IMG/VR virus record: IMGVR_UViG_3300042516_002585
Length of the DNA stretch: 61,869 nucleotides
Direction: 5' to 3' (one strand)
DNA from: an uncultured virus (IMG/VR IMGVR_UViG_3300042516_002585)
Lineage: Duplodnaviria > Heunggongvirae > Uroviricota > Caudoviricetes
The stretch's first letter is position 1; each line of letters starts with the position of its first letter. The position numbers and the translations under genes were made by a program. The notes beneath the pieces are model-generated. The model saw nothing but the letters and a program-made list of their open reading frames with translations. It searched no databases and was not told the origin of the DNA. Below, piece after piece: positions 1-61,869 of the stretch.

Positions 1-1
1 A

Positions 2-3000
2 ATTACTCCAAGTGGTGCAATTTCGGAAGTAAATCAAATAGCACCAATATATGGATTAAAATCTGATCAACATAAAGTTATTGCAATTAATAATTCTAAT
101 GGAGCTGGAATTAGTTCAATAGTTACTGGAAACACTGGTGTTGCAACTTGCACATTATCGACACCAATTTTAGGATTTACTGCACCATTATTTGCAGATG
201 GTGATGAAATTTTTGTTGAAGGTATTGATTTAATTGATAATGGAACAGGATATAATTCTAAAAATTATGATTATAGATTTTTCAAAGTACAGTCTTATGT
301 TAATTCTAATCCAGCAGTCTTAACTTTTGCGGTTGTAGATGAACTAGGTGTTGGATTGTCAACAAATCCAGGAATTGCAAAAACTTTCCAATCTGGATAT
401 GCAACTATTATTAATAAGAAACATTATCCAGAAATTAATGTAATTAAAAAGAGAGCAGCATTTGCATTAAACGAGCAATTGTTTGTTAATACTGGTACAG
501 GATTTATTGAGAGAGATCTATATGTATCCTCTATAAGAGATGAATATATTAAGGTTAATGGGTCTTACGCACTTAAAAAGGGTGATCAAATTAAAGGAAA
601 AGTAAGTGGTGCAATATCAGATGTAAGTTCTGTTAATCAAAATAAATCTAAATTTAAAATTGACTATTCATCTAAACAAAACATTGGGTGGAGAAATGAT
701 ATTGGAAAATTAAGCGAAGATTATCAGGTTACTCCTGATAATGATTATTATCAAAATCTTTCTTATTCTATTAAGAGTCCAATAACTTGGGATAAATTTG
801 TTTCTCCTGTTAATAGTATTATTCACCCAGCTGGATTGAAAAATTTCGCAGATGTTGGCATTATATCATCAACAAGAGCTTCTGTTGGACTTTCTGGAAC
901 AACAAATAGCATAGCTGTTTTAGACGTTATTGAAGAAAAAAGAGTAGATGTTATTAATAATTTTGATAATGTTATTGACTATGACATCAGAACAAATCCA
1001 GATCAATCCAAGTACTTAAAAATACAAAATAGAAAATTAACTGATTATACTGAATGTAGGACTAATAGAGTTTTAATTCATGATGATATTAGTTCAAGAT
1101 TTTCAAGCAGAGGGTTTGAAGATCCATTTGTAGAAATTGAAGAAATTGATACTATTGATTCTCATGTAAGATATACAATTCAGATTGTGGATCCTGATAC
1201 ATATGATTCACAAATAACCGAACTTGTGCTACAAACAACAACATTAGACTCTATCTTATTTGAAAAATATACGGCATATAGTAATGAATTGCTTGGGGAG
1301 TTTAGTGCAAATGTTGATGATGCTGGAAGAAAAACTCTAATATTTACACCAACAGACAGATTTGATAGAGATCATGACATTAAAATTTTGAAGAAAACTT
1401 TTGCATCTCCAGAAGTAGGGTCGGGAATTGGAACTAATACATTCGGTTCTATTAATTTAATAGGATCTACTATCATTGGAATTTCCAGTGTGGGAACAGC
1501 AAATAGTATAAGAACTATCGCACAGTTCTCAGATACTAACTTTAACGGTTTATTTGCAAATATTGAAGTTACAAATACTCTAAGCAAAGAAGTAAATTAT
1601 ATTGAAGCTGCATTAGATTTTGATGGATCAAATACGTATCTAAGTGAGTATTACTTTGACACTAGAACTCAATCATATAGTCTATCTTCTATTGGCATTG
1701 TAACAGCAATCTACGATCCTAATGCGGGAATTGTATCATTTAGAGTTCAAAATGATGAAGTTAACCTTCTAGATGTTAGATCTAATATTGTAGGGTTTGC
1801 TGCAACTAGTTCTGGTATTGGGACTTATAGATTTTCTTTACCTGGACAACCAATTGGAGCAGAGAGAACTGCCAAGTTAGAATCAACCGTTGGTTTTGGC
1901 ACTACTTCTATTAAAGTAGGAACATTTGATTTAGATTTAATATCATCTGTTTCATCTATTGTAAGAGTTTCTTCTGGAAACAGTTCTGCAATTCATCAGG
2001 TTTCAGTTTTAAACGATACTGAAAATATAACCGTTGTTCCTGGTCCTTTTTCACCAACAAATAATGTAACAGGACTTGGAACTTTTGGAGGAGAAATTTC
2101 TGGAAATAAATTCTTCTTAAATTTCTACCCAGATTCTTCAAGTTCCAATACAAATATTCAAGGATTTAATGAAGTCCTTTATACGTATAGTGATTTTGAT
2201 AATGAACCACCTTCATTAAAGTATGGAAATACGACTCAAAGTCTATTTTTATCCGCATATGATGGCATTAATGGTACAAGAGCAAATAAAGTCAACTTTA
2301 CCTTAAAACATGAAGAGATTCCCATTTATAAAAAGGTATTTGATCCATCAGATTCTACTACACTTAACCTATCTACTGGTGTATTCACCATTAGAAATCA
2401 CTTCTTTAATACAGGAGAAGAATTAATTTATAGTCCCAAATCATCTTTTATTGGTGTTGGTCAAAGTGCAATGGGAATTGGTGCAACATCAAATTATCTT
2501 GGTATTGTTACTAATAGATTACCAGAAAAAGTGTATCCTATTGCACTTACACCAGATACATTTAAGTTGGCAACTAGAAAATCTTATGCATCTTTAGGTA
2601 TTGGCGTAACATTTACTGATGTTGGTCTCGGCAATGCTCATGAATTGGAAATGACTAAAAAACTCTCAAAGAGTGTCATTTCTCTTGATGGTATTGTACA
2701 GCAACCCATTACGTTTACTCCAATATCACATCGTTTAGATTATAACAGTGGTGGAATTAGTGCTGGAATTTCTACTTTCAACCTTAGTGGTATTTCCTCA
2801 ATACAACCAAGAGATATTCTAAAAATTGATGAAGAATATATGAAAGTTATTGAAGTTGGTGTAAGTTCAAATACAGGAGGGAAAATTACAGGTATTATTA
2901 ATTCTTCTGGAATTTCAACTTTCCCAACAGTTTCTGTTGTAAGAGCATCTGTTGGCAGTACTGCTACCACACATACTGATGGTGCAACCGTTCAGGTTTA

Positions 3001-5866
3001 TAGAGGTTCATTCAATATAGTTGGAAATGAAATTTGGTTTGTGGATCCACCCAAAGGAAATACAAGAGCAAGAAGAGATGCAAGTAATCTTCCTTATGTA
3101 AGGGCTCAATATGCAGGAAGAACATTCCTAAGATCAAACTATGACACAAATATGATATTTGATGATGTTTCAGATCAATTCACTGGAATTGGAAAAACAT
3201 ACACTATGACTGTTGAAGGAATTAACACAACTGGTGTTTCTATTGGCAACGGTATATTGTTTATTAATGGTGTATTCCAAACTCCAACAACTATTAATAA
3301 TGCTGGGAACAACTATGAATTTGCAAATGACAACGTTGCTGGTATCTCCAGTGTTGTATTTACAGGTATCACTTCAACAGATGGAACATATATTAAATCT
3401 GATTTCGATATTAACCAAAATCAACTTCCAAGAGGAGGTCTAATTGTTTCACTGGGATCAACTCCAGGATTAGGATATGCTCCACTAGTCGGTGCAAAAG
3501 TAAGAGCTGTATTAAATGGATCAGGAACTATTACCAGTATAACGGGAATTTCTCATACTGGTCCTGGGCAATCAATTAGCACTGCATCTTATAATAATGA
3601 AACTGGTATTATAGAAATAACAACTACATCAAATCACAATTTTGTTGGTGGTGATAGAATTAAATTGGTTGGTTTAGGATTTACTTGCCCATCAGGTGCA
3701 GGTATTGTATCTTACTTCCCATCACGAGGATTGGATTATTCTTATGATATTGTTAATATTATTTCTTCTAATTCATTTACCGCAAATGTAGGAACTAGCA
3801 CTTTACCACATTCCTATATTGGATTTGGTACTGTTTTCCCTTGGTATGATTTAAATTATGGTTCTGGATATAGAGATCCTGTTTCAATAGGTGTTACTGA
3901 CCCTAATCATGCAGGTGCAGGAGCAACTATTACAGCAACAGTTGGTGCTGGTGGTACATTAGCATTCAATGTTATTAGTGGAGGATCTGGATACGTTGAA
4001 CCATATATTAAAATACCAGAACCAATTTATGAAAATCTTCCAGTTATTGGAGTTTCCAGAGTTGGTGTTGGATCAACAACTGCAACTGGTTCTAATTTGT
4101 TGATGAATATTAAAATTGGTCCTTCTCCATCAACTGTTGGAATTGGTTCAACACTATTTCTTGTTGAATCTTTCCAAATTTCAAGACCAGGTTATGCATT
4201 CCAAGTTGGAGATATATTTAAACCTGTTGGACTTGTTACTGCAAAAGATTACGTTCAACCATTAGAAGAGTTCCAACTTGAAGTTGTTGAAACATTCCAG
4301 GACTTTTTCTCTTCCTGGTCTTTTGGGGAAATGAATTACATTGATAGCATTTCTACATTACAAAATGGAAGTAGAACAAGATTCCCACTTTATTACAATG
4401 GACAGTTATTAAGTTTTGAAGTTGATCCAAATAATCCTCTTTCTGGAGCAATTAATCTTGATGCTGTTCTTCTAATCTTTGTAAATGGAGTAATACAAGA
4501 ACCAACATATGCTTACAGATTTTTTGGTGGAACATCATTTGAATTTACTGAGGCACCAAAATCATCCGATAAAGTTGATATCTTTTTCTACATTGGTCAA
4601 AATGGAGTTGATATTTCAATAATTGATGTTAATGAAACAATAAAAATTGGTGATGATGTATTTGTTAGAAAAAATCCATTTTATCCATTAATAACCGATC
4701 AAGATAGAGATAGAACTATTGTTGATATTAGTGGTTCTGATACTGTTGAAACAGATCTTTATGTTGGAACTTCAATTAATGATACAAATTACCGCCCAAT
4801 AGAATGGATCAAACAAAAAACAGATAAGTACATTAAAGGAGATGTTGTTTATAAAACACGCGACTCTCTTGAACCATTTGTTTATCCAACTGCAAAAATA
4901 ATAGGAGATGTTACAGCAAGTTCTTCAAATATTTTTGTGGATAATGCTCAATTCTTTAATTATGAAGAAAATAATTATGGAATTACAATAACTTCTGTTG
5001 ATGGTCTAATAGTTCAAGGAACAGATCCGGTTGCTGCTGCATTTACTGCAACAGTTTCGGCAGCAGGAACTATTTCTGCAATTACTATAACAAATCCAGG
5101 ATTTGGATATTCGACAAGTGTTCCTATTAAAATTTCTAATCCTAGAGTTGGTGTCGGAACGTTCAGTTTAGAAACTGTTGGATTGGGTGTGGGTATTGGT
5201 ATTGGAATAACCGCAACTGCTATTGCTAATGTTTCTGGAAGTCAGATAGTTTCAGTATCCATTACAAATCCTGGATTTGGATACACTGTGGCACCAAATC
5301 TTATTATTGAGGTTCCACCAGTAACAAGTGAAAAAATTACAGGAATTGCAAATATACAAGGTTTTAGTGGTATTATTACTGGCATTAGCACTACTACTGG
5401 AACTGGCGGACATCCATTAGCACTAAAAATTAATTTTAGAGCAAATGCTTCAGATGCAAATGATTTGCAAGCAGGATATCCAATATTTGTATACAACACA
5501 ACTGTTGGAAATGGAGTTACCTCTGTTAATAGTAACGATTCTTCTGTAGTTGGAATAGGAACTAGTTTCTTAGATAATGTTTATATTGTTAATTCAAAAA
5601 CTAATTTCGGACCAGATGCAGAAATAATATGTAATATTAAATCAAATAGCAACGTTATCGGAATTGCTACCACAGGATCTCTTACACTACCATTAGGAAA
5701 TATTTCTTGGGGTAGATTATATAATTTCTCTTCTAGAACCAATCCGATTTCTATTGGAGTTACTGGTTTAATTGTTGACTCTGGATTATCAACATTCCCA
5801 ACTATACAAAGGAGAACATTTGGATTAAGAAATAGTGGTGCTATTAGGAAACTTTCTAACTTATAA
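2..5866 (+). CDS. Large baseplate wedge/structural protein (gp7-like), 5'-truncated
   Basis: Frame is open from base 2 (ITPSGAISEVNQ...), so the TTG at 356 is not the true start. Contains YYQNLSYSIKS and HPAGLKNF motifs typical of T4-like baseplate wedge proteins; lies directly upstream of gp8. Confidence 0.75.
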   Translation: MTPSGAISEVNQIAPIYGLKSDQHKVIAINNSNGAGISSIVTGNTGVATCTLSTPILGFTAPLFADGDEIFVEGIDLIDNGTGYNSKNYDYRFFKVQSYVNSNPAVLTFAVVDELGVGLSTNPGIAKTFQSGYATIINKKHYPEINVIKKRAAFALNEQLFVNTGTGFIERDLYVSSIRDEYIKVNGSYALKKGDQIKGKVSGAISDVSSVNQNKSKFKIDYSSKQNIGWRNDIGKLSEDYQVTPDNDYYQNLSYSIKSPITWDKFVSPVNSIIHPAGLKNFADVGIISSTRASVGLSGTTNSIAVLDVIEEKRVDVINNFDNVIDYDIRTNPDQSKYLKIQNRKLTDYTECRTNRVLIHDDISSRFSSRGFEDPFVEIEEIDTIDSHVRYTIQIVDPDTYDSQITELVLQTTTLDSILFEKYTAYSNELLGEFSANVDDAGRKTLIFTPTDRFDRDHDIKILKKTFASPEVGSGIGTNTFGSINLIGSTIIGISSVGTANSIRTIAQFSDTNFNGLFANIEVTNTLSKEVNYIEAALDFDGSNTYLSEYYFDTRTQSYSLSSIGIVTAIYDPNAGIVSFRVQNDEVNLLDVRSNIVGFAATSSGIGTYRFSLPGQPIGAERTAKLESTVGFGTTSIKVGTFDLDLISSVSSIVRVSSGNSSAIHQVSVLNDTENITVVPGPFSPTNNVTGLGTFGGEISGNKFFLNFYPDSSSSNTNIQGFNEVLYTYSDFDNEPPSLKYGNTTQSLFLSAYDGINGTRANKVNFTLKHEEIPIYKKVFDPSDSTTLNLSTGVFTIRNHFFNTGEELIYSPKSSFIGVGQSAMGIGATSNYLGIVTNRLPEKVYPIALTPDTFKLATRKSYASLGIGVTFTDVGLGNAHELEMTKKLSKSVISLDGIVQQPITFTPISHRLDYNSGGISAGISTFNLSGISSIQPRDILKIDEEYMKVIEVGVSSNTGGKITGIINSSGISTFPTVSVVRASVGSTATTHTDGATVQVYRGSFNIVGNEIWFVDPPKGNTRARRDASNLPYVRAQYAGRTFLRSNYDTNMIFDDVSDQFTGIGKTYTMTVEGINTTGVSIGNGILFINGVFQTPTTINNAGNNYEFANDNVAGISSVVFTGITSTDGTYIKSDFDINQNQLPRGGLIVSLGSTPGLGYAPLVGAKVRAVLNGSGTITSITGISHTGPGQSISTASYNNETGIIEITTTSNHNFVGGDRIKLVGLGFTCPSGAGIVSYFPSRGLDYSYDIVNIISSNSFTANVGTSTLPHSYIGFGTVFPWYDLNYGSGYRDPVSIGVTDPNHAGAGATITATVGAGGTLAFNVISGGSGYVEPYIKIPEPIYENLPVIGVSRVGVGSTTATGSNLLMNIKIGPSPSTVGIGSTLFLVESFQISRPGYAFQVGDIFKPVGLVTAKDYVQPLEEFQLEVVETFQDFFSSWSFGEMNYIDSISTLQNGSRTRFPLYYNGQLLSFEVDPNNPLSGAINLDAVLLIFVNGVIQEPTYAYRFFGGTSFEFTEAPKSSDKVDIFFYIGQNGVDISIIDVNETIKIGDDVFVRKNPFYPLITDQDRDRTIVDISGSDTVETDLYVGTSINDTNYRPIEWIKQKTDKYIKGDVVYKTRDSLEPFVYPTAKIIGDVTASSSNIFVDNAQFFNYEENNYGITITSVDGLIVQGTDPVAAAFTATVSAAGTISAITITNPGFGYSTSVPIKISNPRVGVGTFSLETVGLGVGIGIGITATAIANVSGSQIVSVSITNPGFGYTVAPNLIIEVPPVTSEKITGIANIQGFSGIITGISTTTGTGGHPLALKINFRANASDANDLQAGYPIFVYNTTVGNGVTSVNSNDSSVVGIGTSFLDNVYIVNSKTNFGPDAEIICNIKSNSNVIGIATTGSLTLPLGNISWGRLYNFSSRTNPISIGVTGLIVDSGLSTFPTIQRRTFGLRNSGAIRKLSNL

Positions 5867-5874
5867 ACACAAGG

Positions 5875-5882
5875 TATAAATA
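5875..5882 (+). promoter_or_regulatory. T4-type late promoter
   Basis: TATAAATA just upstream of the gp8 ATG. Confidence 0.75.
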
Positions 5883-5900
5883 CATAAAAAACGTTTAACA

Positions 5901-7460
5901 ATGTCAGCACTTGTTACTGATCAATTTAGGATTTTGAATGCTAGTAATTTTGTAGATTCTGTCGAATCTACAAATAATTCATATTATATTGCAGTTGGGT
6001 TACCAAATCCAACTGCAGTTGGATTTGGAAGATCCACAAATTGGAACACTAATCCACCAGCACCAGTAGATAATTTTTCATATGTGGATCATTATGGTGA
6101 TACTATTTTATATGGTAAAAGAATAACCTCTGCAAATATTAGAAGGATAATTAGAAGAATAGATTGGACGGCAGGAAATAGATATGAAATGTATAGAAAT
6201 GATTATAGTATTCTCAATCCAAGTCCATTAACTAATTCATCTAGACTATATGATGCAAATTACTATGTAATGAATAGTGATTATAGAGTTTATGTTTGTA
6301 TTGAAAATGGGTCAAATGGTACAAATGTAAAAGGTAATGTATCTCAGGACGAACCAACATTTACAGATTTAGAACCATCAAGGGCAGGTGATAGTGGTGA
6401 TGGATATATTTGGAAATATCTTTTTACTGTTTCACCTAGCGATATTGTTAAATTTGATTCTACAGAGTATATAACTGTTCCAAATGGTTGGTTAACATCT
6501 AATGATTCTCAAATATTAGCAGTTAGAGAGTCAGCAGATTCCACAGTAAATAATAACCAGATTAAAACAGTATATATTGAGAAGGCAGGAGCAAATTACT
6601 CAAATGGATTAGGGCAAGAATTTAATATACTTGGTGATGGAAGCGGTGGTAGAGTTAGGGTTGATGTTGAAGGTGGAAAAGTAACTAATACAATTGTTAC
6701 TTCGGGAGGAAAAAATTATAGTTATGGATTGGTTGATTTAGGATCAATTAATTTAAATTCTACTGGAACTAGTGCAAAATTAGTTCCTATTATTCCACCT
6801 TCAAGAGGACATGGTTATGATATCTATACAGAACTTGGAACAGATAAAGTTTTAGTTTATGCTAGATTTGATGATTCTACAAAAGATTTTCCAGTAGATA
6901 CTAGTTTTGCTCAGGTTTGTATTATAAAAAATCCAACAGCATTTGGGTCTTCGACAGTATATACTGACAATACTTTTACTGGTTTATACTCAATGTTATT
7001 TTCATCTATTACCGGCACCCCAACGGTAGGAGAAAAAATTGAGCAGATAGTTTCTAGTGGATCATCCAAAGCGATTGGATATGTAGCTTCTTGGGACAGT
7101 GAAACAAAAGTTTTAAAATATTTTGTGGATCGTTCTTTATATTACAATCAAACAACACTTGATCAACAAGATTATGTTGGCATTTCTACAAATGGTAGAC
7201 TTTATCCGTTCGAATCTTCTGCTAATCAAGTTATTGGAAAATCCTCAGGATTTTCTGCTTCAATATTTACTGGATTTTCTGGAATTTCAACAAATCCAAC
7301 AGGATCAAAATTAATTAATTTGGGTGTTAACTTTACTTCTGGGTTAGCAACTCCTGAAATAAATAAAGGATCGGGAGATATAATCTACCTCGACAATAGA
7401 CCTACAATTAGTAGGAGTGCCCGTCAAAAAGAAGACATCAAAATAGTACTGGAATTTTAA
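5901..7460 (+). CDS. gp8: Baseplate wedge subunit gp8
   Basis: YYVMNSDYRVYVC, DGYIWKYLF and C-terminal IYLDNRPTISR...QKEDIKIVLEF motifs of gp8. Confidence 0.9.
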   Translation: MSALVTDQFRILNASNFVDSVESTNNSYYIAVGLPNPTAVGFGRSTNWNTNPPAPVDNFSYVDHYGDTILYGKRITSANIRRIIRRIDWTAGNRYEMYRNDYSILNPSPLTNSSRLYDANYYVMNSDYRVYVCIENGSNGTNVKGNVSQDEPTFTDLEPSRAGDSGDGYIWKYLFTVSPSDIVKFDSTEYITVPNGWLTSNDSQILAVRESADSTVNNNQIKTVYIEKAGANYSNGLGQEFNILGDGSGGRVRVDVEGGKVTNTIVTSGGKNYSYGLVDLGSINLNSTGTSAKLVPIIPPSRGHGYDIYTELGTDKVLVYARFDDSTKDFPVDTSFAQVCIIKNPTAFGSSTVYTDNTFTGLYSMLFSSITGTPTVGEKIEQIVSSGSSKAIGYVASWDSETKVLKYFVDRSLYYNQTTLDQQDYVGISTNGRLYPFESSANQVIGKSSGFSASIFTGFSGISTNPTGSKLINLGVNFTSGLATPEINKGSGDIIYLDNRPTISRSARQKEDIKIVLEF

Positions 7461-7463
7461 AAA

Positions 7464-10400
7464 ATGCCACAAAAGACTAATCTCAATGTAAGTCCTTATT
7501 ATGATGATTTTGATAAGGCAGACAATTATTATAGAGTTCTTTTTAAACCTGGATATCCTGTTCAGGCAAGAGAGTTAACAGGATTACAGTCTATTTTACA
7601 AAATCAAGTAGAATCTTTTGGAAGTCATATTTTTAAAGAAGGTTCTATGGTAATTCCTGGGGGAGTTACTTGTGACAATGCATTTACAACAATAAAAGTA
7701 AATAATGATCACTTGGGCATCGATGTTACAGTCTATCTTGATGCATTAAAAAATGCCAACACTGGTAGAGGAACAAAGGTAAGAGGTCAAACTTCAGGTG
7801 TTGTTGGTACTATTAAGGGATATCTTTTACCCCCAGAAGAAGGAGTTGAGCAAATAACTTTATTTGTTAAGTATCGTGATGGTGCAGATGATGGTGAAGG
7901 TATAGAATTCTTAGATGGAGAGGTTTTAATACTAGAAGAAAATATTACCTATGGAAATACTGCACTTAACAGTGGAGATTCTGTATTAACATTGGTATCA
8001 ACAAATTCAACTGCAACTGGATATGCAGTTGGTGTTTCGCAGGGTGTATATTTTATTAGGGGTATTTTTCTTGATGTTCCTAATACGCAAATTATTTTAG
8101 ATCCATATAATAATGAACCTTCATATAGAGTTGGTTTTGACATTCTTGAAGAAATTGTTACTTCTGATGATGATGTAGATTTAAATGATAATGCAAAAGG
8201 ATTTACCAATTATGCTGCACCTGGTGCAGACAGATTAAAAATAAGTGTCAAATTATCTAAAAAACAATTAACAGATTTTAATGATACAAATTTTGTAGAA
8301 TTAGTTAAGATTGACAAAGGTCAAATTAAAAAACTACAAAATAAGTCAGATTATAGCGTAATTAAGGATTATTTTGCAAAAAGAACTTTTGAAGAGTCTG
8401 GAAATTATGCAGTAAATCCATTTACAATATCTGTTGCTAATTCATTGAATGATGAAATTGGTAATGGAGGTCTTTATCTTGAAGGAGAAAAAACAGAACA
8501 AGGAAATATTCCTTCTGATGATTTATTGTCAGTAAAAGTATCTGCTGGAACTGCGTATGTTAAAGGATTTGATATTGATTTAGTTGGCGGAGCAGTTGTC
8601 GATGCTCCAAAACCAAGAACAACCAAAAAAGTTGATAGTGCTTTAGTTCCTTTTGCGACAGGAAGTCTTTTAAAAGTTAATAATGTTCATGGAGTTCCAT
8701 ATTTAAATATTGGTGCATCACAGAGTGGTGCTCAAACAACACAGGCAAATATTATAGAACTTTATAATAGGAGAAGAGATGCTTCTGGAGATGGTCCAGG
8801 AACTGCTGGTGGTGGTGGAACCAAGATTGGAGAGGCGAGAGTTTATTGGTATGGCGTATCTGATGCCCAATATACCGGAGATAGCACAACTTGGGACTTG
8901 TATTTGTTTGATGTTCAAACTTATACGACTCTTTATCTAGCAAAAGAATATACTACAACAGAAGTTCCACTTTCTTCATTTATTAGAGGTTTGTCCAGTG
9001 GCGCTACTGGTTATCTTGCAGCAAAACCAAATAGTTCTGCATATAGTTTGTCACAAACTTCTGGAACATTTTTGGTTGGTGAACAAGTTATTATAAATGA
9101 AAATCCAGAACTTAAAATTGGTATTCAAGCACTTAATGCATACACAACGGAGGATATAAAATCAGTCTATCAAGATTCGACTGCTTTGAATAGTTCTTTA
9201 CAAGCAGACTTTTTTGCTGACACTGTTCTATATGAAAGAACTCCTCCTAATTTTTCTATCACTGATAAACTAACAATAAGTAGTGGAACTACTGGCAGAG
9301 TTGCTGGGAGATTTTTCAGTGGTACAACAGGCATTAAAACGGAAGCAATAATTAAATATCAATTTAGTGGTCAAAGTGATCCAAACTACAATAGAATTAC
9401 AGCAATTGCTGCTGATGGAACTAATATAACTCTTGCGTCTGCTGGTGTTGCGGTTACTTCTGTTGCAAGAGTATCAGTAGATAATGGAGATTCAGTATTT
9501 TCCTTGATGGAACCAAAGATAACAAATCTTGATTCATCAGGATTATATACAATTCTTCCAAAAGAAAATATTGCCTCTGTTGATTTATCACAATCTGAAC
9601 TTACAATTACAAAACAAATTACTGGCAGATCAACAAATGCATTTGGTTCCTTAACAATTACAGCATCTGATGCTTTAGATTCTACATCTGGAATTACTAG
9701 TGCATTTTTTGAATCTTTTGATGCTGAAAGATATTCAGTTCATTATAGTGATGGAACTACAGATGAATTAAATTCAGGCAAATTCACACTTGGATCTAAT
9801 GGCAATTCAATTACTTTTACAGGTTTAAGAATAAATCAGTCAAATATAACTGTAATTGCTACATTGAAGAAAAGACAGGTTACAAATAAATCAAAAGAAT
9901 TTATAAGAAGTAGACAACTATCAGTTATTAGAACTAGTGGAATTTCCACACAAACAGGATCATCTGCCACTGGTCTTAGTACAAGTAAGTATTATGGTCT
10001 AAGAGTAGAAGATAATGAAATATCTTTAAACGTTCCTGATGTTGTTAATGTTCGTGCAGTATATGAGTCCACAGACACATCAACTCCTGTTTTAGATAAA
10101 TTAACTTTTGCTACTGGATTAGCATTAGATTCTAATGCAATTACTGGTGAACAATTGATGGGACAAACTAGTAGAGCAGTTGCACAAATTGTCAATAAGG
10201 CAGCAGCAACAATAGAATTTGTACCTTTAAATGAAAATAAGTTTGAAGTTGGCGAAACTGTCATATTTAAAGAATCTTCTATCAGTGCGGTTATACAGCA
10301 AATAACCCCAGGTAGTTATATTAATAAGACTAATGACTATACATTGGATAAATCTCATAAGAGTCAATATTGTGATTATTCTAGAATAAGGAGAAAGGTA

Positions 10401-13400
10401 GGAAGTTCTATCCCATCTCGCCAATTATTAATTATCTTTGATTACTATAAAGTAGCATCGGGAAATAGTGGAGATTTATTTACTGTAAATTCATATACTC
10501 AGGATAGATATTTGAATGATATTCCCATAATTCCTGATCAAATTCGTGCATCTGATGTTCTTGATTTTAGACCAAGAGTTCAAGAATTTGATCCTTCAAC
10601 AACAAATGCATCACCATTTGCATTTAGTTCAAGATCTTATGAAAGCACTTTTAGGTATGCAATTTCTCCTGATGAAACCTCATTTATTGGATATAGTTAT
10701 TATTTGCCAAGAGTTGATTTAGTAACAGTTAATCGTCTTGGCGAAGTTGAAATTGTTCAAGGTGAACCTAGCGACACTCCACGTGCTCCATTTCTTGCAG
10801 ATGATGCAATGGAGTTGGCTCAAATTAGTTATCCAGCATATCTTTATAATCCTCAAAAAGATCCAAAAATCTTATTGAGAGATAATAGAAGATTTACTAT
10901 GAGAGATATTGGAAAACTTGAGCAAAGAATTGAGAATTTAGAAGATATTACAAGTTTGAGTATGCTCGAACTTAAAGCACAAACTCTTGAAGTTACTGAT
11001 GCAAATGGTCTCAATAGATTTAAATCAGGATTTGTTGTTACTAGTTTTAAAGACAAATCTCTTGCTGATATGAGATATACGACCATTGATATCAGTAAAT
11101 CTGATCCAACTGGAATTACTCCTGTTGATTTTTGGTCAATTCCTGCTGAATTAGCATTAGATCCTGGTATTGATCGTTCGACAACTGATATAACACAGAA
11201 CTTAAAATTATTAGATCCAAATATTCAAAAAACTGGTGATTTGTTAACATTAGCATATACTGAAGTTGATTGGATTGAGCAACCACATGCGACTAATGTT
11301 GAAAATGTTAACCCATTTAACGTAATAGTTTTTGTCGGGGGAGTAGTATTAGATCCAGCATCTGATAATTGGGTTAGAACAATTTATATTGATGAGCACA
11401 GAACCGAATCTACTGGAGCAAATTGGGTACAAGAGGCAAATACTTTTGTTAATGAAAATGTAACTGAATTTAATGGACCTCATCCTAATGCTGATGGAAC
11501 CAGGATCATTAAAAGAGGTTCTTTAGTTACAACAACTACTACTACAACTACTCAATATACACCAAAATTAACTGGTCCTTCTAGGGAATTTAATTATGTA
11601 GAAGATGTGAAAATTAGTGGTGATGTAGATCCATTTATGCGTTCGAGAAATGTATATTTTGCAGCAAATGGATTAAGACCATTCACAAAACATTATCATT
11701 ATTTGGATAGTCAACAAGTTGATATTATTCCAAAACTTTGTGAAATTGAAATGCAATCTGGAACTTTCCAAGTATTTGAAAATGCTCGAATTTATAAGCG
11801 TTATGCTGGTGGTAAGCAGATAGGATATATTAGAATCCAAAAACCAAATCATAAGTTTGGAGATACTTCTAGACCAGATATTGGAGCTGGGTTGGGAGCA
11901 CCAGACGTACTCGTTGAAACATATACAGTTGATCCATATGATAAAACAAGGCCAGCTCCTGGTGATTCTTATTCTGCAACATCAAAATTAATTAACTTTG
12001 GTGTTAGAGCTCTCGCAAACGAGGAAAGATATTATGGATATGTAGAAAATGGTTCGATTATTGTTGGAGAAACCAGTGGTGCTATTGCAAAAATTAAAAG
12101 AGCAGAATTAGTAACAGATAATTGGGGTGATGTTATTGGAAACTTCTTCTTTAGAGATCCAAATTCAAATCCACCACCACTATCCAAAGTCAGAAGCGGA
12201 ACAAAAACTGTAAAAGTTACCGCAGTACCACCAGGAGTTACGCCTTTACCAGGATCTACGGTATTTGCTAGTGAAGCACTAGGAACATATAGTGGATCTG
12301 GAACTATCTTAACTCAAGAGACAAGTAGAGTTTCCGTTAGAAATCCACCCCCACCAGTAGCTAAACCAACAGACATTCAAGTTCAAACAAAAGCAGTTCA
12401 TAGAGATCCTCTTGCACAATCATTTACTGTTGATGGTAAAGGAGTATTTTTAACATCATTTGATTTATATTTTGCAGCGAAAGATCCTCAAGCAAAGATT
12501 TATGTAGAACTTAGAACTGTTGAACTAGGAACTCCAACTTCATTCCTTGTTCAAGATTATACACAAGTTGCATTAAATCCTGATCAAATAAACATTGCTG
12601 AGACAACATTTGGCGTTAAGAGTATGGCAGGATTTGATGATGCTGCAAGTGGCGCTACACCAGGTCAATTTGGTTATGAAGTTGACTATCCATATGCAAA
12701 ATCACAAGGTTTCTCTGATGCCGATATCAGATATTTCTTAGAAAATGTATATACTGGTAATATTGGAACAAAAATGAAAGAGATTTTGATGGACACTAGT
12801 TGGGGAGTATATGCCAAACCTACTATTCCAGAACCAGTCCCAACTAGAGTTCGTTTCCCATCTCCTGTATTCTTAGAAGCAGGTAGAGAATATGCAATCG
12901 TAATTCTTTCACCAGCATCTGATGCATATGAAATGTGGACTGCCACAATGGGCAAGAAAACTGTTAAAACACAAAATCTCCCAGATTCTCAGAATGTAAT
13001 TGTTACTAAACAGTATATTGGTGGAAGTTTATTCAAATCTCAAAATGGAACTATTTGGACTGCTAGCCAGTATCAAGATCTTACATTTAAACTTTATAAA
13101 GCTAAATTTGTTCCATCTGGAACCCTAACATTCTATAATACAGATCTTACACCTGGTGGAACAAATGTTCAGACACTTGAAAGCAATCCAGTTGAAGGTT
13201 TACCAAGAAAATTAAAAGTATCAATCTCAGGAACTTTAAACCCTGTTGTTGTTCCAGGTACTAAAATTGGTGAGGGATCCAGTCCAAGTATTACTGGTAT
13301 TGTTGAAAATCTTGGTGGACCAATTTCTGCAACAGGAACTGGTTCTGTTGGTATTGTTGCTGTTGGAGCTGGTTATTCAAATGGAACGTATACATCAGTT

Positions 13401-15086
13401 CCATTATATTCAATTACTGGAAAAGGATCTGGTGCTCAGGCAACAATCACTATCTCTGGTTCTATCGTTTCTGGTGTTAATATTACTTCAGTAGGAAATG
13501 GATATGTAACTGGCGAAATACTAGGAATTACCTCAACAAGCGTTGGTGGTGGTAGTGGTGCCAGAATTGGAGTCAAAACACGCGGAGCTGCTGATTCAAT
13601 TTATCTTACTAATGTTCAAGGTGAAAACTTTACAAACAGTGCGACTCTTGTTTATTATACAAATCCTAATTCAGAATCATCAAGGACTACTGCTACTGCA
13701 ACTGTATCTTCATCATCTCTCATTTCTAACGAATACTCTGGAAATGTTTTTAGAGTTAAGCAGTATAATCATGCACACCATGGGGGCAATAATAAGATTG
13801 AAGTTAATAATGTTTCTCCAGATAGAGAAACAACAACACTTACTGCACCATTTGGTTTAAATGATACTGTCGTATCTGTTGCAAATACAACTATATTCTC
13901 AACATTTGAAGGAATAACAACAAGTCGTGGATATGCGTTGATACAGAATGAGGTTGTATCTTATAGTAATATAACCAGAGTTTCCGGTAACGCAGGAACT
14001 CTTTCAATTGATGGAAGATCTTTAAACAATACAGTTAAAACTCAACACGATGCCGATGAATTTATACAACCCTATGAAGTGAATGGTGTTTCTTTGATGA
14101 GAATTAACAAAACTCACGACATACCTTCATCTTATTATACTTCAGAAAATTCAAATCTAGATAACTACTTCTTAGAGTTTGATAGATCATCCCCAACAAA
14201 TAGATCTAGTGGGGGTTCAATGATTAATTTTGCATCTCAGAAAGGATTTGGTGGAGATACTGTTAGTGTTTCTCAGAACTATCAATTTAGTTCTATTCAA
14301 CCAATGTTCAATATAATTACTCCTGGTAAAGGAACATCAGCATCTGCACAACTTAGAACTATTTCTGGAACGAGTGCTGGTGGATCAGAAGTTTCATTCC
14401 TGGATCAAGGATACGATCCTGTTCCTTTGAATACTGTAGTTCACTATCCAACACCAAGAATGGTTGCATCTAAGATTAATGAGACTACAAGACTAACAAC
14501 ATTACCATCAAATAAATCTTTAACTTTGAAAGTTGACTTCAAAACTGAGGACGAAAATCTATCACCGGTGATGGATATTCAAAATTCTACTTTTATTCTT
14601 GGTAGAAATAGGTCTAATAGTCCAATTTCTAATTATGTGGATGATTCTAGATCTAATCAAATTAATAACGATCCCCATGGATCTGTATTTGTTACTCAGA
14701 TAATTTCTCTTGCTCAACCAGCAACTAGTTTGAGAGTTCTTGTTGCAGCAAATAGACAAGAAAGTGCTGATTTTAGAGTCTTCTATAGATTATTTAAGGC
14801 AGATTCTAGTGATATTCCTCAAAGCTATGTACCATTCCCTGGATATGACAACTTAATTGATACTGATGGTGATGGATTTGGTGATCAAGTTATCAATTTG
14901 AACAATAATAGTGGAAGGGCAGATGCTTTTGTATCACCTAATGATGCAATATCTTATTCAGAGTACCAATTTACTGCAAATAATCTAGAACAATTTGATG
15001 GATTTGCAATTAAAATTGTAATGTCATCAACAAATGAATCAACCCCAGTAAAACTTAAAGATTTTAGATGTATTGCTCTTGCCTAA
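7464..15086 (+). CDS. Very large virion structural protein (VrlC-like)
   Basis: N-terminal NVSPYYDDFD...YRVLFKPG..VQARELT, NYAAPGADRLKI, DPLAQSF and GSLFKSQNG motifs; 2540 aa; position after gp8. Confidence 0.8.
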   Translation: MPQKTNLNVSPYYDDFDKADNYYRVLFKPGYPVQARELTGLQSILQNQVESFGSHIFKEGSMVIPGGVTCDNAFTTIKVNNDHLGIDVTVYLDALKNANTGRGTKVRGQTSGVVGTIKGYLLPPEEGVEQITLFVKYRDGADDGEGIEFLDGEVLILEENITYGNTALNSGDSVLTLVSTNSTATGYAVGVSQGVYFIRGIFLDVPNTQIILDPYNNEPSYRVGFDILEEIVTSDDDVDLNDNAKGFTNYAAPGADRLKISVKLSKKQLTDFNDTNFVELVKIDKGQIKKLQNKSDYSVIKDYFAKRTFEESGNYAVNPFTISVANSLNDEIGNGGLYLEGEKTEQGNIPSDDLLSVKVSAGTAYVKGFDIDLVGGAVVDAPKPRTTKKVDSALVPFATGSLLKVNNVHGVPYLNIGASQSGAQTTQANIIELYNRRRDASGDGPGTAGGGGTKIGEARVYWYGVSDAQYTGDSTTWDLYLFDVQTYTTLYLAKEYTTTEVPLSSFIRGLSSGATGYLAAKPNSSAYSLSQTSGTFLVGEQVIINENPELKIGIQALNAYTTEDIKSVYQDSTALNSSLQADFFADTVLYERTPPNFSITDKLTISSGTTGRVAGRFFSGTTGIKTEAIIKYQFSGQSDPNYNRITAIAADGTNITLASAGVAVTSVARVSVDNGDSVFSLMEPKITNLDSSGLYTILPKENIASVDLSQSELTITKQITGRSTNAFGSLTITASDALDSTSGITSAFFESFDAERYSVHYSDGTTDELNSGKFTLGSNGNSITFTGLRINQSNITVIATLKKRQVTNKSKEFIRSRQLSVIRTSGISTQTGSSATGLSTSKYYGLRVEDNEISLNVPDVVNVRAVYESTDTSTPVLDKLTFATGLALDSNAITGEQLMGQTSRAVAQIVNKAAATIEFVPLNENKFEVGETVIFKESSISAVIQQITPGSYINKTNDYTLDKSHKSQYCDYSRIRRKVGSSIPSRQLLIIFDYYKVASGNSGDLFTVNSYTQDRYLNDIPIIPDQIRASDVLDFRPRVQEFDPSTTNASPFAFSSRSYESTFRYAISPDETSFIGYSYYLPRVDLVTVNRLGEVEIVQGEPSDTPRAPFLADDAMELAQISYPAYLYNPQKDPKILLRDNRRFTMRDIGKLEQRIENLEDITSLSMLELKAQTLEVTDANGLNRFKSGFVVTSFKDKSLADMRYTTIDISKSDPTGITPVDFWSIPAELALDPGIDRSTTDITQNLKLLDPNIQKTGDLLTLAYTEVDWIEQPHATNVENVNPFNVIVFVGGVVLDPASDNWVRTIYIDEHRTESTGANWVQEANTFVNENVTEFNGPHPNADGTRIIKRGSLVTTTTTTTTQYTPKLTGPSREFNYVEDVKISGDVDPFMRSRNVYFAANGLRPFTKHYHYLDSQQVDIIPKLCEIEMQSGTFQVFENARIYKRYAGGKQIGYIRIQKPNHKFGDTSRPDIGAGLGAPDVLVETYTVDPYDKTRPAPGDSYSATSKLINFGVRALANEERYYGYVENGSIIVGETSGAIAKIKRAELVTDNWGDVIGNFFFRDPNSNPPPLSKVRSGTKTVKVTAVPPGVTPLPGSTVFASEALGTYSGSGTILTQETSRVSVRNPPPPVAKPTDIQVQTKAVHRDPLAQSFTVDGKGVFLTSFDLYFAAKDPQAKIYVELRTVELGTPTSFLVQDYTQVALNPDQINIAETTFGVKSMAGFDDAASGATPGQFGYEVDYPYAKSQGFSDADIRYFLENVYTGNIGTKMKEILMDTSWGVYAKPTIPEPVPTRVRFPSPVFLEAGREYAIVILSPASDAYEMWTATMGKKTVKTQNLPDSQNVIVTKQYIGGSLFKSQNGTIWTASQYQDLTFKLYKAKFVPSGTLTFYNTDLTPGGTNVQTLESNPVEGLPRKLKVSISGTLNPVVVPGTKIGEGSSPSITGIVENLGGPISATGTGSVGIVAVGAGYSNGTYTSVPLYSITGKGSGAQATITISGSIVSGVNITSVGNGYVTGEILGITSTSVGGGSGARIGVKTRGAADSIYLTNVQGENFTNSATLVYYTNPNSESSRTTATATVSSSSLISNEYSGNVFRVKQYNHAHHGGNNKIEVNNVSPDRETTTLTAPFGLNDTVVSVANTTIFSTFEGITTSRGYALIQNEVVSYSNITRVSGNAGTLSIDGRSLNNTVKTQHDADEFIQPYEVNGVSLMRINKTHDIPSSYYTSENSNLDNYFLEFDRSSPTNRSSGGSMINFASQKGFGGDTVSVSQNYQFSSIQPMFNIITPGKGTSASAQLRTISGTSAGGSEVSFLDQGYDPVPLNTVVHYPTPRMVASKINETTRLTTLPSNKSLTLKVDFKTEDENLSPVMDIQNSTFILGRNRSNSPISNYVDDSRSNQINNDPHGSVFVTQIISLAQPATSLRVLVAANRQESADFRVFYRLFKADSSDIPQSYVPFPGYDNLIDTDGDGFGDQVINLNNNSGRADAFVSPNDAISYSEYQFTANNLEQFDGFAIKIVMSSTNESTPVKLKDFRCIALA

Positions 15087-15087
15087 T

Positions 15088-15303
15088 ATGACTGATACTA
15101 ATGATTTAATTCCTGTTGAAGGTTATAATAATCTTTTTAGGGATAGAAATACTGGTGCTATACTTAATAAAGACAAATCTGCTTACAATAATTATATGAG
15201 AATGAAAGATCAAAAGCAGAAAGAAAAAAATGAAATAGATCAGATTAAATCTGATATTGAAGAAATTAAATTTTTATTAAAGGAGTTAATTAATGGATCC
15301 TGA
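15088..15303 (+). CDS. Hypothetical protein (small, coiled-coil C-terminus)
   Basis: ATG at 15088 right after the previous stop; VEG..NLFRD..TGAILN motif. Confidence 0.7.
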   Translation: MTDTNDLIPVEGYNNLFRDRNTGAILNKDKSAYNNYMRMKDQKQKEKNEIDQIKSDIEEIKFLLKELINGS

Positions 15304-15493
15304 TAAAATTAATTTAGAGAATCTAAGCAAAAGTTTTGAATATTTTAAAGCAGCATCAGAAATTGATAATATCGAATGTTTAGATACTCTAAGAAACATT
15401 GCAAAATCTTATCTAAAACTTTATTTTAAGCAACAAGAAGTCATTTCTTCTTTTGGTACTTCATTTGAATCTATCGGATTTGATCAAGTATAA
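15293..15493 (+). CDS. Hypothetical protein
   Basis: 66-aa ORF overlapping the previous gene; LSKSFEY motif. Confidence 0.65.
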   Translation: MDPDKINLENLSKSFEYFKAASEIDNIECLDTLRNIAKSYLKLYFKQQEVISSFGTSFESIGFDQV

Positions 15494-15496
15494 ATA
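15489..15496 (+). promoter_or_regulatory. T4-type late promoter
   Basis: TATAAATA upstream of 15523. Confidence 0.7.
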
Positions 15497-15522
15497 TATT
15501 TTAGATCCTGAACTGTTTATAA

Positions 15523-15750
15523 ATGGCAGAAATTAAGGTCAGAGTAGGGCAACAACCCGCAGTAAAAGTTATATCTTCACTTGCTGGTGCTCAAGGTCTT
15601 TCTTTGTCTGAACTTAGTGATGTTAATGCCACAAATCTACTTGATGGTATGGTTCTAGTTTATAATGGTGCCACTAGAAAATGGGACGCTACATTAACCC
15701 TTACACCAGGGGCAACACAGAATTTAGACATCAACGGGGGAAATTTCTAA
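15523..15750 (+). CDS. Small virion/fibre-associated protein
   Basis: LSELSDV...DGMVLVYN...KW fibre-type motif; ends in INGGNF. Confidence 0.65.
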   Translation: MAEIKVRVGQQPAVKVISSLAGAQGLSLSELSDVNATNLLDGMVLVYNGATRKWDATLTLTPGATQNLDINGGNF

Positions 15751-17430
15751 ATGGCAAGTATTATTAGGATCAAAAGATCCTCAGGTACTAACAAACCTTC
15801 TAGTCTAAATTGGGGTGAATTAGCATATGTAACAGGTATTGGAAGTTACGGGGGTCTTAATCAATATAAAGATAGAATTTATGTTGGTGATGATGGTAAT
15901 AATGTAAATCCAGTAGGTGGATATTATTATACCTCCATGATGGAGCACCAACCAGGCACTATTGCTGGTGTTTCAAATACAAGAAATAGTGATGGTGGTA
16001 TAGTTGCTGTTCTTGATAGCAATAGAAAAGTAGATCAGTGGAACGTAGATAACTTACGTCTTGATGGTAATACATTATTATCAACTAATACTGATGGTGA
16101 TATTGTTTTAGATCCAAATGGAACTGGTGAAGTTAATATTGTTGATGATAATTATCTAAGTTTTGGTAATGATAAAGATGTAAAACTTAGATATGATGAA
16201 GCAACTGATAATAGATTTGAAATAGAAGGTGCTGATTGGGCATTTGCCGATGGCGTAGCAATTAACATTGGCGATATAACTGAATCTACCAATAAAGACA
16301 CCGGTGCTCTTGTAGTTGAGGGTGGTGTTGGAATTGATAAAAATCTGAATGTTGGTGGATCAATAAACATTAGTGGAACATCAATATTTGACTCTGTTAG
16401 AATTGAAAATAATGTAATATCGACATTACCTGGTAGTGGTGATACCCTATACATTGATCCATATCCTGATGGATTAAGTAGTGATGGAACAGTTGTTATT
16501 AAAGGTAATCTGCATGTTGATGGAACAACCACATCAGTAAACTCAACAGTTCTATCAATTAATGATCCAATAATTGTTATTGGTGACGTAACAAGCACTA
16601 GAACTGTTATGTCGCCAGTGGCATCTGGTGTTTCGACAATTACTATTGATTCTGTAGTTGGCATCAATACCGGAGATATTATTCAAGGTAGTGCATCATT
16701 ACCAAATAGTGGTATAACAACTATTACAGCATATAATAGTACCACAAAAATTATTACTATTCAAGGAACCACAACTGCTGGAATTAGTACAACTACACAA
16801 TTAACAATTACACATGCATTTGATACTAATACTGATCGTGGTGTTGCTTTTGATTATAATACTGGCGTAGGTACAGCAAACAATAAGACTGGATTTTTTG
16901 GTTATATTGATGGTACAAATACTGGTAGTGCCGCACCAGCAAGATCATGGACTTATATTCCAGATTCTACAATTACATCTCCTGGAAATGTAACTGGAAC
17001 AAGAGGATATCTTGATGTTAAGGGTATCTATTACCAAACAGGTGATTTTAATACTCACGGTGTTGTATATTTTGATTCTGACGGACTTCAAACATCTACA
17101 AATAATCCAGCATCACCAGTAATCACATCTAAGCAGGTATTAACTGCTATCACAAAAATTACACTTGCATTACCATCTTCTATTACTGTTACAGCAGGTG
17201 ATTTAATTCGCCAGGATACGAGTAATGCATATGGAATTGTTGAAACTGGTGGAACATTAGTATCAGTAAGTCTGATAGGTGTTGAGGGTACATTTACTAA
17301 TACTTATAATATTAGAAAAGAAGGTGATAATGGAGCAATTCAAAATCTCTCCATAACACCCTCTACCGTTTCGACCATATATACTAATAAGCCACATTGG
17401 ACATCAACTCTAGACGGGGGAACTTTTTGA
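15751..17430 (+). CDS. Tail fibre/whisker-like structural protein
   Basis: N-terminal IRIKRS...P..L..GELA fibre-attachment motif, GALVVEGGVGI repeat, C-terminal LDGGTF; lies just before gp13. Confidence 0.7.
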   Translation: MASIIRIKRSSGTNKPSSLNWGELAYVTGIGSYGGLNQYKDRIYVGDDGNNVNPVGGYYYTSMMEHQPGTIAGVSNTRNSDGGIVAVLDSNRKVDQWNVDNLRLDGNTLLSTNTDGDIVLDPNGTGEVNIVDDNYLSFGNDKDVKLRYDEATDNRFEIEGADWAFADGVAINIGDITESTNKDTGALVVEGGVGIDKNLNVGGSINISGTSIFDSVRIENNVISTLPGSGDTLYIDPYPDGLSSDGTVVIKGNLHVDGTTTSVNSTVLSINDPIIVIGDVTSTRTVMSPVASGVSTITIDSVVGINTGDIIQGSASLPNSGITTITAYNSTTKIITIQGTTTAGISTTTQLTITHAFDTNTDRGVAFDYNTGVGTANNKTGFFGYIDGTNTGSAAPARSWTYIPDSTITSPGNVTGTRGYLDVKGIYYQTGDFNTHGVVYFDSDGLQTSTNNPASPVITSKQVLTAITKITLALPSSITVTAGDLIRQDTSNAYGIVETGGTLVSVSLIGVEGTFTNTYNIRKEGDNGAIQNLSITPSTVSTIYTNKPHWTSTLDGGTF

Positions 17431-17433
17431 TTC

Positions 17434-17646
17434 ATGACAAGAGATAGTGAAGTTGATATTAATGTTTTAGTGCGTTTGTATAATCAAAAATTATCAACAC
17501 TAACAAATCAAAATGTTTTGTTAGAAGCAAAACTCCAAACTTTATCTGATGATTTTGCTCAAGAAAAAAATGAACTTTTAGCAGCAAATCTTGAACTTCA
17601 AAATAAGTATGATGAGTTGAAGAAATCCAAAGAATCTGAAGAGTAA
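17434..17646 (+). CDS. Small coiled-coil protein
   Basis: 70-aa heptad-rich ORF in operon context. Confidence 0.7.
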   Translation: MTRDSEVDINVLVRLYNQKLSTLTNQNVLLEAKLQTLSDDFAQEKNELLAANLELQNKYDELKKSKESEE

Positions 17647-17654
17647 AGAGAAAA

Positions 17655-18491
17655 ATGGCAAAACCAGCAAGTAGGCAAGAACTTATTGATTACTGTCTAA
17701 GGCGTCTAGGAGCGCCTGTGCTGGAAATTAATGTTGATGATGATCAAATTGATGATCTAGTCGACGATGCCCTTCAATACTTCAATGAGCGCCATTTTGA
17801 TGGTGTTGAAAGAATGTATTTAAAGTATCAAATAACACAAGATGATATTGATAGGGGTAAAGCAACTTCAAAGACACCAAGAGGACCTGGAATTACAACA
17901 TCAACAGCAACATCGACAACTGGAACAACATATAATTGGTATGAGTCTTCAAATTATATTCAAGTTCCAGATTCAGTAATTGGTATTGAAAATGTATTTA
18001 AGTTTGATACTAGTTCCATCTCTGGTGGAATGTTTAGTATCAAATATCAGTTATTTTTAAATGACTTATATTATTTTAACTCGGTTGAGCTTTTACAATA
18101 TTCCATGGTTAAATCATATCTATCAGATATTGATTTTTTACTTACAACAGATAAACAGTTAAGATTTAATAAAAGACAAAATAGATTATATTTGGATATT
18201 GAATGGGGAGCACAATCTGCCGGAAACTTTCTTGTCTTGGATTGTTATAGAATTTTAAATCCAAATGATTTTACAAAAGTCTATAATGATAGTTTTGTAA
18301 AAAGATATTTAACTGCATTAATTAAGAGGCAGTGGGGTCAAAACTTAATCAAGTTTAGAGGAGTTAAATTGCCAGGTGGACTGGAATTTAATGGTAGAGA
18401 AATCTATGAAGATGCTGAAAGAGAAATTGATGAAATAACCAAGAGAATGTCAATGGATTATGAACTTCCACCATACGACTTTATTGGATAA
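17655..18491 (+). CDS. gp13: Neck protein gp13
   Basis: LIDYCLRRLGAPVLEINVDDDQ; KRQWGQNLIKF..VKLPGG. Confidence 0.95.
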   Translation: MAKPASRQELIDYCLRRLGAPVLEINVDDDQIDDLVDDALQYFNERHFDGVERMYLKYQITQDDIDRGKATSKTPRGPGITTSTATSTTGTTYNWYESSNYIQVPDSVIGIENVFKFDTSSISGGMFSIKYQLFLNDLYYFNSVELLQYSMVKSYLSDIDFLLTTDKQLRFNKRQNRLYLDIEWGAQSAGNFLVLDCYRILNPNDFTKVYNDSFVKRYLTALIKRQWGQNLIKFRGVKLPGGLEFNGREIYEDAEREIDEITKRMSMDYELPPYDFIG

Positions 18492-19939
18492 TGGCACTTA
18501 ATCCTTTCTTTTTACAGGGAACATCTTCTGAACAAAGACTTATTCAGGATTTGGTAAATGAGCATCTTAGAATGCATGGAATTGAGGTTGTTTATATTCC
18601 AAGAAAATTTGTTAATAGAAAAACTATCATAGAAGAAGTACAAACTTCTAGATTTGATGATAACTTTGCAATTGAAGCATATGTAAACTCATATGATGGG
18701 TATTCTGGGGCAGGAGATATTTTAACAAAGTTTGGAATGAGTTTGAGGGATGAATTATTAATTACAATCTCAAAGGAAAGATTTGAAGATTTTATTGCAC
18801 CATTTCTAGGTGCATTGGATGATGGTAGTGGTGAAGGTGAAGTTATTTTAAGCACTAGACCAAGAGAAGGAGATTTAATTTATTTTCCTCTTGGTCAAAG
18901 ACTTTTTGAAGTTAAATTTGTAGAACATGAACAACCTTTTTACCAATTAGGTAAGAATTATGTTTATGAATTAAAATGTGAACTCTTTGAATATGAAGAC
19001 GAGATTATTGATACCTCTATCGATGAAATTGATACCCAAGTTCAGGAAGAAGGTTATATTACAACTTTAAAATTGATTGGAGTTGGTAGAACAGCAACAG
19101 CATCAGGATCAATACTTGGTTCAGTTGGTTCGGGTTATATTAAACAAATTTTCTTAAATAATGATGGTTATGGATATACTTCCTCACCAATAGTTGCAAT
19201 AAGTAGTTCACCAACAGGATTATCTGGGGATAATGCAACGGCAGTTGCTATTACGACAGTTAGAGGTGGAGTTAGATCTGTTGAGAGAATTTACTTGACA
19301 AATGCTGGTGCAGGTTATACTGTTCCACCAACCATAACGATTTCTGGTGGAGGAGGGGCAGGTGCTGCTGCAACATGTTCAATAGAAACAACTTATAATG
19401 GTGTTATAAGATTTACTATAAATGATTCAGGTGTTGGATATGGAACTGCACCAGTTGTTACAGTCTCCGCACCTGGGCAATTATCAATTAATGGTATAGG
19501 ACAAACTGCTGTTGGTATTGCTTCCATGGGTATAGTTGGTAGTTCAAACGTTGTAAGAGCAATATATGTTTCTAATCCTGGTTTTGGATATACTTCAGCA
19601 CCAACAATAACTATTGCAAATCCAGAAACACTTACTGGATTTGGAACTTATCTGTTTAATGAGGTTATAAGAGGTTCTAGATCACAAATTAGAGCAAGAG
19701 TTAAAAGTTGGGACAAAGATACTAATATTCTTAAAATTTCAAATGTTGGAATTGGTGCGACACAACTTACATTTATACCAGGTGAAACGATCATTGGAAC
19801 AGAATCGGGAGCTCTTTACACTGTTCAAGGTTTTGAAAGAATGGATACATATGATAAATATAGTCAAAATGATGAGATTGAAGAAGAAGCAGATCTCATT
19901 GTAGATTTTTCAGAATCAAATCCTTTTGGTAATTACTAA
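18491..19939 (+). CDS. gp14: Neck protein gp14 with internal repeat insertion
   Basis: RPREGDLIYFPL...FEVKFVEHE.PFYQLGK; ends DFSESNPFG. Confidence 0.92.
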   Translation: MALNPFFLQGTSSEQRLIQDLVNEHLRMHGIEVVYIPRKFVNRKTIIEEVQTSRFDDNFAIEAYVNSYDGYSGAGDILTKFGMSLRDELLITISKERFEDFIAPFLGALDDGSGEGEVILSTRPREGDLIYFPLGQRLFEVKFVEHEQPFYQLGKNYVYELKCELFEYEDEIIDTSIDEIDTQVQEEGYITTLKLIGVGRTATASGSILGSVGSGYIKQIFLNNDGYGYTSSPIVAISSSPTGLSGDNATAVAITTVRGGVRSVERIYLTNAGAGYTVPPTITISGGGGAGAAATCSIETTYNGVIRFTINDSGVGYGTAPVVTVSAPGQLSINGIGQTAVGIASMGIVGSSNVVRAIYVSNPGFGYTSAPTITIANPETLTGFGTYLFNEVIRGSRSQIRARVKSWDKDTNILKISNVGIGATQLTFIPGETIIGTESGALYTVQGFERMDTYDKYSQNDEIEEEADLIVDFSESNPFGNY

Positions 19940-20739
19940 TGTTAGGAACCTATTATTATCACGAAATTATAAGAAAGACCATAATTGCTTTCGGTACACT
20001 TTTTAATCAAATTCATATTCGTCACACTGATCAGAGTGGAAATAACGTTAGTGATATGAGGGTTCCTATTGCTTATGGTCCAAGACAAAAATTTCTTGCG
20101 AGAATTCAACAGCAACCAGAATTAAATAAAGCAACACAAATTTCGTTACCAAGAATGTCATTTGAGATGACTTCTATTCAATACGACCCAACAAGGAAAA
20201 CAAGTGTAACTCAAACATTTAAAGCATGTGATGATGGTGGAAAAATAAAAAAAGTTTTTATGCCTGTTCCATATAATATTGGATTCGAATTAAATATTTT
20301 AACTAAGTTAAATGATGATGCTTTGCAGATCGTAGAGCAAGTTTTACCGTATTTTCAACCAGGATTTAATTTAACAATAGATTTAGTTGATTCTATTGGT
20401 GAACAAAGGGATATTCCCATGGTTTTAGAAAATATATCTTTTCAGGATGATTATGAGGGTGATTTTTCTACCAGAAGAGCTTTAATATATACTTTATCAT
20501 TTACAGCAAAGACTTATCTGTTTGGACCAATTGCAGAAAGTTCAGAAGGTCTTATTCGCAAGGTACAGGTTGATCTTTATACAAATACCGATGTTGCTAA
20601 TGCTAAACGTGAAGTAAGATATACAGTTACTCCTGATCCTTATGATGCAAATCCAGATGATGACTTCGGATTTAATGAAAATTGGGAATTCTTTGGAGAC
20701 TCAAAAGAATTTAGTCCAACTCGTAAAATAGATATCTAA
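19939..20739 (+). CDS. gp15: Tail sheath stabiliser/terminator gp15
   Basis: YYHEIIRKTIIAFGTLFN, VPIAYGP, LPRMSFE, QIVEQVLPYFQP. Confidence 0.95.
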   Translation: MLGTYYYHEIIRKTIIAFGTLFNQIHIRHTDQSGNNVSDMRVPIAYGPRQKFLARIQQQPELNKATQISLPRMSFEMTSIQYDPTRKTSVTQTFKACDDGGKIKKVFMPVPYNIGFELNILTKLNDDALQIVEQVLPYFQPGFNLTIDLVDSIGEQRDIPMVLENISFQDDYEGDFSTRRALIYTLSFTAKTYLFGPIAESSEGLIRKVQVDLYTNTDVANAKREVRYTVTPDPYDANPDDDFGFNENWEFFGDSKEFSPTRKIDI

Positions 20740-20745
20740 TAAATT

Positions 20746-21165
20746 ATGTCAAATAACTATGATAGCATTGACAATGCCTTGAATATAAAAAGTGAAATAG
20801 TTAATGTTGAAAAAGAAACTCCAATTGTTAAGGTTGAAAGTTCTAGTAATGACATTAAAAAAGATTATGAATATACAAGAGCAAATTTATATTCTCTTAT
20901 AGAAAAGGGGCAAGAAGCCATTAATGGAATAATGGAACTTGCAGCAGAGAGTGATCAACCAAGAGCATATGAAGTTGCTGGTCAGTTGATTAAGAGTGTA
21001 GGTGATGTAACAGATAAATTGATTGACTTACAAAAGAAATTAAAAGATGTTGAGGAAGATACTGTAAAAACAACTAATAATGTTACTAATAATGCAGTGT
21101 TTGTTGGATCAACTTCGGAACTTTCAAAGTTACTTAAACAAGGTTTTCTAAATAATAAAGAATAG
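20746..21165 (+). CDS. gp16: Terminase small subunit gp16
   Basis: DYEYTRANLY, PRAYEVAGQLIK, FVGSTSEL. Confidence 0.93.
   Translation: MSNNYDSIDNALNIKSEIVNVEKETPIVKVESSSNDIKKDYEYTRANLYSLIEKGQEAINGIMELAAESDQPRAYEVAGQLIKSVGDVTDKLIDLQKKLKDVEEDTVKTTNNVTNNAVFVGSTSELSKLLKQGFLNNKE
21148..21154 (+). promoter_or_regulatory. Late promoter variant
   Basis: CTAAATA upstream of 21176. Confidence 0.55.
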
Positions 21166-21175
21166 ATTTTTTCTT

Positions 21176-22933
21176 ATGAGTTGGTCTAACGATTATAAAA
21201 AATCAATAGACTGTGGAAATCCAAAAGGATTTTCGCAAAAGGCACATTGTGCTGCTCGTAGGAAAAGAAAAAGAGGTGAAGAAACCAAGTCTAAATCACC
21301 ATTTAGCGAACAAAAAGAAATGAGCGAAACCCGTTACTGTAAGTTGTGTAGGAAAATAGAGCAAAGGGATGGATGCTCCTATGGACCTTTAATGTGGGAT
21401 AGATATTCTACGCCGATTCTTACCATGAATCAGATTAAATATGATCGAAACCGACCTCATCCTGCCAATGAGTCAAAAGATCATGAATATTCAATGGCTC
21501 GCTCAGAGTTATCAACCATTGCGAAGGCGACTAAAAAACTTCAGAAAAAAATGAAGAAAGGTGAGGGTGAGATTGAAGCATGGGTTCAATCAAAGATTAC
21601 AAAAGCAGCAGACTATATTGATACGGCAGCAGATTATGTAGATAGTGGTGAAATGAATAAAGAAGAAGTTGAAATATTAGAAGGTAAGAGAGACGGGAAA
21701 TCAGCAAAAGATAAAGATTATTCTCTTCGTGATTGGTTTAAAGGTGGTGGATGGGTTCAAGCAGGTGGTAAGTATGATGGAAAACCTTGTGCTAAACAAC
21801 CTGGACAAAAAACAAAACCATTCTGCCGCGATGCTGACGATAGAGCATCAATGAGTAAGGAAGAAAGAAATAAAAGAGCAGCAAAAAAACGTAAAGAAGA
21901 CCCAAATCCAAATAGAAAAGGAAAGGCAAAGTTTGTAACTGTTGAACAAGTTGATGCCAGTAAGTATGGAAAAACCCCAGATCAGATCTTACAGGATATT
22001 ATAGATAAAGATAAAAAAGGACCAAACAAATACGGTGGTGGACAAGTAATTAAAACTGGTTTACAAAAAGCACATTTTGAACCAGAAGGTGAACAACTAG
22101 ATGAACTGTGGGGTAAAGTTGCTATCGGTGCAGGTGCTGCCTTTATTCCATATCTTTTAAAAAAGTTCGCAAAACCAGCAGTTGATAAAGCAATTGATTC
22201 TCCTGCAACTGGTTCTGATGATTTGATTGATAAAATGAAGCAAAAAAGAGATGCTATTAATAAAGCAACTCAAAAAAATTCTTATGAACCAGAAGGTGAT
22301 ATGGTAGAAGAAAAAGACGCTTGTTATAAGAAGGTAAAGGCAAGGTATGATGTTTGGCCAAGTGCATATGCTTCTGGCGCACTAGTCAAGTGCCGCAAAG
22401 TTGGTGCAAAAAATTGGGGAAATAAAACTAAAAAAGAAGGATATGAATTTTCTAATTGGAGAGATGAATTCTTCCCAACAGAAGTTGAATCTGTAAATAT
22501 TATTGAACCACAACCATTACAACCATCAAAGGGTATTGGAAGTGAAATTTTAGATGAGGCAGGTAAAAAGTGCTGGAAAGGTTACAAAAAATCAGGAACA
22601 CAAGAACTGTTTGGTAAAACTTACAACCGTTGTGTAAAGGAAGGATATTCTGATTGGAGAACAGAGATTTCCGAAGATTGGCAATCAGTAAATCGTAAAG
22701 ATAAAACTGATGGTCTAAGTCAAGCAGCAGTTGATGCTTATCGTCGTGAGAATCCAGGTTCAAAACTTCAAACTGCGGTAACTGAAAAGAAACCAAAAGG
22801 AAAGAGAGCAAAGCGTCGTGCTAATTTCTGCCGACGTATGAAAGGGATGAAATCAAAACTCACATCATCAAAAACAGCAAGAGATCCAGATTCAAGAATT
22901 AACAAAGCATTACGCCGTTGGAGGTGCAGATAA
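21176..22933 (+). CDS. Basic, Cys-containing multi-module protein (putative internal head polyprotein)
   Basis: 585 aa; short K/R/C-rich modules separated by acidic linkers, including two (H/S)(F/Y)EPEG..(L/V)xE repeats. Confidence 0.7.
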   Translation: MSWSNDYKKSIDCGNPKGFSQKAHCAARRKRKRGEETKSKSPFSEQKEMSETRYCKLCRKIEQRDGCSYGPLMWDRYSTPILTMNQIKYDRNRPHPANESKDHEYSMARSELSTIAKATKKLQKKMKKGEGEIEAWVQSKITKAADYIDTAADYVDSGEMNKEEVEILEGKRDGKSAKDKDYSLRDWFKGGGWVQAGGKYDGKPCAKQPGQKTKPFCRDADDRASMSKEERNKRAAKKRKEDPNPNRKGKAKFVTVEQVDASKYGKTPDQILQDIIDKDKKGPNKYGGGQVIKTGLQKAHFEPEGEQLDELWGKVAIGAGAAFIPYLLKKFAKPAVDKAIDSPATGSDDLIDKMKQKRDAINKATQKNSYEPEGDMVEEKDACYKKVKARYDVWPSAYASGALVKCRKVGAKNWGNKTKKEGYEFSNWRDEFFPTEVESVNIIEPQPLQPSKGIGSEILDEAGKKCWKGYKKSGTQELFGKTYNRCVKEGYSDWRTEISEDWQSVNRKDKTDGLSQAAVDAYRRENPGSKLQTAVTEKKPKGKRAKRRANFCRRMKGMKSKLTSSKTARDPDSRINKALRRWRCR

Positions 22934-23241
22934 TGAAAAGTTTTCAGCAGTTTATTTCAGAAAGTATCACCATCAATGGTGATTTTAATGGAACTCTCAA
23001 TGTAGGTTCCCCTCAACCCGAACAAGCAAGCGAGTCTTTCTTTGCTGATGTAGTTTGGGAAGGAAAGATGTATCGTTTAGAAGTAGAAGGCAAAATTCTT
23101 TCTAAGAATGAACTAGCAGAGCAAATTCAAGGAGAATATCCTGGTGCAATTGTTCATAACGTTTATCCAAGTCAGGTAAATACTTCAAGAATTAAAAACG
23201 CACAAAGGTATCAACCAGAAAGATTGTCTTGGAGTGAGTGA
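22933..23241 (+). CDS. Hypothetical protein with CTS-like N-terminus (MKSFQQFISES)
   Basis: ATG at 22933 coupled to the previous stop (TAATG). Confidence 0.7.
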   Translation: MKSFQQFISESITINGDFNGTLNVGSPQPEQASESFFADVVWEGKMYRLEVEGKILSKNELAEQIQGEYPGAIVHNVYPSQVNTSRIKNAQRYQPERLSWSE

Positions 23242-23244
23242 TTA

Positions 23245-24621
23245 ATGGCACAATTTAATAAAAATACTCAAGATTTTTTAAATCAAGAGAGAACTCTTTT
23301 TGAAGTGAATATGATCGCTAATAAAAATGGCGAGGTAGTTACACTTGACAACCCATTTCCAGTTACTGGGACAATGGGAATTTCTACATCATCAACAGTA
23401 TCAGTTACTCTACCTTCAACATCAACTGATGCATTTGGTAGACAAAGAATGTCTACCCCACTCACACTTTTTGATAGTTCCCACAGATACAGGGACAATA
23501 ATCTTTGGAGTAGTTTAGTTGTTGGTACTGGTTCCACAGTTGGATTTGTAACGGCACAAGGTCTGATCAATATTACTGTTGGTGTTGGAAGCACTGCATC
23601 AGTCATCAGAGAAACGACAAAAGTATTTTCATATCAACCAGGAAAATCATTACAAATATTAAATACATTTGTATTCAACCCATCAAAAACAAATCTTCGC
23701 CAAAGAGTAGGATACTTTGGTGCAGATAATGGGATGTATTTGGAACTTGATGGAAGTAATTTATATTTTGTAGAAAGAACATATGTTCCAGGAATTACAA
23801 CAGAAACAAGAGTAGCACAAGCAAACTGGAACATTGATACAATGCTTGGTGCTGGACATTTAAATCCATCTGGTGTCACATTAGATATTAGCAAAGCACA
23901 GATTATGTGGATGGATATTGAATGGTTAGGACTTGGAACTGTAAGACTAGGATTTGTAGTTAATGGGCAGTTTATTCATTGCCATTCATTCCATCACGCA
24001 AATATTATCAATACAACTTATATTACAACAGCATCATTACCTTTGAGATATGAGATTGCAAATACCGGAATTACAACTAGTGCTAGCACACTCAAACAAG
24101 TTTGTTCTACTGTAATTTCAGAAGGTGGTTATGAACTTCGTGGATTGCAACAAGCAGTAGGAACACCAGTTCAAACACCAGTCGATTTAACAACAGCAGG
24201 AACTTATTATACAGTTATATCAATTCGCCTCAAAGCAACACCAAATAGATTAGATGCAATTGTAATTCTAACTGCACTTTCAATTCTTGGTATTACAAAT
24301 AATGCAACTTATAACTGGCAAGTAAGAGCAACTGGAATATCTAATGGTGGAACTTGGACTGATACTGGTCTCGATAGTGCTGTTGAATATAAGATTGATG
24401 GAGGAACTTATAGTGGTGGAAGAATATTAGCATCTGGATATCTGTACGGTTCCAATCAAGGTTCAACGCCAGTAGATATTCTTAAAGAAGCATTATTTAA
24501 GTTCCAGTTAGAAAGGGATGCGTTAAGTGGAACACCATATGAACTTTCTATTGTATGTGCCTCTGATGCTAATGGTGCAGATATTCACGCATCAATGGAC
24601 TGGGAAGAAATTAGTAGGTAA
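23245..24621 (+). CDS. Putative virion structural protein
   Basis: 458 aa, beta-rich; DAFGRQR.STP.TLFDS and YQPGKS motifs; late-gene cluster. Confidence 0.65.
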   Translation: MAQFNKNTQDFLNQERTLFEVNMIANKNGEVVTLDNPFPVTGTMGISTSSTVSVTLPSTSTDAFGRQRMSTPLTLFDSSHRYRDNNLWSSLVVGTGSTVGFVTAQGLINITVGVGSTASVIRETTKVFSYQPGKSLQILNTFVFNPSKTNLRQRVGYFGADNGMYLELDGSNLYFVERTYVPGITTETRVAQANWNIDTMLGAGHLNPSGVTLDISKAQIMWMDIEWLGLGTVRLGFVVNGQFIHCHSFHHANIINTTYITTASLPLRYEIANTGITTSASTLKQVCSTVISEGGYELRGLQQAVGTPVQTPVDLTTAGTYYTVISIRLKATPNRLDAIVILTALSILGITNNATYNWQVRATGISNGGTWTDTGLDSAVEYKIDGGTYSGGRILASGYLYGSNQGSTPVDILKEALFKFQLERDALSGTPYELSIVCASDANGADIHASMDWEEISR

Positions 24622-24626
24622 TTATT

Positions 24627-26303
24627 ATGAGTGAAGTTTATCTTGGTAATCCCAATCTAAAAAAAGCAAATACTCAAATTGAATTTACAGAAGAACAAAT
24701 TATTGAGTTCCTCAAATGTAAAGAAGATCCTGTTTATTTTGCAAGGAATTATATTAAGATTGTGTCTCTTGATCACGGTCTAGTTCCTTTTGAGATGTAT
24801 CCTTTTCAGGAAAGATTGATTGAAAACTTTCATAAGAATAGATTTAACATCTGTAAGATGCCCCGACAGACGGGTAAGTCTACTACTTGTGTATCATATC
24901 TTTTACATTATGCAGTTTTTAACGATAATGTTAATATTGCAATTCTAGCAAACAAAGCATCAACTGCTAGGGATCTTCTTGGAAGATTACAACTTGCTTA
25001 CGAAAACTTGCCTAAATGGATGCAACAAGGTATTATATCTTGGAATAAGGGTAGTTTAGAATTAGAAAATGGCTCCAAGATTTCATCTAACTCTACTTCT
25101 TCATCTGCTGTCCGAGGCGGATCCTATAATGTCATCTTTCTTGACGAGTTCGCTTTCATCCCGAATCACATTGCTGATGACTTCTTTGCCTCTGTTTATC
25201 CTACTATTTCTTCTGGACAGAGCACGAAAGTAATTATCGTATCTACTCCACGCGGTATGAATCACTTCTACCGAATGTGGCATGATGCTGAAAGATCAAA
25301 AAATGAATACGTGCCAACTGATGTTCATTGGTCAGAAGTTCCTGGTAGGGATGAGTTATGGAAACAGCAAACTATTGCCAACACTTCTGAGCAGCAGTTT
25401 AAGGTTGAGTTTGAGTGTGAATTCTTAGGATCTGTCAATACTCTCATTAATCCATCCAAACTAAGAAATTTAGTTTATGAGGATCCAATTAAAAGAAATG
25501 CTGGACTAGACATTTATCAAAATCCAATAGAAGAAAATAATTATCTGATAACTGTGGACGTTGCCAGAGGTCTAGGTAATGATTACTCTGCTTTTATTGT
25601 TTTTGATATTACACAGTTTCCATACAAAGTTGTAGCAAAGTATAGAAATAATGAAATTAAACCGATGTTATTTCCAAGTATTATTCACGAAGTAGCAAAG
25701 GCATATAATAATTCTTGGTTGTTAATTGAGGTTAATGATATTGGTGATCAGGTTGCTAATATTTTACATTTTGATTTAGAATATGATAACGTTCTTATGT
25801 GTGCAATGAGAGGACGTGCTGGGCAAATTGTTGGATCTGGATTTAGTGGAAAGAAATCTCAACTTGGGGTAAGAATGACTTCTGCCGTTAAGAAGTTGGG
25901 TTGCTCTAATTTAAAGACTTTGTTGGAAGATGATAAGTTACTGACTGTTGATTATGACATTATATCAGAACTTACAACATTTGCACAGAGGCACAATTCT
26001 TTTGAAGCGGAAGAGGGATGTAATGATGACCTTGCAATGTGTTTAGTTATTTTTTCTTGGTTAGTTGCTCAGGATTACTTCAAGGAAATGACGGACAATG
26101 ATGTTCGTAAGAGAATTTATGAGGAACAGAAAAATCAGATAGAACAGGATATGGCACCTTTTGGATTTATTCTAGATGGTTTGGATGATGATACATTTAT
26201 AGATGAGGTAACTGGTGATAGATGGATGCTTGCGAAAAAATCAGAAGATAATTGGAATTTGGATGAGTATGGTGATAGATCTTATATGTGGGAATATAGA
26301 TAA
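24627..26303 (+). CDS. gp17: Terminase large subunit gp17
   Basis: YLGNPNLKK, Walker A PRQTGKST, IFLDEFAF, VSTPRG, DDLAM; no intein. Confidence 0.97.
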   Translation: MSEVYLGNPNLKKANTQIEFTEEQIIEFLKCKEDPVYFARNYIKIVSLDHGLVPFEMYPFQERLIENFHKNRFNICKMPRQTGKSTTCVSYLLHYAVFNDNVNIAILANKASTARDLLGRLQLAYENLPKWMQQGIISWNKGSLELENGSKISSNSTSSSAVRGGSYNVIFLDEFAFIPNHIADDFFASVYPTISSGQSTKVIIVSTPRGMNHFYRMWHDAERSKNEYVPTDVHWSEVPGRDELWKQQTIANTSEQQFKVEFECEFLGSVNTLINPSKLRNLVYEDPIKRNAGLDIYQNPIEENNYLITVDVARGLGNDYSAFIVFDITQFPYKVVAKYRNNEIKPMLFPSIIHEVAKAYNNSWLLIEVNDIGDQVANILHFDLEYDNVLMCAMRGRAGQIVGSGFSGKKSQLGVRMTSAVKKLGCSNLKTLLEDDKLLTVDYDIISELTTFAQRHNSFEAEEGCNDDLAMCLVIFSWLVAQDYFKEMTDNDVRKRIYEEQKNQIEQDMAPFGFILDGLDDDTFIDEVTGDRWMLAKKSEDNWNLDEYGDRSYMWEYR

Positions 26304-26540
26304 ATGGATTTTGATATAGACGATCAAATTAATACACAACACTTATTATTTCTAGAAAGAACTTGTAGGATTTGTGGAGAAACAAAAAGTTTGATAGATG
26401 ACTTTTATCTCACTCGTAAAGGTAGGGGTGCATTTCCTTCGGCATATGCATATGAGTGCAAAGAGTGTACAAAGAAAAGAGTTATATCGAATAGAAAAGG
26501 TACTTTAAAAGTAGTTGAGTGGGAATATCCTGATTGGTAA
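26304..26540 (+). CDS. Small zinc-finger protein (CxxC...CxxC)
   Basis: RTCRICG...YECKEC. Confidence 0.7.
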   Translation: MDFDIDDQINTQHLLFLERTCRICGETKSLIDDFYLTRKGRGAFPSAYAYECKECTKKRVISNRKGTLKVVEWEYPDW

Positions 26541-26581
26541 TCGTGTTCATTGATTGTTTCCCCAATGAAAGTAGTCTTTTT

Positions 26582-26589
26582 CATAAATA
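26582..26589 (+). promoter_or_regulatory. Late promoter for g18
   Basis: CATAAATA about 35 nt upstream of g18; GGAG ribosome binding site follows. Confidence 0.6.
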
Positions 26590-26622
26590 TTTTCAGATTA
26601 ATTCTGGAAACGGAGAATAAAG

Positions 26623-28791
26623 ATGCCTCTAAATTTAGCATCTCCTGGAATTGTAGTAAGAGAGGTTGATTTAACTATTGGTAGGGTAGATCCAGTTTCT
26701 GGTTCTGTTGCGGCACTTGTTGCACCATTCGCAAAGGGACCTGTAGATCTTCCTCAATTAATAGAAAATGAGAATGATCTCTATCAGACTTTTGGTCAAC
26801 CATATTCTACGGATAAGCATTATGAGAACTGGATGGTAGCATCCTCATATCTTGCTTATGGCGGGGTAATGAGAATTAGCAGATCAGATGATACTCTTCT
26901 GAAAAATGCTTTTGTTGGTGCAGCTTCGAGTGTAAAAATTAAAAGTGGTGAGCATTATAATCAATTAGGATATGATGAAAATACTATCACTAATGTAACC
27001 TTTGCTGCAAAGAATCCTGGTACTTGGGCGAATGGAATTAAGGTTGCAATTATCGATGCGAAAGCAGACCAAATTTTAACAGGAGTTACAACAACTAATG
27101 TTCAAGTTGGTTATGGATTTACAGTTGCTATTCCATCTGGAACAATTTTACCAGGTGTTGGATCAACTTCTTTAATTGGTGGATATTTTAAAGGTGTTAT
27201 TACAGAAGTTGGAACTTCTCGAATTTCTACCAAACTTGTAAGTGTTGTCTCTGCTGCTGGTACAGAAACCGCAGTTGATTATCAGCAAAATGGCGTTTAT
27301 GCACTTCCAAACACTGGTACTGTTGCCATTCATACTAACGGGCAGTCATCAGCATTTGCATCAAGAGCATACACAGGAGAAGCAGATTGGTTTGAGCAGC
27401 AAAGCATTACTCTTAGTGTAGGAAGCATTGAGTGGGATACTATTTCAAATAGACCATCTACTTCTGCATATGTTTCCGGAAGAGGCGGTAGATTTGATGA
27501 AGTTCACGTTGTTGTAATTGATGATTTGGGAACTATTACAGGAAATGCTGGAAGTATTCTTGAGAAGCATCTAAACCTTTCTAAGGCAACTGATGCAGAA
27601 TATTCAGTAGGAAGTCCTTCTTATTGGAGAAAGTATCTTGAGACCAATTCGCAATATGTATTTGGTGGTTCTCAACCAGTTGGGGTTGTTACAACTGGAT
27701 TTAGTGGAAACGGTTCTGCACAATTTGAATTAAATACAGATACTGGTTGGGATCAAGATGCCGCTGGTGTAATCTTTGCAGGCACTGGATCAAATACTTA
27801 TACAATGGCAGGTGGTACAAATTATGGTGGAAAAACCGATCTAACAACATCAGGTGCTCTAAATTCTGGTTTAGACGATATTGTAAGTGGTTTAACTCTA
27901 TTTGAAAATACTGAGGAATATGAAGTAGACTTCATTTTGATGGGATCAGCAAACTATGAAAAAGAAGATGCTCAGGCACTTGCCAATAAGTGTATTGCTG
28001 TTGCAGAAGTTAGAAAAGATGCAGTCGCATTTATTTCACCTTATAGAAAAGCATTCCTGAATGATTCTTCTGTTGGAACTGTAACTGTTAATAGTGTAGA
28101 TACAATCACAGACAATATTATAAGTTTCTATTCGCCAGTAACATCATCAACTTATGGTGTATTTGATAGTGGTTATAAGTATATGTACGACCGCTTTAAT
28201 GATACTTTCCGTTATGTTCCATTGAATGGTGATATTGCTGGAACTTGTGCAAGAACTGATATTCAACAGTTCCCTTGGTTCTCACCAGCAGGAACTTCAA
28301 GAGGTGCAATTCTTAATGCAGTTAAACTCGCATATAATCCAGGTAAGAGTCAAAGAGATATTCTGTATTCAAACAGAATTAACCCAGTCATCTTTTCACC
28401 AGGTGCTGGAATTATCCTGTTCGGTGATAAAACTGGATTTGCTAAGTCATCTGCATTTGATAGAATTAATGTTCGTAGACTCTTTATTTACCTCGAAGAT
28501 GCTATTTCCGCTGCGGCGAAAGATTTCCTCTTTGAGTTCAATGATGAAATCACAAGAACAAGTTTTGTAAATATTGTTGAACCATTTCTCCGCGATGTTC
28601 AATCTAAGAGAGGTATTTTTGATTATGTTGTTATTTGTGATGAAACAAATAATACAGCAGCAGTTATTGATTCAAATGAATTTGTTGCTGACATTTATAT
28701 TAAACCAGCAAGATCGATTAATTATATCGGTCTAACCTTCATTGCCACCAGAACTGGTGTTGCTTTTGAAGAAGTAATCGGTTCAGTTTAA
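26623..28791 (+). CDS. gp18: Tail sheath protein gp18
   Basis: SPGIVVREVDLT, PWFSPAG..RG, FDRINVRRLF, IKPARSIN. Confidence 0.97.
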   Translation: MPLNLASPGIVVREVDLTIGRVDPVSGSVAALVAPFAKGPVDLPQLIENENDLYQTFGQPYSTDKHYENWMVASSYLAYGGVMRISRSDDTLLKNAFVGAASSVKIKSGEHYNQLGYDENTITNVTFAAKNPGTWANGIKVAIIDAKADQILTGVTTTNVQVGYGFTVAIPSGTILPGVGSTSLIGGYFKGVITEVGTSRISTKLVSVVSAAGTETAVDYQQNGVYALPNTGTVAIHTNGQSSAFASRAYTGEADWFEQQSITLSVGSIEWDTISNRPSTSAYVSGRGGRFDEVHVVVIDDLGTITGNAGSILEKHLNLSKATDAEYSVGSPSYWRKYLETNSQYVFGGSQPVGVVTTGFSGNGSAQFELNTDTGWDQDAAGVIFAGTGSNTYTMAGGTNYGGKTDLTTSGALNSGLDDIVSGLTLFENTEEYEVDFILMGSANYEKEDAQALANKCIAVAEVRKDAVAFISPYRKAFLNDSSVGTVTVNSVDTITDNIISFYSPVTSSTYGVFDSGYKYMYDRFNDTFRYVPLNGDIAGTCARTDIQQFPWFSPAGTSRGAILNAVKLAYNPGKSQRDILYSNRINPVIFSPGAGIILFGDKTGFAKSSAFDRINVRRLFIYLEDAISAAAKDFLFEFNDEITRTSFVNIVEPFLRDVQSKRGIFDYVVICDETNNTAAVIDSNEFVADIYIKPARSINYIGLTFIATRTGVAFEEVIGSV

Positions 28792-28811
28792 TTCACTAGA
28801 GGTTAAAAATC

Positions 28812-29402
28812 ATGCCAGCTAGAAACCAAATTAACCCACCCCCATTAAGAAAGATTACCGATTTCAAGAGTAAGTTAACTGGTGGTGGTGCTCGCCCTAA
28901 TCTCTTTGAGGTTGTTCTAACTTTTCCAGATGCTGCACAACCAAGTACCGATGTTCTTGATAAATCAAGATTCTTAGTAAAAGGTGCAAATCTACCAGCA
29001 TCCAACGTCGCTCAAATTGAAGTTCCTTTTAGAGGAAGAGTATTAAAAATTGCAGGAGACAGAACATTTGATTCTTGGACTGTTACCGTCATCAACGACA
29101 CTGACTTTGCGATTCGTTCTGCTTTTGAAAAGTGGATGAATGTTATTAACAGAGTGTCTGATAACACAGGTTTAACAAACCCAGCAGATTATCAAGCGGA
29201 TGCTTATGTTTATCAACTTGATCGTGATGGATCTGCTCTAAGATCCTATCGTTTCTATGATGTGTTTCCAACTCAGGTTGCTCCTATTGAACTTACATAT
29301 GATGGTCAAGGAATTGAAGAGTTCACCGTAGAACTTCAAGTTCAATGGTGGGAAGCAATTAAAGGAACTGGCACAAATGCTGGTGGTGAAGACATCAACT
29401 AA
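28812..29402 (+). CDS. gp19: Tail tube protein gp19
   Basis: GGARPNLFEV, VPFRGRVLKIAGDRTF..WTVTVIND. Confidence 0.96.
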   Translation: MPARNQINPPPLRKITDFKSKLTGGGARPNLFEVVLTFPDAAQPSTDVLDKSRFLVKGANLPASNVAQIEVPFRGRVLKIAGDRTFDSWTVTVINDTDFAIRSAFEKWMNVINRVSDNTGLTNPADYQADAYVYQLDRDGSALRSYRFYDVFPTQVAPIELTYDGQGIEEFTVELQVQWWEAIKGTGTNAGGEDIN

Positions 29403-29434
29403 ATAATAGAATAACAGGCAAAAAAGATTATACT

Positions 29435-31138
29435 ATGGCAAAACTTTTTGGTTTTTCTATTGATGATAATAAAAATAAATCTCCTTCAATAATATCGCCC
29501 GTTCCTCAAACCAATGAGGACGGGTTTGATAATTATATTGCTAGTGGTTTTTATGGACAGTATGTTGATATTGAAGGAGTTTATCGAACTGAACATGATT
29601 TAATTAAAAGATACAGAGAAATGGCACTTCACCCAGAGTGTGATGGTGCTATTGAAGATGTTGTCAATGAAGCACTTGTCAGCGATCTTTACGATTCTCC
29701 AGTTGAAATTGAACTTTCTAATTTGAATGTAAGTGAATCGTTAAAGAAAAAAATAAGAGAGGAATTTAAGTATCTAAAAGAAATCATGGACTTTGATAGA
29801 AAGTGCCATGAAATTTTTAGAAACTGGTATATTGATGGTAGAATTTATTATTTAAAGGTCATCGATCTCAAAAATCCTCAGGCAGGGATTCAGGATTTGA
29901 GATATATTGATCCTATGAAGATGAGATATATTCGTCAAGAAAAGAAGAATAAAGATCCATATGCAAGAGTAAATGTAAAAAATACTGAAAATTCTTTGCC
30001 ACAGAATATAGAGTTTGAAGAATATTTTCTCTATACTCCGACTCCAAATTATCCAACAGGAATGGTTTCTGGTGCTGGTTCTGGTAAAGCAGTAAAAATT
30101 GCAAAGGATTCCATTGTCTATTGCACTTCTGGTCTTGTAGATAGAAATAAAAATACCGTACTTTCATATCTACATAAAGCAATTAAAGCACTTAATCAAC
30201 TTCGTATGATTGAGGACTCTCTTGTAATCTATAGATTATCGAGAGCACCTGAGCGTAGAATTTTTTATATTGATGTTGGTAACCTTCCAAAGGTAAAAGC
30301 AGAGCAATACCTTAAAGAAGTAATGAATCGCTATCGCAATAAACTAGTTTATGATGCAGGAACTGGTGAAGTTCGTGATGATCGTAAATTTATGTCTATG
30401 ATGGAGGATTTTTGGCTTCCTCGTCGTGAAGGAGGTAGAGGAACTGAAATTACTACTCTTCCTGGCGGTCAAAATCTTGGAGAACTTGCAGACATTGAGT
30501 ATTTCCAGAAAAAACTGTATAGAGCACTTGGAGTTCCAGAGTCAAGAATCGCCGGAAGTGGAGATGGATTTAATCTTGGCAGATCTTCTGAAATTTTAAG
30601 AGATGAACTTAAATTTGCTAAGTTTGTCGGTCGTTTGAGAAAAAGATTTGCTCAAATGTTTAATGACATGTTGAGAACGCAATTGATTCTCAAAAACATT
30701 GTTTCTCCCGATGATTGGGAAATGATGGCAGATCATATTCAATATGATTTCTTGTATGATAACCAGTTTGCTGAACTTAAAGAGGCAGAACTTCTTAATG
30801 GTCGTTTAGGAACACTAGCAACCATTGAACCTTATATTGGAAAATATTTCTCAACAGAATATGTAAGAAAGAAAATTCTTCGTCAAACTGATTCTGAAAT
30901 TATTGAAATTGATGAGCAAATTGAAGATGAAATTCAAAAGGGTATTATTCCAGATCCCTCTCAAATAGATCCAATTACCGGAGCACCACTACCACAACCA
31001 GGAGAAGGTAATGGTATGGCGGGAATGGGTCAAGATGCAATGGGAATGGGAGAAGTTCCATCTGAACCAAACCTAGATGCACAAGCGTCAGTAACAGATG
31101 CTCAGATGCAAAAAGATGCCAAAAAGGCTGAGATATAA
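29435..31138 (+). CDS. gp20: Portal protein gp20
   Basis: SYLHKAIKALNQLRMIEDSLVIYRLSRAPERRIFYIDVGNLP; EDFWLPRREGGRGTEITTLPGGQNLG. Confidence 0.98.
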   Translation: MAKLFGFSIDDNKNKSPSIISPVPQTNEDGFDNYIASGFYGQYVDIEGVYRTEHDLIKRYREMALHPECDGAIEDVVNEALVSDLYDSPVEIELSNLNVSESLKKKIREEFKYLKEIMDFDRKCHEIFRNWYIDGRIYYLKVIDLKNPQAGIQDLRYIDPMKMRYIRQEKKNKDPYARVNVKNTENSLPQNIEFEEYFLYTPTPNYPTGMVSGAGSGKAVKIAKDSIVYCTSGLVDRNKNTVLSYLHKAIKALNQLRMIEDSLVIYRLSRAPERRIFYIDVGNLPKVKAEQYLKEVMNRYRNKLVYDAGTGEVRDDRKFMSMMEDFWLPRREGGRGTEITTLPGGQNLGELADIEYFQKKLYRALGVPESRIAGSGDGFNLGRSSEILRDELKFAKFVGRLRKRFAQMFNDMLRTQLILKNIVSPDDWEMMADHIQYDFLYDNQFAELKEAELLNGRLGTLATIEPYIGKYFSTEYVRKKILRQTDSEIIEIDEQIEDEIQKGIIPDPSQIDPITGAPLPQPGEGNGMAGMGQDAMGMGEVPSEPNLDAQASVTDAQMQKDAKKAEI

Positions 31139-31141
31139 ATA
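31134..31141 (+). promoter_or_regulatory. T4-type late promoter
   Basis: TATAAATA overlapping the g20 stop. Confidence 0.7.
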
Positions 31142-31166
31142 AAGAATAGGAATATATTTTAATTTT

Positions 31167-31346
31167 ATGGAAGACCTTATCGATTTGATTGCGACAGATG
31201 CTGCTGCATCCGATATTCGTGACAAAATTCACGATGTTCTTTATTCAAAAGCAGCAGAAAGAATTGAACTTGCAAAACCAATCGTTGCCTCATCAATGTT
31301 TGGTGAAAGTGAGTATGAAGATGCACAAACTCAGGAAGAGGAATAA
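31167..31346 (+). CDS. Small acidic prohead core protein (gp67-like position); not in ORF track
   Basis: 59 aa MEDLIDLIATDAAASDIRDKIHDVLYSKAAERIE...QEEE; follows a late promoter and is TAATG-coupled to the next gene. Confidence 0.75.
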   Translation: MEDLIDLIATDAAASDIRDKIHDVLYSKAAERIELAKPIVASSMFGESEYEDAQTQEEE

Positions 31347-31612
31347 TGACAACAAAAATTTTAGCAGATGAGCTAAATTTGCCAACCACAACAGGAACAG
31401 CTACAAGTTTTAGTGCAGCAACAGTTGTTCGTCTTGTGAATACAGATACGACTCCACATATTGTAACAGTAGTTGAAACTCAAAGTGGAACGGGTATTGG
31501 TTCAATCACAATGCCTGCTGGAACAGTTGAGCAAATTGTTAAGATTGCAAGTCATTGTGTATTTGCTGATAGCAATAAGGTCAAAGGTGCAAAAGTAGGA
31601 TTTACAAACTAA
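31346..31612 (+). CDS. Hypothetical protein between g20 and g21
   Basis: 88 aa; ATVVRLVN and KVGFTN; operon context. Confidence 0.7.
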   Translation: MTTKILADELNLPTTTGTATSFSAATVVRLVNTDTTPHIVTVVETQSGTGIGSITMPAGTVEQIVKIASHCVFADSNKVKGAKVGFTN

Positions 31613-31616
31613 AACA

Positions 31617-32267
31617 ATGAAACTCATCACAGAAGAAATTTCAAAAGTAGAATTTATTACCGAAGGTAAAGGATCTGCAAAAAAATCCTATATCAAAGGT
31701 ATTTTCTTGCAGGCAGAACAAGTCAACAGAAATGGCAGAATGTATCCTCTTTCTATTATGGAAAGAGAGGTAAATCGCTATAATGAAGCATTTGTTCAAA
31801 AAGGTCGTGCTCTTGGAGAACTCGGTCACCCTGATGGACCTACCGTAAATCTTGATAGAGTTTCACATAAAATTTGTGAACTTTATAAAGATGGTAATAA
31901 TTTTATTGGTAAGGCACAACTTTTAGAAACTCCAATGGGTAAGATTGCAAAATCTCTCATTAGTGAGGGAGTTTGCCTTGGCGTTTCTTCTCGTGGTGTT
32001 GGTTCATTAAAGATGACCAATGAGGGTCATAAAGTTGTTGGTGAAGATTTTATGTTAGCAACTGCTGCTGATATCGTTGCCGACCCTTCTGCTCCTGACG
32101 CTTTTGTTCAGGGAATTATGGAAGGTAAAGAGTGGGTTTGGGAAGGTGGAATTCTTCGTGAAAGACTTGCCGAGCAAACTCAAAAGAGAATTAATACTCT
32201 CGTAGATCAAAAAAGACTTGAAGAGCATAAGTTGAATTTATTCAACGATTTCCTCTCAAATCTTTAA
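31617..32267 (+). CDS. gp21: Prohead protease gp21
   Basis: NRNGRMYP, ALGELGHP, GVSSRGVGS, DIVADPSAPDA. Confidence 0.97.
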   Translation: MKLITEEISKVEFITEGKGSAKKSYIKGIFLQAEQVNRNGRMYPLSIMEREVNRYNEAFVQKGRALGELGHPDGPTVNLDRVSHKICELYKDGNNFIGKAQLLETPMGKIAKSLISEGVCLGVSSRGVGSLKMTNEGHKVVGEDFMLATAADIVADPSAPDAFVQGIMEGKEWVWEGGILRERLAEQTQKRINTLVDQKRLEEHKLNLFNDFLSNL

Positions 32268-32269
32268 TT

Positions 32270-32277
32270 TATAAATA
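32270..32277 (+). promoter_or_regulatory. T4-type late promoter
   Basis: TATAAATA upstream of g22. Confidence 0.75.
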
Positions 32278-32307
32278 AATATAGATTATCACAGAATCTA
32301 AACAAAA

Positions 32308-33390
32308 ATGTCCGTTGGTAGCAATTTACAAGAAATGGAAAACGTAGTAACCAAAGGGGCTGCACCTGCTGAGCCAATGCCTTCGGCTGGTATTCCAGTT
32401 GAAGATCTCGGCGGTCCTACTCCTGATAATTATCGTCCAGACGACGATTCAGCAGCACTCAAAACTCCTGGCGCAACTCTTGCTCAGGTCAAAGATGTTG
32501 TTAACGCAAAAGCGGTAAGAGCAGAAGAGACCGAAGTAGAGGAAGAAGTCATCGAAGAGGAGACTGAAGAGGAAGAGGATCTTGAAGGTGGCGAAGAAGG
32601 TGGTGAAGAGGAAGTTGAAGAGGAAGAAGAAGAAGTCGTAGAAGAAGATTTCAACATCGAAGAAGATGTTAATGCTCTTCTAGCGGGTGAAGAACTCTCT
32701 GAAGAATTCCAAGAGAAAGCACGTACAATCTTTGAGGCAGCAATTAAATCAAGAGTTGCTGAAATCAAAGAATCCCTTCAAGAATCGTATGCTGCTGCTC
32801 TTGTAGAAGAGCTTGATGCAATTAAGACTCAACTCACCGAAAGAGTTGATTCTTATCTTGAGTATGTTGCTGATGAGTGGTTCCAAGAGAATGCACTCGC
32901 AGTAGAGCACGGTCTTAAGACCGAAATGACTGAATCATTCCTTGTAGGAATGAAGAGTCTTTTTGAAGATCATTATGTAACAATCCCTGAAGATAGATAT
33001 GATGTAATCGAGAGCATGGTAGATAAACTTGATGAAATGGAAGAAAAACTCAACGAGCAAATCGAAAGAAACGTTGCTCTGAATAGAAGATTAGCTGAGT
33101 CGGTTGCTGATGTAATCTTTGCAGATGTCGCTGAGGGTCTCGCACTTTCTCAGAAGGACAAACTCGCTTCTCTTGCTGAAAATGTTGAGTTTGAAAGTGA
33201 AGCAGACTATCGTGAGAAGCTAGTAACTCTGAGGGAATCATATTTCCCATCAAACGCTGGTACTCAAAGAAGCGCAAGTGAGAATCTTTCGGAAGAAGTA
33301 ACCACAGATGAGAAAGAGGCTCTTAATGAGTCCATTTCTCCAATGATGGCTGCTTACTTACAGACTCTTTCAAGAGCTTCTAAAAAGTGA
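32308..33390 (+). CDS. gp22: Prohead scaffold/core protein gp22
   Basis: Highly acidic; LSEEFQEKARTIFEAA, VDSYLEYVADEW; between g21 and g23. Confidence 0.93.
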   Translation: MSVGSNLQEMENVVTKGAAPAEPMPSAGIPVEDLGGPTPDNYRPDDDSAALKTPGATLAQVKDVVNAKAVRAEETEVEEEVIEEETEEEEDLEGGEEGGEEEVEEEEEEVVEEDFNIEEDVNALLAGEELSEEFQEKARTIFEAAIKSRVAEIKESLQESYAAALVEELDAIKTQLTERVDSYLEYVADEWFQENALAVEHGLKTEMTESFLVGMKSLFEDHYVTIPEDRYDVIESMVDKLDEMEEKLNEQIERNVALNRRLAESVADVIFADVAEGLALSQKDKLASLAENVEFESEADYREKLVTLRESYFPSNAGTQRSASENLSEEVTTDEKEALNESISPMMAAYLQTLSRASKK

Positions 33391-33442
33391 TTTTTAGATT
33401 ATACTCAAACAACAACACTTTTTAAAAAGAGGTAAAAATCAA

Positions 33443-34840
33443 ATGCAAATGTTCAATGCCGAGCATCTGCAGGAGAAGTGGGCACCAATCCTCGACTATG
33501 ATGGTCTTGATCCAATCAAAGATTCACATCGTAGAGCGGTAACCGCAATCCTGCTTGAAAACCAAGAAAGAGAACTTCGTGAAGAGAGAGCATTCCTCTC
33601 CGAAGCTCCAACCGTAAACACCAACAGTGGCGCTAATGCAGGTTTCTCTGCTGGTGCTTCTGCCCCTGTTGCTGGTTTCGACCCTGTTCTGATCTCCCTG
33701 ATTAGACGTTCAATGCCTAACCTGGTCGCTTATGACCTCGCTGGCGTTCAACCAATGAACGGTCCTACTGGACTGATCTTCGCAATGCGCTCTAAGTACA
33801 CCAACATGAGCGGCACCGAAGCACTGTTCAACGAAGCAGATACTGCATTCTCTGGACAGGACAGCGGATTCAACCTCACCAACGGATTTACCGCAGGTAA
33901 CGTTGGTATGGGTACAACCACTCAGCGTGGAACCAATCCTGGTCTTCTGGATGCTACCTATCCTGCAACCGGTGACGCAACTACCTACAACGTAGGTCAG
34001 GGTATGCGTACCGATGATGCAGAGAATCTTGGTCAGACCAGTGGCGACCACTTTAACGAGATGGCATTCTCGATCGAGAAAGTCACCGTTACTGCTAAGT
34101 CACGTGCTCTGAAAGCTGAGTACTCGCTCGAACTCGCACAAGACCTGAAGGCAATTCACGGTCTGAATGCAGAAGCTGAGCTTGCTAACATCCTCAGCAC
34201 TGAGATCCTCGCTGAAATCAACCGCGAAGTTATCCGTACCATCTATAACGTTGCTGAGTCTGGTGCTCAGGCAAACGTTGCTACCGCTGGTACTTTCGAC
34301 CTCGACGTTGACTCCAACGGTCGTTGGTCAGTTGAGAAGTTCAAGGGTCTGATCTTCCAGATCGAGCGTGACGCAAACGCTATCGCCCAGAGAACTCGTC
34401 GTGGCAAGGGTAACATGATCCTCTGCTCTGCTGACGTTGCTTCGGCACTCACCATGGCAGGTGTTCTTGATTACACCCCTGCACTCAACGCTAACCTCAA
34501 CGTTGATGACACTGGTAACACCTTCGCTGGTGTTCTGCAAGGTAAGTATCGTGTTTATATCGATCCTTATGCTGCAAACGTATCTGCTAACCAGTACTAC
34601 GTTGTTGGTTATAAAGGTTCTTCTCCTTATGATGCTGGTCTGTTCTACTGCCCATATGTACCTCTCCAGATGGTACGTGCAGTTGGTCAGGACACCTTCC
34701 AGCCTAAGATCGGCTTCAAGACTCGTTATGGAATTGTTGCTAACCCATTCTCGCAGGGTACTAGCGCAATCAGCGGTGCTGGTCTTGATCGTAACGCAAA
34801 CCGTTACTACAGAAGAGTCAAGGTTACCAATTTAATGTGA
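33443..34840 (+). CDS. gp23: Major capsid protein gp23
   Basis: LQEKWAPIL, GVQPMNGPTGLIFAMR, AKSRALKAEYS.ELAQDLKAIHG, FQPKIGFKTRYG; strong codon bias. Confidence 0.99.
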   Translation: MQMFNAEHLQEKWAPILDYDGLDPIKDSHRRAVTAILLENQERELREERAFLSEAPTVNTNSGANAGFSAGASAPVAGFDPVLISLIRRSMPNLVAYDLAGVQPMNGPTGLIFAMRSKYTNMSGTEALFNEADTAFSGQDSGFNLTNGFTAGNVGMGTTTQRGTNPGLLDATYPATGDATTYNVGQGMRTDDAENLGQTSGDHFNEMAFSIEKVTVTAKSRALKAEYSLELAQDLKAIHGLNAEAELANILSTEILAEINREVIRTIYNVAESGAQANVATAGTFDLDVDSNGRWSVEKFKGLIFQIERDANAIAQRTRRGKGNMILCSADVASALTMAGVLDYTPALNANLNVDDTGNTFAGVLQGKYRVYIDPYAANVSANQYYVVGYKGSSPYDAGLFYCPYVPLQMVRAVGQDTFQPKIGFKTRYGIVANPFSQGTSAISGAGLDRNANRYYRRVKVTNLM

Positions 34841-34860
34841 TCTCGATTCACATATCTGTC

Positions 34861-34888
34861 AGACCTCCCGAAAGGGGGGTCTTTTTTT
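34861..34888 (+). terminator. Rho-independent terminator after g23
   Basis: AGACCTCCC-GAAA-GGGGGGTCT followed by a T-run. Confidence 0.9.
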
Positions 34889-34918
34889 ATCTAAATAAAA
34901 ATAAAACTAGTAGTAACA

Positions 34919-35077
34919 ATGAAACCAACTCCAAGACAATCACAAGAAATTCATAAGAACTACGAAAGAGTTGTTGAGCACCTAATCAGTGAAGGTTATG
35001 CAGAAGACAAAGAGTCTGCTGATAGCATTATCTCAGGTATGAGTGAAGCGTGGTTCAATCTAATCATTGCCGACTGA
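34919..35077 (+). CDS. 52-aa stand-alone 'EGYA..MSE.W' module protein; not in ORF track
   Basis: MKPTPRQSQEIHKNYERVVEHLISEGYAEDKESADSIISGMSEAWFNLIIAD; preceded by CTAAATA (34891-34897); similar to modules in 43601, 45613 and 46332. Confidence 0.75.
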   Translation: MKPTPRQSQEIHKNYERVVEHLISEGYAEDKESADSIISGMSEAWFNLIIAD

Positions 35078-35080
35078 TAA

Positions 35081-35521
35081 GTGAAAACTTTTAAACAGTT
35101 TCAAGAACAAGCACAACCAAGTTCAATATTTAAGTGGACCAAAAGACCAGAGTCAACGGACAAAAATGTTGAAACTAGTTCTTATGGTCCAGGACTTTAC
35201 GGAAACAAGACAGCAGATGGAACTGTTTTAACTCCAAAAACAAGAGGAGTTGCTCACAAAACTTTACCACTTGGAACTCAGGTAAGAATTACAGATCCGA
35301 GAACTGGAAGATCAGTGACTGCACCTGTTATTGATAGGGGTCCATATCACGGTAATAGAGAGTATGATTTGACAACAGGAACCACTCAACAACTCGGTTA
35401 TCCAAATTATAAAGAATTTGGTGCAAGAACCCTTAAAGTCGGACCATTACCAAAACCAAAACTAAGTCCTATTTTTAAATATCCAGAAAAACCAAAATCA
35501 ATCTTTAACTGGAAAAAATAA
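35081..35521 (+). CDS. RlpA-like double-psi beta-barrel lytic transglycosylase with CTS-like N-terminus
   Basis: SSYGPGLYGNKTADG...AHKTLPLGT.VRIT....GRSV...VIDRGPY...R.YDLT matches the RlpA/DPBB pattern; GTG start, MKTFKQFQE. Confidence 0.85.
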   Translation: MKTFKQFQEQAQPSSIFKWTKRPESTDKNVETSSYGPGLYGNKTADGTVLTPKTRGVAHKTLPLGTQVRITDPRTGRSVTAPVIDRGPYHGNREYDLTTGTTQQLGYPNYKEFGARTLKVGPLPKPKLSPIFKYPEKPKSIFNWKK

Positions 35522-36060
35522 TGTCTAATTGTAATTTTCCTGGACAAATTTCAAATAGAAATTTTCTAACAACTGTTGGGTTTAAATTTACTTTGGCAAA
35601 ATATCCCCAAGTAGATTTCTTTGCCAATAGTGCCAGAATACCAGAGATTTCTCTTGCAACTACAATACAACCTTCATACTTAAAGGATATTGACGTACCA
35701 GGTGAAAAATTAACCTATGGAGATTTAACTCTTAGGTTTATTGTTGATGAGAATATGGAAAATTATATTGCAGTGTATGAATGGTTAACTGGACTTGGAT
35801 TTCCAGAAACAACTCAACAATTTAAAAATTTGACCACAGATGATGCTGGTCAGAGAGATATGTTGGAAGCATTCAGTGATGGAACTTTACGTATTCTGAA
35901 CAGTAATTATAGAGAAGTTGCAAAAGTTAAGTTTTTAGATTTATTCCCAACATCATTAAGTTCTCTTGATTTTGATGCCACACCAACTGACATCCAGTAC
36001 TTTACAGCACAGGCATCTTTCAAGTATACTGTATACACTATAACTAGTTCGATTAAATGA
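35521..36060 (+). CDS. gp3: Tail completion/sheath stabiliser gp3
   Basis: NRNFL...GFKF, PGEKLTYGDLTLRFIVDENMENY, F.DLFP.SLS.L.F. Confidence 0.92.
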   Translation: MSNCNFPGQISNRNFLTTVGFKFTLAKYPQVDFFANSARIPEISLATTIQPSYLKDIDVPGEKLTYGDLTLRFIVDENMENYIAVYEWLTGLGFPETTQQFKNLTTDDAGQRDMLEAFSDGTLRILNSNYREVAKVKFLDLFPTSLSSLDFDATPTDIQYFTAQASFKYTVYTITSSIK

Positions 36061-36488
36061 ATCTTGATGAAATTCAGGAGATGTGGCAGAGAGATTCTGT
36101 CATTGATCCTGATAATTTACACGATGAGTCTTTAAAAATTCCTCAACTTCACTCCAAGTATTATACCATTTATAATACAATCACTTTGTTGCGAGAAAAA
36201 GCAAGAGAGACTTACAATAGAGTTAAACTTGAAAGGTATAACTACTACACTGGAAAGGCACCCATAGAGGTTTATGAAGAAGAACCGTTCCCATATAAAG
36301 TTCGGGACAAAGAGGCATTGCAGAGGCATATGGATGGCGATGAGAAGTTAAGTAAAGTAGAACTCAAAATAAGATACTATGACATTATGTTGAAGTTTTT
36401 AGAAGAAGTTATTAAGACTATTTCTAATCGAACATTCCAAATCAAAAATGCTATTGAGTGGCATAGGTTCCAAGCAGGGTTTAACTAA
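36057..36488 (+). CDS. uvsY: Recombination mediator UvsY
   Basis: ESLKIPQLHSKY, YYTGKA, RTFQIKNAIEW.RF.AG. Confidence 0.92.
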   Translation: MNLDEIQEMWQRDSVIDPDNLHDESLKIPQLHSKYYTIYNTITLLREKARETYNRVKLERYNYYTGKAPIEVYEEEPFPYKVRDKEALQRHMDGDEKLSKVELKIRYYDIMLKFLEEVIKTISNRTFQIKNAIEWHRFQAGFN

Positions 36489-36506
36489 ATAAAAATAAAA
36501 AGTTAA

Positions 36507-37193
36507 ATGAAAACTTTTAGAGAGTTTATATCAGAGGCGGGGGCAACTTCTACAAGATTGGGTATAAGAACACAAGAAATTATTAACCGTTCTCGAAATA
36601 CTCCAACAAGTTTGTCTGCACCATATACTTCTTCAAATCCAAGTCCACAAGAACTTGCAGATCGTCGAAGAGATTTTGGTAATTTAAAACCTGGACAAAC
36701 TAGTTTAGATACATTACATAATTTATTCAATTACGCAAAACAAAGAGCACAAGGAATTTATCCAGAAACAAAACATTCGCAAAGAACAAGAGAGAATCCA
36801 ATTAGAAGTAGACCAACTCCACCAAATGCAGTGAAGACTAGTAGTGGTTCACTCACAAGAACTTATCAACCAGTTAGAAGCACTCAAAATCCTTTAACTC
36901 CTTCTGTTAGAGATGAAAGAAGAGCAGCAGCAGGATCATCTGGTCAAGGTTCAACACCAAAAGGTCCAAAACTTTATAGACAATCTGTAAGTGGCGTTTC
37001 TGTTGGCGATGATCCGTTTGCAGTTATAAAATCTGCTAGTACACAACCAAAACCACTCCCCAAACCCAGAGGAACAAGAGGTGGTTCTTCATCATTACCA
37101 AATTTAGGACGTCCTGGAATTGGATTTAAAATGGATGTTGGACATAAACCAGGTGACAGATATGGAATAAGTGGTATTGGTCTTGCAGACTGA
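36507..37193 (+). CDS. Basic low-complexity protein with CTS-like N-terminus (putative internal head protein)
   Basis: MKTFREFISEA then R/P/S/T-rich sequence; CTAAATA late promoter at about 36485; own terminator. Confidence 0.7.
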   Translation: MKTFREFISEAGATSTRLGIRTQEIINRSRNTPTSLSAPYTSSNPSPQELADRRRDFGNLKPGQTSLDTLHNLFNYAKQRAQGIYPETKHSQRTRENPIRSRPTPPNAVKTSSGSLTRTYQPVRSTQNPLTPSVRDERRAAAGSSGQGSTPKGPKLYRQSVSGVSVGDDPFAVIKSASTQPKPLPKPRGTRGGSSSLPNLGRPGIGFKMDVGHKPGDRYGISGIGLAD

Positions 37194-37215
37194 GAGGCAG
37201 AAATGCCTCTTTTTT
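37194..37215 (+). terminator. Rho-independent terminator
   Basis: GAGGCA-GAAA-TGCCTC followed by a T-run. Confidence 0.85.
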
Positions 37216-37217
37216 AT

Positions 37218-37225
37218 TATAAATA
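37218..37225 (+). promoter_or_regulatory. T4-type late promoter
   Basis: TATAAATA upstream of the GIY-YIG gene and uvsW. Confidence 0.75.
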
Positions 37226-37247
37226 ATATGGGACGGAAAAATGCTCT

Positions 37248-37901
37248 ATGGCATTTATATACAAAATAACTAATAATATAAATCAAAAATTTTACATAGG
37301 GTTTACAGGTCAAAAAATCCCTATGCGTAGATTTAATCAACACCTATCATCTGCTCGTTCTGAAAGAAAAAATAATCAACCTATTATCAGAGCAATAAGA
37401 AAATATGGGGAAGAAAATTTTTCTTTTGAAATCCTTTTGGAAGGAGAAGAAAAATTTTTACTCAATGTAGAAGAACCTAGATTGATAAAAGAACTAAAAC
37501 CAGAATATAATTCTACATTAGGTGGTGAGGGAATACTTGGATATAAGCATACAGAAGAGACGAAAATAAAATGTGGACTATCAACACTAGGTAGAAAAGA
37601 AAGTGAAGAGCATAAAAGATGGAGAAGTCAAAAAATTAAAGAAGGTTGGAAAAATCAGAATGTAAATAAAAAAATAGAAGTATCTAATAGCAAATTAAAT
37701 TCCAATAGTCAAAGAATTGAAATTGAAATTGAAGGAATAAAATTTAAAAGTATTAATGATGCTGCTCGTTGGGCGATGGATAAATATGGTATAGGAAGGA
37801 ACACCGCAATAAGATATATTAAAGAAGGTCGTTCATTTTCCAACAAAAAACAAATGAATAGAATTTATGATGGAAAATACAGGTCAACGAAGCACCTCTA
37901 A
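37248..37901 (+). mobile_element. Free-standing GIY-YIG homing endonuclease gene (Seg-like)
   Basis: FIYKITN....KFYIGFT...RRFNQH, AIRKYGEENF.FEIL, YNSTLGGEG, NUMOD3-like KHTEETK.K, C-terminal FKSINDAAR; AT-rich. Confidence 0.9.
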
Positions 37902-39363
37902 TGGGCACATTATTATTTCAAAAAAGAATGAAGTTTTTTTACAAGTAAAAGCAGAACCTCATATCTATTATGAACTAAGAGACGCATTCCAATTTGAAGT
38001 TCCTAACGCAAAATTTTCACCAGCATATAAAAATAAATGGTGGGATGGGCGAATTTATTTGTTTAATGTTAATACTGGAGAAATATACTGTGGTTTGTTA
38101 GACAGATTAACTAAATTTTGTAACGACTACAATTATACTTATGAGTTTGTAAACAATAAGTTTTATGGTCTTCCTTTTGAAGTCAATGAAATGATTTCAA
38201 AGGAAGGTGTAAAAGATTATATGACTTCTATTTGCAAGTATGCTCCCCGTGAGTACCAAGTTGAGGGAGTATACGACGCTTTAAAACATAATCGAAAGTT
38301 GTTGATATCTCCAACTGCCTCTGGAAAGTCGTTGATGATATATTCGATTGTCCGATATTACGTTGAGAAAGGACAAAATACTCTGATAGTCGTTCCGACG
38401 ACATCCCTTGTAGAACAGATGTATAAAGACTTTGCAGATTATGGGTGGGATGTGGGTTCATTTTGCCACAAGATATATGCGGGTAAAGAAAGAGAAACGG
38501 ACTCTCAGGTGATCATTACGACCTGGCAGTCCATCTACAAACTTCCCCGACAATATTTTTCAAGATTTAATGTGGTCGTTGGAGATGAAGCACACCAGTT
38601 TAAATCAAAGTCATTAGTATCTATAATGACAAAACTTTCTGATGCAAAATATCGTTTTGGATTTACAGGAACCCTTGATGGCACTCAGACACACAAATGG
38701 GTTTTAGAAGGTTTATTTGGTCCTTCATACAAAATCATCAGAACAGAAGAACTGATGCAGAAGGGTCACGTTGCCAAACTGGACATTAATATTCTTCTAT
38801 TGAAACACCCACCAAATAAGTTTGAGACCTTTGAGGATGAGGTTCAGTATATTATCAATCACGAGAAACGCAATAAGTTTATCAAGAATCTTGCCCTAGA
38901 TCTTAAAGGCAATACTCTGATTCTCTTTTCAAGAGTAGAGGGACACGGTCAACCTTTATACGATCTCATAAATAAGAGTATCGCAGAAGATCGCCACGTG
39001 TTCTTTGTTCACGGTGGTGTAGATACTGAGGACCGAGAAAAAGTCAGAGAAATTACTGAAAAAGAAAATAATGCAATCATCGTTGCTTCTTATGGCACTT
39101 TTTCTACTGGTATTAACATTAGAAATCTACATAATGTCATCTTTGCTTCCCCTAGTAAATCAAGAATCAGAAATCTCCAATCAATCGGAAGGGTCCTAAG
39201 AAAAAGTGAAAATAAATCAAAAGCAACTCTATATGACATTGCCGATGATATCAGTTATAAATCAAGAAAAAATTATACTCTTAATCATCTAATAGAAAGA
39301 ATAAAAGTTTATAACGAAGAAAACTTTAATTATGATATTGTAAACATACCGCTTAAAAACTAA
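37867..39363 (+). CDS. uvsW: UvsW helicase (start codon uncertain)
   Basis: PREYQ, SPTASGKS, GDEAH, TGT, LQSIGRVLR SF2 motifs. Confidence 0.95.
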   Translation: MMENTGQRSTSNGHIIISKKNEVFLQVKAEPHIYYELRDAFQFEVPNAKFSPAYKNKWWDGRIYLFNVNTGEIYCGLLDRLTKFCNDYNYTYEFVNNKFYGLPFEVNEMISKEGVKDYMTSICKYAPREYQVEGVYDALKHNRKLLISPTASGKSLMIYSIVRYYVEKGQNTLIVVPTTSLVEQMYKDFADYGWDVGSFCHKIYAGKERETDSQVIITTWQSIYKLPRQYFSRFNVVVGDEAHQFKSKSLVSIMTKLSDAKYRFGFTGTLDGTQTHKWVLEGLFGPSYKIIRTEELMQKGHVAKLDINILLLKHPPNKFETFEDEVQYIINHEKRNKFIKNLALDLKGNTLILFSRVEGHGQPLYDLINKSIAEDRHVFFVHGGVDTEDREKVREITEKENNAIIVASYGTFSTGINIRNLHNVIFASPSKSRIRNLQSIGRVLRKSENKSKATLYDIADDISYKSRKNYTLNHLIERIKVYNEENFNYDIVNIPLKN

Positions 39364-39776
39364 TGGGAGAAGAGTTTTACGCAGCAATCAAATTAGTAAC
39401 AGGTGAAGAAATATTTTCTCTAATATGTGTTGATGAGAATGATGGGGATCCTATCATAATTCTTCAAAATCCTGTCATAATGAAAGTTATTAATAATCAT
39501 ATAGGTCAATACGTAAAAGTAAAACCATGGATGGAAATACCATCTGATGATTTCTTTATTATAAAATACGATAAGATCGTTACTATGACTGAAGTTAAAG
39601 AAAGTCAAATGATAACCTTCTATGAGAGATATCTTAATGAAGAAGATGTTGATATAGAACTGGATGGTAAGGTAAAGATATCAAATAAGATGGGATATAT
39701 CTCTTCTGTTGAAGATGCTAGAAAGAACTTAGAGAATATTTTTCGTAAAGATCTTAAAGATAATAAAGAAAGCTAG
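39363..39776 (+). CDS. Conserved hypothetical protein (Sm-like fold candidate)
   Basis: IKLVTGEEI...NPV...KPW pattern; usual position between uvsW and g55. Confidence 0.7.
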   Translation: MGEEFYAAIKLVTGEEIFSLICVDENDGDPIIILQNPVIMKVINNHIGQYVKVKPWMEIPSDDFFIIKYDKIVTMTEVKESQMITFYERYLNEEDVDIELDGKVKISNKMGYISSVEDARKNLENIFRKDLKDNKES

Positions 39777-39803
39777 AGTCTCATCTTCAACGGGAACAAA
39801 GGG

Positions 39804-39832
39804 ATTCTACTCATAATTTCGTATGTTGTCAA
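39804..39832 (-). promoter_or_regulatory. Near-consensus sigma70 promoter on the minus strand
   Basis: Reverse complement reads TTGACA-N17-TAGAAT. Confidence 0.6.
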
Positions 39833-39853
39833 GTCCTGAAAGTATGGTATAAT
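39826..39853 (+). promoter_or_regulatory. Sigma70-like promoter for g55
   Basis: TTGTCA-N16-TATAAT with TG extended -10. Confidence 0.6.
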
Positions 39854-39889
39854 ATACATAACGAAAATTTATCTACAAAGACCGATGTT

Positions 39890-40417
39890 ATGTCCAAGAA
39901 GAAATCAGAACATTATGTAAACAACAAAGAGTTACTTGAAGCATTAATTGTTTATAGAACTAAAGTTGAAAAATCATACTTGAAGAAGTACGATAAAGAT
40001 CTCACAAAGCAACCCAAAGAGGAAAGAGCAAAGCACTGGGAAGGTAAACCACCAATCTCTAATTATCTGGGTGAGTGTTTCTTGAAAATCGCTACACATC
40101 TTTCATACAAACCAAACTTTGTGAATTATATGTTTAGAGATGATATGATCTCTGATGGTATTGAAAATTGTGTTCAATATATTCACAACTTTGATCCTGA
40201 GAAGTCTAAAAACCCCTTTGCTTACTTTACTCAAATTATTCACTATGCTTTTCTCCGTCGTATTCAAAAGGAGAAGAAGCAACTGGAAATCAAGACCAAG
40301 ATCATTGAACGAACTGGTTTTGATGAGGTTATGATGGTTGACGATAGCTTGCTTTCTGGAAGCAGTTCGGACTATAATACAATCAAAGATAACGTTGCCT
40401 ACAAAACTAACCGATGA
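39890..40417 (+). CDS. gp55: Late-transcription sigma factor gp55
   Basis: HYVNNKE, KIA.HLSYKPNF.NY, DMISDGIENC, NPFAYFTQI..YAFLRRI.KEKKQ. Confidence 0.96.
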   Translation: MSKKKSEHYVNNKELLEALIVYRTKVEKSYLKKYDKDLTKQPKEERAKHWEGKPPISNYLGECFLKIATHLSYKPNFVNYMFRDDMISDGIENCVQYIHNFDPEKSKNPFAYFTQIIHYAFLRRIQKEKKQLEIKTKIIERTGFDEVMMVDDSLLSGSSSDYNTIKDNVAYKTNR

Positions 40418-41454
40418 AGGTTGCCATTATAACAGATCAGCATTTCGGGGCCCGTAAATCCTCTAAGTTTCTTCACGATTATTTCAAAAAATTCTATGAT
40501 GAAATTTTCTTTCCTTACTTAGAGGAAAATAATATCAAGACAGTTATTGATATGGGCGATACTTTTGATAATCGCAGATCAATTGACTTATGGGCACTTG
40601 AATGGGCAAAAGAAAATTATTATGATCGTCTCCAACAAATGGGCGTTACTGTTCATACCATTGTTGGAAATCATACTGCTTACTATAAAAATACTAACTC
40701 GGTCAATACTGTAGATTTATTGTTAAAGCAATATGAAAACGTAAAAGTCTATTCAGAAGCAACCGAAGTTAAACTGGATAAACTTAAAGTTCTGTTTATA
40801 CCCTGGATTAATCAAGAAAATGAGGAAACTACTTTCAAACTTATTCAAAGTGTATCTTGCAAGTGTGCGATGGGGCACCTTGAACTCAATGGATTTAGAG
40901 CGCATCGTGGACACGTCATGGAAGACGGTATGGAAAGCGAACTATTTGACAAGTTCGAACTTGTCTTCTCGGGACACTATCACACTCGATCGAATAACGG
41001 AAAAATCTTCTACCTAGGAAATCCTTATGAGATGTTCTGGAATGATGTGAATGATACCAGAGGATTTCATATTTTTGATACTGATACCTTAGAGTTTGAA
41101 CCAGTTAATAATCCATTCAAACTCTTCTACAACGTTTATTATGAAGATACAAACTATAAACTATTCGATGCTCGTGAATATCAGAGTAAAATTGTAAAGG
41201 TAATTGTTAAAAAGAAGAGCGATCAAAAGAATTTTGAGAAGTTCATTGATAAACTTTATTCTTCTGGAATTCAAGAACTCAAAATTGTAGAGAACTTTGA
41301 AATTCACATAGATGAAGATTTCGAAGTTGAGGAAACTGAAAACACAATTTCTATTTTGAATAGATATATTGACGAATCTGAAATTGATTGTGATAAATCA
41401 ATTATCAAAGGAATTCTACAAAAAATATACTCACAGGCTTGCGAGGTTGAGTAA
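40414..41454 (+). CDS. gp47: Recombination endonuclease subunit gp47 (Mre11-like)
   Basis: ITDQHFG, GDTFDNR, VGNH, SGHYH metallophosphoesterase motifs. Confidence 0.95.
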   Translation: MKVAIITDQHFGARKSSKFLHDYFKKFYDEIFFPYLEENNIKTVIDMGDTFDNRRSIDLWALEWAKENYYDRLQQMGVTVHTIVGNHTAYYKNTNSVNTVDLLLKQYENVKVYSEATEVKLDKLKVLFIPWINQENEETTFKLIQSVSCKCAMGHLELNGFRAHRGHVMEDGMESELFDKFELVFSGHYHTRSNNGKIFYLGNPYEMFWNDVNDTRGFHIFDTDTLEFEPVNNPFKLFYNVYYEDTNYKLFDAREYQSKIVKVIVKKKSDQKNFEKFIDKLYSSGIQELKIVENFEIHIDEDFEVEETENTISILNRYIDESEIDCDKSIIKGILQKIYSQACEVE

Positions 41455-41741
41455 TGTTTCTTCTCACTCTTAAAGATCAAAAAGAAGACGGAGCATACGC
41501 TGTTCAAAACCGATATGGGGAAAAAGTTCTTTTCCTCTTTGAAGAAGAAGATGATGCGGTTCGTTATGCTTTGATGCTTGAAGAGCAAGAAGATACTGAA
41601 ATGGATGTTGTAGAAGTCGATGATACACTTGCAATAATGACCTGTAAGCGGTATAATTATAAGTATGCCGTCGTTACACCAAACGATATTGTTATTCCCC
41701 CGAAATTGAATGATAACCTTTCAAAAGATCCGTTGGCGTAA
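41454..41741 (+). CDS. Conserved hypothetical protein
   Basis: LFLFEEEDDAVRYA motif; between g47 and g46. Confidence 0.7.
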   Translation: MFLLTLKDQKEDGAYAVQNRYGEKVLFLFEEEDDAVRYALMLEEQEDTEMDVVEVDDTLAIMTCKRYNYKYAVVTPNDIVIPPKLNDNLSKDPLA

Positions 41742-43437
41742 TTTTCTTTCTACTGGAAACAGTTTTACGGAAGTTAATTTTCAGAGCAATCATACAAATC
41801 TTATTATTGGTACAAACGGAGCAGGGAAGTCAACCATTCTTGATGCGTTGACTTTTGTTTTGTTCAATAAACCTTTCCGAAAGATTAATAAACCTCAACT
41901 GGTCAACACAACCAATGAAAGAGAATGTGTTGTAGAAGTTGAGTTTACGATCAACACTAGAGAATACCTTGTTCGACGTGGTATCAAACCTTCTGTGTTT
42001 GATATTGTTGTGAATGGAACTCCAATGCATCGTGAGGCAGATGATCGTGCAATGCAAAGAATTCTAGAAGAGAGTATTTTAAAACTAAATTATAAGTCTT
42101 TTACTCAAATTGTAATTCTAGGTAGCAGTACTTTTGTTCCCTTTATGCAGTTGACTACTGCTAATCGGCGTGAGGTGATTGAGGATCTTTTAGATATTCG
42201 TGTATTCTCTGCAATGAATAATATTGTAAAGGATAAACTTCGGGAGAAGAAAGAACAGGTTAAGTCTTTGGATTTGAAAAAAGAAAATATCAAAGATAAG
42301 ATGAAGATGCAACAGGACTTCATCGAAGAGTTAGAGAATCGTGGTAATGCCAATATTAATATCAACAAAGAAAAGATTATCAAGTTAGATTCTGAAGTTG
42401 GTAATTGTTTAAAAGATAATGAAAGTATTCAAGATGATATTGATCTTTTAGTTCAGAAGCAGGAAACTCTAACTGGTGCTGGAGATAAGTTAGTGAAACT
42501 GAACAATCTAAAAGGTAAACTATCTCAAAAAGTAAGTGTTATTACCAAAGAGCATAAGTTTTTCACAGAAAATACGGTATGCCCTACTTGCACTCAGAAC
42601 ATTGAAGAAGAGTTTCGGTTAAATAGAATTACAGACGCTCAAAATAAAGCAAAGGAACTCCAGAAAGGTTTTCAAGAACTCGAGGAGACTATAAATTTAG
42701 AACAGGATAGAGAGCGTCAATTCACAGTTCTTTCCAAGGAGATTACGAAACTCAACCATGAGATTTCTCAAAACAATACTCGGATTTCAATCAACCAGAG
42801 ACAAATCCGAGATCTTGAAAATGAAATTCAAACAATTGCCCAAAACCTTGCAAACAGAAATACTGAGCATGAGAAATTAGAGGAATTTAAAGAAAATCTC
42901 CAAAAAACATTCGAAGACCTCTCAAAGAAAAAAGAAGAAATCGTTTATTACGATTTTGCCTACTCCTTACTCAAGGATGATGGCGTTAAAACGAAGATAA
43001 TTAAGAAGTATCTTCCGTTCATAAATCAGCAGGTGAATCGTTATCTTCAAATGATGGATTTTTATATTAACTTCCATCTGGATGAAGAATTCAATGAAAC
43101 TGTAAAATCACCCATTCACGAAGACTTTTCTTACAGTTCTTTCAGTGAGGGTGAAAAAATGAGAATCGACCTTGCTCTTCTCTTTACTTGGAGAGAAGTA
43201 GCACGAGTCAAAAATTCCGTTAATACTAATCTGCTGATTATGGATGAAGTCTTTGATTCTTCACTTGATGGATTTGGAACTGATGAGTTTCTGAAAATTA
43301 TTCGTTACGTGATTAAAGACGCTAATATCTTTGTGATCTCTCATAAGTCAGACCTGCATGACAAATTTGAAAGTGTCATAAGGTTCGAAAAGGTCAAGGG
43401 TTTCTCCCGTATGATGTCCTCACAAGCACAAGACTAA
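41710..43437 (+). CDS. gp46: Recombination ATPase gp46 (Rad50-like)
   Basis: GTNGAGKST, CPTC zinc hook, FSEGEKMRIDLA, LIMDEVFDSSLD. Confidence 0.97.
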   Translation: MITFQKIRWRNFLSTGNSFTEVNFQSNHTNLIIGTNGAGKSTILDALTFVLFNKPFRKINKPQLVNTTNERECVVEVEFTINTREYLVRRGIKPSVFDIVVNGTPMHREADDRAMQRILEESILKLNYKSFTQIVILGSSTFVPFMQLTTANRREVIEDLLDIRVFSAMNNIVKDKLREKKEQVKSLDLKKENIKDKMKMQQDFIEELENRGNANININKEKIIKLDSEVGNCLKDNESIQDDIDLLVQKQETLTGAGDKLVKLNNLKGKLSQKVSVITKEHKFFTENTVCPTCTQNIEEEFRLNRITDAQNKAKELQKGFQELEETINLEQDRERQFTVLSKEITKLNHEISQNNTRISINQRQIRDLENEIQTIAQNLANRNTEHEKLEEFKENLQKTFEDLSKKKEEIVYYDFAYSLLKDDGVKTKIIKKYLPFINQQVNRYLQMMDFYINFHLDEEFNETVKSPIHEDFSYSSFSEGEKMRIDLALLFTWREVARVKNSVNTNLLIMDEVFDSSLDGFGTDEFLKIIRYVIKDANIFVISHKSDLHDKFESVIRFEKVKGFSRMMSSQAQD

Positions 43438-43583
43438 TGCAAGTCCCCAACCGCTATCATCACTCTAAGAAGGAACAGAAGCGGAAATTAAAACCGCAAG
43501 CACTCCGACAAGCAAAAGCACGCCGCCAAGCACTCAAGAAGCGTCTCCAACAAGGGGACGCTTCTTTTTTAATAAATATCTAA
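43437..43583 (+). CDS. Small very basic protein (48 aa); not in ORF track
   Basis: MQVPNRYHHSKKEQKRKLKPQALRQAKARRQALKKRLQQGDASFLINI; TAATG-coupled to g46. Confidence 0.6.
   Translation: MQVPNRYHHSKKEQKRKLKPQALRQAKARRQALKKRLQQGDASFLINI
43536..43570 (+). terminator. Rho-independent terminator
   Basis: AAGAAGCGTCTC...GGGACGCTTCTT followed by a T-run. Confidence 0.75.
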
Positions 43584-43600
43584 AAAAGTGTCTTTTAGAG

Positions 43601-45583
43601 ATGAATAGTAAAGAATATAAAAATTTACAAGAAGCTTATAATTCAATCTATGAGGCTTTAACCGATCAGGCAGAATTAGATAAACTTCGTAAGGCATCTG
43701 CACAAGCAACGATGGCAGGTCCTTCAAAAGAAGCACAAGCATTGATGAGTGATAGAACTAAAAGAATGCTTGGTGCTGATAAGTTGCAAGCAGGCATTGC
43801 TGGACAGGAAAGAGTTCAGAGAATGATGAGCGGTACGCCAGAACCTACTTCTACACCAAAACCAACTGCACCAACACCTACTAGTACAACTGCTCCTACC
43901 CCTAAACCTGCAACGACAGTTAAACCAGGAGATTTTGGTACAACAATGGGTCCTGGACCAACATTTAAGGGTGGACCAGTTCCTCCTCCAATTCAAAACA
44001 AAACTGTCATCAAATCACCTGTTCCTGATAGGAGTGCAGATTATCAGAGAGCTTGGGATAATCGTAATAATCCACTTGCTAAGGGGCAAATTAGAAATGC
44101 TTGGACTAAAATGAGCCCAGAAGAAAAGGCAGCAGCAAAAGAATGGGCAAAGACAAATAATAAAAATTGGCAGGAAATGGGGCTTCCCGAACAGAGAGAT
44201 ACTTATGATCAAGTTCTACAAATTCTTTTAGATGAAGGATACTCTGAGCAAGAGTGTAATCAAATAATGGTTCAACTTGTGAATGAGGCTGGTCTTGGGG
44301 ATTTTGTTAAAGCAGTTCAGCAAAGAACTGGTATTGGCAAACCAGGTGTTGGTCCTGGTCAAGTTGCTAAGAATATTTTGAGAGCAGGAATATCCGATAT
44401 TCTTGGAACTTCTATTGCAACTGGTTCTACCCCATCATCGGTAAGTGCTGCAAAACCAACTCCAACAGTAACATCTTCACCAACGCCAGTTGTTAGAACT
44501 TCTACCAAACCTGTTAGAACTGCACCAAAAGGTGCAAATATAGCACCAGATCCTTGGAAACAACCATCAACACCTAGAAGTTCTGCAAAACCATCTACGA
44601 CTACTGCAAGAACTTCAACAACTCCAAAAGCTTTGACTGGTTCTCCAACACCAAGAGCATTATCTGGATCTCAAACTCGTGCTGCTCTTCCAAGTGGAAC
44701 ACGTGGAGGTGCATTGGTCAAAGGAACACCTGGTGGCGCTATAACTCCCACTGCCAAACCTGGTGCATTAGTAAAAGTTCAAAAACCTTCTACTCCAACC
44801 ACAACAACAAGAGCATTACCTGGAACTAACGTCCGTGGACTACTTCCACAGGGAGTTAGAAATGTTCTGCCAGATCCTTGGAAGCAGGCAACTGATACTG
44901 CCTCTGGTGCTAGAAACTTATGGAATAGAGTTCAGCAAGCAGTTAAACCACAAGCACAATTAAAACCATCACAGACAAATGTTCGTGGTTTGCTTCCAGC
45001 AGCAAAACCATCACCTCAAACTGCGGCAAAACCTGCAACTTCTGTAAGATCACAGCAGTTCCAAGATGTCCAAAGATTAAACAAAATGATGAAAGGTGGT
45101 TTGATGGGAGAACTACCAAGCACTAAACCAGCATCAAAACCCGCACCTAAACCAACTGGCAATGTAGATAAGGTAGCACCCAAACCAGCAAAACCAAGTA
45201 CAAAATTAAAACTTCCTCAGGGACCAGGATCTAACACTTTTGGAAATAGAAAGCAAGGATTCTCTATTCCTGGTGGAAGATTGGGTGCTTTTGCCGCAGG
45301 TATTCAGGCATATAATACCGCAGATGCAACTCTTAAATCTTCACCTAAGTTACCAACAACTGCAAAAGATGTTAAAAAAGGTGAAACTTATTATGATCCT
45401 TCAACAAGAATAGGACCTTCTCAGAGATTTGCTCAAAGAGAAAAGGTTGGTCCAAAAATTGTTGGTCCAGGAAAAGTTGGGACTGAGGCACAATCTTTTG
45501 ATAGAGCTTATAAATCTGCAAAACAAAAAGGTGGTATGGGATCTACGTTTACTTGGAAAGGTAAATCTTATAAAGTTGAATGA
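43601..45583 (+). CDS. 660-aa P/T/K-rich basic protein with 'L.EAY.S.Y' cap and degenerate EGY module
   Basis: KNLQEAYNSIYE; DQVLQILLDEGYSEQE; internal PDPWKQ and TNVRGLLP repeats; ATAAATA upstream. Confidence 0.75.
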   Translation: MNSKEYKNLQEAYNSIYEALTDQAELDKLRKASAQATMAGPSKEAQALMSDRTKRMLGADKLQAGIAGQERVQRMMSGTPEPTSTPKPTAPTPTSTTAPTPKPATTVKPGDFGTTMGPGPTFKGGPVPPPIQNKTVIKSPVPDRSADYQRAWDNRNNPLAKGQIRNAWTKMSPEEKAAAKEWAKTNNKNWQEMGLPEQRDTYDQVLQILLDEGYSEQECNQIMVQLVNEAGLGDFVKAVQQRTGIGKPGVGPGQVAKNILRAGISDILGTSIATGSTPSSVSAAKPTPTVTSSPTPVVRTSTKPVRTAPKGANIAPDPWKQPSTPRSSAKPSTTTARTSTTPKALTGSPTPRALSGSQTRAALPSGTRGGALVKGTPGGAITPTAKPGALVKVQKPSTPTTTTRALPGTNVRGLLPQGVRNVLPDPWKQATDTASGARNLWNRVQQAVKPQAQLKPSQTNVRGLLPAAKPSPQTAAKPATSVRSQQFQDVQRLNKMMKGGLMGELPSTKPASKPAPKPTGNVDKVAPKPAKPSTKLKLPQGPGSNTFGNRKQGFSIPGGRLGAFAAGIQAYNTADATLKSSPKLPTTAKDVKKGETYYDPSTRIGPSQRFAQREKVGPKIVGPGKVGTEAQSFDRAYKSAKQKGGMGSTFTWKGKSYKVE

Positions 45584-45585
45584 AC

Positions 45586-45593
45586 TATAAATA
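45586..45593 (+). promoter_or_regulatory. T4-type late promoter
   Basis: TATAAATA about 20 nt before the ATG at 45613. Confidence 0.7.
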
Positions 45594-45612
45594 TTTAAAA
45601 AGTATTCATAAA

Positions 45613-46257
45613 ATGGAAGCAAAACAAGTTAGAGATTTGATGGAGGCATATGCTTCCGTTTATACACAATCGGAAGAACAAGAAGTCCTTTCAGAAGATC
45701 TTCAAGGTGCAGTAGAATCGGGACTTAAAAAAGCTTCTGAGTTTATGAAGACTAATCCTGTTGGTAAAGCTGTTGGGGCAGTTATTGCTCCTGTTGGAAA
45801 GGGACGTGGCACTACAACTAAGGCAGAGCAAGAATCAAAAATTAAATCTAATAAGCAAGAAGATGTAGATCTATTTGATCTTGTAAAAGGTCATCTGATG
45901 GGTGAAGGTTTTGCTGATACCGAAGAAGCAGCACTTGTTATTATGGCAAATATGAGTGAAGATTGGAAGCAAAGTATCGTTGAGTCTATTGCTCGCGGAT
46001 CTGCTCCAAATAGTCCAACTGGTACTATCGGTGGTGCTGCTAGTAGAGTTGCTGGTACTTTACTTCAAAGAGGTGCAGAACTTCTTAAAAAGAATATGCC
46101 ACAGTCTGGTGGTGGTTATAGCACCAGACCTGGTGATGGTAAGCCTTATAAAGATGGTCCACTTTGGGGACCAGGTTCTTCTGATGCACCTGTAAGAAAA
46201 CCAGCTCCCCAAAGAAAACCTCAGGGAGCACCTATGAGAGATGAACCACTTTGGTGA
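45613..46257 (+). CDS. EGY-module family protein, paralog A
   Basis: Start at 45613 (MEAKQVRDLMEAYASVY) inferred from the promoter position and identity with 46332. Confidence 0.8.
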   Translation: MEAKQVRDLMEAYASVYTQSEEQEVLSEDLQGAVESGLKKASEFMKTNPVGKAVGAVIAPVGKGRGTTTKAEQESKIKSNKQEDVDLFDLVKGHLMGEGFADTEEAALVIMANMSEDWKQSIVESIARGSAPNSPTGTIGGAASRVAGTLLQRGAELLKKNMPQSGGGYSTRPGDGKPYKDGPLWGPGSSDAPVRKPAPQRKPQGAPMRDEPLW

Positions 46258-46279
46258 TTAATTTCTTATAAAACCACTT

Positions 46280-46303
46280 GGAGGTCTTACGACCTCCTTT
46301 TTT
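46280..46303 (+). terminator. Rho-independent terminator
   Basis: GGAGGTC-TTAC-GACCTCC plus T-run, followed by ATAAATA late-promoter-like sequence. Confidence 0.85.
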
Positions 46304-46331
46304 AATAAATAAATAAAAAACTATTCGTAAA

Positions 46332-47123
46332 ATGGAAGCAAAACAAGTTAAAGGTCTGATGGAAGCATATGCTTCTGTCTATGCAAATATTTCAGAATCC
46401 CACTTTAAAGTTGGTGATGAAGTTATTTGCAAAGCAAGTGGAATGGAAGGTGAAGTTATTAAACTTGACAAACCTGATGGTGAAGATGATGAAAAGTACT
46501 ATACCGTAAAGCGTGAAGACGGTAAGACAATGAAGTATGCGCCGAATGATTTAAAGCTTGCTAAAAAAGAGAAAGAAGAAAAAGAAGAGAAGGAAGATGT
46601 AAAAGAAGCAAAGAATGGTGGAATAAGTGGTTCTTCTGAAACAAAATTCCATAAAAAGTTGGACAGTTTAGTTCATCATACCTTTGGTAAGAGAAAAGAA
46701 GAAAAGGCAATGAAGGAAGAAACTGATGAAGGTGGAAAGCACAAAGAAGGTAAGCATTCTAAGGGTAAAGAAGAACCTGGTGAAAAGGTAACTGAGAAAG
46801 AAGGAAAAGAAAAAGAAAAAGAAGAAAAGGAAATGAAAGAGAGTGCCGATCTCTTTGATTACATTCTTGAGCACCTAGTTGCCGAAGGTTATGCTGACAC
46901 CAATAAGGCAGCACTTGCTATTATGGCAAATATGAGTGAAGAGTGGAAGCAAAGTATTGTTGAGCAGAGTGCTATTGCACAAAGAACTGCATCTGCTGTT
47001 GATGATCAAAGAAGAGGTTCTTATGGTATGGCAGATGACCTCAATAAAACTAGAAAGTCTTTGGATAAACTAAAGCCTTATCCAAATGGATTTCCTAATG
47101 CCGCTGGTGTAAAAGGAGTCTGA
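46332..47123 (+). CDS. EGY-module family protein, paralog B, with SH3/KOW-like segment
   Basis: MEAKQVKGLMEAYASVY; HFKVGDEV...G.V....YYTV..EDG; K/E-rich linker; DLFDYILEHLVAEGYADTNKAALAIMANMSEEWKQSIVE. Confidence 0.8.
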   Translation: MEAKQVKGLMEAYASVYANISESHFKVGDEVICKASGMEGEVIKLDKPDGEDDEKYYTVKREDGKTMKYAPNDLKLAKKEKEEKEEKEDVKEAKNGGISGSSETKFHKKLDSLVHHTFGKRKEEKAMKEETDEGGKHKEGKHSKGKEEPGEKVTEKEGKEKEKEEKEMKESADLFDYILEHLVAEGYADTNKAALAIMANMSEEWKQSIVEQSAIAQRTASAVDDQRRGSYGMADDLNKTRKSLDKLKPYPNGFPNAAGVKGV

Positions 47124-47180
47124 GTCCACTTTTCAAACTGGCACATAAGAGGGTTTCACCACCCTCTTTTTTTGTATGAT
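47124..47180 (+). promoter_or_regulatory. Early-type promoter with upstream CCACTT..AAACTGGCACA motif and overlapping terminator
   Basis: Motif 47126-47145, hairpin AAGAGGGT/ACCCTCTT plus T-run, -10 TATGAT at 47175. Confidence 0.6.
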
Positions 47181-47202
47181 GGTTCCATAAGAAATCAAAC
47201 CT

Positions 47203-49353
47203 ATGACTGTCCGCCACGAAATCAAGTCCCAACTTGCCAAACTTCTTGCCACCGAAGACCTTGTGGTTGAGCACAAGAAGGTGGAGACTGCCTGCTTCAA
47301 CGTTCATACTCGTGTGTTGACTCTGCCGATGTGGGAAAAGGCAAGCAACACCGTCTATGACCTTTTGGTGGGTCACGAGGTCGGACACGCTCTCTATACG
47401 CCTGATGAGGATTGGTTGAAGGAGCACAAGATTCCGCCACAGTTTGTGAATGTGGTTGAGGATGCTCGCATTGAGAAACTGATGAAGCGCCGTTACGCTG
47501 GTCTCGCCAAGACTTTCTTCAACGGTTACAAAGAACTTGCTGACGATGATTTCTTTCAGATTGGTGATGACAATCTAGAAACTTATAATCTTGCCGATCG
47601 TGCAAACCTGTGGTTCAAGATCGGAAACTATATTGATATTCCGATTGAGCGCGGTGAAGAGACTGAGATTATCAATTTGATTGCTGATAGTGAGACTTTT
47701 GGTGATGTTCTGATTGCCGCAAAAGCACTGTATAAGTATTGTAAGCAAAAGCAACAGGAAGAAACTAAAACTAAGATTGATAATTTGGAATCTCAAGATA
47801 GTGGTGCTACACAGCATCCTGTTTCGGATTTTATTGATCAGCAAGAAGGTGAGAATGATCAATCTGAAACTGATACTTCACAATCACCTGTTACCAGCGA
47901 AACTGAGCAGGAAAAAAAATCAACTAATTCTAGTGAAGGTGGTGAAAAGAATGAAGAACCAGAAGTCAAAACAATGGATTCTTTGGAAGAGGCATTGAAA
48001 GATCTTGTTAATAATGATGGTTATGAGAATGTCTATCTTGAACTTCCTCAACTTGATCTGAATAAAGTAATTGTTCCTAATAAGGAGATTCACGATAAGT
48101 GTAAAGAATCTTGGGATGGTTTTATTAAAGAACGTGAGTATACCTATGAAGGAATTTTTGGTGAAGTTGATAAGAAATTTGTAGAATTTAAACGGTCTGC
48201 TCAAAAGGAAGTTAATTATTTGGTAAAAGAGTTTGAATGTCGTAAGGCGGCAGATTCCTATGCTCGTGCCACAACTTCACGCACTGGTGTGTTGGATTGT
48301 TCAAAACTTCATACCTACAAATATAATGAAGATATTTTCAAGAAAGTAACCACTCTTGCCGATGGTAAGAATCACGGTCTGGTATTCATTCTTGATTGGT
48401 CTGGATCTATGCAGGATGTGATGATGGATACTGTCAAGCAACTTTTTAATCTTGTGTGGTTCTGCAAGAAAGTAAATATTCCTTTCGAAGTTTATGCTTT
48501 TACGACTGATTATCCTTTGGTGAAATACGATGATAATGGTAAAGCAACTATTCGTGAACTTTCCTATAAAAAGAAAGATGGACTCATTCAAGTTGGCGAG
48601 TGGTTTTCTATGATGAACCTTCTTACCAGTAAGGTGAATGGTAAAACTTTGGATGAGCAGATGAAGAATATTTTTCGTCTTGCTGTTTCTTTCCGTTATA
48701 ATTCTCACTGCTATTATGCTGCTCCTCTGGGTATGAGTCTTTCTGGAACTCCTTTGAACGAATCTTTGATTGCTCTGCATCAAATTCTTCCCAAATTCCA
48801 GAAAGAAAATAAACTTCAAAAAGTTCAGTGTGTAATTCTGACAGATGGTGAAGGTTGTCTTCTCAAATATCATCGTGAAGTTCAACGCCGATGGGAAGAA
48901 GATCCTTATATGGGAACTTCTCATATTGGTCCTAATGCCTTTATTCGTGATCGTAAAACAGGAATAACTTATTCTTGTGATTGTGAGTATCACGAATTTA
49001 CTGATATTCTTCTTCAAAATCTGAGAGATAAGTTTGTTGATATCAATTTCATTGGTATTCGTGTACTTGAATCGCGTGATGCTGGATCTTTTATTCGTCG
49101 TTACTATGGATACTTTGGACCAGAATATGAAAAAGTAATGACTGCCTGGAAGAAAGAAAAGGCATTCACGATTAAAAAGTCTGGTTATCATTCTTATTTT
49201 GGACTTTCTGCTGCAACTCTTTCGCAGGAATCTGAGTTTGAGGTTGCAGATGATGCCACAAAAGCACAAATCAAATCTGCTTTTGTTAAGAGTTTGAAGA
49301 CTAAAAAAATGAACAAGCGTATTCTTGGTGAGTTTGTTGAACTGGTTGCCTGA
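47203..49353 (+). CDS. Metallopeptidase-like/vWA protein (CobT-like partner of CobS)
   Basis: HEVGH (HExxH), NVVEDARIE, vWA MIDAS LDWSGSM, GTPL, ILTDGE. Confidence 0.85.
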   Translation: MTVRHEIKSQLAKLLATEDLVVEHKKVETACFNVHTRVLTLPMWEKASNTVYDLLVGHEVGHALYTPDEDWLKEHKIPPQFVNVVEDARIEKLMKRRYAGLAKTFFNGYKELADDDFFQIGDDNLETYNLADRANLWFKIGNYIDIPIERGEETEIINLIADSETFGDVLIAAKALYKYCKQKQQEETKTKIDNLESQDSGATQHPVSDFIDQQEGENDQSETDTSQSPVTSETEQEKKSTNSSEGGEKNEEPEVKTMDSLEEALKDLVNNDGYENVYLELPQLDLNKVIVPNKEIHDKCKESWDGFIKEREYTYEGIFGEVDKKFVEFKRSAQKEVNYLVKEFECRKAADSYARATTSRTGVLDCSKLHTYKYNEDIFKKVTTLADGKNHGLVFILDWSGSMQDVMMDTVKQLFNLVWFCKKVNIPFEVYAFTTDYPLVKYDDNGKATIRELSYKKKDGLIQVGEWFSMMNLLTSKVNGKTLDEQMKNIFRLAVSFRYNSHCYYAAPLGMSLSGTPLNESLIALHQILPKFQKENKLQKVQCVILTDGEGCLLKYHREVQRRWEEDPYMGTSHIGPNAFIRDRKTGITYSCDCEYHEFTDILLQNLRDKFVDINFIGIRVLESRDAGSFIRRYYGYFGPEYEKVMTAWKKEKAFTIKKSGYHSYFGLSAATLSQESEFEVADDATKAQIKSAFVKSLKTKKMNKRILGEFVELVA

Positions 49354-49354
49354 T

Positions 49355-49410
49355 CCACTTTAAAAACTGTCACAGGGGGCACTTGGTTGCCCCCTTTTTG
49401 CTTGTATAAT
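49355..49410 (+). promoter_or_regulatory. Early-type promoter with CCACTT..AAACTGTCACA motif and overlapping terminator
   Basis: Motif 49355-49374, hairpin GGGGGCA/TGCCCCC plus T-run, -10 TATAAT at 49405. Confidence 0.65.
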
Positions 49411-49442
49411 TACTTTGTTGAAACAAACCACCTAACTACATT

Positions 49443-50546
49443 ATGCCTCGCAAATCTTCCGTGAACGACAACCAACTCATTGAATCCATCAAAGAACTTT
49501 ATGGTTCTGAAATCACCACTGGCGACCTTCGCGGTTTTTGTGCTTCTCGCAGTCTTAACTATCAAACTGTTTGTCGCCATTTGGAGAACTACAAGGTTGG
49601 TCGTGGTCGTTGGAATCTGGAAGTGACTCCGACTGTTGTAAATAAAATGGAGCAAGCATATCAAGCTCCCGCTGCTCTCCCTGCTGTGGAACAAAATCTC
49701 ATTCCTGAAAAAGATGATACCTTCGTCAAGTTTGGTAACTTTGCTGATATTAAAAAGATTATCCAGTCCCTTCTTTTTTATCCGACGTTTATTACGGGTC
49801 TTTCGGGTAATGGTAAAACGTTCAGCGTTGAGCAAGCGTGTGCTCAACTTAAACGAGAACTGATTCGTGTTAACATTACCATCGAAACAGATGAAGATGA
49901 TTTGATCGGTGGTTTCCGTCTTGTTGATGGAAATACTGCTTGGCACAATGGTCCTGTGATTGAGGCACTGGAGCGAGGTGCAATTCTGCTTCTTGATGAA
50001 ATCGACCTTGCTAGCAACAAGATTCTGTGCCTCCAATCTATCCTTGAAGGTAAAGGTGTCTTTCTGAAAAAGATTGGTCGCTGGGTAAAACCCGCTGCTG
50101 GATTCAACGTGTTTGCCACTGCCAACACCAAGGGTAAGGGTTCTGATGATGGTCGCTTCATCGGCACCAACGTTCTCAATGAGGCATTCCTCGAGCGTTT
50201 CCCTGTGACCTTTGAGCAGTCCTATCCCGCTCCTGCTACTGAGCAAAAGATCCTGGAAGGCATCGCTCTGGATCTTGGATTGGAGGATCGTGATTTCTGC
50301 AAGCGTCTGGTAGATTGGGCAGACATCATTCGTAAGACTTTCTACGATGGTGGTATTGAGGAAATCATCAGCACCCGCCGCCTGGTTCACATTATCCGTG
50401 CTTATAGCATCTTTGGTAACAAAGCAAAAGCAATTGATGTTTGCACTGCACGATTTGATGATGAAACTAAGCAGGCATTCATTGAACTTTATGATAAGGT
50501 GGATGCTGATTTCCAACTTCCTGTTGACCAGGAGCAACAATCCTGA
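49443..50546 (+). CDS. cobS: CobS-like MoxR-family AAA+ ATPase
   Basis: GLSGNGKT, TDEDDLIGG, LLLDEID, TANTKGKG, NEAFLERF, ISTRRL. Confidence 0.9.
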   Translation: MPRKSSVNDNQLIESIKELYGSEITTGDLRGFCASRSLNYQTVCRHLENYKVGRGRWNLEVTPTVVNKMEQAYQAPAALPAVEQNLIPEKDDTFVKFGNFADIKKIIQSLLFYPTFITGLSGNGKTFSVEQACAQLKRELIRVNITIETDEDDLIGGFRLVDGNTAWHNGPVIEALERGAILLLDEIDLASNKILCLQSILEGKGVFLKKIGRWVKPAAGFNVFATANTKGKGSDDGRFIGTNVLNEAFLERFPVTFEQSYPAPATEQKILEGIALDLGLEDRDFCKRLVDWADIIRKTFYDGGIEEIISTRRLVHIIRAYSIFGNKAKAIDVCTARFDDETKQAFIELYDKVDADFQLPVDQEQQS

Positions 50547-50552
50547 TAGAAT
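50524..50552 (+). promoter_or_regulatory. Sigma70-like promoter
   Basis: TTGACC-N17-TAGAAT. Confidence 0.6.
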
Positions 50553-50554
50553 GT

Positions 50555-50581
50555 GAGGAGGTCAATGTGCCTCCTCTTTTT
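50555..50581 (+). terminator. Hairpin/terminator after cobS
   Basis: GAGGAGG...CCTCCTC followed by a T-run. Confidence 0.65.
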
Positions 50582-50601
50582 AACCTTTACTATGATTTAA
50601 A

Positions 50602-51120
50602 ATGTCAGAAAACTTTGAGAGCACTTACGAAAGTTCTTTGCCCACTTCTTGGAAAGACACCGTAATCTTTGGTGGGGAAGGAACTGATACTATCTCCTTT
50701 AATGGAGCAGAGGATTTTGTGTATGCTGCACAATCTGTTCCATTCACTTATTTTGGAAATTCTTCTCCTGATACTATTACTTTTAATCTTAATATGAGTG
50801 AAACTAAAAACCATCTTTGGAAATACAATGAGGATAAAATCCTCAAAGATGTGGAAGACTATGTGACAAGCACTTATCATGGACACTACTGTGGAGATGA
50901 GCAAGGGTATGATGACATTCAAACAATTGATCTGATGGCAGCTAAAAAACTTGCTGCTGGTTTCTGTCAGGCAAATATCCTGAAATATGGCAGTCGTTAT
51001 GGTGATAAAGATGGTCGCAATAAGCGAGATCTTCTCAAAGTGATTCATTATGCTATGCTTCTGCTTCACTTTGATGGTCATTACTCTCGTAAAGACAATG
51101 GTCTTTCCGAATTCCGCTGA
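50602..51120 (+). CDS. DUF3310/SaV-like protein (putative nucleotide kinase)
   Basis: TY..HY, FCQANILKY..RYG.K.G....DLLK..HY pattern. Confidence 0.65.
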   Translation: MSENFESTYESSLPTSWKDTVIFGGEGTDTISFNGAEDFVYAAQSVPFTYFGNSSPDTITFNLNMSETKNHLWKYNEDKILKDVEDYVTSTYHGHYCGDEQGYDDIQTIDLMAAKKLAAGFCQANILKYGSRYGDKDGRNKRDLLKVIHYAMLLLHFDGHYSRKDNGLSEFR

Positions 51121-51122
51121 TT

Positions 51123-51809
51123 ATGAAACTTAAAGATAAAACTATGAAACTTTCTGACAATACCCTGACCATTCTCAAGAATTTTGCTGGTATCAACAAT
51201 TCTATTCTTGTGAAGCAGGGAAACAAACTCCGCACTATCTCTGTTGCTAAGAACATTCTTGCCGAAGCAGATATTACTGAGGAGTTTCCTCGTAGTTTTG
51301 CAATCTACGATCTCAATCAATTTCTGAATGGTCTTGGACTCCACCAGGATCCTGATCTTGATTTTACTGAGGATTCTTATCTTAGTATCAAAGAAGGTAA
51401 GCGTCGTGTGAAGTATTTCTTTGCTGATCCTAATGTAATTATCTCTCCTCCTGATAAGGACATTCAACTTCCTTCAACGGATGTGTGTTTTCAACTGGAT
51501 AGCACTTCTTTGGAAAAACTGGTGAAGGCAGCAGCAGTTTATCAACTTCCTGACCTTTCTGCTGTTGGTGAGAATGGTGTGATCAAATTGGTGGTTCGTG
51601 ATAAGAAGAACGATACTTCTAACGAATATGCCATCGTTGTTGGTGAAACTGATGAAGAGTTTACCTTCAACTTTAAGGTTGAAAATATCAAGATCATCCC
51701 TGGTGCTTACGACGTGGTGGTCTCTTCTAAACTTTTGTCACAGTTCACGAATACCAAGTACAATCTGACCTATTATATTGCTCTGGAACCTGATTCTACA
51801 TTTGGTTGA
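51123..51809 (+). CDS. gp45: Sliding clamp gp45
   Basis: MKLS..T..ILKNFA.IN.SI, FAIYDLNQFL, YYIALE. Confidence 0.95.
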   Translation: MKLKDKTMKLSDNTLTILKNFAGINNSILVKQGNKLRTISVAKNILAEADITEEFPRSFAIYDLNQFLNGLGLHQDPDLDFTEDSYLSIKEGKRRVKYFFADPNVIISPPDKDIQLPSTDVCFQLDSTSLEKLVKAAAVYQLPDLSAVGENGVIKLVVRDKKNDTSNEYAIVVGETDEEFTFNFKVENIKIIPGAYDVVVSSKLLSQFTNTKYNLTYYIALEPDSTFG

Positions 51810-52321
51810 TGAACATTTTTGTTACTTCTCCTTGGCCTGCTGAGAGTGCTATTTGCCTCCCCGATAAGCACATCGTCAAAATGCCCTTAGAATGTTGCCA
51901 AATGCTTTCTATTGTGGCATCAGACAAGTGGGGATACGGGTATGGTACTCTTCCTAAGGCAGATGGAACCCCTTACAGGACCGAGAAAGGAGCATTCCGC
52001 AATCATCCCTGTACTAAGTGGGCATTGGAGAGTATCCATAATGCCTACTGGTTAATTAAGTGGGGGTTGAACTTGTCAGATGAATACTGTTTGCGGTATA
52101 ATAAAACTCACTCCTGTTATAAAACCCTAGTGGATGCATATTATTTGTTTCCTAAGGGTAAGATTACAGAAGTGACTCCATTTGCTCGTGCTATGCCTGA
52201 GGAGTGGAAGTTTGACAACACTATTGATACATTTGAAGCATACAAGAAATATATCGCATCCAAACCTTGGGTTGCCGATAATTACCTTCGTATGCCTGAA
52301 AGAAAACCTGATTGGATTTGA
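51809..52321 (+). CDS. Pyrimidine-dimer DNA glycosylase (DenV-like family)
   Basis: MNIF......SA..LPDKHIVKMPLE..QML, NHPCT.W, RY.K.H, AMP. Confidence 0.75.
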   Translation: MNIFVTSPWPAESAICLPDKHIVKMPLECCQMLSIVASDKWGYGYGTLPKADGTPYRTEKGAFRNHPCTKWALESIHNAYWLIKWGLNLSDEYCLRYNKTHSCYKTLVDAYYLFPKGKITEVTPFARAMPEEWKFDNTIDTFEAYKKYIASKPWVADNYLRMPERKPDWI

Positions 52322-52323
52322 TT

Positions 52324-53268
52324 ATGAGCAGTGATTTCCTCTTCGTGGAACGATATCGTCCTCAAGTAATTGAGGATTGTATTCTTCCTGATGAAACTAA
52401 AAAAACATTTAAGGAGTTTGTGGAGAAGGGTGAGATTCCGAATCTTCTTCTCGCAGGACCTCCTGGTATTGGTAAAACTACCATTGCAAAAGCATTGTGT
52501 AATGAGTTGGGAGCAGACTATTATGTTATCAACGGATCCGACGAAGGGCGTTTCCTGGATACTGTACGGAACCAAGCGAAGAACTTCGCTTCGACCGTCT
52601 CACTTACTGGATCTTCTAAACACAAAGTCATCATCATCGATGAGGCTGATAACACAGGGAACGACGTACAACTCCTACTACGGGCGAATATTGAGGCATT
52701 TTATAACAACTGCCGATTCATCTTCACCTGCAACTACAAAAACAAAATTATTGAACCTCTTCACTCCCGATGTGCAGTCATCGACTTCACAATCAAAGGA
52801 AAGCAGCGAGTACAACTTGCAGGGAATTTCTTTCAAAGGTTACAATTTATCCTCGATCAGGAAAAGATTGAGTATGATCAAAAAGTCGTTGCGGAACTCG
52901 TATCCAAGCATTTTCCCGATTTTCGACGTGTTCTAAACGAAATCCAGAGGTATTCTACTGGTGGTAAAATTGATTCGGGAATTCTCGCATCTTTCTCTGA
53001 CGTATCTGTAAATGAACTTGTTAAATCTCTCAAGGATAAAAACTTTTCTGAAGTCCGAAAGTGGGTGGTCTCCAACTTGGACAACGACGCTTCTCACCTT
53101 CTTCGCAGGGTTTATGACGCCGCTTTTGATCACCTTGTTCCCTCATCTATCCCTGCTGCCGTTCTTGTTATTGCTAAGTATCAATACCAATGTGCGTTCG
53201 TGGCTGACCAAGAAATTAATCTCTTAGCTGCATTGACTGAAATGATGGTGGAGTGTGAATTTAAATGA
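52324..53268 (+). CDS. gp44: Clamp loader large subunit gp44
   Basis: VERYRP, GPPGIGKTT, IIIDEAD, PLHSRC, FPDFRR. Confidence 0.96.
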   Translation: MSSDFLFVERYRPQVIEDCILPDETKKTFKEFVEKGEIPNLLLAGPPGIGKTTIAKALCNELGADYYVINGSDEGRFLDTVRNQAKNFASTVSLTGSSKHKVIIIDEADNTGNDVQLLLRANIEAFYNNCRFIFTCNYKNKIIEPLHSRCAVIDFTIKGKQRVQLAGNFFQRLQFILDQEKIEYDQKVVAELVSKHFPDFRRVLNEIQRYSTGGKIDSGILASFSDVSVNELVKSLKDKNFSEVRKWVVSNLDNDASHLLRRVYDAAFDHLVPSSIPAAVLVIAKYQYQCAFVADQEINLLAALTEMMVECEFK

Positions 53269-53471
53269 ATCCTTATAAAATCAATAAGGCATCTCTGGTA
53301 GAACATCCAGTTAAGACAACTCCTGAAAATGTACGAGAGGCAAATGAAGGTCTCTTTCGTGCAAAAATGACTCTTCCTGCTGCCGCAAAGCATTGTGGTA
53401 TGACACAGAAAGAAATGAAACTAACTTTTTTTGAGTATTTGAAGTATAACAAACCTGATTATGAAAACTGA
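53265..53471 (+). CDS. Small hypothetical protein (HTH-like)
   Basis: MTLPAAAKHCGMTQKEMK pattern. Confidence 0.6.
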   Translation: MNPYKINKASLVEHPVKTTPENVREANEGLFRAKMTLPAAAKHCGMTQKEMKLTFFEYLKYNKPDYEN

Positions 53472-54030
53472 AATTAAATTTGATTTTGAAATGGTTATGG
53501 GTGTGGTTGAGTACACTCGCCGTCTTCGGTTTGGTGGGCAAAAATTTAGTCGCGCCATTATGATTGAAAAGGCAATTGAAAAGACTAGTAAAAATTTGAC
53601 CTATGTTGGATTGGATGATACTTTAGGTCATGATTTTACTACCAAAGTAAATGGAGAAATTTGGCGTTTAGAAGCAAAGGGTGCGGATCATTTATTTCAG
53701 ACTGATAGAACTTTTAATACTGTTAAAATAACTCTTAAAAATTTTCAAGGAAATGTGAATAATAATTTTCCTGAAAAAAAGTTTGATGAAATGATTTTAA
53801 TCGATCAGACTCAAAGGCACATTGGTATCGTATCCTTTGAGGATGCTTTGAAAAATTTTGATCCTAAAAAAAACCTTAAAAAATCTGGATTGAAGATTGT
53901 TGTTGATAAAAGAGATGTTGAGTATATTGCTAAAAATGTTTCTCTTGCTCCTAAAAACCAAGTAAAAGAACTGTATCACGAAATTGTTGATGAACTTTAT
54001 AAGTGGGAGGATGAATCTGATGAGTGGTAG
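53461..54030 (+). CDS. Putative PD-(D/E)XK nuclease
   Basis: E...K...GHDF...WRLEAKG catalytic-like spacing; AT-rich; abuts dam. Confidence 0.5.
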   Translation: MKTEIKFDFEMVMGVVEYTRRLRFGGQKFSRAIMIEKAIEKTSKNLTYVGLDDTLGHDFTTKVNGEIWRLEAKGADHLFQTDRTFNTVKITLKNFQGNVNNNFPEKKFDEMILIDQTQRHIGIVSFEDALKNFDPKKNLKKSGLKIVVDKRDVEYIAKNVSLAPKNQVKELYHEIVDELYKWEDESDEW

Positions 54031-54031
54031 T

Positions 54032-54874
54032 ATGAAATCTCTTAAAACGCCATTGCGCTACCCCGGAGGTAAGTCCCGTGCTTGTGAAAAAATGGGGCAA
54101 TATTTTCCCGATCTTCGTAACTATGAACAGTTCCGTGAACCATTCCTTGGTGGAGGAAGTGTTGCAATTTATATCACAAAGAAGTATCCCAACCTAGATA
54201 TTTGGGTAAATGACTTATATGAACCTCTTGTAAACTTCTGGCAGCAACTCCAGATGTTTGGTACTGATATTAAAGACAAACTGGTAGATTTAAAGACCGC
54301 AAACAATACTCCCGTTTTAGCAAGAGAACTTTTTCTTAAAGCAAAGGAGCAAATCAATGACCAAAGTTTGCCTAGCATTGATCGTGCTGTGGCTTTCTAT
54401 ATTGTCAATAAGTGTTCTTTCAGTGGTCTCACAGAGAGTTCTTCATTTTCAGAACAGGCGTCCAACTCCAATTTTTCAATGCGTGGGATTGAAAAGTTGC
54501 CTGAGTATTCTAAACTAATTTCCAAATGGCGTATAACTAACTATTCCTACGACTATTTGTTGGATGGAAATATGGGTGCTTTTGTGTATCTCGATCCTCC
54601 TTATGATATTAAGGATAATCTCTATGGGCGCAAGGGATCAATGCACAAAGGATTTGATCACGATAAGTTTGCTGCTGATTGTGATGCTTGCTATATGCAT
54701 CAACTAATAAGTTATAATTCTGATCAACTGGTTAAAGATCGCTTTAAGAACTGGAAGACAGGTGAGTTTGATCTAACTTATACGATGCGTTCTGTTGGTG
54801 AATATATGCGGGAGCAAAAAGAAAGAAAGGAACTTTTACTGTTTAATTATAATAAAGATTTGTTATGGAATTGA
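54032..54874 (+). CDS. dam: DNA adenine methyltransferase (Dam/D12 class)
   Basis: LRYPGGKS, EPFLGGGS, VND, YLDPPY; start could be 54020 or 54032. Confidence 0.92.
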   Translation: MKSLKTPLRYPGGKSRACEKMGQYFPDLRNYEQFREPFLGGGSVAIYITKKYPNLDIWVNDLYEPLVNFWQQLQMFGTDIKDKLVDLKTANNTPVLARELFLKAKEQINDQSLPSIDRAVAFYIVNKCSFSGLTESSSFSEQASNSNFSMRGIEKLPEYSKLISKWRITNYSYDYLLDGNMGAFVYLDPPYDIKDNLYGRKGSMHKGFDHDKFAADCDACYMHQLISYNSDQLVKDRFKNWKTGEFDLTYTMRSVGEYMREQKERKELLLFNYNKDLLWN

Positions 54875-55245
54875 AGGACTGGTTAAACTCGATCAATCAA
54901 ACGAAGCAAAACCTGATTGAAGAAGACCCTTCACTTGAAAAGGAATATCCTCCTTATATCATCAATCGTTGTTTTTCTGGACACCTTGATGCAGTGATGT
55001 TTGCGAATGAAATGAATCGATATCATTTCCTTCCCAAGAAGATGCAGTATGACTTTTTTATAAATAGTCTGAGGAAAAAGAAGAGATTTTCTCCCTGGCT
55101 CCGTCAAGATAAAATCAAAGACCTTGATTATGTCAAACGTTATTATGGTTATAGTAATGAAAAGGCAAAACAAGCTTTGAGGATTCTTACAAAAGAACAA
55201 CTAACATTTATTAAATCGAAATTTGAAACTGGAGGAAAAAAATGA
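54865..55245 (+). CDS. gp62: Clamp loader small subunit gp62
   Basis: YPPYIINR..S...D..MFANEMN, QYDFF, YYGYSNEKA. Confidence 0.93.
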   Translation: MELKDWLNSINQTKQNLIEEDPSLEKEYPPYIINRCFSGHLDAVMFANEMNRYHFLPKKMQYDFFINSLRKKKRFSPWLRQDKIKDLDYVKRYYGYSNEKAKQALRILTKEQLTFIKSKFETGGKK

Positions 55246-55682
55246 GTGTCGTTCAAGAACCTGAAGTGAAGTGGTCGCCCGATCAAATGGTTGAAGTGGT
55301 TCTTAATGAACCTGATGACTTTTTGAAAGTGCGTGAAACTTTGACTCGTATTGGAGTCGCATCACGAAAGGAAAAGAAAATTTATCAATCTTGCCATATT
55401 CTACACAAGCAAGGTAGATATTATCTCGTTCACTTTAAGGAACTGTTTGCTCTGGATGGTAAACATGCAAACCTGACCGTGAATGATGTTCAGCGTCGCA
55501 ATCGCATTGCTCAACTTCTTGCTGACTGGGGTCTCATCACTATTGTTGATGTAACCAAGATTCAAGATATTGCTCCACTCAACCAAATCAAAGTTCTTGC
55601 TTATAAAGATAAGGGTGACTGGATTCTGGAAACCAAATACAATATTGGTTCCAAAAAGAAGAGAGTAGAAGAAACCGAATGA
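55242..55682 (+). CDS. regA: Translational repressor RegA
   Basis: DDFLKVRETLTRIGVAS, YQSCHILHKQGRYY.VHFKELF.LDG. Confidence 0.97.
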   Translation: MSVVQEPEVKWSPDQMVEVVLNEPDDFLKVRETLTRIGVASRKEKKIYQSCHILHKQGRYYLVHFKELFALDGKHANLTVNDVQRRNRIAQLLADWGLITIVDVTKIQDIAPLNQIKVLAYKDKGDWILETKYNIGSKKKRVEETE

Positions 55683-55686
55683 TAAG

Positions 55687-55713
55687 GAGCGGGTTACAAC
55701 ACCCGCTTTTTTT
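55687..55713 (+). terminator. Terminator after regA
   Basis: AGCGGGT...ACCCGCT followed by a T-run. Confidence 0.8.
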
Positions 55714-55720
55714 ATGCTTC

Positions 55721-55789
55721 TGTTATAATTATATACGGATGCCGAAAGGGTCCACAAAACACAAACTCGCTTTTAAAGGAGCTACTATA
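55721..55789 (+). promoter_or_regulatory. hsp20 promoter and structured 5' leader (ROSE-like thermometer candidate)
   Basis: TGtTATAAT at 55721-55729; GAAA-tetraloop hairpin 55737-55753; CUCGCUU pairing with AAGGAG Shine-Dalgarno. Confidence 0.55.
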
Positions 55790-56230
55790 ATGACTAACCT
55801 TGCAACATCGCGGTTTACTGCGTCCGATCTTCCTGCCTTGATGGACAGGATTACTCGTAATAGCATTGGGATGGATGAATATTTTGATCGTCTATTCAAT
55901 CTTCATGAAACTACAACAAATTATCCTCCTTATAATTTGGTCCAAATAAATAATGTCGAATCCCATCTGGAACTCGCATTAGCAGGATTCAAGAAAGGAG
56001 AAGTCAATGTTTTCACAGAATATGGAAAGCTTTTTGTCGAAGGACAAAAAGCAGATGCCGAAACGGATAGGACGTTTATCCACAAGGGAGTGGCTCAAAG
56101 AAGTTTTAAACGAGCGTGGACTTTATCCGACGACACAGAAGTCCGCGAGGTCACATTTGAAGACGGACTTCTACGGATCGTACTTGGGAAAGTAGTGCCA
56201 GAACATCACGCCCGTAAGGACTATCTCTAA
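55790..56230 (+). CDS. hsp20: Small heat-shock protein Hsp20
   Basis: NYPPYN, LALAGF, HKGVAQRSF.R.W.L, FEDGLL.I.L; start 55790 follows AAGGAG. Confidence 0.95.
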   Translation: MTNLATSRFTASDLPALMDRITRNSIGMDEYFDRLFNLHETTTNYPPYNLVQINNVESHLELALAGFKKGEVNVFTEYGKLFVEGQKADAETDRTFIHKGVAQRSFKRAWTLSDDTEVREVTFEDGLLRIVLGKVVPEHHARKDYL

Positions 56231-56253
56231 ATAGAATTGAATATCGTCGGCGC

Positions 56254-56306
56254 GGGGAGCACCTGGCAAAATCCAGGTTGACTCCCCCTTTTTTTCTTGC
56301 TATAAT
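56254..56306 (+). terminator. Long hairpin terminator overlapping a sigma70 promoter
   Basis: GGGGAG-C-ACCTGG/CCAGGT-TGA-CTCCCC plus T-run; TTGACT(56278)-N17-TATAAT(56301). Confidence 0.75.
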
Positions 56307-56328
56307 AGTAAAAGGATAGTGAAACCAA

Positions 56329-56673
56329 ATGACTATTAAATTGATGCTCCTGAAAACAGGAGAGACTATAATTAGCGATGCAAAAGAAGTCGTTTCTGAT
56401 GAAGTTGTCAGAGGATATCTTTTGTCAAATCCACATTATGTTGAAACAAAAGAGAAAACGGTTTTAACTGAAAGTGATAGTGGAAGATCAAATTATGAGA
56501 TTGATGTTATTCTTACACCTTGGATGATTCTATCTAAGGATAAGAAATTTGTAATTACCTTAGATTATGTGGTTACGATTTGTGATCCCATTGACACTGT
56601 TATGGAAATGTATTTGAATAAGACTGGAGTTCCATTGCAAGTTGAGGAAAAGGAGGACGAAGAAAATGAGTGA
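56329..56673 (+). CDS. Conserved hypothetical protein (Sm-like fold candidate)
   Basis: IKL.LLKTGE.II, L.NP, L.PW pattern. Confidence 0.7.
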   Translation: MTIKLMLLKTGETIISDAKEVVSDEVVRGYLLSNPHYVETKEKTVLTESDSGRSNYEIDVILTPWMILSKDKKFVITLDYVVTICDPIDTVMEMYLNKTGVPLQVEEKEDEENE

Positions 56674-56923
56674 TAAAGTTGTAAAATGTATTTTAATCGG
56701 TGTTGATGTCATTCTTATTACAGAAATTGTTGAATTAATGGCGGATATTGGTGAACCTGATTGTAAACTTATTAATCCCTACCGATTTTATGATTTAAAT
56801 AAAATGGAACCCTGGGTTCAATCATCAAATCAAAAAGAATATATGGTAAGATCAAGTGATATTCTGACTATTGCTGATCCAAGTCCAGAAGTTATTGAAA
56901 AGTATCTTGAACTAACTGCATAA
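56666..56923 (+). CDS. Conserved hypothetical protein (distant paralog of the preceding gene)
   Basis: Start MSDKVV at 56666; GEPDCKLINPY, EPW, SDILTIADP. Confidence 0.7.
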   Translation: MSDKVVKCILIGVDVILITEIVELMADIGEPDCKLINPYRFYDLNKMEPWVQSSNQKEYMVRSSDILTIADPSPEVIEKYLELTA

Positions 56924-59424
56924 TGCGATTCTACACAAACGTTCAAATGGTCGGGGATAACTTTCTCGTTCGTGGTTATGAAAATGGTCAACATTTTATG
57001 ACTCGTGAGAAGTTTAACCCGACTCTTTTTGTCCCTTCAAATAAAAAAACTAAATATCAAACTCTTGGTGGAGAGTATGTTGAATCTGTTCAACCTGGAT
57101 CTGTTCGTGATTGTAGGGAGTTTATTAAAAAATATGAGGGCGTAGAAAACTTTAAAATCTATGGAAATACTGGATACATTTACCAGTATATTTCTGAAAT
57201 GTATCCAGAAGAAGAACTTAAGTTTGACATCAACAAAATTAAACTCACAACTCTTGATATTGAGGTTGCTTCTGAAAATGGATTTCCTGATGTAGAATCT
57301 GCGGCAGAGGAAGTACTGCTGATTACTATTCAAGATTATACTACCAAACAAATTAATACTTGGGGATTAGGAAAGTTTAATAATACTCAGAATAATGTCA
57401 GATATAGGTCTTTTTCTACCGAATATGATTTATTGAATGATTTCATTAACTGGTGGATGATTGAATCTAATACACCAGAAGTTGTAACTGGGTGGAATAG
57501 TAAACTGTACGATATTCCTTATCTTGTTCGACGTATTGATCGTGTTCTTGGTGAAAAACTAATGAAACGTTTGTCACCCTGGGGTCTAGTTACGGAAGAT
57601 GAAACTTATATCTCAGGTAGGAAACACGTTTGTTATGATATTGGTGGAATTTCCCAGTTAGATTATCTTGATCTTTATAAGAAGTTTACTTATAAAGCAC
57701 AAGAATCTTATCGACTTGATTATATTGCCGAAGTTGAACTTGGACAAAAGAAACTAGATCACTCTGAGTTTGATACCTTTAAGGACTTCTATACAAAGGG
57801 TTGGCAAAAGTTTGTAGAGTACAACATCAAAGACGTGGAACTTGTTGACCGAATGGAAGACAAGATGAAACTGATTGAACTTGCTCTTACTATGGCATAT
57901 GACGCCAAAGCGAACTATGAGGATGTATTCTCCCAGGTTCGTATGTGGGATACGATCATCTACAATTATCTCAAGAAGAGAAACATTGTGATTCCTCCCA
58001 AAGAACGTTCTGATAAGGATTCCAAGTATGCTGGTGCTTATGTGAAAGAACCCATTCCTGGAAAGTATGATTGGGTTGTATCTTTTGACCTTAACTCACT
58101 ATATCCTCACCTGATTATGCAGTACAATATTTCACCAGAAACTCTTTTGGATGAAAGGCACCCAAATGTAACTGTTGATAAAATTCTCAATCAACAAACC
58201 AATTTTGAATTGTATAAGGATTATGCAGTTTGTGCAAATGGGGCAATGTTCCGTAAGGATGTGCGTGGTTTTCTTCCAGAATTGATGGAGAAGATCTATA
58301 AAGATCGTACCGTCTATAAGAAGAAGATGCTTGCTGCTAAACAGGAGTATGAGAAGAAAAAAACCAAGGAGTTGGAAAAAGAGATTGCTCGATGTAACAA
58401 CATCCAAATGGCAAGGAAGATTCAACTTAACTCTGCTTATGGTGCCATTGGTAATCAGTATTTCCGATATTACAAACTAGCAAATGCAGAGGCAATCACC
58501 TTGTCAGGTCAGGTTTCTATCCGTTGGATTGAGAACAAGATGAATGCCTATTTAAATAAAATTCTCAAAACCGATGAGGTTGATTATGTCATTGCTTCTG
58601 ATACTGACTCCATTTATCTTAATATGGGTCCTTTGGTTGAAAGTGTATACAAGGGAAGAGAGAAAACTGCTCAAAGCGTTGTTTCGTTCCTTGATAAGGT
58701 CTGTCAGGTGGAATTTGAAAAGTATATTGAAAGTTGCTACCAAGAACTGGCTGAGTATGTGAATGCTTATGATCAAAAGATGCAGATGAAGCGTGAGAAT
58801 ATTGCTGAGCGTGGAATCTGGACTGCCAAGAAACGATACATTTTGAACGTCTGGGACAGTGAAGGTGTTCGTTATGAAGAACCTAAATTGAAAATGATGG
58901 GTATCGAAGCAGTTAAATCATCTACCCCTGCCCCTTGTCGCAAGATGATTAAGGATGGACTCAAATTGATGATGAGTGGAACTGAGGATGATGTTATTAA
59001 CTTTATTGATGAGTGCCGCGAAGAATTTAGAAAACTTCCCCCTGAACAAATTGCATTTCCAAGAACTGCTTCTGATGTTCGTAAATATCATTCTTCCTCT
59101 ACAATTTATGCCCAAAAGACTCCAATTCATATTCGCGGAGCACTATTATTCAATCATTATATAAAGGACAAGAAACTTACTAATAAGTATTCTTTAATTG
59201 CTAATGGAGAAAAGATTAAATTCATTTTCTTGAAAAAACCAAATATCATTCAAGAAAATGTGATTTCTTTCATTCAAGATTTTCCTAAGGAACTTGGTCT
59301 TGACAAATACATTGACTATGAATTACAATTTGAAAAGAGTTTTATTGATCCACTCAAATCTATTCTTGATGCAATTGGGTGGTCTGTCGAAAAAACTGTA
59401 AACCTTGAACTCTTTTTTACTTAA
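56923..59424 (+). CDS. gp43: DNA polymerase gp43 (family B)
   Basis: Exo DIEV, SFDLNSLYPH, KIQLNSAYG, SDTDS, KKRY; uninterrupted. Confidence 0.98.
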   Translation: MRFYTNVQMVGDNFLVRGYENGQHFMTREKFNPTLFVPSNKKTKYQTLGGEYVESVQPGSVRDCREFIKKYEGVENFKIYGNTGYIYQYISEMYPEEELKFDINKIKLTTLDIEVASENGFPDVESAAEEVLLITIQDYTTKQINTWGLGKFNNTQNNVRYRSFSTEYDLLNDFINWWMIESNTPEVVTGWNSKLYDIPYLVRRIDRVLGEKLMKRLSPWGLVTEDETYISGRKHVCYDIGGISQLDYLDLYKKFTYKAQESYRLDYIAEVELGQKKLDHSEFDTFKDFYTKGWQKFVEYNIKDVELVDRMEDKMKLIELALTMAYDAKANYEDVFSQVRMWDTIIYNYLKKRNIVIPPKERSDKDSKYAGAYVKEPIPGKYDWVVSFDLNSLYPHLIMQYNISPETLLDERHPNVTVDKILNQQTNFELYKDYAVCANGAMFRKDVRGFLPELMEKIYKDRTVYKKKMLAAKQEYEKKKTKELEKEIARCNNIQMARKIQLNSAYGAIGNQYFRYYKLANAEAITLSGQVSIRWIENKMNAYLNKILKTDEVDYVIASDTDSIYLNMGPLVESVYKGREKTAQSVVSFLDKVCQVEFEKYIESCYQELAEYVNAYDQKMQMKRENIAERGIWTAKKRYILNVWDSEGVRYEEPKLKMMGIEAVKSSTPAPCRKMIKDGLKLMMSGTEDDVINFIDECREEFRKLPPEQIAFPRTASDVRKYHSSSTIYAQKTPIHIRGALLFNHYIKDKKLTNKYSLIANGEKIKFIFLKKPNIIQENVISFIQDFPKELGLDKYIDYELQFEKSFIDPLKSILDAIGWSVEKTVNLELFFT

Positions 59425-59432
59425 AATATGAA

Positions 59433-59972
59433 ATGATCATTTCGGAACTCAATATACCATTTTATCAATTCAAAATTGAAAATTGGAAGGATAAAAAAAA
59501 TAATCTTCTTGAAATATATTCATCTGTAGAAAATATTCTAACTTCAAAAGATCCAACATCTTTGGTTTATACTGATTTTGGAATTTCTAAAATTAATTAT
59601 GTTGGACGTGTAGTTGAGGTACTGAAAGAAGATTTAGAAAAATTTTATTCAGAATCTAAAATAGGAGAGAGAGTTTCAATAAGTTGCTGGTTTCAAAAAT
59701 ATGTAAAAGGATGTTTTCATTCTCCACATAATCATGGACCTATTGGATATAGTTCTGTATGTTTCATTGAATATGATAAAAATGAACATATGCCAACAAG
59801 ATTTATTTTACCATTTAACAATATAATGACTGGAGAAATAAACGAATATTATCCAAAAAATTTAGATGAGGGCACAATTATATTTTTTCCTTCATTTTTA
59901 AATCATTATGTTTTGCCTAATAAATCTAATAAATTGAGAATTATTTTATCAATGAATATCAAAAAACTTTAA
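59433..59972 (+). CDS. 2OG-Fe(II) oxygenase superfamily protein
   Basis: W...Y..G.FH.PHNH, S.V.F, GTIIFFPSFLNH.V.PN....RIILS.N. Confidence 0.85.
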   Translation: MIISELNIPFYQFKIENWKDKKNNLLEIYSSVENILTSKDPTSLVYTDFGISKINYVGRVVEVLKEDLEKFYSESKIGERVSISCWFQKYVKGCFHSPHNHGPIGYSSVCFIEYDKNEHMPTRFILPFNNIMTGEINEYYPKNLDEGTIIFFPSFLNHYVLPNKSNKLRIILSMNIKKL

Positions 59973-59986
59973 TATGGATTACTAAA

Positions 59987-60151
59987 ATGGATTTGCCTAT
60001 TAACGATGAAGAACTGAGCACAATTGTAAGTGCTATGCACCTTGGTGGAGATGTTGCACTTTACCAAAAACTTAAACTTGTAAAAGAACTTAGGGAACAA
60101 GGTTTACCTTATAAAAAAATACTTCGTGAACAATACGGGATGGTAGCATAA
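59987..60151 (+). CDS. Small hypothetical protein (54 aa); not in ORF track
   Basis: MDLPINDEELSTIVSAMHLGGDVALYQKLKLVKEL...; TAATG-coupled to uvsX. Confidence 0.65.
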   Translation: MDLPINDEELSTIVSAMHLGGDVALYQKLKLVKELREQGLPYKKILREQYGMVA

Positions 60152-61158
60152 TGGATTTTCTTAAAGATATTGTAAAAGAAATTGGTGGTGATTACGCACA
60201 GATCGCCTCAGAAATTGATGAAACTGAAAGGTATGTTGATACAGGTTCATATATTTTTAATGCACTGGTTTCAGGTAGCATATTTGGTGGTGTATCTGGG
60301 AATAAGATTACTGCTATTGCTGGAGAGTCTTCTACTGGAAAGACTTTTTTCTCTCTCGCCGTGGTTAAGAACTTTCTTGATACTTATCCCGATGGTTACT
60401 GTATCTACTTTGACACTGAGGCTGCTATCAATAAATCTATGCTGACTGCTCGCAGTATTGACACTGATAGATTTGCCAGAGTGGAAGTAGTTACTGTTGA
60501 AGAATTTCGTAGTAAAGCACTTAAAGCAGTTGATCTTCACTTGAAAAAACCAGTAGATGAACGCAGACCTTGTATGTTTGTGCTAGACTCTTTGGGTATG
60601 CTTTCTACTGAGAAAGAAATTACTGATGCACTAAATGATAAACAAGTTCGTGATATGACTAAATCGCAACTTATTAAGGGTGCTTTTCGTATGCTTACTT
60701 TAAAACTAGGGCAAGCAAATATTCCAATGATTGTTACCAATCACACCTACGATGTTATTGGCGCATATGTTCCTACAAAAGAAATGGGTGGTGGTAGTGG
60801 TCTTAAATATGCTGCTTCCACGATTATTCACCTTTCCAAGAAAAAGGAAAAGGATGGAACAGAAGTCGTTGGAAATATTATCAAGGCAAAGACTGCTAAG
60901 TCGCGTCTAAGTAAGGAGAATAAGGATGTTGAGGTACGCCTTTATTATGATGAGCGTGGTCTTGATCGTTACTATGGTCTTCTTGAACTCGGTGAGATTG
61001 GCGGACTTTGGAAGAATGTAGCAGGACGCTATGAGATTGATGGTAAGAAAATCTATGGTAAACAGATTCTTGCCAATCCCGATGAATACTTTACCGAAGA
61101 AGTAATGCAGCAACTTGATGCTGTCGCGAAACAACATTTCTCTTATGGAACGAATTGA
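60151..61158 (+). CDS. uvsX: RecA-like recombinase UvsX
   Basis: DTGSY.FNAL.SG, AGESSTGKT, FDTE, LDSLG, MGGGSGLKYAAS. Confidence 0.96.
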   Translation: MDFLKDIVKEIGGDYAQIASEIDETERYVDTGSYIFNALVSGSIFGGVSGNKITAIAGESSTGKTFFSLAVVKNFLDTYPDGYCIYFDTEAAINKSMLTARSIDTDRFARVEVVTVEEFRSKALKAVDLHLKKPVDERRPCMFVLDSLGMLSTEKEITDALNDKQVRDMTKSQLIKGAFRMLTLKLGQANIPMIVTNHTYDVIGAYVPTKEMGGGSGLKYAASTIIHLSKKKEKDGTEVVGNIIKAKTAKSRLSKENKDVEVRLYYDERGLDRYYGLLELGEIGGLWKNVAGRYEIDGKKIYGKQILANPDEYFTEEVMQQLDAVAKQHFSYGTN

Positions 61159-61869
61159 GACAACTATTCTCAGAAATCTTGTATTTAATGAAAATTATTC
61201 ACGAAAGGTAATTCCTTTTATACAACCTAATTATTTTGAGCAAAGAACTGAAAAAGTAGTCTTTCAGGAAATAGTAAACTTCATTGTTAAGTATGGTTCT
61301 GCAATTACGGTTGAAGCACTTAATATTGAAGTAGAAAATAGAACTGATCTTTCAGATGGAGAAATCAAAGATATTCGTGAAATTACAAAATCTTTAAACG
61401 ATTCTCCTGTTGATTCTCAGTGGTTACTTGATACCACCGAAAAGTGGTGCCGAGATCGTGCCATTTATTTGGCACTTATGGAATCAATTCATATTGCAGA
61501 TGGTGAAGATGAAAAGAAAAATCGTGATGCAATTCCATCAATTCTTTCTAATGCACTAGCAGTATCTTTTGATAACCATATTGGACACGATTATCTTCAA
61601 GATTATGAAGAACGATACGACTCTTATCACAGGAAAGAAAATCGCATTCCTTTTGACATTGAGTATTTTAACAAGATTACAAAAGGTGGTCTTCCTAATA
61701 AGACTCTCAACATCGCTCTTGCTGGGACAGGTGTTGGTAAGTCTCTTTTCATGTGTCATATGGCTAGCGCCTGTGTGCTTGACGGACGTAATGTGCTTTA
61801 CATTACAATGGAGATGGCAGAGGAGAAAATTGCTGAGCGTATTGATGCAAACCTTCTCAATGTTCCGAT
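61145..61869 (+). CDS. gp41: Replicative helicase gp41, 3'-truncated; not in ORF track
   Basis: MERIETTILRNL..., TEKWCRDRAIY, Walker A LAGTGVGKSLFMCH, ITMEMAEEKIAERIDAN; runs off the window end. Confidence 0.95.
   Translation, partial: MERIETTILRNLVFNENYSRKVIPFIQPNYFEQRTEKVVFQEIVNFIVKYGSAITVEALNIEVENRTDLSDGEIKDIREITKSLNDSPVDSQWLLDTTEKWCRDRAIYLALMESIHIADGEDEKKNRDAIPSILSNALAVSFDNHIGHDYLQDYEERYDSYHRKENRIPFDIEYFNKITKGGLPNKTLNIALAGTGVGKSLFMCHMASACVLDGRNVLYITMEMAEEKIAERIDANLLNVP

Follow-up and report, generated by a model that had tools for sequence, protein, structure and literature searches.

In phages with contractile tails, enzymes that cut the cell wall are generally assumed to reside at the tip of the tail, and the known head cargo of T4-type phages comprises anti-restriction and host-modifying proteins that are active in the cytoplasm. 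A muralytic enzyme stored in the head and ejected at infection is found in the podovirus T7, where gp16, a large internal core protein, has a lytic transglycosylase domain of the SLT type (lysozyme-like, GH23) and no leader of the capsid targeting sequence (CTS) type. RlpA reaches division sites and denuded glycan by means of a SPOR domain. The peptidoglycan of cyanobacteria is unusually thick and highly cross-linked. In the CTS of T4, residues 4 and 7 serve targeting and residues 8 and 10 serve processing (PMC9026906).

The RlpA type of double-psi beta-barrel (DPBB) has been described in several settings. The catalytic Asp is D168 in P. aeruginosa RlpA; a Ser is found at the equivalent position in E. 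coli, and RlpA of that species is inactive because of the replacement (PMC9712689). In the Anabaena myophage A-1(L), the "endoglucanase" domain of the virion component gp15 (PDB 8KEA) is a DPBB module of this hub protein, which has 899 residues and sits in the baseplate at the end of the tail; the domain, residues 266–430, lysed EDTA-treated Anabaena cells (PMC10966104). Small DPBB proteins are also encoded by the cyanophages S-PM2 (p158), S-CRM01 (gp109), B23 (gp360), A-1 and N-1; cyanophage rlpA genes are described as host-like and of unknown function in PMC4916379. Among the papers searched, none linked cyanophages with a capsid targeting sequence; the single match was a review of T4 in which a paper on a cyanophage is cited.

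Here we describe a DPBB gene in a stretch of 61,869 nucleotides, referred to as the window, from an uncultured virus (IMG/VR IMGVR_UViG_3300042516_002585; Caudoviricetes). Its product has the same type of DPBB as the A-1(L) hub (phmmer E 6.3e-5, hub residues 297–383), but is a free protein of 146 aa with a leader of the head-targeting type, encoded near the capsid gene. With RlpA and PA4485 (PDB 4AVR) of P. aeruginosa it has the fold, the sequence family and the catalytic Asp in common, but it has no lipoprotein signal, expansin-type linker region or SPOR domain. The small cyanophage proteins are 38–42% identical to it over the domain. Those of S-PM2 (...TAKAASGC), B23 and S-CRM01 have hydrophobic signal-type N-termini and genes outside the structural module, unlike the family in the window with its CTS leader and its place among the head and tail genes. 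T7 gp16 provides a working analogy for a head-stored muralytic enzyme, although the window protein, with DPBB_1 as its sole domain, is much smaller.

The closest parallel to the leader is in the T4 internal proteins (MKTFKEFTST in IPI, MKTYQEFIAE in IPII and IPIII, MKTFKQFQEQ here), which like the DPBB protein are small and basic and belong to a phage with gp21 and gp22 homologues. In T4 as well, as seen in the internal proteins and Alt, the leader is portable over unrelated cargo and the cargo genes occupy variable slots. The T4 cargo is an anti-restriction protein or an ADP-ribosyltransferase, whereas that of the window is a peptidoglycan-cleaving fold in a phage with a cyanobacterial host. 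Processing positions 8–10 are altered in the window's clade compared with the T4 CTS, and loading and ejection are putative here.

Results

A DPBB protein of the RlpA type

The features of the locus are collected in Table 1. The GTG start of the DPBB gene adjoins the TGA TAA that ends the upstream 52-aa ORF. A first-pass annotation, made from the sequence alone, had described a complete RlpA/DPBB pattern in this frame, flanked by a short repeated motif, and every motif that it quoted is found in the ORF 35081–35521 (SSYGPGLYGNKTADG, AHKTLPLGT, VIDRGPY, YDLT, SSIFKWTK, PIFKYPE and KSIFNWKK). The Pfam search proposed with it returned DPBB_1 (PF03330) for residues 39–109 at E 6.8e-10, with 39.5 bits against a gathering cut-off of 28.8.

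Table 1. Position of the DPBB gene, its parts and associated features in the window.
Feature	Position	Strand	Evidence and remarks
Third CTS-type gene, 102 aa	22933..23241	+	MKSFQQFISE/S (slash, predicted cleavage site), phrog_1742; between g16 and g17
gp21-type prohead protease	31617..32267	+	phrog_207 E 1.5e-81; expected processor of CTS cargo
gp22-type scaffolding core protein	32308..33390	+	Pfam T4_CASP E 2.3e-81, phrog_237
gp23 major capsid protein	33443..34840	+	Pfam Gp23 E 9.1e-153
Terminator-like hairpin and T run after g23	34861..34889	+	
Putative late-promoter box TCTAAATA	34890..34897	+	One mismatch from the T4 box TATAAATA
52-aa acidic ORF	34919..35077	+	Separates g23 from the DPBB gene; unmatched in Pfam and PHROG
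CTS-DPBB gene	35081..35521	+	GTG start, 146 aa, pI 10.07; ORF, Pfam, AF2 model, hydropathy
Leader, residues 1–10, MKTFKQFQEQ	35081..35110	+	CTS-like; F4 and F7 kept; Q8, E9 and Q10 changed
Short motif copy 1, SSIFKWTK, residues 14–21	35120..35143	+	In clade-specific N-terminal extension
DPBB core, residues 28–122	35162..35446	+	pLDDT about 87–94 in blocks 31–120; Foldseek, phmmer
D85 codon (VIDRGP)	35333..35335	+	Invariant Asp, 41-sequence alignment
D96 codon (EYDLT), predicted catalytic Asp	35366..35368	+	BLASTP to E. coli RlpA, alignment, PMC9712689
Short motif copy 2, SPIFKYPE, residues 129–136 (PIFKYPE 130–136)	35465..35488	+	
Short motif copy 3, KSIFNWKK, residues 139–146	35495..35518	+	C-terminus
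gp3-like tail protein, tail-tube family	35521..36060	+	phrog_45 E 1.4e-40; start overlaps DPBB stop
Second CTS-type cargo gene, 228 aa	36507..37193	+	MKTFREFISE/AG, pI 10.94; same terminator-bounded block
Terminator-like hairpin	37192..37211	+	Closes block orf52-DPBB-gp3-uvsY-cts228

The product of 35081–35521 is, according to its AF2 model, a double-psi beta-barrel (pLDDT 79 overall and about 90 in the core), and the fold whose absence had been named as grounds for abandoning the assignment is thus present in the prediction. The C-terminal 24 residues form a low-confidence tail. The best Foldseek match in the PDB is PA4485 of P. aeruginosa (4avr_A; E 1.5e-9, TM 0.87 on the target), with 32% identity and an rmsd of 1.8 Å over 96 columns, and phmmer aligns the same protein to residues 31–106. 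The A-1(L) hub is the next-closest structure (Foldseek E 7.3e-9), followed by other DPBB proteins.

The Asp of the YDL motif had been singled out for mutation, and this was the right choice: in BLASTP, D96 aligns with the Ser in VISLS of the inactive E. coli RlpA. Both D96 and the Asp of DRGP (D85) are invariant across the 41 aligned relatives, but D85 is not the discriminating residue because E. coli RlpA keeps the same Asp. With the DPBB domain present and the catalytic Asp intact, the identification as RlpA-type holds, and lytic transglycosylase activity is predicted. The suggestion that the enzyme might target division sites or denuded glycan has nothing in its favour: DPBB_1 is the sole Pfam family in the protein at E <= 0.01, and we reject septal or denuded-glycan targeting because a SPOR domain is absent.

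The short repeat around the domain is real. The pattern [SPT][IL]F[KN][WFY] occurs three times in the DPBB protein, and the window's 57 remaining ORFs have no copy of it (window ORFs totalling 19,888 residues were covered). When the residues of the DPBB protein were shuffled 100,000 times, three or more copies never arose.

A leader of the capsid-targeting type in place of a secretion signal

The first-pass annotation had found neither signal peptide nor lipobox, and hydropathy agrees. Kyte-Doolittle means in 15-residue stretches peak at 0.24 over the full length and at −0.71 in the N-terminal part, and the lipobox Cys is absent, as there is no Cys among the 146 residues. The CTS-like N-terminus proposed instead is borne out by the presence of F4 and F7, by its likeness to T4 ipI, ipII and ipIII, and by its conservation and portability. 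MKTFKQF and MKTFKEF of T4 IPI are identical in six of seven residues (T4 N-termini from NC_000866); with MKTYQEF of IPII and IPIII, M1, K2, T3 and F7 are identical and position 4 is aromatic. In the AF2 model, a helix spans residues 4–10.

Among 95 relatives, F4 is found in 94, F7 in all, K2 in 94 and E10 in 86. The codons of the leader vary synonymously (AAA 23 and AAG 19; TTT and TTC; Ser as TCA and AGT). A role as a nucleotide-level translation signal was therefore rejected, and the constraint is placed on the level of the protein.

The leader is also found on other cargo. Two unrelated ORFs of the window begin with it (Table 1); for the 228-aa protein no family was found by Pfam or PHROG, and Protein Atlas scores were at most 0.81. 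Another ORF with an MKTF start (42 aa, 24820–24948) was left uncounted because it is nested in gp17, out of frame with that gene, and has no F7. In the window and 92 related loci taken together, the leader heads 19 distinct non-DPBB ORFs, and a degenerate DNA pattern of the leader gave 12 coding-strand matches in five long contigs, as against none for the reversed control. One of the leader-bearing non-DPBB proteins is homologous to the NMNAT of S-SCSM1, which starts MKSFLQFLKEAA and bears a virion-protein annotation; NMNAT or cytidylyltransferase proteins are reported from the virion proteomes of four cyanophages (PMC10665884). Computation thus supports the view that the leader of the DPBB protein is a conserved, portable CTS of the T4 type rather than a secretion signal.

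Processing sites

The prohead-protease motif [ILMV]-x-E is present in the leader of 85 of the 95 relatives and absent from all of their bodies (0 observed against 26.3 expected from shuffles). As these relatives share about 50% identity or more, neither this depletion nor the leader counts given above represent independent observations. The leader in the window reads Q8-E9-Q10 in place of the canonical I/M8-x-E10, and E9 is present in all 10 members with Q8 among the 95. A conserved downstream [ILMV]-x-E was looked for in the window's clade and not found, which together with the altered leader makes processing in this clade uncertain; a shifted cleavage site, F-Q-E, is possible. The propeptide region of gp23 (...RAFLSEAPTV) has an L-S-E-A that resembles the I-S-E-A of the leaders and would be the expected point of gp23 cleavage.

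The genes for the gp21 protease and the gp22 scaffold lie 3 kb upstream of the DPBB gene. By analogy with T4, the gp22-type scaffold would be the docking partner of the leader. A predicted complex of gp22 (27-row alignment) with DPBB residues 1–40 had a score of 0.00, which weighs neither way.

Genomic neighbourhood and relatives

The gene had been placed between g23 and g3. It does lie after g23 and directly before the gp3-like gene, but the 52-aa ORF, with homologues in 27 of 80 related loci, intervenes on the g23 side. The gp3-like protein has a weak match to Pfam gp19, below the cut-off, and its homologue in S-SRM01 has the annotation tail completion/sheath stabiliser. The one-mismatch box TCTAAATA, which ends 22 nt ahead of the 52-aa ORF, may act as a promoter. 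Exact copies of the T4 late-promoter box TATAAATA number 7 in the window against an expectation of 5.9, which is no enrichment, and a sigma-70-type promoter scan was uninformative (11 found, 8.9 expected). Metatranscriptome contigs from two runs of two studies match the region without any difference (X2 at 35018–35111 and 35128–35441, X1 at 35234–35444). This is consistent with transcription of the DPBB region, with DNA being possible in such libraries.

Searches of public metagenomes gave 707 matches at E <= 0.001; of the top 120, 114 show the leader in full or in part. Among the 80 related IMG/VR viral-contig loci retained for locus analysis, the leader is kept in 79. The gene has both g23 and gp3 as flanks in 66, only g23 in three and only gp3 in five (contig ends); in the remaining six it is placed elsewhere with the leader still present. 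The leader and the DPBB move as one whole. Tails are specific to clades, with IFKW repeats, ...GLMYGKY, ...IVGLPD and ...IPKIVPTKKK as the forms seen. Among the best 150 representatives at 50% identity, the leader is confined to the three top matches; the N-terminus is hydrophobic in 101, and the other 46 show neither feature. In 50,697 phage records, a set that may omit records near the window, tblastn found 46 matching records; identity stayed under 60% in every one, and no alignment reached 80% of the query length.

Two related contigs have an additional endolysin-type ORF of the T4-lysozyme family, and a separate lysis enzyme therefore exists. The first-pass annotation had contrasted the enzyme with the baseplate gp5 lysozyme route. 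Neither the window nor, in a search with Pfam Gp5_OB, five long related contigs gave a gp5, which is uninformative as the controls were also unmatched; in a 49-kb stretch of S-SRM01, gp5 is not among the annotations.

Discussion

With a head-loading tag of the T4 type in place of a secretion signal, the DPBB enzyme probably resides in the capsid until it is set free during infection. The sequences establish which domain it has, its catalytic Asp, a portable leader, a conserved gene position and a depletion of protease motifs; packaging, processing, ejection, the acting compartment and catalysis are inferred. We favour, with modest confidence, a lytic transglycosylase that is loaded by its CTS, stored in the head and released when a new host is infected. 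Prohead loading is modelled on the T4 internal proteins and Alt. Late in infection, the ten-residue amphipathic leader would dock the protein on the gp22 core, such that it becomes enclosed in the prohead. In most relatives, the gp21-type protease would then remove the leader at [IMVL]-x-E/A. In the window's clade, where the site is altered to F-Q-E/Q, cleavage may fall one residue closer to the N-terminus or be inefficient, or the leader may be retained. The domain, being free of protease sites, would survive in the DNA-filled head and leave through the tail at infection, and could then cleave glycan strands of the thick cyanobacterial peptidoglycan near the tail tip and ease the entry of DNA.

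The cytoplasm, the destination of the T4 internal proteins, contains no peptidoglycan, and the T4 precedent of cytoplasmic delivery counts against a periplasmic release of the DPBB protein. In the same way, the non-catalytic E. coli RlpA and the DPBB binders and inhibitors count against the assumed catalysis.

Both observations lead to another reading, in which the protein is packaged by its leader but is delivered to the cytoplasm or acts without catalysis, as a glycan binder, as an expansin- or loosenin-like loosener, or by binding or inhibiting some host protein. We regard this as rather unlikely. It would fit the delivery of T4 CTS cargo into the host cell together with the DNA (PMC9026906), the non-catalytic E. 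coli RlpA, the non-enzymatic proteins that are also among the Foldseek neighbours (loosenin, kiwellin, papain inhibitor and expansins), and the aromatic-basic motifs and variable basic tails, which could be binding modules. The invariance of the catalytic Asp and the DRGP Asp in 41 relatives argues against it, as do the two best structural matches, RlpA-type PA4485 and the lytic A-1(L) hub domain. Moreover, we know of no cytoplasmic substrate for the DPBB fold to date, which also counts against a cytoplasmic role.

The leader on many unrelated proteins, one of them with a virion-annotated homologue, and a protease motif restricted to that leader are difficult to reconcile with an unpackaged, late cytoplasmic accessory endolysin that reaches the wall via the holin lesion and has its N-terminus conserved for another purpose. 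This is improbable also in view of the conserved position in the head and tail module (66 loci with both flanks) and of the T4-lysozyme-family endolysin-type ORF already found in related contigs, even though the DPBB protein lacks a signal peptide, as do holin-dependent endolysins such as T4 e, and the gene block carries late-type signals. The protein might instead be an assembly-time component of the core that is expelled or degraded at prohead maturation and never reaches a new host. It would use the same targeting route as core proteins, and in T4 most of the core is lost from the head after cleavage (PMC9026906), but a body with 0 [ILMV]-x-E against 26.3 expected is the opposite of a degradable protein and the intact enzyme active site is conserved, such that we hold this to be very unlikely.

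A bolder version of the favoured model, storage in the capsid and release at infection, may be offered tentatively. Uncultured T4-like cyanophages, as a large group, might fire a capsid-stored lytic transglycosylase through the contractile tail before the DNA, with the clade-specific tails as second, swappable address labels that retain the enzyme at the wall or in the head. If true, a myovirus would have an "enzyme from the head" route like that of T7 gp16 through the thick cyanobacterial wall.

A wall-cutting enzyme addressed to the head raises the question of how head proteins exit via the tail and into which compartment, and of how cyanophages pass the thick peptidoglycan of their hosts. 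Whether MK[TS]F..F plus [ILMV]-x-E/A is, as a rule, the mark of virion cargo in cyanophages can be tested cleanly on this natural example, since the DPBB cargo is of an easily assayed enzyme type with one predicted catalytic residue. Since the CTS-DPBB family is frequent in public metagenomes, the gene is likely to be ecologically relevant.

Domain, fold and predicted catalytic residue

The product of the CTS-DPBB gene, which pairs a capsid targeting sequence (CTS)-like leader with a double-psi beta-barrel (DPBB), contains all of the RlpA/DPBB and flanking motifs that a first-pass annotation had read in it, and its residues 39-109 match Pfam DPBB_1 with a score of 39.5 bits, where the curated cut-off is 28.8 bits. 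PHROGs places the protein in phrog_7930 (‘lipoprotein precursor’), whose profile represents hub-type proteins and is 896 positions long; positions 285-382 are matched. By sequence, the PDB entries retrieved were 4AVR, which is P. aeruginosa PA4485 (E 7.8e-10), and 8KEA, the cyanophage A-1(L) hub (E 6.3e-5). With 41 relatives as input, AlphaFold2 gave a model of mean pLDDT 79, near 90 in the core (residues 28-122), in which N-terminal residues 4-10 form a short helix and the stretches around 11-27 and 123-146 are disordered. In Foldseek the best match to this model was 4AVR (E 1.5e-9; rmsd 1.8 Å; target TM 0.87), followed by 8KEA; further matches were loosenin, kiwellins, expansins, papain inhibitor, cerato-platanins and MltA. 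The fold is a double-psi beta-barrel, to the extent that a prediction can establish this.

The catalytic aspartate of P. aeruginosa RlpA is D168, and E. coli RlpA is inactive since a serine replaces this residue (PMC9712689). When aligned with E. coli K-12 RlpA by BLASTP, EYDLT of the window protein falls opposite VISLS, and DRGPY is present in both. This pairing with the serine of an inactive enzyme points to D96 as the predicted catalytic position, so that the earlier choice of the YDL aspartate was the right one; D96 and D85 are invariant in a 41-sequence alignment. In the A-1(L) hub the homologous domain (residues 266-430), published as an endoglucanase, caused lysis of Anabaena cells treated with EDTA (PMC10966104).

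A probable head-loading leader in place of an export signal

No secretion signal was found in the 146 residues, which lack both cysteine and any hydrophobic stretch: hydropathy over 15 residues peaks at 0.24 in the whole protein and at -0.71 in its N-terminal part. The pI is 10.07. The N-terminus, MKTFKQFQEQ, can be set beside those of the T4 internal proteins (NC_000866), MKTYQEFIAE in IPII and IPIII and MKTFKEFTST in IPI. The first ten residues of T4 IPIII suffice for head loading, residues 4 and 7 of the leader matter for targeting and 8 and 10 for processing, and foreign proteins fused to it are packaged and then delivered into the infected cell (PMC9026906).

A large protein collection gave 707 matches at E <= 0.001. 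Among the best 120, the leader stands at residue 1 in 95 and just inside an over-long gene call in 4 (three by script, P0054 by eye), while 16 start at the methionine of leader position 8, 2 are 5´ fragments and 3 are different, longer proteins. The 95 relatives have K at position 2 (94), T or S at 3 (81 and 14), F at 4 (94) and 7 (95), I, M, V, Q or L at 8 (47, 23, 11, 10 and 4), E or Q at 10 (86 and 9) and A at 11 (77). A relative is encoded by 100 stretches in IMG/VR, from which 80 loci were retained; the leader is present on every ORF of this set except that of locus L082 (79/80). Synonymous codons are used freely at conserved leader residues in 42 distinct leader DNAs (AAA 23, AAG 19; TTT 33, TTC 8; serine as both TCA and AGT), and the constraint therefore acts on the leader peptide; the same variation argues against a constraint at the RNA level.

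The T4 prohead protease gp21 cuts C-terminally to the glutamate of a short motif in which the second residue ahead of that glutamate is hydrophobic (PMC9026906). The pattern [ILMV]-x-E lies within the leader of 85/95 relatives and occurs nowhere from residue 12 to the end in any of the 95, against 26.3 expected from residue shuffling, the effective sample being smaller than 95 because the relatives are closely related. The direction of this depletion is still what a protein that needs to survive inside a proteolytic prohead would show. The gp23 of the window reads ...FLSEAP where its propeptide would end.

The family stands apart from other RlpA relatives. Among sequences clustered at 50%, 20,294 representatives reached E <= 0.001; in the best 150, the leader is confined to the three top matches, whereas 101 have a hydrophobic N-terminus and the other 46, fragments and long multidomain proteins, show neither feature. 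A tblastn search of 50,697 phage records matched 46, in every case at less than 60% identity and over less than 80% of the query. Four of the 46 were examined: S-PM2 p158, B23 gp360 and S-CRM01 gp109 are small, with hydrophobic, signal-type N-termini, and lie among non-structural genes, whereas S-CBWM1 gp134 has 572 aa and is encoded behind the tape-measure gene. Cyanophage rlpA genes have been treated as host-like and of unknown function (PMC4916379).

Clades and C-terminal tails

Ten of the 95 relatives, the window protein included, read F-Q-E-[Q/E] at positions 7-10 (E9 in all ten) and have an extra stretch of ~20 residues before the domain. In the window clade the motif [SPT][IL]F[KN][WFY] occurs once before the domain and once or twice after it. 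The window protein has three copies, a number reached by 0 of 100,000 shuffles of its sequence, and no copy was found elsewhere in the window (19,888 residues). Other clades have different basic tails; the 54 distinct complete DPBB proteins end in ...PDLGVKVxMxIPKIVPTKKK (22), ...GLMYGKY (16), ...IFNWKK (5), ...IVGLPD (3) or other sequences (8). Some of these tails look like the ends of leader-bearing ORFs unrelated to the family, and the end of the window's 228-aa protein, ...YGISGIGLAD, recurs on unrelated cargo at three related loci (L020, as ...YGIGGIGLAD, L037 and L060). The tails may serve in wall binding, in DNA binding or as a second address label.

Genomic setting

The window is part of a T4-like, Kyanoviridae-like cyanomyovirus, whose plus strand encodes gp13 to gp23, gp3, UvsY, UvsW, gp55, gp47, gp46, gp45, gp44, gp62, RegA and the DNA polymerase region. 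Its nearest cultured relative by DNA, Synechococcus phage S-SRM01 (79% identity over 56% of a 5-kb query), has g23, a 56-aa ORF and gp3 at the same place, without the CTS-DPBB gene. Between UvsY and UvsW it has neither the 228-aa ORF nor the homing endonuclease. The gene lies between g23 and gp3 in 66/80 loci; g23 alone (3/80) or gp3 alone (5/80) flanks it where contigs end. In the 6/80 loci where it lies elsewhere the leader is always kept: five have it in the replication module, between hsp20 and a phrog_36119 gene, and one near baseplate genes, adjoining another leader-bearing ORF. The 52-aa ORF upstream, of no known family, has a homologue in 27/80 loci.

The hairpin and TCTAAATA after g23, together with the hairpin after the 228-aa ORF, suggest that the orf52-DPBB-gp3-uvsY-cts228 block may form one late unit. 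Two coded RNA libraries, each from a different study, yielded contigs that span most of the CTS-DPBB ORF with zero differences, DNA carry-over being possible. One locus (L023) has a deletion by which gp3, from about residue 37, continues the DPBB C-terminus in frame; this is probably an assembly artefact or a defective variant.

The end of the GIY-YIG ORF overlaps the start of UvsW (37867). Relatives have related endonuclease ORFs at several sites, one of which, at two loci (L034 and L064), is the interval from g23 to the DPBB gene. The giant ORFs, one of at least 1,954 aa that runs off the window start and one of 2,540 aa with DUF4815, have counterparts in S-SRM01, where the giants are annotated as ‘baseplate wedge initiator’ and ‘VriC-like’.

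Features of the window and of related sequences
Feature	Location	Strand	Remarks
Giant ORFs	2-15086	+	two, flanking gp8-like baseplate gene
102-aa leader ORF	22933-23241	+	acidic, pI 4.98; MKSFQQFISES; phrog_1742; between g16 and g17
Terminator-like hairpin	34861-34882		after g23; plus T run
TCTAAATA	34890-34897		3´ of post-g23 hairpin
52-aa ORF	34919-35077	+	acidic, pI 4.77; between g23 and CTS-DPBB gene
CTS-DPBB gene	35081-35521	+	146 aa; GTG start directly after TGA TAA of 52-aa ORF
228-aa leader ORF	36507-37193	+	pI 10.94; MKTFREFISEAG; canonical leader MKTFREFISE/AG
Terminator-like hairpin	37192-37211		after 228-aa ORF, upstream of GIY-YIG ORF
TATAAATA	37218-37225		exact; after second hairpin
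GIY-YIG homing-endonuclease-like ORF	37248-37901	+	Pfam GIY-YIG E 8.9e-8; inserted before UvsW
DPBB-gp3 fusion	L023 288-1136		282-aa ORF
T4-lysozyme-family gene	L088 749-1944		contig G002; two overlapping ORFs, 234 and 173 aa
Cytidylyltransferase/NMNAT with leader	L099 214-1521	-	
Cytidylyltransferase/NMNAT with leader	L100 1501-2835	+	
Cytidylyltransferase/NMNAT with leader	S-SCSM1 NC_070962.1 88819-90048		

Other leader-bearing proteins

Across the window and 92 related loci, the leader is borne by 19 distinct other ORFs in addition to the 54 DPBB proteins. A degenerate leader DNA pattern gave 12 matches on the coding strand of five long contigs and 0 in the reversed control. Many of the 19 occupy the variable UvsY-UvsW gap, which is filled in the window by the 228-aa ORF (no family in Pfam, PHROG or Atlas) and in relatives by at least ten unrelated leader-bearing ORFs; the gap is thus a variable cargo slot. 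The 102-aa phrog_1742 protein (site form MKSFQQFISE/S) has homologues, all annotated hypothetical, in 135 cultured cyanophage records by tblastn, and is a widely conserved candidate head cargo.

Leader-bearing cargo of 435-444 aa is the core cyanophage ‘cytidylyltransferase/NMNAT’, in which the leader stands on an N-terminal extension of ~110 residues. The S-SCSM1 homologue starts MKSFLQFLKEAA and is annotated as a virion protein. NMNAT or cytidylyltransferase was reported in the virion proteomes of S-CBWM1, S-SZBM1, S-SCSM1 and S-CREM2, contamination not being excluded by the authors (PMC10665884). The sole experimental link between leader and virions is thus a cargo other than DPBB.

Discussion

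In the best-supported chain of events, of which the sequence features alone are observed, the leader would dock the CTS-DPBB protein to the scaffold core, a gp21-type protease would remove it in most relatives, the protease-resistant basic domain would be stored in the head, and at infection the protein would exit through the tail and cleave peptidoglycan near the tail tip. The last step is the weakest: peptidoglycan lies in the periplasm, whereas T4 cargo is described as entering the cell together with the DNA. T7 gp16 is a head-stored transglycosylase, although T7 is a podovirus and the enzyme has another fold. An endolysin-type ORF of the T4-lysozyme family is present on related contigs as well, so the DPBB protein is not needed as a lysis enzyme. 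At one such locus (L088) this gene appears as two overlapping ORFs that jointly cover one 405-position profile, phrog_3617, and may represent a frameshift, a programmed shift or two genes.

The first-pass annotation had proposed a head-packaged, ejected muralytic enzyme that aids DNA entry or targets division sites. This proposal is supported in part: head loading strongly by comparative evidence and the enzyme by fold and catalytic residue, whereas the septal target did not find support. The family is common in metagenomes and absent from the cultured phages searched. It looks like an RlpA-type domain in which the export signal has been replaced by a head-loading leader, as was first proposed. 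The known kinds to which this candidate is related are CTS cargo and virion-associated muralytic enzymes.
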